From: Candidatus Tenderia sp.
Lineage (GTDB): Bacteria > Pseudomonadota > Gammaproteobacteria > Tenderiales > Tenderiaceae
Length of the DNA stretch: 42,765 nt
Assembly (NCBI GenBank): GCA_043755075.1
Contig: JAYUTP010000003.1
Location: 1 to 42,765 of the forward strand
Direction of reading: 5' to 3'
Shown here: positions 1 through 42,765 of the stretch, piece by piece
Layout: each line of letters opens with the position of its first letter
Numbering within the stretch: the first letter of the stretch is position 1
Program-made: the position numbers and the translations under genes
Notes under the pieces: model-generated
What the model was told of the DNA's origin: nothing
The model's database searches: none
Seen by the model: the letters and a program-made list of their open reading frames with translations, nothing else

Positions 1-294
1 ATCAACAACAGCGGCTACGGCCTGACACTCGGGATTCATAGTCGCATCAACAGCACCATCGACTACATCACCCAGCACAGCCGCTGCGGCAATACCTACG
101 TCAACCGCAACATGATCGGCGCAGTGGTGGGATCACAACCCTTCGGCGGCGAAGGACTCTCCGGCACTGGCCCCAAGGCGGGCGGGCCACACTACCTGCA
201 ACGCTTTGCAACGGAGCGGGTGGTGACGGTTAATACGGCCGCAGTGGGCGGTAATGCCGCGCTGTTATCCTTGGGTGGGGATGAACACAACTGA
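1..294 (+). CDS. putA: Bifunctional proline dehydrogenase/P5C dehydrogenase, C-terminal part (cut by the window edge)
   Basis: Frame 1 is open from base 1: INNSGYGLTLGIHSRI...GNTYVNRNMIGAVVGSQPFGGEGLSGTGPKAGGPHYLQRF, the PutA aldehyde-dehydrogenase C-terminus. Confidence 0.95.
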   Translation: MNNSGYGLTLGIHSRINSTIDYITQHSRCGNTYVNRNMIGAVVGSQPFGGEGLSGTGPKAGGPHYLQRFATERVVTVNTAAVGGNAALLSLGGDEHN

Positions 295-392
295 GGAAAA
301 GCACATCTGCCCACCCCATCAATACTTCATAATATAGCTTGCAAGCATCAATTAACAATTTGATTATAAAGAAATAAGTAACATACAATAGC

Positions 393-479
393 CTGCGCCA
401 GCAGCACGCCCAGTCGAAACTGGCAGACCTCCACGCCTGGCTCCAGGACACCCGGCGCACTACCGCCCCCGGCAGCGCC
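393..479 (+). pseudogene. Probable IS66-family transposase (TnpC) fragment
   Basis: GC-rich patch in an AT-rich spacer. It translates as LRQQHAQSKLADLHAWLQDTRRTTAPGSA, resembling the IS66 segment before the A(I/L)xY..xxW motif. No start codon and no IS ends seen. Confidence 0.5.
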
Positions 480-828
480 GTGCCTGGCGCCCGTTCGACA
501 CTGGAGCGGATTGCCGGTGCCACCCCCGACATGCAGACATCATTCATCAGGGTTTCACCCGTCACAACGCCACCTATTGGGTTGGTGCCAATGCTAGCAA
601 TATGTCTGGCAACATTAATTAAGATTACTTAACATATGAAGATATATTAATATTATTTTCCGATGGTGGAAAATGTAAGACTCGCTACAAACGATCAGGT
701 AAGGGTATTACAGTGCTTGGCTGGGCGAAGAGTAGGTAGAACGCAGTTTTTCCGAAAAAGCAGTTAAACGCTAGAGTAATGCGAGGCTTTTTTGGGTTGT
801 TTAGGGCTTCTTTAATGGGTGAGCAAGC

Positions 829-1821
829 ATGAAATACCGTTTAGCAATGCATTGCAAACTAGCTTCATTGTTGCTGGCCCCGCTGTTTTTAACCCCAGCG
901 GCTGTCCACGCTGAGTTCGTCCTCAACTTCCAGCCCCAGCTCACCCGCCTAGGCGACCCGGAATGGCTGAACTTCAACTGTAATCGGCCGCGTACTCCCG
1001 GCAGCGGTTTTGAAGGCTGCGACGAGAACGATGAATTCCGCGACAAGAATGGCCTCGACACCACCGCCTTCCTGATGGAACGGGTCCGCGACTCGGTCAC
1101 AGGCGAACAGTACTACCACACCATCATCGGCCTGCCGGGTGATTCCTTCGTTCAGGAAACCTACATCAAGATAGTACGTTTCAATCCCAAGGACGGCGTT
1201 TTTAGCTCGATACCCCAAGAAGACGTGGACGACGCTGGCGCGATATCCGACAGCTTGGGTAACTGGACAGACATTACAGAGAAGCCCGCGCTCGGGACCG
1301 TCAACGTCAACAACGCCTACGACCCACTCGGCAAAGCCTCTTTCTCCGGCAGCGGCACCGCCAACCCCAAGAGCACCCAGTTCCGCCAGGTGATCGATAG
1401 CAATGGCGTCTATCAGGAGATCACCAAGGCCAGCTTCAACAAAAAACACCGCATCGTCCAGAACATAGACAACAGCGGACTCGTTGGTAAATTCGACTTG
1501 GATATGACCAACAGCACCTTTGATCAAGCCAACATTGCCGGCATCATGAACAAAAACGAGCAGTCCATCACCAGCGGCGGCAAATTAATCAGCACCTTTG
1601 ACATCAATAATATACCCACCAATGGCAACAGCAATGTCAATATCTCCGGCGGAAAATACAAGTACGTCCAGAAATACACCACCTCCATGACGGGCAGCAA
1701 CTTCCAAAACGAGTACGAAGGCGCAGGTGCCGGCTACAACATCTGGCTAGAGGACTGGAAGGCCTGGCGTGTCCCATCGCAGAACGTTGGACATTTGTAT
1801 GGTCCTCAAAAAAATAATTGA
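829..1821 (+). CDS. Secreted protein of unknown function (330 aa)
   Basis: Long ORF with a Sec signal ending in AVHA/EF. Mature part is N/S/G/T-rich with one Cys pair. No recognisable domain. The start could also be the second Met (MHCKL). Confidence 0.8.
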   Translation: MKYRLAMHCKLASLLLAPLFLTPAAVHAEFVLNFQPQLTRLGDPEWLNFNCNRPRTPGSGFEGCDENDEFRDKNGLDTTAFLMERVRDSVTGEQYYHTIIGLPGDSFVQETYIKIVRFNPKDGVFSSIPQEDVDDAGAISDSLGNWTDITEKPALGTVNVNNAYDPLGKASFSGSGTANPKSTQFRQVIDSNGVYQEITKASFNKKHRIVQNIDNSGLVGKFDLDMTNSTFDQANIAGIMNKNEQSITSGGKLISTFDINNIPTNGNSNVNISGGKYKYVQKYTTSMTGSNFQNEYEGAGAGYNIWLEDWKAWRVPSQNVGHLYGPQKNN

Positions 1822-1939
1822 TGGGTGTGATACTACTATTACCCCATTAGAACGGTTATTTTCCGCGCCTGATTTGATAATGGATTGCTCAATCACGCGC
1901 ACTGGCACTGTGCTGACAACTTTTAAAGAGTAGACAAAC

Positions 1940-3715
1940 ATGCGTTGCAAAACCTCACTATCCATCACCTGCCTAGTGGCATTTACCCTGATAAGCGGCC
2001 CGGTGCAAGCGCTGGTCACCAGCGCCACCACACCCACCAGTACAATTACGCAGCTGACCGATTACGCCTCCACCCGCGGGACACATGCATCCACCGCCCC
2101 CGACATCTCCAAGGATGGCTCTACCATCGTCTTCAACTCGACTGCTGATCTGGTGCCTGGGGGCAATCCGAACAACCTCGAAAACATCTACATAATGAAG
2201 AGCGATGGCAGCGGACTGCGCCAGCTTACCGCCGCCATCGCCCCCACCTCCCCCGTAGAACATACCGCCTATTACCGCACCACCACCCCACCACGCCTCT
2301 CGGCCAATGGCAAGGTGGTGGTTTTTGCATCCTATTTTGACCTGACCGGCAAGAATCCACCGGAATATATTTCCGATCCGCTCCACTACCTCCCCAACTA
2401 TCAGCTCTTCATCATCAACAGTGATGGCACCAACCTCAGACAACTGACTCGTGGCACGGGCGGACACTCAATCTCGCCACGTATCTCCAACGACGGTAGC
2501 ACCATCGTCTTTGAATCGACCCATGATCTTGTTGTCGGTAGCAATAGTCTCGTCAATACCCGAGGTAATCACGTCAAGCAGATCTTCGTCATCCGTGCTA
2601 ACGGCACCGGCCTGACCCAAATCACCAACGGTGGACCACAACCGACAGGCAGAAACATTCGCGATGATGAATCACGCAACGTATCCATCTCCGGTGACGG
2701 TACGACCGTGGCGTTTGACTCTTTCAACGACCTGCTGCCACCGAAGAACGACGACTGGAGTAACGAGATATTTGTCTTTGATCTGGCCAAATACTGGAGT
2801 GACCGAGCCACCAACATCATCAATGGCCTGACCCACTATACCGTGCAGGTCACCGACACCGATGTCGATGCGCCATTCCATATCCGCGCCGAAGACGCCT
2901 TCGAACCGAGCCTCTCGTATGACGGAAAAAAAGTCACTTTTTCAGGCTGCATCAACCCCTACGGCGAAGGTATCAAAAACCCAGACAGAACAATCCTGGG
3001 CGACAATCCTTTCCTGACCGACGTCATTTTTGTGGCCAATAGCGACGGCAGCGGGCTGCTGCGCCAGCTCACCTTTAGCGATGATCCCAATGCCTACACC
3101 GGCACGAACTGGAGGAATATCGATGACGATGCCCATTGGCCAGAGATCAGCGCCGACGGCAGCAAGATCGTCTTTGGCAGCCGCTCCAGAGCCGACCTCG
3201 CCGCCCCCAAACCAGGCTCGCCACGACTTTACGAAATCGCCATGATCGACCTCAAGGCGCCACTGGACCGCAATGGCCGCCCAGTGGTAGAACAAATCAC
3301 CAGCTCCCCCAGGTTAGGGGTGATGCAGCTAACCTTCGGCGGCACCGACGGTGCCCGGCTTCGCCCCAGTATCAATGCCGATGCCAGCCTGATAACCCTG
3401 CGTACAACGTCCGACTTTACTGGCGGCAATGTGGATAAAAACAGCGAGATCTTTTTGATCAAACCATTGGTGGCTGATAAAACTACTACAGACGATGACA
3501 CTACCACCGCTGCGACGAACGATAACGCCACCACCAGCGTCACCACCCAGCAGAACAGCGATAGCACAACCACTGAAACTAGCGCTGTCAACAATCAAGG
3601 CAGCGCAAGCAAGGCCAGTAGCACTACAACAGGCGGCGGTGCGTTTGGTTTAATCGAGTTGCTCTTCAGTATGGGCGCGCTTGGCAGCTTAATCCTGCGC
3701 CGCCGTTCAGCTTAA
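1940..3715 (+). CDS. TolB-like (PD40-repeat) beta-propeller surface protein with GlyGly-CTERM sorting signal
   Basis: Signal peptide ending VQA. Seven P-x-I-S-x-D-G-x-x-I-V-F-x-S-type repeats and several DGxxLRQLT repeats. Thr/Ser-rich linker, then GGGAFG + hydrophobic helix + RRR at the C-terminus. Confidence 0.88.
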   Translation: MRCKTSLSITCLVAFTLISGPVQALVTSATTPTSTITQLTDYASTRGTHASTAPDISKDGSTIVFNSTADLVPGGNPNNLENIYIMKSDGSGLRQLTAAIAPTSPVEHTAYYRTTTPPRLSANGKVVVFASYFDLTGKNPPEYISDPLHYLPNYQLFIINSDGTNLRQLTRGTGGHSISPRISNDGSTIVFESTHDLVVGSNSLVNTRGNHVKQIFVIRANGTGLTQITNGGPQPTGRNIRDDESRNVSISGDGTTVAFDSFNDLLPPKNDDWSNEIFVFDLAKYWSDRATNIINGLTHYTVQVTDTDVDAPFHIRAEDAFEPSLSYDGKKVTFSGCINPYGEGIKNPDRTILGDNPFLTDVIFVANSDGSGLLRQLTFSDDPNAYTGTNWRNIDDDAHWPEISADGSKIVFGSRSRADLAAPKPGSPRLYEIAMIDLKAPLDRNGRPVVEQITSSPRLGVMQLTFGGTDGARLRPSINADASLITLRTTSDFTGGNVDKNSEIFLIKPLVADKTTTDDDTTTAATNDNATTSVTTQQNSDSTTTETSAVNNQGSASKASSTTTGGGAFGLIELLFSMGALGSLILRRRSA

Positions 3716-3726
3716 TCATGCTAAAA

Positions 3727-3754
3727 AGGGGGTCAAGCCTTGCGCTAGCCCCCT
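3727..3754. terminator. Stem-loop between the propeller and haloperoxidase genes
   Basis: AGGGGG...CCCCCT stem with inner AGC/GCT pairs. A-run on the left and only a weak U tract on the plus strand. Confidence 0.45.
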
Positions 3755-3793
3755 CTGTCTGTTTATGCGCCACAGCAAATATAAGTAGTAGTT

Positions 3794-5761
3794 ATGAAGA
3801 TTAATCGCCGCATCGCACATAAACTGGCGGTGCTTTGCCTACCACCCTTCCTACTGTTAAGCGGCTGCTCTTCAAATAACACCGCGCAGACCGACGGACA
3901 CTCCGTTGCCCGCCAATGGAATGAGGCGCTCTTAGCGGCGATCCGTGTGGACTATGCCCGCCCTACAGTTCATTCCCGCAATCTCTTCCACACCTCCGCG
4001 GTCATGTATGACGCTTGGACGGTGTTCGACAAAGTCGCCCACCCCTATCTGCTCGGCAAAAGCGTTAATGGTTATAACTGCGCCTTCACCGGCTTTACCC
4101 CAACCACAGAGGTAACGTCCACCCGCAAGGAGGCGATCAGTTATGCCGCCTATCGGCTGCTGTCACATCGGTTCAAGAACTCCCCGGCGGCAACTGCGTC
4201 GCAATCCCGCTTCGACACGCTGTTATCAGATCTTGGCTATGACGCCACCCTCACATCAACCGACTATTCAGACGGCTCCGCCGCCGCATTAGGCAACCAT
4301 ATTGCAGCGTGCATGATCAGCTATGGCCTGCAGGATGGCTCCAATGAGGGCAATCTCTATGCCAGCGTTTCATACCAACCATTAAACCCGCCACTTGTAC
4401 CGACACTGCCCGGCAATCCAGACATTATCGACCTCAATCGCTGGCAGCCGTTGAATATGGACACCTTTATTGATCAATCGGGAAATCTTATTCCTGACGC
4501 TGTCCCCCACTTCCTCGGCCCCGAATGGGGGCGCGTCGCGCCATTTTCGCTCACCGCCGCCGATCGCAATATCTATCAACGCGACGGTGTCGATTATAGG
4601 GTCTACAACGATCCGGGCGCCCCACCGTACATTGACATCGTTAATGGCGGCGCCTCCGCCGAAGAGTACAAATGGAATTTCTCTCTGGTATCGGCCTGGT
4701 CCTCCCACCTAGATCCAAGCGATGGGGTGATGTGGGATATCTCCCCCGCTGCCCTGGGGAACAACCAAAGCCTGCCGCAAACACTGGCCGAATATCAAAA
4801 TTTTTACAATCTGCGCGACGGCGGGGACTCCGGCACCGGGCACCCCCTCAACCCCTACACCGGCAAACCCTATGCACCCAACGTGGTCCCGCGCGGCGAC
4901 TATACCCGGGTGTTGGCCGAGTTCTGGGCCGATGGCCCCGCCTCTGAAACTCCGCCTGGCCACTGGTTTTCGATACTCAATCATGTCAGCGACCAGCCTG
5001 AGCTGAAAAAGCGTTTTCGTGGCCAGGGGCCGGTGCTAAATAGTTTGGAGTGGGACGTCAAAGGCTACTTCGCCTTGGGCGGTGCCGTTCATGACGCCGC
5101 CATCTCAGCCTGGGGCATCAAGGGCTGGTACGATTATGTACGGCCAATTTCTGCAATACGGGCGATGGCGGCACGTGGCCAAGGCTCTGGTCCACTGCTC
5201 CCCGGCTACTCTGTTGCCGGCCTACCACTGATTCCCGGCTTGATTGAGCGCGTGCTCCCTAGCGATCCGCTGGCGCTGACGGGCGACGCCAATAATATCG
5301 GTAAGATTAAGCTCTATGCCTGGCGCGGCACGACATTCGTCCCCGATCCCGCAATCTATATTGCCGGCGTTAACTGGATACTGGCGGAAAACTGGGTCCC
5401 CTATCAACGCCCCTCGTTTGTGACGCCGCCCTTTGCTGGTTACGTCTCAGGCCACTCGACCTTCTCGCGCGCCGCCGCTGAGGTGCTGACCTTGCTCACG
5501 GGTGACGAATATTTCCCTGGCGGTCTGGTCGAATTCAAAGCACCCAAAACTTCATTCCTTGTTTTTGAAGCAGGCCCCAGCGTTGATGTCACCTTGCAGT
5601 GGGCAACCTACCACGACGCCTCGGATCAAACCAGCCTGTCACGTATCTGGGGCGGCATTCACCCGCCCGCCGACGATATCCCTGGCCGCATTATTGGGGA
5701 GAAGGTTGGCGTTGCCGCCTTTAACCGGGCCGAAAGCTACTTCACCGGCACAGGGCAATAA
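3794..5761 (+). CDS. Vanadium-dependent haloperoxidase-family lipoprotein (PAP2 superfamily)
   Basis: Lipobox LSG-C25. The three vanadate-site motifs are present: KGWYDYVRP (Kx6RP), TPPFAGYVSGHSTF and SRIWGGIHP. Confidence 0.88.
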   Translation: MKINRRIAHKLAVLCLPPFLLLSGCSSNNTAQTDGHSVARQWNEALLAAIRVDYARPTVHSRNLFHTSAVMYDAWTVFDKVAHPYLLGKSVNGYNCAFTGFTPTTEVTSTRKEAISYAAYRLLSHRFKNSPAATASQSRFDTLLSDLGYDATLTSTDYSDGSAAALGNHIAACMISYGLQDGSNEGNLYASVSYQPLNPPLVPTLPGNPDIIDLNRWQPLNMDTFIDQSGNLIPDAVPHFLGPEWGRVAPFSLTAADRNIYQRDGVDYRVYNDPGAPPYIDIVNGGASAEEYKWNFSLVSAWSSHLDPSDGVMWDISPAALGNNQSLPQTLAEYQNFYNLRDGGDSGTGHPLNPYTGKPYAPNVVPRGDYTRVLAEFWADGPASETPPGHWFSILNHVSDQPELKKRFRGQGPVLNSLEWDVKGYFALGGAVHDAAISAWGIKGWYDYVRPISAIRAMAARGQGSGPLLPGYSVAGLPLIPGLIERVLPSDPLALTGDANNIGKIKLYAWRGTTFVPDPAIYIAGVNWILAENWVPYQRPSFVTPPFAGYVSGHSTFSRAAAEVLTLLTGDEYFPGGLVEFKAPKTSFLVFEAGPSVDVTLQWATYHDASDQTSLSRIWGGIHPPADDIPGRIIGEKVGVAAFNRAESYFTGTGQ

Positions 5762-5800
5762 TGAGCGAAGTTAACGGGTAGCCGTGTTACTTCAGCATAG

Positions 5801-5830
5801 CGGGTGATTGCAGCTCGCCGATTGTTTTTT
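5801..5830 (+). terminator. Possible intrinsic terminator between the convergent haloperoxidase and rnhB genes
   Basis: Short imperfect GC stem CGGGTGA/TCGCCG followed by TTGTTTTTTT. Confidence 0.4.
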
Positions 5831-5836
5831 GATCAT

Positions 5837-6427
5837 TTACACCAATCCCAGTACCCGCTTCACCGGCCCAAAGCTGCGCCGGTGAATCTCTGTTACGCCT
5901 AACTTTTGTAGCGCTTCGAGGTGCTCCTGGGTGGGGTAACCTTTGTGTTTGGCGAAGCCGTAACCGGGATAGCGGGCATCCATCTCCACCATCTCACGGT
6001 CGCGGGTCACCTTGGCAAGAATGGAGGCGGCGCTGATTGAAGGTTCACTCTGGTCGCCCTTAATGATCGCCTCCGCAGGGCAGCCAAAGTCAGGAGCGCG
6101 GTTACCATCCACCAGCACTTTATCAGGGGCGATTTTGAGCGCTGCAACGGCGCGTTGCATGGCGATCATGGTGGCTTGAAGGATATTGTGCTGGTCGATC
6201 TCTGCCACCTCACAACGGCCGATGGCCCAGGCCAGAGCCTTCGCCTTTATCTCGGGAAAGAGTGCTTCGCGTTTAGCCTCAGAAAGCGTCTTGGAGTCCA
6301 TCAGTCCGACGATGGGGTTATTGGGATCAAGGATCACGGCGGCGGTAACAACTGGCCCGGCAAGTGGGCCGCGACCGACTTCATCAACACCTGCGATCAG
6401 CGGTGTTGTTCGTTTTGTTGGTGACAT
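5837..6427 (-). CDS. rnhB: Ribonuclease HII
   Basis: [35 protein letters not shown] and HKGYPT motifs. Confidence 0.98.
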
Positions 6428-6823
6428 CCATTACCCCTTATTCTGTTTTACAACTCCACGCCGATGCGGCGAGCCACTTTACCAGCTCGTCCGCTGGCAA
6501 TCCTTTAAGATAGCCAAGCGATGAGTAGCTGGTGCCAAATCAATGAGCGATAGATAACCTCATCGTCAGCCGAGTTGATGGCTAACAGCATGGCGAGCTG
6601 CTTTTCCATTGAAAACCGCTCGTAACAAGTGTCGTAAACCACAATTGCAGGTGGTCGCTATGTGCAACTCGCCCACGGGTAGAACCATCGTGTAATAGAT
6701 GTATCCTTGCCAGCGGCAGAGTCCGGATAGAGTTTTGAGTTGATCACTATCATGGCTATTTACTGAGGATTTTGATTTTCTGGCCGTTAGACGGCCATCA
6801 TTGCCGTAACAACCAACGCTAAT

Positions 6824-7150
6824 CTATTGTTTTTCTATGATATTACGTTTCTCTGGATAAAGTTGATAGATGTCCCATGTACCATTGGCACGGGAATAAT
6901 CGGCCAGCTTTTTATACTCTTCAAAACTGAGGGACTTCATGTCCTCACAACGCTTCAAAGAGTTCTCGTAATCCTCTGGATCGGCATTCACAAACTCTGA
7001 CGAAAGAAGAGCAGCCATGTCCACACAACGGGTCTTTGCCAATTGTTCATAACGCAACTGGTCATATTTCGGGTCATCTTTGTCGACACCGCAACCTGCT
7101 GCCAATACGGTGAATAAAGCGGCTATTGTGATCTTTGATTTTTGCATCAT
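6824..7150 (-). CDS. Small lipoprotein of unknown function (108 aa)
   Basis: Lipobox LAAG-C20. Start overlaps the lpxB stop (ATGA). Two RCxDM motifs. Confidence 0.75.
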   Translation of the reverse strand: MMQKSKITIAALFTVLAAGCGVDKDDPKYDQLRYEQLAKTRCVDMAALLSSEFVNADPEDYENSLKRCEDMKSLSFEEYKKLADYSRANGTWDIYQLYPEKRNIIEKQ

Positions 7151-8298
7151 CGGGTAATTTCCTGAGTAGTTTTCTGGATTAGACCCAGCACTGCTGTGGC
7201 GGCGCTGTTGCTAGCATCACGGCGCAACGTCTGGTGAATCTCATCAAACAGCTGACTGATAGTCGCGGCGTTGACCTTATCTTCGAGCAATTTGATGACT
7301 TCGGTGGCGATATTCGCTGCCGTGGCCTCTGCCTGCAACAGCTCCTTCACCACCTCACGCCCCGCCAGCACGTTGGGCAACGCGACGAAGGGCGACTTGA
7401 GCAGCAACTTGACCAGCAGGTAGCCCAGCGCCGAGAGTTTATATGTAACCACCATGGGGCGTTTCACCAACAGCGCCTCCAGCGTGGCCGTGCCAGAAGC
7501 CAGCACCACCACATCGGCGGCCGCCATCACCTCGCGGGAACGGCCATCCACCAGCGTCAACGCCGGGCTATTGCCCTGCTCGGCATAGATCTGCTCAAAG
7601 CGTTCACGAACCTTCGGCGACGCCATCGGCACCACAAACCGCACCGCAGGATGTTGCTGTTTAATCAAGGCGGCGGAGTCCAGCAGTAGTTCTGTCAGGC
7701 GATTAATCTCGGAGAGGCGACTACCGGGCAACAGCGCCACCACCACCTCATCTATGCCAATGCCCAACCCCTGACGCATCGCTGTTTGATCCACTTTGAG
7801 TGGAATCATATCGGCCAATGGGTGGCCGACAAAGGTGACCGGCACCTGATGTTTTTTATAAAACTCAGCTTCAAAAGGGAAGAGCGTCAGAACCATATCC
7901 ACCGAGCGGGCGATCTTCTTGATTCGATACTGGCGCCAAGCCCATACCGATGGGCTGACATAGTGAACAGCCTTAATCCCCTGATTTTTGAGTTTGCGCT
8001 CAATGGTGAGATTGAAGTCAGGGGCATCGATACCGATGAAAAGATCAGGTGGATTTTGACTAAAGTGCTCCACCATCTGGTTCTGAATGCCTTTTAGTTC
8101 GCGGTAGTGAACCAACGCTTCAAACCCCATCACCGCCAGTTTTTCAGCCGGGTGGAAGGCACAGCAACCAGCCTTGATCATGGCTGGCCCGGCGATCCCT
8201 TCAAATTTGACATCAGGGTGGCGTGCCTTGATCGCCTCGATCAAACCTGCGCCTAATAGATCTCCCGATGCCTCTCCCGCGATGATTCCGATCTTCAT
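7147..8298 (-). CDS. lpxB: Lipid-A-disaccharide synthase
   Basis: MKIGIIAGEASGDLLGA, GIDAPDFN, HYVSPSVWAWR, LLPGSR and SGTATLE motifs. Start trimmed to ATG 8298. Confidence 0.97.
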   Translation of the reverse strand: MKIGIIAGEASGDLLGAGLIEAIKARHPDVKFEGIAGPAMIKAGCCAFHPAEKLAVMGFEALVHYRELKGIQNQMVEHFSQNPPDLFIGIDAPDFNLTIERKLKNQGIKAVHYVSPSVWAWRQYRIKKIARSVDMVLTLFPFEAEFYKKHQVPVTFVGHPLADMIPLKVDQTAMRQGLGIGIDEVVVALLPGSRLSEINRLTELLLDSAALIKQQHPAVRFVVPMASPKVRERFEQIYAEQGNSPALTLVDGRSREVMAAADVVVLASGTATLEALLVKRPMVVTYKLSALGYLLVKLLLKSPFVALPNVLAGREVVKELLQAEATAANIATEVIKLLEDKVNAATISQLFDEIHQTLRRDASNSAATAVLGLIQKTTQEITR

Positions 8299-8316
8299 AT
8301 CAACCCATCCGCTCCA

Positions 8317-8354
8317 TAAAACAAAGGAGCATGGCCAGTAGGTAACCATGCTCC
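8317..8354 (-). terminator. Intrinsic terminator-like hairpin just upstream of lpxB
   Basis: Perfect 9-bp stem GGAGCATGG (8326-8334)/CCATGCTCC (8346-8354), followed on the minus strand by TTTGTTTT. Confidence 0.6.
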
Positions 8355-8377
8355 CTCGTTTATCGCCAATACTCTAA

Positions 8378-8519
8378 AGGGCATTTCTATAAGTCCGCTG
8401 AAGCCACAATGGCCGCGTTGGAAATGGGCTCAAAATGCTCATGTACTACGTGTACACTGCGCTTTTTCGCCCATTTCCGCCTCGCCCTCACGGCTTGATC
8501 TAATTTATAGAAGTGCCCT
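8378..8519. mobile_element. MITE-like palindromic element (142 bp)
   Basis: 15-bp terminal inverted repeats AGGGCATTTCTATAA / TTATAGAAGTGCCCT (14/15 match). Nested internal arms GGAAATGGGC/GCCCATTTCC and TGTAC/GTACA. Non-coding. Confidence 0.7.
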
Positions 8520-8522
8520 AAA

Positions 8523-9305
8523 TTAACGAACGATGCCACGCCCGGAGTTACGCACAAACTCAGCAAGTTGCACGACTGGCTCAAACTCATCCATTAGCGG
8601 TTTGAGCTGCTCCAACGCCTGCACGACCGTGAGACCGGAGCGATAGATAATCTTGTAAGATTTACGCAACGCCTTAATCGCCTCTGGCGTAAAACCACGG
8701 CGGCGCAGCCCTTCCAAGTTCAGCCCATGAGGTTCGGCAGGCTGCCCCGCAACCATCATAAAGGGAGGAACATCCTTCGCAATGGCGCTGCCCATACCCA
8801 CAAAACTATGGGCCCCCACCACACAAAACTGATGAATCAGGCTGGCACCCCCCAGGATCACATGATCCTCAATGATAACGTGACCCGCGAGCGTCGCGTT
8901 GTTGGCTAGAATGGTGCTATTGCCCACTTCACAGTCATGGGCAATATGAACATAAGCCATAATCCAGTTATCATTGCCAATCTTGGTCGTGCCCTTATCC
9001 TGCACGGTACCGCGATTAAAGGTGCAGTATTCACGTATCACATTACGATCACCAATCTCCAGCAGCGTTGGCTCACCGTTATATTTTTTATCCTGTGGAT
9101 CTTCGCCTATGGATGAGAATTGATAGAACTTGTTCTCTTTTCCAATACGACAAGGTCCATTAATCACCACATGGGGACCAATCCAAGTGCCTTCGCCAAT
9201 CTCAACGTCAGGGCCAATAACCGAGTACGGACCAATCGACACCCCCTCGGCGATGCGGGCTTTTGGATCGATGACAGCTCTGGAATCAATAACGGGAACA
9301 ATCAC
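8523..9305 (-). CDS. lpxA: UDP-N-acetylglucosamine O-acyltransferase
   Basis: Hexapeptide repeats, PQDKKY and HIAHDC motifs, located after fabZ. Start set at GTG 9305. Confidence 0.97.
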   Translation of the reverse strand: MIVPVIDSRAVIDPKARIAEGVSIGPYSVIGPDVEIGEGTWIGPHVVINGPCRIGKENKFYQFSSIGEDPQDKKYNGEPTLLEIGDRNVIREYCTFNRGTVQDKGTTKIGNDNWIMAYVHIAHDCEVGNSTILANNATLAGHVIIEDHVILGGASLIHQFCVVGAHSFVGMGSAIAKDVPPFMMVAGQPAEPHGLNLEGLRRRGFTPEAIKALRKSYKIIYRSGLTVVQALEQLKPLMDEFEPVVQLAEFVRNSGRGIVR

Positions 9306-9307
9306 GC

Positions 9308-9772
9308 TCAGACTTCCCTCTCCGCACACATCAACTCTGCACTACAGACAACTTTGCTACCCACTCTAGCCTCACAGTCAAATTTCCAGACACCACGCAT
9401 GGTTCTAACCACTTTAACCTCAAGTAACAGTTGATCACCCGGCTCTACCGGCTGTTTGAAACGGGCACCATCAACACCCACAAAGTAATAGAGTGATCGC
9501 GCAGTAGGTTTTGAATTGGTGGTTTTGAATGCCAAAATTCCAGTCGCCTGAGCTAGCGCCTCAAGAATCAGTACCCCCGGCATCACCGGACGATGAGGAA
9601 AGTGACCTTGGAAATAGGGTTCATTGTATGAGACATTTTTGATTGCCGTCAGATATTCACCAACCTTATAGTCGATAACCCGGTCAACCAGCAAAAACGG
9701 ATAACGATGCGGCAGATGTTCCAACACCTCGTAAATATCCATTGTGCTTAACGTATTTTTGACTTCATCCAT
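9308..9772 (-). CDS. fabZ: 3-hydroxyacyl-ACP dehydratase
   Basis: [13 protein letters not shown] and [22 protein letters not shown] motifs. Confidence 0.98.
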
Positions 9773-9776
9773 AACA

Positions 9777-10811
9777 CTATTCCCGATCAGAATTTATTTT
9801 TATTCCAGCTTTTTCCAGGGCTCGAAGTCGTTGAGCAATATCATTCAATTGTCTGACACGGGCTGCGTTTCTGGTCCACTCCGCCCGCGGTTCTGCTGGA
9901 ATTCCGGAGGAGTAAACCCCGGCAAGGCCAATATTACCAGTCACCAGCGACATAGCGGTAACGTGAACATCATCCGCAATCGTCAAATGGCCAACTATTC
10001 CAACGGCACCGCCAATCTGACAACGTTTACCAATAGTGGTACTTCCAGCAATGGCGGCACACCCGGCAATGGCAGTGTAGGCACCTATATGAACGTTATG
10101 AGCGACCTGAATCTGGTTATCCAGCTTAACCCCCTCTTCAATCACGGTATCCTCAAGGGCGCCGCGATCGATGGTGGTATTGGCACCGATTTCGACATCA
10201 TCACCGATCACCACACTCCCCAGCTGTGGCACCTTGACCCAGCGGCCCGCGTCATTGGCAATACCAAAGCCATCACCACCAATCACAACACCAGGATGAA
10301 TCAACACCTTTGCGCCAATACGTACTCCATGGCAGATCGTAACCCGGGCCGTCAGGCGGCTATTGGCACCGATACTCACATCACGTTCCAACACACATCC
10401 CGGCCCGAGGAACACACCTGGGCCGATACGACTCCCCGCCCCAACATAACAGTGAGCGCCAATGCTGGCGGAGGCGTCAACGTCACACCCCGCTTCAATC
10501 ACAGCCGAGGGATGTACCCCCGCCGCAGACAACTGCTCAGGATTCAACAGACGCGCCGCTTTGGCGTAGGCCAAATAGGGGTTACTGCTGACCAGTGCAT
10601 TCACAGGACAGAGCGCCAAATCCTGAGGGTACAATATTACCGCGCTAGCCTGTGTCGTCTTCAGGTAACTGCGATACTTTGAATTAGCCAGAAACGAGAG
10701 TTCGCCTACACCGGCACTTTGCAACGTACCAACCCCCGTGACCAAACAGTGCGAATCACCATGCAGCTCACATTCGATCTCACCAGCCAACTGTTGCAGG
10801 GTCACTCCCAT
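9777..10811 (-). CDS. lpxD: UDP-3-O-(3-hydroxyacyl)glucosamine N-acyltransferase
   Basis: LSFLAN, DGFG, TIDRGA and [12 protein letters not shown] motifs, with hexapeptide repeats. Confidence 0.98.
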
Positions 10812-10821
10812 TCGTTAATCT

Positions 10822-11328
10822 TTATTTTGCCTTTAATTTTTTGAGTATCTCGTCAGTCAAATTGACGCGATCACTGGCGTAGGATACGCCATCAAACAAG
10901 ATGAGGTCATATCCGTCATTTTTACCATACTCTTGGATCGCCAGACGCAGAGAGTCCATCACCTTAGCCAGCTCCTCATTGCGACGAATAGTCAGGTCTT
11001 CCTGAAACTCGCTCTGCTTGGTACGCAAATCACGCTGGGCACTGACCAAATCACGCTCTTTCTTCTGCTTATCAGCCGCACTCATAAAGGCACTGTCTTT
11101 GACAAAACGCTCCTCACGATCACGCATCTGCTCCTGCGCCTTCACTATATCGTTCTTGCGTGGCTCAAACTCCTTGGCAAGGCGATCAGATGCTGCCTTA
11201 GCCTGCGGCGCTTCTTGCGACAGGCGAGTCCCATCGACAAAACCGATTTTCAACTCATCTTTAGCAACCGCTCCAAGCGGTAATACCAATCCCGCTGCCA
11301 ACACCATACTCATGACCAGCTTTTTCAA
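10822..11328 (-). CDS. skp: Periplasmic chaperone Skp/OmpH
   Basis: Signal peptide, KIGFVD, coiled coil and YDLIL; located between bamA and lpxD. TTG 11328 has a GAGGAG ribosome-binding site; the ORF extends to 11346. Confidence 0.93.
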   Translation of the reverse strand: MKKLVMSMVLAAGLVLPLGAVAKDELKIGFVDGTRLSQEAPQAKAASDRLAKEFEPRKNDIVKAQEQMRDREERFVKDSAFMSAADKQKKERDLVSAQRDLRTKQSEFQEDLTIRRNEELAKVMDSLRLAIQEYGKNDGYDLILFDGVSYASDRVNLTDEILKKLKAK

Positions 11329-11345
11329 ATCTCTCTCCTCCATCA

Positions 11346-13637
11346 CTAAAAGAATGATCCCAGTGTGAACTGGAATTTTTCGGTTCGATCTCCCGGCTTG
11401 TTATTCAAGGGCTCCGACAGGCTGAATGAGAGCGGCCCCACCGGTGACAACCATATTAGTGACACGCCTACCGATTGCCGCAACTCAGCACTATCGTAGC
11501 TGCCGATGTCAGCAAAAACGTTACCAATATCCCAGAATAAGCTCATGCGTACAGCACTGCTATCCGGTGAAAACGGTGGTGGAAAAACCAACTCTCCCGT
11601 CCCAACCACACGGAAGTTACCCCCTAAGTTTACCGTATTATCCTTAGGGCCCAAGGTATTGGTGCGATAACCACGCACTGAATGGGCTCCACCAGCATAA
11701 TATTTTTCAAAAAACGGTACATCAGTAGTCTGATTGAAACTGTCAGCGTAGGCTAGCTCAGCGTCAAATGAAACCGTCAACTGTTTTGTAAAGGGGTAGA
11801 GCCACTTGGTATTGGATGAAACTTTATAAAAATTAAGCCCGCTGTTAGGGGTGGTTATTTCAACTGACAGCGATTCCATCATGCCATTGGTGGCAAATAC
11901 CGTTTTGTTACGGGTATCGTGGGTCCAGCCGAGCGTCAACTTGGTGATATCAAATTTATCAGAATTGACCGCCAGATAAGCGAGGTAGACCTGCGGTGTT
12001 AGAGAGGTGGTTTTGATCGATGTGGACTCATACCCCAACCCTACTCTGGCGGTATTGTATTCTGACAGTGGGATGCCATAGGTCAACGAGCCACCCCAAA
12101 CATCAGCAATATAATTGGCCAGATTGGCCTGGGAGGCATCCGTCTGGCGATAAGAGAGCCGCATACTCTGGCTCACACCATCAAGGGTGAAATAGGGGTC
12201 AGTATGGGAGAAACTGTAAACCGTATTGACCTTGCTGGAGTTGATTTCGGTACTAACACGTTTGCCCGTGCCAAGGAAATTTTCCTGACTGACACTGGCA
12301 TTAAACAGCATGCCATCGCCACCCGAATAACCTACACCAACCATCAATGAACCTGACGGTTTCTCATTCAGCGATAGATTCACATCAACCTGATCATCGG
12401 TACCAACAACCGTGGGAGTCTCAATAGTCACCTGATCCATATAACTGAGTCGCTGAATACGGATACGGGAACGGTTGAGCTTACTAGTCGAAAGCCAACC
12501 GCCTTCCATCTGCCGGAATTCACGGCGCACCACTTCATCTTCGGTTTTCTGGTTGCCACTGATATTGATGTGACGTACATAGACCCGCTTACCTGGATCA
12601 ACAAAGAAGGTCAACGCCACCTCTTTACTCACCTCATCGATCTCTGGCACAGCATTAACATTAGCAAAGGCATACCCCTCCTCGCCCAGACGTTCAGTGA
12701 TAACCGTAGTGGTATCGGTAACCACTCGCCGCGAGAAAATGTCGCCCGATTGCAGAGTAATAAGCTTGCGCAGCTCCGCCTCCCCTACAATCAAATCACC
12801 AGAGAGTCCCACTTCACGCACCTTAAACTGCTCACCTTCACGAAGGTTGATGGTAATAAAAACCGAATTTTTGTCTGGTGTAATCGATACCTGGGAAGAG
12901 TCGATAGCAAAATTGATGTAACCCCGGTCAAGATAGTATGAGCGCAATGTTTCTAGATCCGCCCCCAGCTTCTGCTTGGAATACTGATCCCTATTACTAA
13001 AAAGCGCATAAAAAGGTGGTATGCCCAGCTCAAACTTACCGAGCAAATCGGTTTCATCAAACTGTTTATTTCCTATGAGGTTGATCTGCTTAATGGTGGC
13101 CACATCACCTTCACGAATGCCAATCTTCAGATTGACGCGATTATCTTCCAGCGGTGTCACAGTTGTTTCAACTTCAACGGCGTAGTAACCACGGACGAAG
13201 TATTGACGTTGCAGATCGAGTTTTATTTTGTCCAGCAGCGAGCGATCAAGGATCTTCCCTTCGGACAATCCCGCCGTCTTCAGGCCGGTCTTTAGATCCT
13301 CTGTCGAAAGCTCGTGATTGCCGTCCAAAGTGATAGCGGCGATAGAGGGGCGCTCTTCCACCTTAATAATCAGTGTCTCACCGTCGTTATAGAGATCAAT
13401 GTTGTTGAAAAAACCAGTTTTGTAGAGTGCCGCCAAGGCCTGCTGCGATTTAAAATCATCAAAATTGTCACCTATCTGCAGTGGCAGGTAGTTAAAAACG
13501 GTCCCTTTGCTGATGCGTTGAACGCCCTCCACCTCAATATTTTTGATGGTAAATGGTTCAAAAGCCCACGTAAGTGGACTAAATAACACAACGAACAGAG
13601 TAATCCAGTATCGGTTAGGTCGCTTCATAATCTTCAC
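11346..13637 (-). CDS. bamA: Outer-membrane protein assembly factor BamA
   Basis: POTRA repeats, VRGY loop motif and C-terminal FQFTLGSFF. Start is GTG 13637 or ATG 13628. Confidence 0.98.
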   Translation of the reverse strand: MKIMKRPNRYWITLFVVLFSPLTWAFEPFTIKNIEVEGVQRISKGTVFNYLPLQIGDNFDDFKSQQALAALYKTGFFNNIDLYNDGETLIIKVEERPSIAAITLDGNHELSTEDLKTGLKTAGLSEGKILDRSLLDKIKLDLQRQYFVRGYYAVEVETTVTPLEDNRVNLKIGIREGDVATIKQINLIGNKQFDETDLLGKFELGIPPFYALFSNRDQYSKQKLGADLETLRSYYLDRGYINFAIDSSQVSITPDKNSVFITINLREGEQFKVREVGLSGDLIVGEAELRKLITLQSGDIFSRRVVTDTTTVITERLGEEGYAFANVNAVPEIDEVSKEVALTFFVDPGKRVYVRHINISGNQKTEDEVVRREFRQMEGGWLSTSKLNRSRIRIQRLSYMDQVTIETPTVVGTDDQVDVNLSLNEKPSGSLMVGVGYSGGDGMLFNASVSQENFLGTGKRVSTEINSSKVNTVYSFSHTDPYFTLDGVSQSMRLSYRQTDASQANLANYIADVWGGSLTYGIPLSEYNTARVGLGYESTSIKTTSLTPQVYLAYLAVNSDKFDITKLTLGWTHDTRNKTVFATNGMMESLSVEITTPNSGLNFYKVSSNTKWLYPFTKQLTVSFDAELAYADSFNQTTDVPFFEKYYAGGAHSVRGYRTNTLGPKDNTVNLGGNFRVVGTGELVFPPPFSPDSSAVRMSLFWDIGNVFADIGSYDSAELRQSVGVSLIWLSPVGPLSFSLSEPLNNKPGDRTEKFQFTLGSFF

Positions 13638-13643
13638 GACCTT

Positions 13644-15011
13644 TTATTTAACAAGCAGACGTAGAATGTCGTTGTAGAACGCCACCACCATCATTCCTAA
13701 CAGCATGGCAATACCTATCTTTTGTCCAAAAATCTGTGCTTTTTCCGACACCGGGCTCCCCTTCACCATCTCGATCAGATAATACATTAAGTGTCCGCCA
13801 TCGAGCATTGGAATTGGCAACAGATTCAACACTCCAAGGCTGATACTGATAATCGCAAGAAACGACAAAAAGGAGATATAACCGATGCTCGCCGAATAAC
13901 CGGCATATTTTGCAATACTGATAGGGCCGCTTAGATTTGAGAGCGCGACATCACCAGCCACCATTTTGCCTAGCATGTTCAGCGTCAGCGCCGACATATC
14001 CCATGTTTTAATTGTCGCCATCCATACTGAGTCAAGCGGCCCGTATTTTACGGTGGCCAGCAAATCCTGCTGTAACTGCTGCAACTCTACGCCGGCGCCT
14101 ATCTTACCGATATCACCCTCCTTAGTGACGAGCAGTGACGGTGTTAACGAAAGCGCCAACTGCACGCCATGACGTTCCACAACAATCGAGATCGGCTGTG
14201 CGGGATGAGCACGCACATAATCTACCCATGCCTCCCAGTCCGTCACTGGCTGGCCATCAGCCAGAACGATGCGATCACCCACCTCAATGCCAGCCTTATC
14301 CGCTGCATCACCGGGCGAAACTTGGCCAATTACCGCAGGGATCACGGGGCGATAGGGACGCATACCGAGGTAGTCAAGAAGTCCACCGCGATTAAGATCG
14401 TCAGGGATAGTGGCAAAAGAGAAGTAGCGCTCGACTTCACTCTGAGTTTCAACCTGCTTTACCTTAAGCACAATCTCGCCAGAGTCGAGCGACTCTTCGA
14501 GCATGCCCACCACGGCAGTCTCCCATGTCAGTGTGCGTTTGCCCGCCACTTCAACGATCTCATCACCGTGCATCAACCCGGCCTGCGCGGCAATAGAATC
14601 AGGTGTCACCTCACCAATGATTGGTTTCATACCAACAGTGCCAATGACAAATATCAGCCAGTACGCAGCAATGGCCAGAATAAAGTTAAAAACAGGCCCC
14701 GCCAGCACGATGGCAAAACGTTTTGCCAGTGATTGGCGGTTAAAGGCGCGATGCGCCTCTTCAGGGGCTACATCCCCATCACGCTCATCGAGCATACGAA
14801 CATAACCACCCAATGGAACCGCGGCAATCGCAAACTCGGTGTTGTCAGAACCGACACGTTTCATCCACAGCGGCTTGCCAAAACCGACGGAGAAGCGCAA
14901 CACCTTTACCCCGACTTTGCGCGCCACCCAATAGTGCCCAAACTCGTGCACTGTGACCAGAACGCCCAAGGCCAAGACAAAGAAAAATATCGATGATAAT
15001 ACCGTTGTCAT
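13644..15011 (-). CDS. rseP: RIP metalloprotease RseP
   Basis: HEFGH, two PDZ domains and NLLPIPMLDGGH. The ORF extends to TTG 15029. Confidence 0.97.
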   Translation of the reverse strand: MTTVLSSIFFFVLALGVLVTVHEFGHYWVARKVGVKVLRFSVGFGKPLWMKRVGSDNTEFAIAAVPLGGYVRMLDERDGDVAPEEAHRAFNRQSLAKRFAIVLAGPVFNFILAIAAYWLIFVIGTVGMKPIIGEVTPDSIAAQAGLMHGDEIVEVAGKRTLTWETAVVGMLEESLDSGEIVLKVKQVETQSEVERYFSFATIPDDLNRGGLLDYLGMRPYRPVIPAVIGQVSPGDAADKAGIEVGDRIVLADGQPVTDWEAWVDYVRAHPAQPISIVVERHGVQLALSLTPSLLVTKEGDIGKIGAGVELQQLQQDLLATVKYGPLDSVWMATIKTWDMSALTLNMLGKMVAGDVALSNLSGPISIAKYAGYSASIGYISFLSFLAIISISLGVLNLLPIPMLDGGHLMYYLIEMVKGSPVSEKAQIFGQKIGIAMLLGMMVVAFYNDILRLLVK

Positions 15012-15025
15012 ACTACCTAACCAGT

Positions 15026-16195
15026 TCAATGGATCAAATGCCCAGCGTACAAACGGGCTTCATGATCAGCCTCCAGCACCCGGTCAAGACTATCTGCCGC
15101 CATCGACGTCACACCCTTTAAAGTCTGCTCCACAACACCTGCGATAGTGGTAAAGCGCAGCTGGCCATTAAAAAACGCCGCCACCGCCACCTCATTGGCA
15201 GCGTTGAGAATCGCTGTGGCAGTACCACCCGCTGCCAATGCCTCGTAGGCAAGACGCAAACAGGGAAAACGGTTGAAATCGGGCTCCTCAAAATCAAGGC
15301 GCGCCACCTTGAAGAGATTAAGCCGCTGCACACCCGCATCAATGCGCCGGGGCCATGCCAGAGCATTAGCGATCGGCGTGCGCATGTCAGGGCTACCGAG
15401 CTGTGCCAGCACCGAGCCATCGACATACTCCACCATCGAGTGAATCACGCTCTGCGGGTGTATGACCACTTGAATCTGCTCCGGTTCAACATTGAAGAGC
15501 CAACACGCCTCAATCACCTCCAGTCCCTTGTTCATCATAGTGGCTGAGTCGACTGAGATCTTGCGTCCCATCTCCCAATTGGGGTGGGCACACGCCTCGG
15601 CGGGAGTGACATCTGCCAGTTGCTCGATGGAACGGGTGCGGAACGGCCCACCCGAAGCAGTCAGCAGAATCTGGCGAATTCCGGCCTGCTCAAGATTGCC
15701 GCTGTAATTGGCTGGCAGGCACTGAAAAATCGCATTGTGTTCACTGTCGACAGGCAGTAACACCGCATTATTTTTATGGACCTCTGCCATGAAGAGGGGG
15801 CCGGACATCACCAGCGCCTCTTTATTGGCCAGCAGGATACGTTTGCCCGCGCTCGCTGCCGCCAGGGTCGGTAACAGGCCGGCCGCACCAACAATAGCAG
15901 CCATCACACACTCAACCTCGGGCAGGGTAGCCACCGTGATCAGACCATCAACACCAGAAAGTACTTGGGTTTCACTGCCAGAAGCGCGCAAAGTTTTTTC
16001 CAGCCGTTCTGCCGACGGCTCATCAACCATCACGGCATAACACGGATTAAAACGCTGGCACTGCTCAATCATCTTGGCAACATCACGATTGGCGGTTAAC
16101 GCTACCACTTGGTAAGCGCCGGGATGACGAGAAATTACATCCAACGTGCTAACACCGATTGAGCCGGTCGAGCCCAATATCGTTACACCAATCAT
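15026..16195 (-). CDS. dxr: 1-deoxy-D-xylulose-5-phosphate reductoisomerase
   Basis: [22 protein letters not shown] and [23 protein letters not shown] motifs. Confidence 0.99.
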
Positions 16196-17022
16196 TTAAT
16201 ACCACCAAACAGAATCAAACCAAGAGTGAAGATGGGAGCCGCAGTAGTCAGGCTGTCAATACGATCAAGCACACCACCATGCCCTGGCAGCAATTGGCCA
16301 CTATCCTTAACACCAACACGACGCTTAAAAAGGCTCTCAAAAAGATCACCTATGACAGAGAAGACCACTACCACAAAGCAGAGCGGGATAAACCAGAAAG
16401 CGCTCGACACGGGTATCTCAAAAAAAACCATGCCAACCACCGCGATCAGCGCTGAGGTTGCCATACCTCCCACCACGCCTTCAACCGATTTGCCAGGACT
16501 GACATGCGGCGCAAGTTTGCGCTTACCCCATTTACGTCCCACAAAGTAGGCACCGCTGTCGGCTCCCCAGATCAGCACCATCAGGAATAACACCCATGCT
16601 GGCCCCTGTTGCGAATAACCGTGAAGGTGGGTAAGCGCCAACCAAGTAGGCACCAACACCAATAAGCCTATCGCGGCACCAGAAAGTTGATCCGCACAAC
16701 TCAACCCGCTACCGCCACGGTAACGGAACACCATGATTGTTCCAACCAGCCACCAGAGGGCTGTCAGCAGCAAAATAGTGGTGATGGCTGACTCGGCGCT
16801 AGCCACATACTGCTGCGCCAACCAGAGCACCACAGCAATCAACAACGTATAGCCAACTCGCGTGCTAGGCGCAGTCAAACCAATCAGCCGCGCCCACTCC
16901 CAACCACCGATCAGTACAAACAGTGCCAAAACCCAGCCAATCACCGAGGTAGATTGTGATAACAACCCCCAAACGACCAGCGGGATAAGAGTGGCAGCAG
17001 TCATAAGACGTTGTTTAAGCAC
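16192..17022 (-). CDS. cdsA: Phosphatidate cytidylyltransferase
   Basis: SPGKSVEG and [32 protein letters not shown] motifs. Probable start is GTG 17022 (VLKQR), overlapping uppS. Confidence 0.96.
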
Positions 17023-17776
17023 GCTTGTTCTGCTCCACCTGGTCTCCGGTACGGCCAAAACGACGCTGTCTGCCAGTAAATGAGTTAAGCGCCAAGTCAA
17101 ACTCATCTTGAGTGAAATCAGGCCAGAGAGTATCAGTGAAGTAGAGTTCGCTATAGGCCAGCTGCCACAACAGGAAATTACTGATGCGCTGTTCACCACC
17201 CGTGCGGATAAAGAGATCAGGTTCTGGCAGTGCCGCCAGCGCCATGTGCTCACCCAACAGCGCCTCATCAATAGCATCAGGCTCTATAAGACCGGCCTTT
17301 ACCTTTTCTGCCAACTGGCGCACCGCATTGGTGATATCCCAGCGACCACCGTAATTGGCCGCCACTGAAAGCACTAAGCCCGTGTTGCTAGCAGTCAACG
17401 CCTCGGCATTGGCAATTTCTTGCTGTAGTTTTTCAGAAAAGCGGTCACGATCACCGATCACCTGCAGACGCACGTTACTTTGATTGAGTTTTTTAGTTTC
17501 GCGTTGAAGAGCCACCATAAACAGATCCATCAGCAGCCCCACTTCACTCTCAGGGCGACGCCAATTTTCACTGCTGAACGCAAACAAGGTTAGTGCACCA
17601 ACACCCACCTCACCGCAACGCTGCACGATCGATCGCACAGAATCAACCCCGGCACGATGGCCAGCAATACGCGGCATAAGACGCTTTTTCGCCCAACGAC
17701 CATTACCGTCCATAATAATGGCGACATGTCGGGGGACATCTCCGTGATATTCCTCTTTAAGACTCTCTTCGGCCAT
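17015..17776 (-). CDS. uppS: Undecaprenyl diphosphate synthase
   Basis: [24 protein letters not shown] and [15 protein letters not shown] motifs. Confidence 0.98.
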
Positions 17777-17864
17777 TATTGTCTGTTTTATTTATGAGTG
17801 GGGCTTAAGCCGGGCCTAGAATTTCGAAGGGGCGCGCACACCCCCCCTTCACTACTACATTATT

Positions 17865-18422
17865 TTAGATGTCCATCAGATCTTTTTCTTTTGCTGCCAG
17901 GGTTTGGTCCGCTTCAGCAATATAGTTATCGGTCAGCTTTTGGATGCTATCTTCAGCCTGGCGACACTCATCTTCCGTAATCTTTTTATCCTTCAGCAGT
18001 GACTTAAGTTCACCGTTAATATCACGACGGATATTGCGGATCGCCACCTTAGCGCCTTCAGCCTCAGCACGCACAATCTTAATCATGCCCTTGCGCCGCT
18101 CTTCTGTGAGCGCTGGCAGCGGCACGCGAATGACCGGGCCGGAGGTCACGGGGTTCAAACCAAGCCCCGCGCTCATGATGGCTTTTTCAATCAGCGGAAT
18201 CAGTGCTTTTTCCCAAGGTTGAACCGACAGGGTTCTGGCATCAGAGACTGAAACCGTCGCCGCCTGGGACAGCGGCACTTCGTTCCCATAGTAATCGACC
18301 TTGACGTGGTCGAGCAGACTGGTATGGGCACGCCCAGTCCTGATTTTGGACATCTCGTCCTTTAGAGTATCGATGCTCTTGCCCATGCGCTTGGTTGCAT
18401 CTTTATTGAGATCTTCGATCAT
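17865..18422 (-). CDS. frr: Ribosome recycling factor
   Basis: [15 protein letters not shown] and VAIRNIRRD motifs. Confidence 0.98.
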
Positions 18423-19159
18423 GCCTCGGCTCCCTTGCTAACAAATGATCCTTCCTTACCACCCATGATGGCATTCATGAGGGCACCTGATTTATTGATA
18501 TCCAACACACACAGCGGCATATCCTGATCGCGACATAAAACAATTGCTGTGGCGTCCATAACCATCAGACGTTGATCCAACACTTCGTCATAGGTCAAGC
18601 TATCGTAACGCTTGGCGTTAGGATCTTTTTTAGGATCCGCAGTGTAAACACCATCCACCTTGGTTGCCTTAATCAGTAAATCAGCACCGATCTCGATAGC
18701 TCGCAGACTGGCGGCAGAGTCGGTAGTAAAGAACGGATTGCCAGTGCCCGCAGCAAAAATAACCACGCGCCCCTTTTCAAGATGACGCACTGCACGACGG
18801 CGGATGTAATCTTCGCAGATCTGACTGATTTTAATAGCTGACATAACCCGAGCAAACATACCGTGATGTTCCAGGGCATCCTGCATCGCTAGGGAGTTCA
18901 TCACTGTCGCCAGCATTCCCATGTGGTCGCCAGTAACTCGCTCCATACCCGCCTCAGCAAGACCGGCACCGCGAAAAAGGTTACCGCCGCCAATCACCAT
19001 GCCAACTTCAACACCGATGTCGATCAGCTCTTTAACCTCGACCGCAATGCGGTCAATGGTACGAGGGTCAATACCAAACTGCCCCTCGCCCATCAGCGCT
19101 TCGCCACTCAGTTTAAGCAATACACGCTTATATGCAGGTTTAGCGTCGCTACTATTCAC
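18419..19159 (-). CDS. pyrH: UMP kinase
   Basis: [19 protein letters not shown] and [13 protein letters not shown] motifs. Confidence 0.99.
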
Positions 19160-19162
19160 AGG

Positions 19163-20047
19163 TTATGCCCCTTTCGCTTGGGCCATTACTTCGGCAACGA
19201 AGTCTTCCTCTTTCTTCTCGATGCCTTCACCCGCTTCAATGCGTTCAAAAGCAATCACTTTAGCGCCCCTGGAAGCAAGCAGCTTCTCAACGGTGGTATC
19301 GGGATCCTTAACAAAAGGCTGGCCCAGCAGGGTGATCTCCTTTAGGAACTTAGCGATACGACCGTCAACCATCTTCGCAATGATCTCAGCCGGTTTGCCA
19401 CTTTCAGCGGCCTGGGCTGTAAAAATATCGCGCTCTTTTGCAATCTCTTCCGCAGGAACCTGCTCGGAGCTAATGCAGATTGGCTTGCTGGCAGCAATGT
19501 GCATGGCAATATCGCGGGCTAGCTCTTCATCACCACCTTCCAACCCTACTAATACACCGATACGAGTGCCGTGCATGTAAACACCAACTACATCGCTAGA
19601 CACAATACGACACATGCGGCGCACAGAGATCTTCTCACCAATCTTGGCGATCAGTGCTCTAGTGCTATCTTCCACTTTCACATCAGAACCTTTGGTAATC
19701 GGGGTAACCAGTAGGGCCTCACCCGTGTTAACACCACTTTCGAGGGCGCACTTTGCCACTGCTTCAGAAAAATCTTTGAACGCATCGCCCTTGGCGACAA
19801 AATCCGTCTCACAATTAACCTCAACCAAAACAGCCTGCTTACCATCAGCGCTGCGTACAGCAACAATGGCACCTTCAGCGGCGACACGGTCAGCTTTTTT
19901 GTCGGCCTTGGCCAGGCCTGTTTTACGCATCAATTCAACTGCTGCTTCGATGTCACCATTGGTTTCGACCAATGATCTTTTGCACTCCATCATGCCGGAG
20001 CCGGTACGCTCACGCAGTTTTTTTACCAGGGCTGCTGAAATTTCCAT
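19163..20047 (-). CDS. tsf: Elongation factor Ts
   Basis: [16 protein letters not shown] and [10 protein letters not shown] motifs. Start trimmed to ATG 20047. Confidence 0.98.
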
Positions 20048-20086
20048 CGACTCAACCTCACTTAAAATTCGTTTATAAATCTGTTG

Positions 20087-20128
20087 ATAAAACGAGCCGC
20101 CCGCACTGATAAAACAGGGGGGCGGCTC
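20087..20128 (-). terminator. Terminator/attenuator hairpin between rpsB and tsf
   Basis: 9-bp stem GAGCCGCCC (20094-20102)/GGGCGGCTC (20120-20128), followed on the minus strand by GTTTTAT. Confidence 0.6.
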
Positions 20129-20146
20129 ATGCACTCAGTCTTGCAA

Positions 20147-20947
20147 CTATGCCGGTGCGTCGCCAACAGCAGGCTCAATCGCTTTTTTTGGCTTTTTGAC
20201 AGTCGCTTTTACCTTCGACTCATCATCAACTTCCACAAAATCCTCCACACTGCCGCCAGTGACGACAGAGGCACGGGCAGTGATAATTGATTCAGAAACG
20301 CCACGGGCATACAGGGATATCGCACGGGCTGAGTCGTCATTGCCAGGAATGATGTAATCAACAATACGCGGGTCATTATTAGTATCAACAACACCAACAA
20401 CCTTGATACCTAGTGTTTTGGCTTCCTGAATGGCAATCTTTTCGTGACCAACATCAACCAGAAAGATGGCATCAGGCAGGGTTTCCATGTTCTTGATACC
20501 ACCGATGCTGCGCTCCAGCTTGGCCATTTCGCGGCTCAGGGTCAGCTGCTCTTTCTTGTTAAAGCGAGCCATGCTGCCGTCAGCTTCCATTGCTTCCAGC
20601 TCTTTCAAGCGCTTGATGGACTGTTTGATGGTCTTGAAATTGGTGAGCATGCCACCCAACCAGCGATGATTGACGTAAGGCATGTCGCAGCGGGCAGCCT
20701 CTTCGCGAATGATATCCTGGGCAGAGCGCTTGGTACCCACAAACAGCACCTTGCCACGCTTGGCCGCAACGCTACCAAGGAAGTTCATGGCGTCGTTGAA
20801 CATTGGCAGGGTTTTTTCAAGATTGATGATGTGGATACGGTTACGATCACCAAAGATATATGGCCCCATCTTGGGATTCCAATAACGGGTCTGGTGACCA
20901 AAGTGAACACCCGCTTCCAACATTTGACGCATAGTTACGGTAGACAT
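20147..20947 (-). CDS. rpsB: 30S ribosomal protein S2
   Basis: [22 protein letters not shown] and [10 protein letters not shown] motifs. Start trimmed to ATG 20947. Confidence 0.99.
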
Positions 20948-20965
20948 TAAAAAACTCCAAATTGT

Positions 20966-21048
20966 ATGGGTTAATCCTCCACACATCCCAACTGCCAACC
21001 CGTCGGTAAAACCGCAGGGCACCCAGGCAACTGTGCCGATGTGTGTGC
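20966..21048 (-). ncRNA. rpsB leader (t44 / S2 autogenous regulatory RNA)
   Basis: Minus strand reads ACACACATCGGCACA...GGGTGCC...TGGGATGTGTGGAGGATTAACCC directly upstream of rpsB, the conserved gammaproteobacterial t44 pattern. Confidence 0.85.
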
Positions 21049-21098
21049 GAATTTGCCGACTTGCCTCGGCACCTGAAAAACCAGCAATAACCGCTGGT

Positions 21099-21116
21099 TG
21101 GCGCGCTTTATACCAT
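21099..21116 (-). promoter_or_regulatory. rpsB promoter: extended -10 with GC-rich discriminator
   Basis: Minus strand reads ATGGTATAAAGCGCGCCA, matching the conserved rpsB promoter TGGTATAAAGCGCGCC. Confidence 0.8.
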
Positions 21117-21293
21117 ATTATCCACAGTGACTCAATCTTTTGGACTAGATTCAACCTCGCGGATTTTGGAAAAAAGCGAGGGCTGACAATGAGATGCAAA
21201 CAAGATACTATTCTAGTCTATTATTCCGGCCCACGGGTCCGGCTGTTGTGGCAACCACGCCCGTAGCGACCATTTCAAGAACAAAACCCACCC

Positions 21294-22064
21294 ATGACCA
21301 TCAAGATTAAGTGCCCTGAAGAGATTGAGAAGATGCGCGTTGCTGGCCGTTTGGCTGCCGAGGTGCTAACTATGATCGAGCCCTATATCAAGCCTGGCAT
21401 CACCACTGGCGAGCTTGACCGCATCTGTCACGACTACATGATCAACGTTCAGCAGGCAATTCCGGCACCCCTTAACTACCACGGCTTTCCCAAATCGATA
21501 TGTACCTCAGTTAACCACCAGGTCTGTCATGGCATTCCGAGCGATAAAGTGCTGAAGAGCGGCGACATTATCAATGTTGATATCACCGTCATCAAGGATG
21601 GCTACCACGGCGATACCAGCAAGATGTTCTATATAGGTGAGCCATCAATCCTAGCACGCCGTGTCACTGAAGCCAGCTATGAATGCCTTAAGCGTGGCAT
21701 CGAGATGGTCGAGCCAGGCAAGCGACTCGGGGACATCGGCCACGTCATCCAGACCTATGCCGAGGGGCTAGGTTTTTCCGTAGTGCGTGAATACTGTGGC
21801 CACGGCATCGGTAGCGGATTTCATGAAGAGCCTCAGGTCGTCCACTACGGCACACCTAACACCGGGGTGGAGATACTTCCTGGCATGATCTTTACTATCG
21901 AACCAATGATCAATGTCGGCAAGCGTCATGTAAAACTGCTGCCCGATCAATGGACGGTAGTCACCAAGGATCGCAGCCTTTCCGCCCAGTGGGAACACAC
22001 TATCCTAGTAACGGAGACCGGCCATGAGATCCTCACCCTGCGCCCGGAAGAGACGCTAGTCTGA
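21294..22064 (+). CDS. map: Methionine aminopeptidase type I
   Basis: SICTSVNHQVCHGIP, GHGIG, FTIEPM and SAQWEHT motifs. Confidence 0.99.
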   Translation: MTIKIKCPEEIEKMRVAGRLAAEVLTMIEPYIKPGITTGELDRICHDYMINVQQAIPAPLNYHGFPKSICTSVNHQVCHGIPSDKVLKSGDIINVDITVIKDGYHGDTSKMFYIGEPSILARRVTEASYECLKRGIEMVEPGKRLGDIGHVIQTYAEGLGFSVVREYCGHGIGSGFHEEPQVVHYGTPNTGVEILPGMIFTIEPMINVGKRHVKLLPDQWTVVTKDRSLSAQWEHTILVTETGHEILTLRPEETLV

Positions 22065-22066
22065 TC

Positions 22067-24712
22067 GTGCCCGATATCACCTCCATCCTTGATGAAGCAC
22101 TGTTCATCGATGAATTGCAGAGTGGCAAACCGGCGGTCCAGCTCTTCCGCGAGACATTACGCAACAGCAAGCAGAAGATAAAAGAGCTGTTTCTTCAGGG
22201 TGATAGCGCCGCCATGTTGGTGCCCATCCAATCGATATTGATCGATCGCCTACTGCACCACGCCTGGCGCGACTATTTCTCCAGCAATGACAACAGCATT
22301 GCCCTGATCGCCGTCGGCGGTTATGGCCGTGGAGAACTGCATCCTGGCTCCGACATCGACATCCTCATCCTGCTACGCAACAACGAACAGGATCACTACC
22401 GCGAAGCGCTGGAGTTATTTGTCATGTTCCTCTGGGACATCGGTCTCGAAGTGGGCCACAGTGTCCGCTCACTGCAAGAGTGTGTTGAGCAGGCCAGCCT
22501 CGACATCACCATTGCCACTAATCTAATGGAATCACGATTATTGTCTGGCCCCGCCGATCTCTACGCCACCATGCGTCAGCAGACCGGCGCCGACCAAATT
22601 TGGACCAGTCGCGAATTTTTTGAAGCCAAGTGGGAAGAACAGATCCGCCGCCACCGCAAGTTTGATGATACCTCCTACAACCTCGAACCCAACATCAAGG
22701 AAGGCCCCGGCGGGATGCGTGACATTCAGATGATCGGTTGGGTCGCCAAGCGCCACTTCAACGCCACCACCTTGCACGATCTGGTCACTCACAACTTTCT
22801 CACCGAGGATGAATACACTGAACTGATGGAGGGGCAGATATTCCTCTGGAAGATCCGCTTTGCCCTTCACGTCCTGACCAAACGCCGCGAAGATCGGCTA
22901 CTGTTCGACTACCAGCGCATCCTTGCCGAACAATTTGGTTACAAAACTCGGGACTCAGTGCTCGCTGTTGAGCAGTTCATGAAACAGTACTATCGCACCA
23001 TCATGGAGCTGAATCGTCTCAACGAAATGCTGTTACAGCTCTTTCAGGAGGCAATCCTGCTGAGCGAGGATACCGACACCCCCACTCCGCTCAACAAACG
23101 TTTTCAGATTCGCAAAGGGTTTATCGAAGTAACCCACAATCGGGTTTTTCAATACTATCCCTTCGCCTTACTCGAAATATTTCTGCTGATTCAGCAGAAC
23201 CCCGGCATCAAAGGGGTGCGCGCCACCACCATTCGCCTCATCCGAAAGCACCGCGACCGCATCGACGACAAGTTCCGTCAGGATCTGCGCAACCGCAGTC
23301 TCTTCATGGAGATTTTCCGTCAACCACTGGGATTGACCCATGAACTGCGACGCATGAACCGTTACGGCATCCTCGCTCGTTATCTACCGCCCTTTGGAAA
23401 AGTTGTCGGTCTGATGCAGTACGACCTTTTCCACATTTACACCGTCGATGAACACACCCTAATGGTGATACGCAACCTGCGCCGCATCAGCCGACCCGAA
23501 TATGAACACGAGCTGCCCTTCTGTAGTCAACTGAGCAAAAAAATTCCCAAGCCGGAGCTTCTCTACCTTGGCGCACTCTTTCATGATATCGCCAAGGGCC
23601 GCGGCGGCGACCATTCCGAACTTGGGGCTGTTGATGCGTTGGAGTTCTGCCAGCACCATGGCCTCAGCAACTACGACTCACGGCTGGTAGCGTGGCTGGC
23701 AAAAAACCACCTCTTGATGTCAAGTACGGCACAGCGCAAAGACATCAGCGACCCTGAGGTAATCGCCACCTTCGCCAGCGTAATGGCCGATAAAGATCGG
23801 CTCGATTACCTTTATTTGCTAACCGTTGCTGACATTCGTGCCACCAACAAAACACTCTGGAACAGCTGGAAGGATTCGCTCCTTTACGATCTCTATCAAT
23901 CCACCCAGCGGGTACTGAGACGTGGACTAGAGAACCCCATCGATCACAGCGAATTGATTGGCGAAACCAAAGAGAGTGCGCTAAAGCGGTTGAGTAAACT
24001 CAATGTCAACGCCGAGTCGATTACAAAACTCTGGGCCAGCCTGCCCGAAGATTACTTCCTGCGCCACAGCGCCGACGAAATTGCTTGGCACAGTGAAGCA
24101 ATCATCCTCAATACGAATCGTGAGTTCCCGCTGATTTTGGTGCAACAAGAGGCTGAACGCGGCGGCACGGAAATCTTCATCCACATGCCACACGCCAATC
24201 ACCTCTTCGCCGCCATCACCCGCACCCTTGACCAACTCAGGCTCACCGTTGTCTACGCCCGTATCATCACCTCCGACAAGGACTTCACCTTCGATACCTA
24301 TGTAGTACTTGAAGAGAATGGTGCCACCATCAGCAGCGGCCATCGCATCATGGATATCCTTACCCAGCTCAAATATGAATTGAGCCAATCCTGTTTCACC
24401 GCCAAAGGCATCCAACGGCGCACGGCGCGGCAACTCAAACATTTTAATACACCAACACAGGTCAGCTTCAACCAGGATACACGCAACCAGCGGACTGTCA
24501 TGGAACTGATCACGGCCGACCGCCCCGGCCTGCTCTCCGACGTCGGTCGGGCACTAATGGAGTGCAACATCTACCTGCAAAATGCCAAAATCTGCACTGT
24601 TGGCGAACGGGTAGAAGATGTGTTTTTCATCGTCGATGGCGACGAAAATCCCATCACCGATGAAGCTCAGCTCACCACGCTGCAACAAAAACTGCTCAAC
24701 TATCTGGCGTAA
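22067..24712 (+). CDS. glnD: [Protein-PII] uridylyltransferase
   Basis: AVGGYGRGELHPGSDIDI, HD domain (LFHDIAKGRGGDHS) and two ACT domains (DRPGLL); follows map. Confidence 0.98.
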   Translation: MPDITSILDEALFIDELQSGKPAVQLFRETLRNSKQKIKELFLQGDSAAMLVPIQSILIDRLLHHAWRDYFSSNDNSIALIAVGGYGRGELHPGSDIDILILLRNNEQDHYREALELFVMFLWDIGLEVGHSVRSLQECVEQASLDITIATNLMESRLLSGPADLYATMRQQTGADQIWTSREFFEAKWEEQIRRHRKFDDTSYNLEPNIKEGPGGMRDIQMIGWVAKRHFNATTLHDLVTHNFLTEDEYTELMEGQIFLWKIRFALHVLTKRREDRLLFDYQRILAEQFGYKTRDSVLAVEQFMKQYYRTIMELNRLNEMLLQLFQEAILLSEDTDTPTPLNKRFQIRKGFIEVTHNRVFQYYPFALLEIFLLIQQNPGIKGVRATTIRLIRKHRDRIDDKFRQDLRNRSLFMEIFRQPLGLTHELRRMNRYGILARYLPPFGKVVGLMQYDLFHIYTVDEHTLMVIRNLRRISRPEYEHELPFCSQLSKKIPKPELLYLGALFHDIAKGRGGDHSELGAVDALEFCQHHGLSNYDSRLVAWLAKNHLLMSSTAQRKDISDPEVIATFASVMADKDRLDYLYLLTVADIRATNKTLWNSWKDSLLYDLYQSTQRVLRRGLENPIDHSELIGETKESALKRLSKLNVNAESITKLWASLPEDYFLRHSADEIAWHSEAIILNTNREFPLILVQQEAERGGTEIFIHMPHANHLFAAITRTLDQLRLTVVYARIITSDKDFTFDTYVVLEENGATISSGHRIMDILTQLKYELSQSCFTAKGIQRRTARQLKHFNTPTQVSFNQDTRNQRTVMELITADRPGLLSDVGRALMECNIYLQNAKICTVGERVEDVFFIVDGDENPITDEAQLTTLQQKLLNYLA

Positions 24713-24717
24713 CAATA

Positions 24718-25281
24718 ATGGTGCGAGTGACGCAACACATTACCCCCATCACCTTGGCCCTGCTCTCTGTTCTGTTTGCCATTATAGGCAACAGCGCCAC
24801 CGAACTACTGCGCTATCAATCAGATCTATTCAATACTGGTGAAGTGTGGCGATTGCTCAGCGGCAACCTCGTCCACCTCGGCTGGTCACACATGATACTC
24901 AACGTGCTGGGGCTCGGGCTCATCTGGGGGCTCTTTTGGAACACCTTCGAAACACGCATCTGGCCGCTTATCACACTCATCAGCGCCATCACCGTTACCC
25001 TAGGTCTCTACTGGCTGATCCCAGAGATGGTCTGGTATGTCGGCCTCTCCGGTCTGCTGCATGGATTGTTTGTCGCGGGTGCCATCGGTGGCATTCGCCG
25101 TGGTGACCGCCGCGAAGCGATTCTGCTCGTCGCCATCATCGGCAAACTGCTTTGGGAACAAATCTACGGCCCGCTACCCGGCACCGCTGACATGGTAGGC
25201 GGGCCGGTGATAGTCGAGTCACATCTATTTGGAGCCATTGGCGGAGCAATGGCAGCGCTAATCTTCAAGCCACGCATGTGA
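24718..25281 (+). CDS. rrtA: Rhombosortase (GlyGly-CTERM-processing rhomboid protease)
   Basis: LRY...GEVWRLLSGNLVHLGWSHMILN, catalytic YVGLSGLLHG, KLLWEQ and SHLFGAIGG, matching the rhombosortase subfamily pattern. Confidence 0.85.
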   Translation: MVRVTQHITPITLALLSVLFAIIGNSATELLRYQSDLFNTGEVWRLLSGNLVHLGWSHMILNVLGLGLIWGLFWNTFETRIWPLITLISAITVTLGLYWLIPEMVWYVGLSGLLHGLFVAGAIGGIRRGDRREAILLVAIIGKLLWEQIYGPLPGTADMVGGPVIVESHLFGAIGGAMAALIFKPRM

Positions 25282-25330
25282 TGCTGATATCACAACGAGC
25301 ATCAGCGATTGCCGCCGAATATAACTACCA

Positions 25331-26524
25331 ATGAAATCACACACCAACACTCCCGACGTCATTATCATCGGTGCCGGTGCTGCCGGACTGATGTGCGCCA
25401 TCGAGGCGGGCAAGCGCGATCGTAACGTGCTAGTACTCGACCAAGGCAACAAAGCGGGTCGCAAGATACTCATGTCTGGCGGCGGCCGCTGCAACTTTAC
25501 CAACTACGACGTCAGCCCCGACAACTTTCTCGGTCATAACCCCCACTTCTGCAAATCAGCATTGAGTCGTTTCACCCAGTGGGACTTTCTCGCCATGGTC
25601 AACGAACATCAGATTGCATTTCACGAACGCGACCACGGCCAGCTCTTTTGCGATGACAGCGCCAAAGATATTCTCAACATGCTGCTCGAAGAGAATAAAA
25701 AAGTCGGCACCCGCATCCAACTCAACACCGAAATATACAAAGGCCACAAGCTCGAAGATGGCGGTTTCAGCCTCAAAACATCACAAGGTGACTACCTCTG
25801 CCAATCACTCGTCATCGCCAGCGGTGGACTCTCCATCCCCACCATGGGCTCATCCCCCTTTGGTTACAAAATCGCCGAGCAGTTCGGCATCAATGTCTGG
25901 CCTACCCAAGCCGGACTCGTCCCCTTCACCCTGCAACCGGCAGATAAAGAAAAGTATTCCACACTCACTGGCATTGCCATCGACGCCAGCATCAGTAACA
26001 GCCGCACCAGCTTTCGCGAGAACCTGCTCTTCACCCATCGTGGTCTCAGCGGGCCATCGATCTTGCAAATCTCTTCCTACTGGCAACCCGGCGAAACCGT
26101 CACCATCAACCTGCTGCCAGACCACAACCTGATCGATGAACTCAAACAGGCGCAGCAACAACACCCGCAACAACAGATCAAAACCGTGCTCTGCAAACAT
26201 CTGCCCAAGCGCGTCGTCACCACCTTCATCGCCGAAGCACAACTCGAAAAGAGTCTCGCCGACACGTCGCACAAAGAGTTCGAAGCCATTGCCCACACCC
26301 TGCAACAGTGGCAGATAAAACCCGCCGGCACCGAAGGCTACCGCACCGCCGAAGTCACCACCGGCGGCATCGACTGCGACGCCATCTCCTCCAAAACAAT
26401 GGAAGCAAAAGAGGTCGCCGGGCTCTACTTTATCGGTGAAGTGTTGGATGTAACCGGCTGGCTCGGCGGCTACAACTTCCAATGGGCCTGGGCATCAGGG
26501 TGGTGTGCGGGGCAATATGTGTGA
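25331..26524 (+). CDS. BaiN/HI0933 (YhiN)-family NAD(P)/FAD-dependent oxidoreductase
   Basis: IIIGAGAAG, KILMSGGGRCNFTN, LFTHRGLSGP and GWLGGYNFQWAWASG motifs. Confidence 0.95.
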   Translation: MKSHTNTPDVIIIGAGAAGLMCAIEAGKRDRNVLVLDQGNKAGRKILMSGGGRCNFTNYDVSPDNFLGHNPHFCKSALSRFTQWDFLAMVNEHQIAFHERDHGQLFCDDSAKDILNMLLEENKKVGTRIQLNTEIYKGHKLEDGGFSLKTSQGDYLCQSLVIASGGLSIPTMGSSPFGYKIAEQFGINVWPTQAGLVPFTLQPADKEKYSTLTGIAIDASISNSRTSFRENLLFTHRGLSGPSILQISSYWQPGETVTINLLPDHNLIDELKQAQQQHPQQQIKTVLCKHLPKRVVTTFIAEAQLEKSLADTSHKEFEAIAHTLQQWQIKPAGTEGYRTAEVTTGGIDCDAISSKTMEAKEVAGLYFIGEVLDVTGWLGGYNFQWAWASGWCAGQYV

Positions 26525-26940
26525 AAGGTGGATAATATATTTGGTTCAAACCATGGGCCGAATAGCAGCACCAATCGGCTCAACCCCACTTTCGCGACAC
26601 ATTTCACAGCCACTAGATCATGCTTCTTCAAACTGTTATGCAACTACTCATCAGGGGATGAATGCCCTTGTCGGGACAGCGACTAATCCGGGGAAGTTAA
26701 TGATAAAAATACCAAATAAAGGAGAAGTATGGACGCCTGTTCATAGAGCATTCGAGGTAGTGAATATGACGATGAACCATAAATTATGACCGCAATCTCA
26801 ATATCACTCTCCGTGTGCTAATTTTTAAAAAATAATCAATATGCTGATGCACTATCGCTGGGTTAGCACAATCATTCGGGGCTAGCGAGGTTAAAACTTT
26901 AAATATCAACCCATACAGGTTAGTATTACGCTTTATATTT

Positions 26941-27057
26941 TTGCTATTGATACGCTCATGCTGTGGATTGATCACCTCCAGTACCATGGGCGGCTTCATC
27001 CACATTCTTCTAGTCATCGCCGTCGTGATGGTATTACTGAGCGTAATCAACGGCTGA
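26941..27057 (+). pseudogene. lmo0937-family small membrane protein, probably degraded
   Basis: Reads GLITSSTMGGFIHILLVIAVVMVLLSVING*. GGFIHILLVIA is the family signature. The usual MLWTIA-type N-terminus is not in frame. Missing from the ORF track (under 60 aa). Confidence 0.6.
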
Positions 27058-27136
27058 CGCCACCTGTTAAATAGACGAATTTACCGCAAATTTTTTTATA
27101 CCCTTTGGGTAAAATATTCTAACTCAGGAGATAAAA

Positions 27137-27394
27137 ATGATGAAATCTGGAAAATATATCGCTACAGCATTTTCAATGGGCATTCTGATTGCAGCGCTTT
27201 CCGGGTGCAATGAGGGGCCGGCAGAAAAAGCCGGAAAACAACTTGACGACGCGGTGGATAAAACAGAGGAACAGCTTGAAAATACCGGCGACAAGATCAT
27301 GGATACAGCTGGCGATGTCGGCGATGCGATCAGTGATACTGTCGATGACGCCGGTGACAAATTCAATGATGCTGTTGAGAACGCCAAGGAATAA
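27137..27394 (+). CDS. Small acidic lipoprotein with LEA/CsbD-like repeats
   Basis: AGGAG ribosome-binding site, lipobox LSG-C, and EGPAEKAGKQLDDAV followed by repeated DxAGDK-type units. Confidence 0.85.
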   Translation: MMKSGKYIATAFSMGILIAALSGCNEGPAEKAGKQLDDAVDKTEEQLENTGDKIMDTAGDVGDAISDTVDDAGDKFNDAVENAKE

Positions 27395-27399
27395 TGCCC

Positions 27400-27461
27400 T
27401 AGCGCCAAGTAGTAACATCCTCTAAGTGAGCACACTCAGGGGGCATTGCTATTTGGCGCTA
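27400..27461. repeat. Long imperfect inverted repeat (29-bp arms, 4-nt loop)
   Basis: Left arm TAGCGCCAAGTAGTAACATCCTCTAAGTG versus reverse complement of right arm TAGCGCCAAATAGCAATGCCCCCTGAGTG (22/29). Confidence 0.75.
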
Positions 27462-27729
27462 ACAATTAATCTTTAGCACAGACAACAACCACTACAACCT
27501 GTATCCGCGACTTCATTCATCGTTCATACCAAATAATCTGCTTTGCGCCACAACCCCCAGCATTTTACTATTCCATTATTAATGTGTGATGCACGCCTAG
27601 GTATAACAATGCCTGTTCTCCGTGCTTAACCACACACATACTGCAAAATTACCTCATCTATGCCGACTTGATTTATCTGGCTGGAAGTAGCCAGGTTGAA
27701 TTGCCAGATGCCCTGAAGGCAATCAAGTA

Positions 27730-28107
27730 CTAACGATGCAGACGCTGCTCTTTTATAAACTCACACCACGCCTCTAGTAGCTGGCGAAAATCATCTAGCC
27801 CACAACTCGCCTGGGACTCTTCATCGTAATGGCTAAGCTCTTCCGGCGCCTCATCAGCCAGATCATCGAGCAACGCGGCGCGCACCTCAACGCCCTCCTG
27901 CGTCATGGTCAACATAAACTCCCGGCCAGGGTGGCGATGTTCCCAGCACGCCCGGTTTTGCAACTGTGCGATCTTCTCAAGCAACACACCGACCACCACA
28001 AGATCAGTCGCCACCTCCTCGATCAGCCATAGGCCCAAGGCCTCGTGGCCCATTGAGAGTTCGGCTTTGTAGCGGCCATGCAGGTCGCGGCGAAATTCAT
28101 AATCCAT
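27730..28107 (-). CDS. YacL (UPF0231) family protein
   Basis: MDYEFRRD, SMGHEALGLWL and YDEESQASCGLDDF motifs. Confidence 0.85.
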   Translation of the reverse strand: MDYEFRRDLHGRYKAELSMGHEALGLWLIEEVATDLVVVGVLLEKIAQLQNRACWEHRHPGREFMLTMTQEGVEVRAALLDDLADEAPEELSHYDEESQASCGLDDFRQLLEAWCEFIKEQRLHR

Positions 28108-28278
28108 GATTTTGTCTTGTGGTTGTTGGCAGTAAAAGTGAGATTATTCCGTAAAAATCGCCTTAACGCACATCAATACTACCGCGCCCCGCCGACCGAG
28201 ATGCTTCAGCAGCATCCGCGCCATATGGCTTACAATATGGCCAATTGTTGATTAGACAGAATCCCAAAGGATCCCACC

Positions 28279-29667
<1,389 letters not shown>

Positions 29668-29716
29668 AGCACAATTTAACTAAACACAGCCCAGAGACAA
29701 CTTAGGAGATAACACC

Positions 29717-30109
29717 TTGCCAATACATTGGCTCGCCGCACTAAAACTCGTCCCATGGGGCACTGTACTTGAAGCCGCCCCACACATCGTCAAAGGGGCA
29801 AAAACCCTCATCGCCAAAACCAAGGCCGATGCGGCGACTCAACCTGAAACCTCATCCACACCAGAAGCCCCGCTCTCAGATAGCGACAAGTTAATAAAGC
29901 TTAACCATCGCGTTCTGGAGATGCAGAAACAGATCAACGAGCTAAGCGCGGAACAGAAAACATCGGCAGAACTGATCAAGCTGCTTGCCGAGCAGAATGC
30001 AGCGGTGGTTAAAGCGATTGAGGTCTTTAGGATTCGGACGAGGGTGCTTATGGTTGTCTGTGCGTTGTTGGCGGGCGCGCTGGCGATGGTCACGTACGGG
30101 CTTAGATAG
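29717..30109 (+). CDS. Hypothetical protein with coiled coil and C-terminal transmembrane helix
   Basis: AGGAG ribosome-binding site before TTG. WLAALKLVPW N-terminus, heptad region and hydrophobic tail. Confidence 0.75.
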   Translation: MPIHWLAALKLVPWGTVLEAAPHIVKGAKTLIAKTKADAATQPETSSTPEAPLSDSDKLIKLNHRVLEMQKQINELSAEQKTSAELIKLLAEQNAAVVKAIEVFRIRTRVLMVVCALLAGALAMVTYGLR

Positions 30110-30175
30110 AGCTTGTTTTGAGCATACTATGATAAAGTTTAGGCAAGTGGTTTGTAATCATTAAAGAGAATGTAA

Positions 30176-30961
30176 ATGGCTGAAACACAAATTGAATGGA
30201 CGGATGCAACCTGGAACCCAGTCGCGGGCTGTTCCTTGGAAAGCGCGGGGTGCAAAAACTGTTATGCCATGAAAATGGCTAGGCGATTAGAGGCAATGGG
30301 GGTAGAAAAGTACAAAGGCCTTACCAAGAAACGCGGCAACAACATTACCTGGAATGGACGTGTTAAAGAAGACGAAGAATCCTTGCTAATCCCTTACAAA
30401 TGGAGAAAACCTCGCAAGATATTTGTTAATTCTATGAGCGATTTATTTCACGACACGGTTAGTGATAAATTCATACTTTCTGTTTGGAAAGTCATGAGCA
30501 ACACACCTCAACACAATTATCAAATTCTTACGAAGCGTCCAGAAAGAATGCTACAGGTTGTAAAGCATAATATAAAAACCGTATTGCCGAATGTATGGCT
30601 AGGAACAAGCGTAGAAAATAATGAAGTAACCGACCGAATAAACTTCCTACGCAAGACTCCCGCTTCAGTTCGATTCATATCTTTCGAACCACTTATCGAC
30701 TCCGTTGGCCCTGTAAACTTAAGGAGCATTCATTGGGCCATAGTTGGCGGCGAGAGCGGGAGCAACGCCAGACCCATTAAAGAAGAATGGATTGATGAAA
30801 TACATAAACAATGCGAAAAATACGACACCGCATTTTTCTTTAAACAATGGGGTTCGTGGGGAAAAGACAACCAGAAGCGCTCTAAAAAAGCTAACGGTCG
30901 TGAATACAGAGGTAAAATTTGGGATGAAATGCCAGCCACGATAGGTGGCGCAGCCGTATAA
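30176..30961 (+). CDS. DUF5131 (phage Gp37/Gp68-like) three-Cys, radical-SAM-like protein
   Basis: TQIEWTDATWNPVAGCSLESAGCKNCYA (Cx6Cx2C), IFVNSMSDLFH, QILTKRPER, FISFEPL, WAIVGGESG and FFFKQWG motifs. Confidence 0.93.
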   Translation: MAETQIEWTDATWNPVAGCSLESAGCKNCYAMKMARRLEAMGVEKYKGLTKKRGNNITWNGRVKEDEESLLIPYKWRKPRKIFVNSMSDLFHDTVSDKFILSVWKVMSNTPQHNYQILTKRPERMLQVVKHNIKTVLPNVWLGTSVENNEVTDRINFLRKTPASVRFISFEPLIDSVGPVNLRSIHWAIVGGESGSNARPIKEEWIDEIHKQCEKYDTAFFFKQWGSWGKDNQKRSKKANGREYRGKIWDEMPATIGGAAV

Positions 30962-30973
30962 CAGGGTGGCCTC

Positions 30974-32227
30974 GTGGTAAAGAAAATTATTGATTGGGAA
31001 TCTGGTGCCGAACTAGAAGAGCACACGAAGAAAAAACACGCCATTCTTGGTGATTATTTTAGGAAATACCTGATCACTCGCTGTCAGCTACCTCAGCAGG
31101 AAAAGTTCAGACTTGCCATTATCGATGGCTTCTCTGGTGCAGGTCTATATAAATGCGGAAGCTTCGGCTCCCCCCTAATTTTTGTCGACGTTCTTACCAA
31201 AACAACATGCGAGATCAACTTGAGCCGAGCAACTCAAGGATTGCGGCCAATAACAATTGAGTGCTTGCTAATTTTAAACGACGAATACAAAACAACAATC
31301 GAACAGCTTCGCAAAAATATCTCCCCTCTTTTGGCTGCGATAAAAGACGATGACCAAAACCTACGTATTGAACCCGAGTTCTATAATCATTCATTTAAAG
31401 AGATATACCCGGAAATAAAAAAAAGATTACTCACTGCAAAATGTAGAAATGTAATCTTCAACCTAGATCAATGTGGTTATTCAGACGTTCCAACAGAAAT
31501 AATAAGAGACATCATTAACTCATGGAGTTCAGCAGAAGTATTGCTAACCTTTATGATCGGCAGTCTATTAACGTATCTATCTCCAAAAAAAGATGCATCA
31601 GGTGTGCCTTTAGAACCCATTGTCAGGAACAAAATAGATGATCTACTGGAAAATGGTGATGTACTCCTTGGAAAAAAAGAATGGCTTGGCGAAGCTGAAA
31701 AGATTGTTTACTCACACTACAAAAACTGTGCAACCTACGTAAGCCCATTTTCAATAAATAACCCGAAAGGATGGCGCTATTGGCTGATGCACTTTGCAAA
31801 TTCATATCGGGCTCGACAAGTTTATAACGACATACTTCATAAAGATGGGGAGTCCCAAGCCCATTTTGGACGAGCAGGCTTGAACATGTTGTCATATGAC
31901 CCTCAAGACAAAGTACAGCTATATCTGTTTAATAAAAATTCGAGACAATCCGCTAAAGAAGCACTTTATGACGACATCCCAAGATTTGTTGCCGAGTCTG
32001 GCGACACACTCTCTATGCATGATTTTTATGCTGCCGCATACAGTGAAACACCAGCACATAGTGATGACATCCATGAAATGATCATGAAGAACCCTGACAT
32101 GGAGGTTATAACGGAGACAGGTGGTAAACGGAAGCAACCAAACACCATAAAAGCAAGCGACACCTTAAAACTAAGGAGTCAGAAAAGCATGTTTTTCATG
32201 TTCACGGACATGACCAATAAAAAATAA
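30974..32227 (+). CDS. tcmP: Three-Cys-motif partner protein (TcmP family), SAM-methyltransferase-like fold
   Basis: HTKKKHAILGDY, IIDGFSGAGLY...GSPL and FNLDQCGY motifs; 417 aa; starts 12 bp after the DUF5131 gene, its known partner. Confidence 0.85.
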   Translation: MVKKIIDWESGAELEEHTKKKHAILGDYFRKYLITRCQLPQQEKFRLAIIDGFSGAGLYKCGSFGSPLIFVDVLTKTTCEINLSRATQGLRPITIECLLILNDEYKTTIEQLRKNISPLLAAIKDDDQNLRIEPEFYNHSFKEIYPEIKKRLLTAKCRNVIFNLDQCGYSDVPTEIIRDIINSWSSAEVLLTFMIGSLLTYLSPKKDASGVPLEPIVRNKIDDLLENGDVLLGKKEWLGEAEKIVYSHYKNCATYVSPFSINNPKGWRYWLMHFANSYRARQVYNDILHKDGESQAHFGRAGLNMLSYDPQDKVQLYLFNKNSRQSAKEALYDDIPRFVAESGDTLSMHDFYAAAYSETPAHSDDIHEMIMKNPDMEVITETGGKRKQPNTIKASDTLKLRSQKSMFFMFTDMTNKK

Positions 32228-32246
32228 ACGCGGTAAGGCGAACCTT

Positions 32247-32279
32247 GCAGGGCATCAATAAGCGAAGCGCATTGCGCCG
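32247..32279 (+). repeat. Degenerate REP-like palindrome
   Basis: GCAGGGCATCAATAAGCGAAGCGCATTGCGCCG resembles GTAG-family REPs with a GCGAAGC mini-hairpin. Confidence 0.5.
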
Positions 32280-32441
32280 AATGGAGTATGGCGTTGTGTT
32301 GCTGCGCAAGAGCCTGCCCCACGAAGCGTTTTGGGTACGCTTGGTGGGTTACGCAAAATACGCTCTTGTGCCCTGCGGGTGAACACACCCACATTTTATT
32401 AGAGCGGATGTTTATTCACCGGTGACGATAGAAACCAGCGA

Positions 32442-32522
32442 GTAGCCCGGATGGAGTAAAACGTAATCCGGGATGATTATGCACCATCGCCCCCGGATTT
32501 CACTACGTTGCAACCGGGCTAC
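32442..32522. repeat. Inverted REP doublet (REPIN-like)
   Basis: Two 31-nt GTAG-led units in inverted orientation, 19 bp apart: GTAGCCCGGATGGAGTAAAACGTAATCCGGG and (reverse) GTAGCCCGGTTGCAACGTAGTGAAATCCGGG. Confidence 0.8.
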
Positions 32523-32567
32523 ATGACACTGATACCAATGATGCAATCCACGTAGCTTTATTGGTGA

Positions 32568-33794
32568 TCAACTCGGCTTCTGATCACCCACCACACCCAC
32601 TTCCTCCAACGCCGGTATCCGCCACCACAACATCAACGCAATGGCCACCAACGCCAACTGCCCCAGCGCCAGATGGGCAGGATGGTCGCTTAGGAATGGC
32701 ACGGCCAGACTGGCGATGAAGGCGTTGGAGAGCATCTGCACAAACCCTTGCATGGCGGAGGCGCTGCCGCGATTTTGGGGGAAGCAGTCGAGCGACATCA
32801 CCATCATGGCGGGCATGGCGATACCAATGCCGATGGTGTAGAAGACCAGCGGTGCGATGGCGGTGATGACCCTTGCTTCAAGGAATAATCCCTGTGCGGC
32901 ATTCAGCAGTGCGCCACAACTCATCAACGTTAATGCCAAGGTCATGGTCCGTTCACGCGGCCAGCGGTGGGCGAGTTGGCCGCTGAGCCAGGCGCCGCAG
33001 ATCATGCCGCCGACCATGGGGCCGAACATCATGTAAAAGTCGGTGGTGTCGAGCTTCAAAAAATCAAACACCACGGTTGGCGCGCCGGCGATATATAGGA
33101 ACATGCCGCCGAAGTAACAGGCCACCATGAAGATCAATGATTGAAAGCGGCGATGCACCAGGGTGCGGCCATAGACTCGCGCGACGCTCGCGGGGTGAAA
33201 TGATTGGCGCTGCGCTGGCGCCAGTGTCTCGGGTATCAGCCACGTCACGAGCAGTAATACCATCGCGCTGTATATCGCCAGAAAATAGAAGACGCTGTGC
33301 CAGCCGAAGGCTTCATGCAACCAGCCGCCAATCATGGGCGCGACTGCCGGGGCTATGGCAAAGAGCATCATCACCCGCGACATGGCGCGTTGAGCATCCT
33401 GCGGGTTGTAGACGTCACGAATCATGGTGCGCCCTGCCGCTAATCCCCCACCGGCGGCTACTCCCTGTAACAGTCGAAACAGCAGGAAGGTTGCGTAGTC
33501 GTTTGAGAGTGCACACCCCAAGGACGCCACTACATAAAACCCCAGCGTGAAGAGCACCACCACGCGTCGCCCCAAACGATCTGACAACGGCCCCCATACC
33601 AGCGTTGAAACGGCAAACGCGACTAGGTAAAAGGCGAGACTCTGTGACAACAGAGCGCGGCTGATATCAAAGTCCGCCTCAATCGCCGGGAATGAGGGCA
33701 GATAGGTGTCAATGGTCAACGGGCCGATCATCGTTAACAGGGCGACAATGAGGGTCAAGTGCTTGGCTGGGGTTTGGGTATGTGGCACTAACAC
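32568..33794 (-). CDS. Bcr/CflA-family multidrug efflux MFS transporter
   Basis: IDTYLPSFP, GPLSDRLGRR and APAVAPMIGG motifs; about 12 hydrophobic segments. Confidence 0.93.
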   Translation of the reverse strand: MLVPHTQTPAKHLTLIVALLTMIGPLTIDTYLPSFPAIEADFDISRALLSQSLAFYLVAFAVSTLVWGPLSDRLGRRVVVLFTLGFYVVASLGCALSNDYATFLLFRLLQGVAAGGGLAAGRTMIRDVYNPQDAQRAMSRVMMLFAIAPAVAPMIGGWLHEAFGWHSVFYFLAIYSAMVLLLVTWLIPETLAPAQRQSFHPASVARVYGRTLVHRRFQSLIFMVACYFGGMFLYIAGAPTVVFDFLKLDTTDFYMMFGPMVGGMICGAWLSGQLAHRWPRERTMTLALTLMSCGALLNAAQGLFLEARVITAIAPLVFYTIGIGIAMPAMMVMSLDCFPQNRGSASAMQGFVQMLSNAFIASLAVPFLSDHPAHLALGQLALVAIALMLWWRIPALEEVGVVGDQKPS

Positions 33795-34070
33795 TTTGCT
33801 TTATAGGGTTGAGTCGATTGAGGAGTGACGCTGATAAAAAGATAACCGGGGCAGACCAGCGCCACGATTTACTGAGTACGAACGGCATAGTTTACCCGCA
33901 AACAACCACCGTGATGTAGGTGGATAAAATGGTCGTCGTTGACGAGTGAGGCGTATCAATATCTCGTTGTAGATCAATTTTAGTTCGTTATTATCTACGT
34001 GCATAAAGTTGACTCATCACGCTGAAACAGCAACTATAACCAATGCTAATTTATTGAAGGAGCATCTACC

Positions 34071-34952
34071 GTGAACAGCCAAGCAGGCATCCTCAGCCCC
34101 CTTCCCCGTCATGCCCGTTACATGATGTTTACCTTTGAGCCTGAGAGCAGCGACCTGAGTGGTGTGCTGGAGCCGCTGCTGGAGTTGGTGGATGGCGATG
34201 CCACCGTGGTTGGCCTGGGCCCGTCGTTGCTGGCGGCCTTTGGCAGAAACATTCCGGGGCTACGCTCTTTTCCCAGCATGAGTGGCCCGGGTTTTGATAT
34301 TCCGGTGACGCAATATTCGCTCTGGCTCTGGCTGCGCGGTAATGATCGCGGTGAGCTGCATCTACGCAGTCGCGAGATTGAACACACGCTGGAGATAGAC
34401 TTCAGATTGCAGGAGGTGCTGGATGGTTTTGTTTATGGCCTCGGTCTAGATCTGACTGGCTATGAAGATGGCACCGAGAATCCGCAGGATGATGAGGCGA
34501 TCACAGCGGCGATTATTCAGGGGCTGGGCGATGGCTTGGATGGCTCCAGCTTTGTGGCAGTACAACAATGGCAACACAACCTAGATCGCTTTGAACACAT
34601 GGAACAAGAAGAGCAGGACAACACCATCGGCCGCCGCAAGAGTGATAACGAGGAGCTAGCCGATGCCCCACCATCGGCCCACGTCAAACGTACCGCCCAA
34701 GAGAGTTTCAGCCCGGAAGCCTTTATGGTGCGCCGTTCTATGCCCTGGAGCGAAGGTAATGAGGCAGGACTCAATTTTGTTTCCTTCGTCAAATCGTTGG
34801 ATAGTTTTGAGGTAATGCTGGAACGCATGGCGGGCTATGAAGATGGCATCACTGATGCGCTGTTTACTTTTAGCCGCCCGATCTCCGGCGGCTATTATTG
34901 GTGTCCGCCAATGCTTGATGGGGTATTAGATTTACGGGCGCTGACTGATTGA
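34071..34952 (+). CDS. Dyp-type peroxidase (short class, no signal peptide)
   Basis: GYEDGTENP (GxxDG), GSSFVAVQQWQH, SAHVKRT and MVRRSMPW motifs. Confidence 0.93.
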   Translation: MNSQAGILSPLPRHARYMMFTFEPESSDLSGVLEPLLELVDGDATVVGLGPSLLAAFGRNIPGLRSFPSMSGPGFDIPVTQYSLWLWLRGNDRGELHLRSREIEHTLEIDFRLQEVLDGFVYGLGLDLTGYEDGTENPQDDEAITAAIIQGLGDGLDGSSFVAVQQWQHNLDRFEHMEQEEQDNTIGRRKSDNEELADAPPSAHVKRTAQESFSPEAFMVRRSMPWSEGNEAGLNFVSFVKSLDSFEVMLERMAGYEDGITDALFTFSRPISGGYYWCPPMLDGVLDLRALTD

Positions 34953-34985
34953 TGACGAGGTCATTAATAGCCATCTTTTAGCACC

Positions 34986-36425
34986 TCAACCGATACTCCA
35001 CTGGTTGCGGGTAATGTCGGGCGAGGTCATCTGGCCAAGCGCCTCCCAGACGGTGAGGTAGTGGCGTGGCAATACATCCATCCCCGTCGACATCACGCTC
35101 GACGTCCTGTCTCCCCATCGATCAGGCGGTGAAACACCCGCCTGTTGCGCCAGCGTGACAAAGGCTTGTTGCTTAGTGCCCAACTGCCCGGTGGTGCGAT
35201 TGGTGTACTCATCGGGCAGGCCAATGGCGTGACCGAACTCGTGCGCCCCTGGCGAGAAACGATTCCCCGTGTAGGTCGCCTCAAAACCGCTGTCGGGGAT
35301 CAAATCAACCTTACGGTTGGCGGCATCGTTGGCCGCACCCACTGGCCCCAGCGGGTCAATGATTAAAGGTTGCGGCACACCCGCTCCACTCAATATCCCG
35401 GCGACCGCCTCGGCCCGTTCACGCGACAACCGTTCATTGCGGCCGCGCTGCCCTTCGGCACTGGCGAACCCCCGTAGAATGACGGGGATGGCCGGGTCGG
35501 TAGGGTTTTTCGCCCGCATCGTCGCCGCCAGGGTGCGCAGACGGCCATCAAACGGCGGCTGGATGGCTGCACTGTTTTGGCCAAACTGGACCGGCGAGGC
35601 CATAGCACTGGCGATGGCCCGCTCCAGCCGCTGCCGTTCTGAACGCGCCACATCGAGACTGCGGCGGTTTGCCAGCTCATTGACATCATTTTCGTCCATA
35701 CTCCCCGTGCCTTGCCAAGCGGCGGTCCCCGGATTACGCGCACCAAAGGAGGAGGTGCGTTCTCCCCCCGGATTCGACATCTTAAAGACCGTAACATTGA
35801 AGTGGGCGGCCGCCGGATCGCTGACAATATTAGGCGTGATATGGGGTTGGGCGGTAAATGGCCAGCACGGTTTGGTGGAGCGGATGGTGTGCTGGAACGA
35901 CCATTGACGAGAGACAGTATCCCGGTAATCACGCTCATATTGACGCTTCTGCGGGTCGGTCCAAAAATAGCGGCTGATGTCCTGTCCGGCCATGACCATA
36001 GGAAAGAGTATCGAAATCGGCGGGGTGTCCTCGGCCTGAACATAGTTAAACTTCATCTTCACGATCGCCGCCATCAGCGAGGAGCGCGGCCAGTAGTAGG
36101 CGTCGAACTTGCCGTAACCGGCCGAGGGGCGGAAGTTAAGGGCGGAGAAGCTGCGGCGGCGAAAAGCATCCTTGCGGTTCTCTTCATCCCAAGTGCTACA
36201 GGCATCGGGGCCGCTTGGCGGGGCGGGCTCTACCTCCGGCACGCCTGCAGGCAACGGCACGCCCGCATCCGTCGGGCCAACGCCGGCATCGCGAACACCG
36301 GCGTCCAACGTCGCCTCGCGCAGGTAGCGAGGCAGACCTGGCGCTGCTTCAGACTCCGCCGAACCGGACGAGTGAGGTGCGCGCTGAACCCGGCGCTGGG
36401 GTGATTCTTGGAGTGGTAAGTACAT
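34986..36425 (-). CDS. OmpA-like peptidoglycan-binding domain fused to a zinc metallopeptidase motif (479 aa)
   Basis: OmpA_C pattern VQFGQNSA...GFASAEG...NERLSRERAEAV...NRKV, followed by HEFGHAIGLPDEY and an SVMS Met-turn. AAGGGG ribosome-binding site. No signal peptide. Confidence 0.82.
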   Translation of the reverse strand: MYLPLQESPQRRVQRAPHSSGSAESEAAPGLPRYLREATLDAGVRDAGVGPTDAGVPLPAGVPEVEPAPPSGPDACSTWDEENRKDAFRRRSFSALNFRPSAGYGKFDAYYWPRSSLMAAIVKMKFNYVQAEDTPPISILFPMVMAGQDISRYFWTDPQKRQYERDYRDTVSRQWSFQHTIRSTKPCWPFTAQPHITPNIVSDPAAAHFNVTVFKMSNPGGERTSSFGARNPGTAAWQGTGSMDENDVNELANRRSLDVARSERQRLERAIASAMASPVQFGQNSAAIQPPFDGRLRTLAATMRAKNPTDPAIPVILRGFASAEGQRGRNERLSRERAEAVAGILSGAGVPQPLIIDPLGPVGAANDAANRKVDLIPDSGFEATYTGNRFSPGAHEFGHAIGLPDEYTNRTTGQLGTKQQAFVTLAQQAGVSPPDRWGDRTSSVMSTGMDVLPRHYLTVWEALGQMTSPDITRNQWSIG

Positions 36426-36447
36426 GGCGGCGGTACCCCTTAGTGGT

Positions 36448-36713
36448 CTATGGCGATTTCACGGAAACGGCGTTAGCCACGACTATCGTGGCATCCCCGT
36501 CGCGGCTGATGCCGCTCCCATCAACCATTCTCACCGTTTACTTTAGTTCAATCTCACCGTTTCGCACACCCCATGTCCGCCACGTCGCTGCGGATGATAC
36601 AGCACATCCGGAAAGATCTTTCGCGGCAGGAATACCCAAGGCACTTGCCCAAAGCACTACGTGGGGCAGGCCCTCGCGGTGCAGTCTCTGCCGCTCCCAC
36701 AACAGAATACATA
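36448..36713 (-). pseudogene. Degraded probable lipoprotein gene
   Basis: ATG follows the paralog remnant (TGAGGTGCTATG). A different frame reads VVLWASALGIPAAKDLSGCAVSS...NGEIELK*TVRMVDGSGISRDGDATIVVANAVSVKSP*, with an LSGC lipobox and an internal TAA. Confidence 0.4.
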
Positions 36714-36821
36714 GCACCTCAACCGATGCTCCACTCATTGCGGTAATGTCGGGCGAGGTCATTAGGTCGTCTCAAAATCGCTGTCGGGGATCAAATCAAC
36801 CTGGCGGTTGGCGGCATCGTT
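36712..36821 (-). pseudogene. Internally deleted remnant of a paralog of the 34986-36425 gene
   Basis: 36712-36762 matches 34979-35030 (3 substitutions, 1 deletion). 36763-36821 matches 35272-35330 (4 substitutions in 59 nt). Confidence 0.9.
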
Positions 36822-36830
36822 AGGCATGCA

Positions 36831-37730
36831 TTACAACGCGACCGAGACCGCTGCCTGACTCATGTTTCTGATCTGCAAAGAGTCACTCAGTGCATCTAGG
36901 GGGGCACCAGGTTGGTAGTCAAATTGAATATTGATGTAATCACCCGCAGCCACTTCCATCGGCTCATTGAGCGGGACGATGAGGTACTGGTTGTACCAAT
37001 CAACCGTGCGCTGTTCCGCCATCAGTATCGCCAGGATATTTTTTGTCACCACACGAATAGCGTTTAGGTTGCCATCCATGGCAATTTTGATCTCTCCATT
37101 AAAGCTGCATCTCTGTGGCAGATCGGCATCGTAGGTGAAACTCTGGAAGATGGTGGGATCACTCAACTCAAGGCTCTTTTCATGGCTCGCGGTGGGGTCT
37201 TGAAACAGGATGGTCGGTGCGTAATAGCCTTCAAAGATAAAGTTCTGTTGAATCGGCTGCACGGCCTGAATACATGCTTCTGGCACAAAAATCGGTAACG
37301 GGCCACCAAATTTTTTCAGATAACGCTGTTTGAACTGATCGATCATCTCGACCTGTTTTTCTCGCAGCAGCCCGACGTGGAGCATTTCACATATCACTAC
37401 ATCGACCGGCTCCGGCGGCAAATATTGGCTGGCATCCGCCTGAATGATCTCCACCCTGTCGCCATTGGGATTCTGGCGCATGATGCGGCGTGCGGTGGCG
37501 ACCAGCTCCGGATTGCGCTCTACACACCAGACATGTCCAGCCTGTTGCGCCGCAAAGAAAGAGAGAACCCCGGTTCCTCCCCCCAACTCCAGTACCCGTG
37601 CTCCGGGGCGCACCACCTGTTGTAACGCGCGTTTGAAGCCTTGCATGCGTGCAGTGTCATTGAGCATGTTGTAGTGGTACTGCATCGGGATAAACTGGCC
37701 TAATTCCAGGTGGTCATATTTATTCTTCAT
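36831..37730 (-). CDS. PRMT-like class I SAM-dependent methyltransferase (299 aa)
   Basis: HYNMLNDTAR, VLELGGGTGVLSFFAA, VWCVE and VDVVICEMLHVGLLRE motifs. AGGAG ribosome-binding site before ATG 37730. Confidence 0.85.
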   Translation of the reverse strand: MKNKYDHLELGQFIPMQYHYNMLNDTARMQGFKRALQQVVRPGARVLELGGGTGVLSFFAAQQAGHVWCVERNPELVATARRIMRQNPNGDRVEIIQADASQYLPPEPVDVVICEMLHVGLLREKQVEMIDQFKQRYLKKFGGPLPIFVPEACIQAVQPIQQNFIFEGYYAPTILFQDPTASHEKSLELSDPTIFQSFTYDADLPQRCSFNGEIKIAMDGNLNAIRVVTKNILAILMAEQRTVDWYNQYLIVPLNEPMEVAAGDYINIQFDYQPGAPLDALSDSLQIRNMSQAAVSVAL

Positions 37731-37784
37731 AACGACTCCTCGTTCAATTTGATCGCCAACAATCACCAATTGCTAAATCCATTT

Positions 37785-37800
37785 TGCAAGGCTCGCGCCA
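37785..37800 (-). promoter_or_regulatory. Sigma54 (-24/-12) promoter
   Basis: Minus strand reads TGGCGCG-AGCC-TTGCA versus consensus TGGCACG-N4-TTGCW; correct orientation, about 55 nt upstream of the start codon. Confidence 0.75.
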
Positions 37801-37940
37801 ACACAAAAATGTGTCTCAATCTGGACGGTTGGTCTGTTTTAGCGGCAGATTTTTGCCGGAACGGCTAATGGAGGATGGTGAGGGCGGAGGGGCGTTGCCT
37901 ATCAAGGGCGAAACATTTCAGCAGTGGGCTGGATAAACAC

Positions 37941-38957
37941 CTACGCCTCTTGGTAATTGATCAGTTCACGCAGGACAACGGTGGCATAACTCCCCGCCGG
38001 CAGGAAGAAGCTGAGAGTAAAAGCATTGTCTGTGAGCTGCCATTGCAGCTCAGCTACAGATAGGCGCAGGGAGCGGCGCTCCTGTTTCATGTCGGCCTCT
38101 TCGAGCCCTTTACAGAAAAGCGGATAGATTTCTTGCAGCTGTTGTTCCAGCAGTTGTACCTCACCACGGCTGGGCAACTCGCCTTTCCCCCACAGTGGAG
38201 CGGTGGGGTGGATATCCTGCTGCGCTAACCGCGCTGTGATCGTGGCATCAATCTCTTCCGCCAGAAAGATGGAGTGACTACCGTCAAGCATCATCACATC
38301 ACCGGGCAAGCCACTGTTCCAATTACCCTCGGCGACACGCTGCGACAGCAGATGGTTAAAGATGGCGGAGCGGGCTGAGGAGAGGTACATGCTGCGTTTA
38401 TTGCGATCACGTACCTTGATGCGCCCCTCGAACATGGCAGTGACTCGATTGAGATTGTCATGACCAAAACGCTGTTCGCCAAAGTAGTTGGGCACACCCT
38501 GCTGGAATATCTGTTGTAGACGAGGCTCGAGTGTGGCAATGTCGCCTTGCAACTCTCGTATCGCTAGTGTGAAACGATTGCCTTCTAGTGTGCCACGCCG
38601 CAGTTTGCGGTTGTGGCGTGTAACGGTAAGCACATCGATCTCATCGCTGTTGAGTGTGCTCCAGTCCGGTTCTGGTTTATTGGAGAGGTAAAGACTAAAC
38701 CATTGAGTGGTGACGGCGTGACGATCTTTAAGCCCTGCATAACTAACATCCATCAATTTAATGCCGGCAAGCTTGGCAAGCTGTTCGGCAACAAAAGCGG
38801 TGTTGCTATTACGTTTTTGGATCAACAAATAGGCGTGTTCACCTTCACCACTTGGTTCAAAGCCAAGCAATTCGTCAACCTGAAAATCTTCGGGCGTAGT
38901 GCGGATCTTGCCAGTTACAGAGGGGTGGCCGAAGGCATAACTGAGTGTGTCAATCAT
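37941..38957 (-). CDS. truD: tRNA pseudouridine(13) synthase
   Basis: PEDFQVDE, YAGLKDRHAVTTQW, PNYFGEQRFG and LPAGSYATVVLREL motifs. Confidence 0.98.
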   Translation of the reverse strand: MIDTLSYAFGHPSVTGKIRTTPEDFQVDELLGFEPSGEGEHAYLLIQKRNSNTAFVAEQLAKLAGIKLMDVSYAGLKDRHAVTTQWFSLYLSNKPEPDWSTLNSDEIDVLTVTRHNRKLRRGTLEGNRFTLAIRELQGDIATLEPRLQQIFQQGVPNYFGEQRFGHDNLNRVTAMFEGRIKVRDRNKRSMYLSSARSAIFNHLLSQRVAEGNWNSGLPGDVMMLDGSHSIFLAEEIDATITARLAQQDIHPTAPLWGKGELPSRGEVQLLEQQLQEIYPLFCKGLEEADMKQERRSLRLSVAELQWQLTDNAFTLSFFLPAGSYATVVLRELINYQEA

Positions 38958-39032
38958 TAGAATCCATTGTATGTACGTAAGCCTAACTAACGCAGTAGAA
39001 ACTTACTTTTTATTATCATTGAAGCTGCAATG

Positions 39033-39512
39033 TTAATCATCAAGCTCTTTGAGCAGCACAACCGCATGTGTTGCAATCCCCTCTTTGCGTCCAGTAAATC
39101 CCATCTCTTCCGTTGTGGTTGCTTTGATGTTTAGACGTGTTTCGTTGATCTCCATATCAGCGGCAAGCACTGTTTTCATTTGTGGGATATGGGGTTTCAT
39201 TTTTGGCGCTTGAGCGACAATGGTAATGTCGGCATTACCAACGCTGAAGCCGCTTGTTTTAAGCTGAGCCATGACATCGCGCAGCAGGATGCGGCTATCA
39301 ATATCTTTATAGGTGGCACTAGTATCGGGAAAGAGCCCGCCGATATCACCCATGCCGGCAGCGCCAAGCAGCGCATCAATGAGTGCGTGAACCACCACAT
39401 CACCATCGGAGTGGGCCAACATCCCTAGCTCATGAGGAATATCCACCCCACCCAAGATCAGCTTTCTGTTAACGGCAAAACGGTGTGCGTCGTAACCGTG
39501 TCCTATACGCAT
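39033..39512 (-). CDS. ispF: 2-C-methyl-D-erythritol 2,4-cyclodiphosphate synthase
   Basis: [16 protein letters not shown] and [16 protein letters not shown] motifs. Confidence 0.99.
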
Positions 39513-40226
39513 TTACTCTTGCTCCTGTCGGGCCAGATACATCTCGGCCAGGGTTAAGTCTTCAGGACGGGTGACTTTAATGTTGTCGGCGCGACACTCA
39601 ATCATGCGTGGTGTATAGCCGGCGCGTTCGATAGCTGCTGCCTCGTCAGTCACGATGATATTGGCGCTTAATGCATCTGCCAGCGCCTGTTTTAGCAAAC
39701 CGTAACGGAACATCTGCGGCGTCATGGCACGCCAGAGGTTGTCTCGGCTAACAGTGGCAATCACCTCGCCCTGCTCATTAGCACGTTTCATGGTGTCGGC
39801 TACCGGCACGCCGAGCAGACCACCAACAGCATGATCGACCAATGTTGCAATCAATCGATCAATATCATTGTGATGCAGGCAGGGACGGGCGGCATCATGT
39901 ACCAGCACCCAATCATCGTCATGGGCGCGGCCTTCGAGCCTAAGTAGGCCGTTGTAAACAGAGTGGCAGCGTTCAGCCCCCCCTACGGTGGTAAGTAGTT
40001 TGTCTTGATATGACAAAGTAGCCGCTACCGTTGGCCAGTGTTCGTCATCAGCGCCCAGTGCAACCACCACTGCGCTAATCTGCACATGGCGACACAAACG
40101 ACTCAGGGTATGCTCGATAACAGTACAATTATTCAAATTAAGATACTGCTTAGGAATGGCAACGCCCATACGTTTGCCCACACCCGCAGCGGGCACAATG
40201 GCCCAATAATTCAGTGGATTTTTCAT
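39513..40226 (-). CDS. ispD: 2-C-methyl-D-erythritol 4-phosphate cytidylyltransferase
   Basis: PAAGVGKRM...PKQY, VLVHDAARP and NIKVTRPEDL motifs. Confidence 0.98.
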   Translation of the reverse strand: MKNPLNYWAIVPAAGVGKRMGVAIPKQYLNLNNCTVIEHTLSRLCRHVQISAVVVALGADDEHWPTVAATLSYQDKLLTTVGGAERCHSVYNGLLRLEGRAHDDDWVLVHDAARPCLHHNDIDRLIATLVDHAVGGLLGVPVADTMKRANEQGEVIATVSRDNLWRAMTPQMFRYGLLKQALADALSANIIVTDEAAAIERAGYTPRMIECRADNIKVTRPEDLTLAEMYLARQEQE

Positions 40227-40492
40227 TCGACGATCTGGAAAAAAACTTCGTCTTTTTTGACCATGCCCAACTCGCTGCGGGCACGCTCTTCAATAGCCTC
40301 TACACCCTGCTTAAGGTCTTGCACCTCAGCATCAAGAGCGGCATTACGTTCATGAATCTTGGCGTTCTCCGCCTTTTGCTTTTCAATCGAATGGTTTAAC
40401 CGCGAAACCTCGGCCAGACTCCCCTCGCCTACCCATAGCCTGTATTGCAGACCCGCCAATAGAATTATCAGTGTGACATTGATCCACTTCAT
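40223..40492 (-). CDS. ftsB: Cell division protein FtsB
   Basis: Transmembrane segment + LQYRLWVGEGS and IEERARSELGMVK. Start trimmed to ATG 40492. Confidence 0.96.
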   Translation of the reverse strand: MKWINVTLIILLAGLQYRLWVGEGSLAEVSRLNHSIEKQKAENAKIHERNAALDAEVQDLKQGVEAIEERARSELGMVKKDEVFFQIVE

Positions 40493-40534
40493 GAGGTTTG
40501 CCGCCGGCATTACGCCGACGGCCTCGTTTTCACC

Positions 40535-41839
<1,305 letters not shown>

Positions 41840-41900
41840 TTAAATTTAAATTAACCTAGATACAACGAAAGGTGATGACGTTTATCATCCCCTCTAATTC

Positions 41901-42734
41901 TTACAACCCCTGCTCAACAAACCCGCTGGCTTTCACCGTCGCGTCGATCTGTTTCAAGGTCTGCAGCAACGCCTCCATCTGTCCCAGCGGCCAGGCGTTG
42001 GGGCCATCGCTCAGGGCTTTATCGGGATCGGGATGCGTTTCCATAAACAGGCCGGAAATTCCCGCTGCCACTGCAGCTCGCGCCAGCACAGGTACAAATT
42101 CACGCTGACCACCAGAAGACTGCCCCTGACCACCGGGCTGTTGCACTGAATGAGTGGCATCAAATACTACCGGACAACCAGTTTCACGCATGATCGCCAG
42201 CCCGCGAATATCAGTGATAAGGGTATTGTAGCCAAAAGAGGTACCACGATCGCAAGCCATGATCTGATCGTTACCTACTTCACGCGCCTTGGCAACCACA
42301 TTGGCCATATCCCACGGTGCCAGAAACTGCCCTTTTTTAATATTCACTGGCTTGCCCTGACGAGCAACATTCTGGATGAAATTAGTCTGGCGGCAAAGAA
42401 ACGCTGGGGTCTGTAATACATCCACCACACTGGCCACCTCGTCCAGCGGGGTATCTTCATGCACATCAGTCAGCACAGCCACACCCAGTTCATCTTTCAC
42501 TTTCTGCAAAATACGCAAGCCCTGCTCAATACCGGGACCACGAAAGCTTTTGCTCGACGTGCGGTTGGCCTTGTCAAACGAAGACTTATAGATAAAAGGG
42601 ATACCTAGCCGTGAAGTCATCTCTTTCAATGCCGCCGCCGTCTCCAACGCCAGCGCCTCACTTTCAATCACACAGGGGCCGGCGATGAGGAAAAAAGGCT
42701 TATCAAGCCCGACTTCAAATCCACACAGTTTCAT
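41901..42734 (-). CDS. kdsA: KDO-8-phosphate synthase
   Basis: [24 protein letters not shown] and [11 protein letters not shown] motifs. Confidence 0.99.
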
Positions 42735-42765
42735 TATGTTTTACCCGCATGTTTGCGTGCTGCCG
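42734..42765 (-). CDS. pyrG: Extreme C-terminus of the upstream gene, probably CTP synthase (partial)
   Basis: AARKHAGKT* with a TAATG overlap into kdsA. Identity is inferred only from the conserved pyrG-kdsA-eno order. Confidence 0.55.

Follow-up and report, generated by a model that had tools for sequence, protein, structure and literature searches.

A gene pair encoding a DUF5131 protein and a TcmP protein is already catalogued in PADLOC as two sister candidates, PDC-M30, in which DUF5131 accompanies a long TcmP, and PDC-M41, in which it accompanies a short one. PDC-M30 has been counted in two Pseudomonas aeruginosa surveys, and 68.8% of 32 P. aeruginosa strains carrying it were phage-resistant, which is a correlation; validation is pending for most such PADLOC candidates. 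The preprint said to define PDC-M30 does not name it in its main text, no phage-protection experiment on PDC-M30 was found in print, and the papers that could be searched held no biochemistry or phenotype for any DUF5131-TcmP member. Small radical-SAM enzymes with a fixed partner on mobile DNA are also known from the 'Radical SAM mobile pair protein A' family (TIGR04471), and the radical-SAM plus uracil-DNA-glycosylase-like 'DNA modification/repair' pair is built likewise, mobile or SOS-controlled; the partner proteins in both differ from TcmP. A curated structure-function classification, in the part accessible, lists DUF5131 as radical-SAM subgroup Megacluster-5-2, beside spore photoproduct lyase in 5-3 (PMC9477430).

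The pair analyzed here is an ordinary copy of PDC-M30, a membership that rests on adjacent matches to two models (M30A, 1.7e-22; M30B, 6.2e-99) of a candidate that is itself a prediction, and the first-pass annotation had therefore overstated its novelty. Both genes match the PDC-M30 models and their order equals that of related loci; the copy differs in lying alone in a core region rather than being embedded in a defence system. It is carried by a sediment bacterium, Candidatus Tenderia sp., and the window (the whole stretch of DNA analyzed, 42,765 nucleotides) is a chromosomal housekeeping stretch (rpsB-tsf-pyrH-frr-uppS-cdsA-dxr-rseP-bamA-lpxD-fabZ-lpxA-lpxB-rnhB, glnD, eno, ispDF, and truD). 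The coordinates and 12-nt gap first given for the two open reading frames (ORFs) were reproduced, and the motifs that had been pointed out were located in their products, CSLESAGCKNC at residues 19-29 of gene 1 and the other two as given below.

30110..30175, plus strand: upstream spacer, 66 nt, with the left edge of the foreign DNA (similarity boundary)
30176..30961, plus strand: gene 1, DUF5131, 261-aa ORF
30230..30262, plus strand: Cx6Cx2C motif of gene 1 (C19, C26, C29), presumed [4Fe-4S] ligands
30974..32227, plus strand: gene 2, long-type TcmP, 417-aa ORF, GTG start
31124..31144, plus strand: motif I of gene 2, DGFSGAG (residues 51-57), presumed SAM-binding loop
31463..31480, plus strand: motif IV position of gene 2, LDQCGY (residues 164-169), which replaces DPPY of RlmJ
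31898..32122, plus strand: predicted C-terminal winged helix-turn-helix of gene 2 (residues 309-383; PF22560 and structure model)
32228..32567, no strand: right flank, host spacer with dispersed REP-like repeats, 340 nt

The G+C content of the pair is 0.414, compared with 0.523 in the whole window, 0.60 in dbpA, and 0.584 in the MFS gene, and third-position G+C is 0.43 and 0.39 in the pair compared with 0.77 and 0.72 in the two flanking genes. The local counts from which the pair had first been called AT-rich (16/60 at 31381-31440 and 45/60 at 29161-29220) were obtained again; G+C fell below that of the pair in 49 of 40,714 windows of 2,052 bp, the lowest of which begins at 30101 and overlaps the pair. 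Among 17 genomes of the taxonomic family, TcmP above the cut-off was found in the source genome alone, and this and the G+C uphold the horizontal origin proposed at first pass. In a Pfam scan of 37 window ORFs no integrase, transposase, or phage family was detected, in agreement with the earlier remark that none lies adjacent, and no neighbouring defence or mobile gene was found. A search for RNA families at 29500-32700 returned nothing except one chance-level row (E = 0.79).

DNA similarity to related loci begins at 30176 (at most 24 nt earlier) and reaches its right limit at 32228; between genomes, the shared DNA consists of the two reading frames alone, with no similarity to related loci beyond them, and no direct or inverted repeats bracketing the pair were found at the locus. 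To judge from its sequence, the right flank (32228-32567) is host spacer outside the cassette: it holds a 31-nt inverted repeat (32442-32522), is partially matched at 19 further places in its own genome, and has 73-97% matches in genomes of the same taxonomic family. The inverted repeat and the 19 further matches make 'REP-like' a fair label for the palindromes on this side. Single contigs of 7,410 nt (from two runs, covering 29264-34500) and 4,926 nt (from one run, 29266-34190) span both junctions, which indicates consistent assembly rather than independent support, since the runs come from one study and three of four runs may represent the source sample. In three genus relatives (G001-G003), dbpA, the 130-aa ORF, and the MFS gene are spread over different contigs where they were found, and the fetched flanks contain no second window gene; an uninterrupted insertion site is therefore not definable. 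The 130-aa ORF (29717-30109) was considered as a third component and rejected, as its G+C is host-like (0.534), its homologues lie elsewhere in the three genus relatives, and it falls outside the shared DNA.

The DUF5131 assignment of gene 1 was borne out by PF07505 ('phage Gp37/Gp68'), which matched with an E value of 4.9e-101 (337.7 bits against a gathering score of 28.9) along its full length (residues 3-253 on profile positions 1-243 of 243). Gene 1 also matched the PADLOC models PDC-M41B (2.9e-103) and PDC-M30B and the phage family phrog_2045 (2.8e-93). Both C19, C26, and C29 and the sequence GGESG are invariant among 52 aligned DUF5131 sequences, and of the 79 partner genes at related loci, 76 carry the three-Cys motif, the other 3 being ORFs cut by contig ends. 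The canonical radical-SAM cluster motif is CX3CX2C, from which the Cx6Cx2C spacing of DUF5131 departs; variant Cys spacings occur in accepted radical-SAM members.

The structure model of DUF5131 (pLDDT 85.1) has the partial TIM-barrel fold of solved radical-SAM enzymes. Foldseek alone gave no PDB match at E ≤ 0.001 (best E, ~1e-2), with weak matches that include MiaB and RlmN, and no solved chain was similar in sequence at E ≤ 1. In a wide structural search (VIA-align), on the other hand, the top 18 rows were all radical-SAM enzymes (Z 9.0-13.1): spore photoproduct lyase (4fhc) ranked first (Z 13.1, 195 residues aligned, rmsd 3.0), followed by viperin (Z 11.0), with the 17 enzymes after spore photoproduct lyase at Z 9.0-11.0; Cfr reached Z 8.3. 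Spore photoproduct lyase (PF20903) is the best structural match and is placed in the same radical-SAM megacluster, in the accessible part of the classification; DUF5131 differs from it in the Cys spacing, in being ~80 residues shorter (261 versus 340), and in that it requires, or at least constantly accompanies, a TcmP partner. TIGR04471 matched residues 77-224 with 77.4 bits, far under its equivalog cut-off of 355, and DUF5131 is therefore not a member of that family. Fold and motif together suggest that DUF5131 is a radical-SAM-type enzyme of a DNA-repair-like kind.

For gene 2, the TcmP assignment also held. TIGR04474 scored 186.4 bits (cut-off, 53) over residues 16-291, which correspond to profile positions 1-262 of 263, and the PADLOC model PDC-M30A covered residues 10-386; no PHROG match was found for the long TcmP. 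The structure model (pLDDT 90.7) was most similar to the RlmJ family (DUF519 2oo3, Z 16.3; RlmJ 4blw, Z 16.0, by VIA-align), and the next family, Trm1, followed 2.4 Z units lower (Z 13.6). Among solved structures only chance-level rows were similar in sequence, and a viral structure library returned generic class I methyltransferases only. No PF04378 (RlmJ family) match was obtained at E ≤ 0.01, the Pfam scan giving PF22560 alone; the TIGR04474 model matches RlmJ genes weakly, and 5 of the 5 tested were PF04378. On the model, gene 2 is predicted to combine an RlmJ-like Rossmann methyltransferase fold with a C-terminal winged helix.

In motif I of TcmP, G55 is invariant and D51, G52, F53, and G57 are at least 90% conserved among 76 sequences; at the motif IV position, D165 is invariant in the same set and L164, Q166, and G168 are at least 90% conserved. 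Profile-profile comparison with 8 RlmJ orthologues (hhalign) aligned motif I to IDTHAGxGxY of RlmJ (probability 84.9, E = 6.4e-6; N-terminal parts alone, probability 88.9) and LDQCGY to LIDPxYE, which puts motif I and D165 in register with RlmJ, the 23S rRNA m6A2030 methyltransferase. In the accessible part of the RlmJ report, K18 and D164 are essential, H19 contacts AdoMet, and motif IV of N6-adenine methyltransferases is defined as (D/N)PP(Y/F/W) (PMC3814359); at the position aligned to this motif, TcmP has LDQCGY instead. Equivalence of K21/H22 of TcmP to K18/H19 of RlmJ (motif X) was not recovered, the profile alignment covering motif I alone, and the K-H pair near the N-terminus is common to the two by pattern only. 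The motif IV variant had at first been set against DP(F/Y)G as the form of the family. That form is right for short TcmPs, which had LDPYG or LDPYN in 6 of 6 examined, but LDQCGY is no local oddity: LDQ(Y/T)(G/S) was present in 4 of 4 other long TcmPs examined, and LDQCGY is the conserved signature of the long subfamily.

Common to TcmP and RlmJ are a Rossmann fold that contains a helical insert (Z 16.0-16.3 over 205-214 aligned residues), motif I, and the catalytic Asp. The two differ in motif IV (DQ(C/Y)G compared with DPPY), in the ~100-residue winged helix that TcmP has in addition, and in setting, TcmP being mobile and always beside a radical-SAM gene and RlmJ housekeeping. This winged helix explains the tail of about 100 residues that the first-pass annotation could not assign: PF22560 (GMT-wHTH) scored 26.6 bits, at a cut-off of 27, and is precomputed on most of the close TcmP homologues listed. 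The model shows helices at 321-341, 348-358, and 363-372, followed by strands at 376-379 and 397-400.

The two genes keep close company, as had been stated at first pass. In 79 of 80 related loci DUF5131 is encoded upstream of TcmP and on its strand, and 23 of the 24 genomes with TcmP above the cut-off in the class sample also have DUF5131, with matches less than 400 nt apart. Pairwise identities of the two genes correlate (r = 0.64), a value reached by 0 of 999 permutations. No third gene is common, the largest neighbour cluster comprising 8 of 80 loci, and the pair is usually AT-richer than its flanks. The TcmP query retrieved 1,923 proteins at E ≤ 0.001 (among 5,663 candidates), and DUF5131 was present in 34 of 301 sampled genomes of the taxonomic class. 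No fused DUF5131-TcmP was found among proteins of 780-2,225 residues, a search that is weak evidence; a 329-aa representative (P0298) in which a DUF5131 fragment is joined to a TcmP fragment was set aside as a possible artefact. A structural neighbour cluster of 678 aa, in which 98% of members carry the spore photoproduct lyase domain and 36% the TcmP winged helix, was noted as a lead only, and a second protein-atlas search without PF22560 gave nothing above 0.78.

At related loci, near neighbours matched PADLOC defence models ~4 times as often as genes 7 kb away: models were matched at E ≤ 1e-12 by 27 of 140 near-neighbour representatives and 7 of 140 from at least 7 kb away (Fisher P = 3.7e-4), with near and far sets chosen differently (47,204 and 34,278 residues in total) and loci that are not independent of one another. 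The matches include Hachiman, AbiE, DarTG, Septu, Lamassu LmuB, Dsr1, type IIG, and type IV restriction. By our own labelling, Pfam families of mobile elements, defence, or toxin-antitoxin systems accounted for 39 of the 76 near representatives with an annotation, compared with 10 of the 68 far representatives. The expectation that homologues lie in defence and mobile-element surroundings was thus upheld; for the present copy this argument is borrowed from other genomes, as the window has no defence or mobile neighbour.

Our best reading, held with moderate confidence, is that the locus is a bare 2.05-kb horizontally acquired cassette of DUF5131 and long TcmP that acts as a DNA-directed radical-SAM conflict module; we put its probability at roughly 0.5. 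The winged helix of TcmP would bind nucleic acid, most likely DNA, while motif I would hold SAM and a flipped-out base would be presented in an RlmJ-type pocket, which appears to keep the catalytic Asp (D165) and a Lys-His pair (K21 and H22, by pattern only) and to have lost the motif IV prolines. DUF5131 would carry a [4Fe-4S] cluster on C19, C26, and C29 and cleave SAM reductively, and the 5'-deoxyadenosyl radical might then attack the presented nucleotide, as spore photoproduct lyase does a thymine dimer, leaving a covalent change in the DNA. The combination of Fe-S/radical chemistry and methyl transfer proposed at first pass is a prediction from folds and motifs; methyl transfer and the DNA substrate are both putative, since the nearest solved TcmP relatives act on RNA (RlmJ and Trm1) and motif IV is degenerate. 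The biological role most likely lies in conflicts among host, phage, and mobile elements, for which anti-phage defence is the leading, though unproven, single reading. More tentatively, the pair may form a new DNA-directed radical-SAM system, in which an RlmJ-derived base-flipper, no longer engaged in classical methyl transfer, passes a base or lesion in DNA on to an enzyme resembling spore photoproduct lyase; the outcome would be a new DNA modification or direct radical reversal of damage, employed according to host in immunity (PDC-M30), in mobile-element establishment, or under SOS control.

In a rival reading, an SOS-controlled repair or lesion-processing module, TcmP would recognise and flip out a damaged base and DUF5131 would reverse or process the lesion by a radical route; mobility would then reflect a selectable benefit under stress rather than immunity. 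The closest fold is that of a direct-reversal DNA-repair enzyme, and the pair has no nuclease or other obvious effector domain. In 17 of 74 loci (15 distinct sequences), the 250 nt upstream of DUF5131 contain an exact match to the alphaproteobacterial LexA-type consensus (GTTC-N7-GTTC or its complement), compared with 15 of 1,404 control windows taken from these loci (Fisher P = 4e-15). Such boxes suit repair no less well than defence, and at one locus (L021) a LexA-like gene lies directly upstream of the pair. Genes of mobile elements are, however, often SOS-controlled. No LexA-type box was found upstream of the pair in the window (gamma type with up to 2 mismatches, alpha type exact), an exact gamma-type box was absent from all 15 loci of gamma- and betaproteobacteria that were checked, and the sporadic distribution (the 34 class genomes above), low G+C, and surroundings of defence genes and plasmids would be uncommon for a gene of DNA repair; we consider this reading rather unlikely. 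An equally modest probability attaches to a module in the service of mobile elements, which would modify the element's own DNA around transfer (anti-restriction or epigenetic marking) and so aid establishment. A cassette gene is found on 66 plasmid records, 30 of them conjugative; in plasmid pKLC102 the pair has a DEAD-box helicase gene on one side and the genes of the conjugative type IVb pilus on the other; neighbours elsewhere include ArdC (5 loci), ArdA, ParB-N proteins (6 loci), TrbI (4 loci), serine recombinases (7 loci), and integrases; and DUF5131 matches a phage family (phrog_2045). Yet sequenced phages almost lack long TcmP (2 partial matches among 50,697 records), which has no PHROG match either; conservation does not extend to a cognate restriction partner; and here the pair sits alone in the chromosome core with no element to serve.

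A modification of rRNA or tRNA by an RlmJ/Trm1-like protein and a radical-SAM enzyme, comparable to RlmN, Cfr, and MiaB and altering translation or sensitivity to a drug or toxin, is improbable in our estimate. It would accord with the rRNA and tRNA methyltransferases that are the best solved matches of TcmP and with the MiaB, RlmN, and Cfr similarities of DUF5131, but spore photoproduct lyase, which acts on DNA, leads the structural matches by ~2 Z units, and DNA is also what the winged helix, the LexA boxes, and the neighbouring restriction-modification and defence genes point to. The RlmJ active site itself is more like those of DNA m6A methyltransferases, according to its authors in the accessible part of their report (PMC3814359). 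Least probable is an inert remnant, a stranded cassette that has no activity in its present host. No plus-strand promoter-like site was detected upstream of the pair, counts being at or below shuffle expectation, and none of the runs listed with this sequence is recorded as RNA, which would suit such a remnant; against it, both frames are intact and full length, every invariant family residue is kept, and codon-position G+C still follows the coding pattern.

The present copy itself adds little; it serves as a clean minimal example, suited to cloning, with two ORFs, no accessory genes, and sharp edges. The DUF5131-TcmP pair is common, rides conjugative plasmids, and adjoins known defence systems; once its chemistry is solved, a radical-SAM enzyme might join the few that act on DNA in immunity or repair.

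The pair consists of two forward-strand open reading frames (ORFs) separated by 12 nt and followed by a repeat-bearing spacer:

30176-30961, + strand, gene 1 (DUF5131), ORF of 261 aa
30974-32227, + strand, gene 2 (TcmP), ORF of 417 aa with a GTG start
32228-32567, right-hand spacer with dispersed short repeats and a 31-nt inverted repeat

The G+C content of the pair was 0.414, compared with 0.60 in dbpA (left), 0.584 in the MFS transporter gene (right) and 0.523 in the window; just 49 of 40,714 windows of equal length were lower, and the lowest began at 30101 and overlapped the pair. The G+C counts in the first-pass annotation, made from the sequence alone, were exact (16/60 at 31381-31440 and 45/60 at 29161-29220), and its three motifs were found at residues 19 to 29 of gene 1 and 51 to 57 and 164 to 169 of gene 2. 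Its statement that phage genes and integrases are absent near the pair was borne out by a Pfam scan of 37 window ORFs, in which no integrase, transposase or phage families, only housekeeping families, were found. On the right, where it had seen REP-like palindromes, the spacer contains the inverted repeat and has 19 other partial matches in the same genome, most of them to approximately 32304-32342; genomes from this taxonomic family carry copies at 73 to 97% identity. Four runs, all belonging to one study, gave contigs that bridge both junctions of the pair; three of the four may be the source sample, so the bridging shows a consistent assembly rather than confirming it independently.

Within the genus, the arrangement of genes around dbpA and the MFS gene varies. 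The ORF at 29717-30109 (130 aa, without family) has homologues in three relatives from the genus, 61 to 70% identical as proteins and encoded at sites unlinked to dbpA. In a 479-aa high-G+C ORF (34986-36425, − strand), an OmpA-family domain is accompanied by a zincin-like HEFGH motif close to the C terminus. Contig depth rose into the thousands at 28670-29371, where dbpA encodes its conserved DEAD-box motifs and many short foreign contigs terminate; the spike reflects how conserved helicase sequence maps and does not belong to the locus itself.

The assignment of gene 1 to DUF5131 was confirmed by PF07505 (E = 4.9e-101). Gene 1 also matched phrog_2045 and models of two PADLOC phage-defence candidates, PDC-M30B (from PDC-M30, long TcmP with DUF5131) and PDC-M41B (from its sister PDC-M41, short TcmP with DUF5131), both at about 1e-100, and scored 77 bits against "radical SAM mobile pair protein A," below the cut-off of 355. 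A Foldseek search of the predicted structure (pLDDT 85.1) against the PDB gave no match at E ≤ 0.001; in an exhaustive structural search, the top row was spore photoproduct lyase (Z 13.1 over 195 residues at rmsd 3.0), and rows 2 to 18 were all radical-SAM enzymes (17 of 17; Z 9.0 to 11.0). Residues C19, C26 and C29, the GGESG stretch and a fourth cysteine (C213) were invariant across 52 DUF5131 sequences. In PMC9477430, DUF5131 is classed as radical-SAM subgroup Megacluster-5-2, beside spore photoproduct lyase (5-3).

Gene 2 was likewise upheld as TcmP (TIGR04474, 186 bits; cut-off, 53) and matched PDC-M30A. Its product was predicted to adopt a class I methyltransferase fold (pLDDT 90.7) nearest to the RlmJ/DUF519 family (Z 16.0 to 16.3; next family, 13.6). 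Weak TIGR04474 matches elsewhere in the taxonomic class were RlmJ genes (PF04378 in 5/5 tested), and a profile of 76 TcmPs aligned with a profile of 8 class-genome RlmJ genes (E = 6.4e-6), an alignment in which DGFxGxG falls on the glycine loop of RlmJ and LDQxG on its LIDPxY. According to PMC3814359, motif IV of RlmJ is 164-DPPY-167, K18 and D164 are essential, and H19 touches the cofactor. TcmP resembles RlmJ in keeping the Asp (invariant D165) and apparently in an invariant K21 followed by H22 (compare K18/H19), a likeness that we rate as a pattern only because the N-terminal profile alignment covered just motif I and did not reach the Lys-His pair. The last 100 residues, which had been left unassigned, can now be placed as a predicted winged helix (PF22560, 26.6 bits; cut-off, 27); PF22560 is recorded on most listed close homologues, and helices and a wing of the kind expected are seen in the model. 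A structural neighbor of TcmP in a protein atlas (TM 0.68) is a cluster of 678-aa proteins, of which 98% have an SPL domain and 36% the TcmP winged helix. An SPL-like radical-SAM enzyme and a TcmP-like partner may be naturally fused in these proteins.

Short TcmPs (280 to 342 aa) carried DAFAGxG and LDPY(G/N) in 6/6 examined, and long TcmPs (418 to 440 aa) carried DGFxGxG and LDQ(Y/T)(G/S) in 4/4 examined. Given this split, the DP(F/Y)G that the first-pass annotation gave for the family is right for short TcmP, whereas LDQCGY marks the long form. Both forms occur beside a single DUF5131 in L113 (genome G294, 253-3247) and L116 (Sinorhizobium meliloti pSymA, 5147-10808), as well as in two further related loci, L021 and L030. 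On pSymA, the pair is followed by two further genes, one for a short TcmP (PDC-M41A) and one for a helicase of 845 aa with a match to PADLOC PDC-S28; these are probably the same ORFs as SMa2243 and SMa2245, given in a table of PMC12445080 as TcmP and the Hna defence helicase, respectively.

Of 5,663 candidates for the TcmP query, 1,923 proteins passed E ≤ 0.001 (793 cluster representatives). The co-occurrence of DUF5131 and TcmP stated in the first-pass annotation was seen in both samples. One sample was the best 80 of the 539 genome loci that were confirmed, from Gamma-, Alpha- and Betaproteobacteria and including one Thermoanaerobaculia bin. A same-strand DUF5131 lay upstream of TcmP in 79 of the 80, the exception being a contig that starts at TcmP; one locus had a second TcmP-like gene between the two. 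In the taxonomic-class sample, DUF5131 was present in 34/301 genomes and TcmP above the cut-off in 24/300, 23 of which held both, with matches <400 nt apart; omission of the unpublished genomes G055, G133 and G287 lowers each count by at most 3, with the outcome unchanged. No third gene was shared, as the 680 neighbor ORFs fell into 557 clusters, the largest present in 8/80 loci, and DNA similarity to the window began at 30176 (at most 24 nt earlier) and ended at 32228, exactly the two frames. Pairwise identities of DUF5131 and TcmP were correlated (r = 0.64, reached by 0/999 permutations). In L017 and L019, TcmP was 61 to 65% identical to that of the window and DUF5131 just 50 to 52%, compared with 71 to 82% for DUF5131 in other loci with similar TcmPs; because TcmP is close and DUF5131 distant, these sequences suggest partner exchange between cassette lineages.

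A horizontal origin, as proposed, is supported by low G+C and by TcmP above the cut-off in just 1/17 genomes of its own taxonomic family, that of the window. Among the 74 loci with a flank, 66 had a pair lower in G+C than each flank available. Five sphingomonad genomes (Sphingomonas aquatica, Sphingobium, Stakelama and others; L044, L045, L046, L049 and L054) had TcmPs of identical score (506.3 bits) and identical HTH and HipA neighbors, which suggests recent transfer of one element.

Homologues lay in defence-enriched surroundings, as the first-pass annotation had anticipated. PADLOC matches at E ≤ 1e-12 were found for 27/140 representatives near the pair (of 317 within three genes) versus 7/140 far from it (of 222 at ≥7 kb; Fisher P = 3.7e-4), although related loci are not independent, and the near set puts multi-locus clusters first and has greater total length. 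Near matches included HamA/HamB, AbiEi/AbiEii, DarT/DarG, SoFic, Dsr1, PtuA/PtuB, LmuB, two type IIG enzymes and one type IV enzyme, whereas 7/7 far matches fell on generic domains. Manually labelled Pfam mobile-element, defence or toxin-antitoxin families made up 39/76 annotated near and 10/68 annotated far representatives. Long TcmP was present on 66 plasmid records (30 conjugative), and the pair on pKLC102 has a helicase gene on one side and the conjugative pilus genes on the other; just 2/50,697 phage records held it, both partial. That the pair serves mobile elements is a minority reading, at about one chance in five, and a part in SOS-linked repair is equally probable. For the latter, an exact GTTC-N7-GTTC or its complement, which we take to be the alphaproteobacterial LexA-type consensus, occurred ≤250 nt upstream of DUF5131 in 17/74 loci (15 distinct sequences), at 28 to 176 nt (L019, L026, L037, L038, L052, L055, L060, L062, L066, L067, L068, L074, L075, L077, L082, L091 and L092), versus 15/1,404 control windows (1.1%). 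No LexA-type box was found upstream of the pair in the window, and the exact gamma-type box occurred in 0/15 gamma- and betaproteobacterial loci; the SOS lead therefore applies to part of the family, not to the window copy. Modification of RNA is improbable, and an inert remnant very improbable.

In the literature searched, DUF5131, TcmP, PDC-M30 and PDC-M41 were mentioned only in annotations or classifications, and the mechanism of DUF5131 with TcmP is one that we infer. One Pseudomonas aeruginosa survey reports PDC-M30 in 32 strains (68.8% phage-resistant), and a second reports two copies in PA14; "PDC-M" is absent from the main text of preprint 10.1101/2024.01.29.577857, whose supplements may define the candidate, and validation is still pending for most such candidates, according to PMC12988326. 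Since PDC-M30 had already been counted in both surveys, the novelty first ascribed to the pair was overrated. The first-pass interpretation is partly supported, in that the family assignments, the foreign origin of the pair, the co-occurrence of its genes and a conflict-type setting are sound. With a probability of roughly one-half, the pair would be a DNA-directed radical-SAM two-enzyme module acting in conflicts among hosts, phages and mobile elements.
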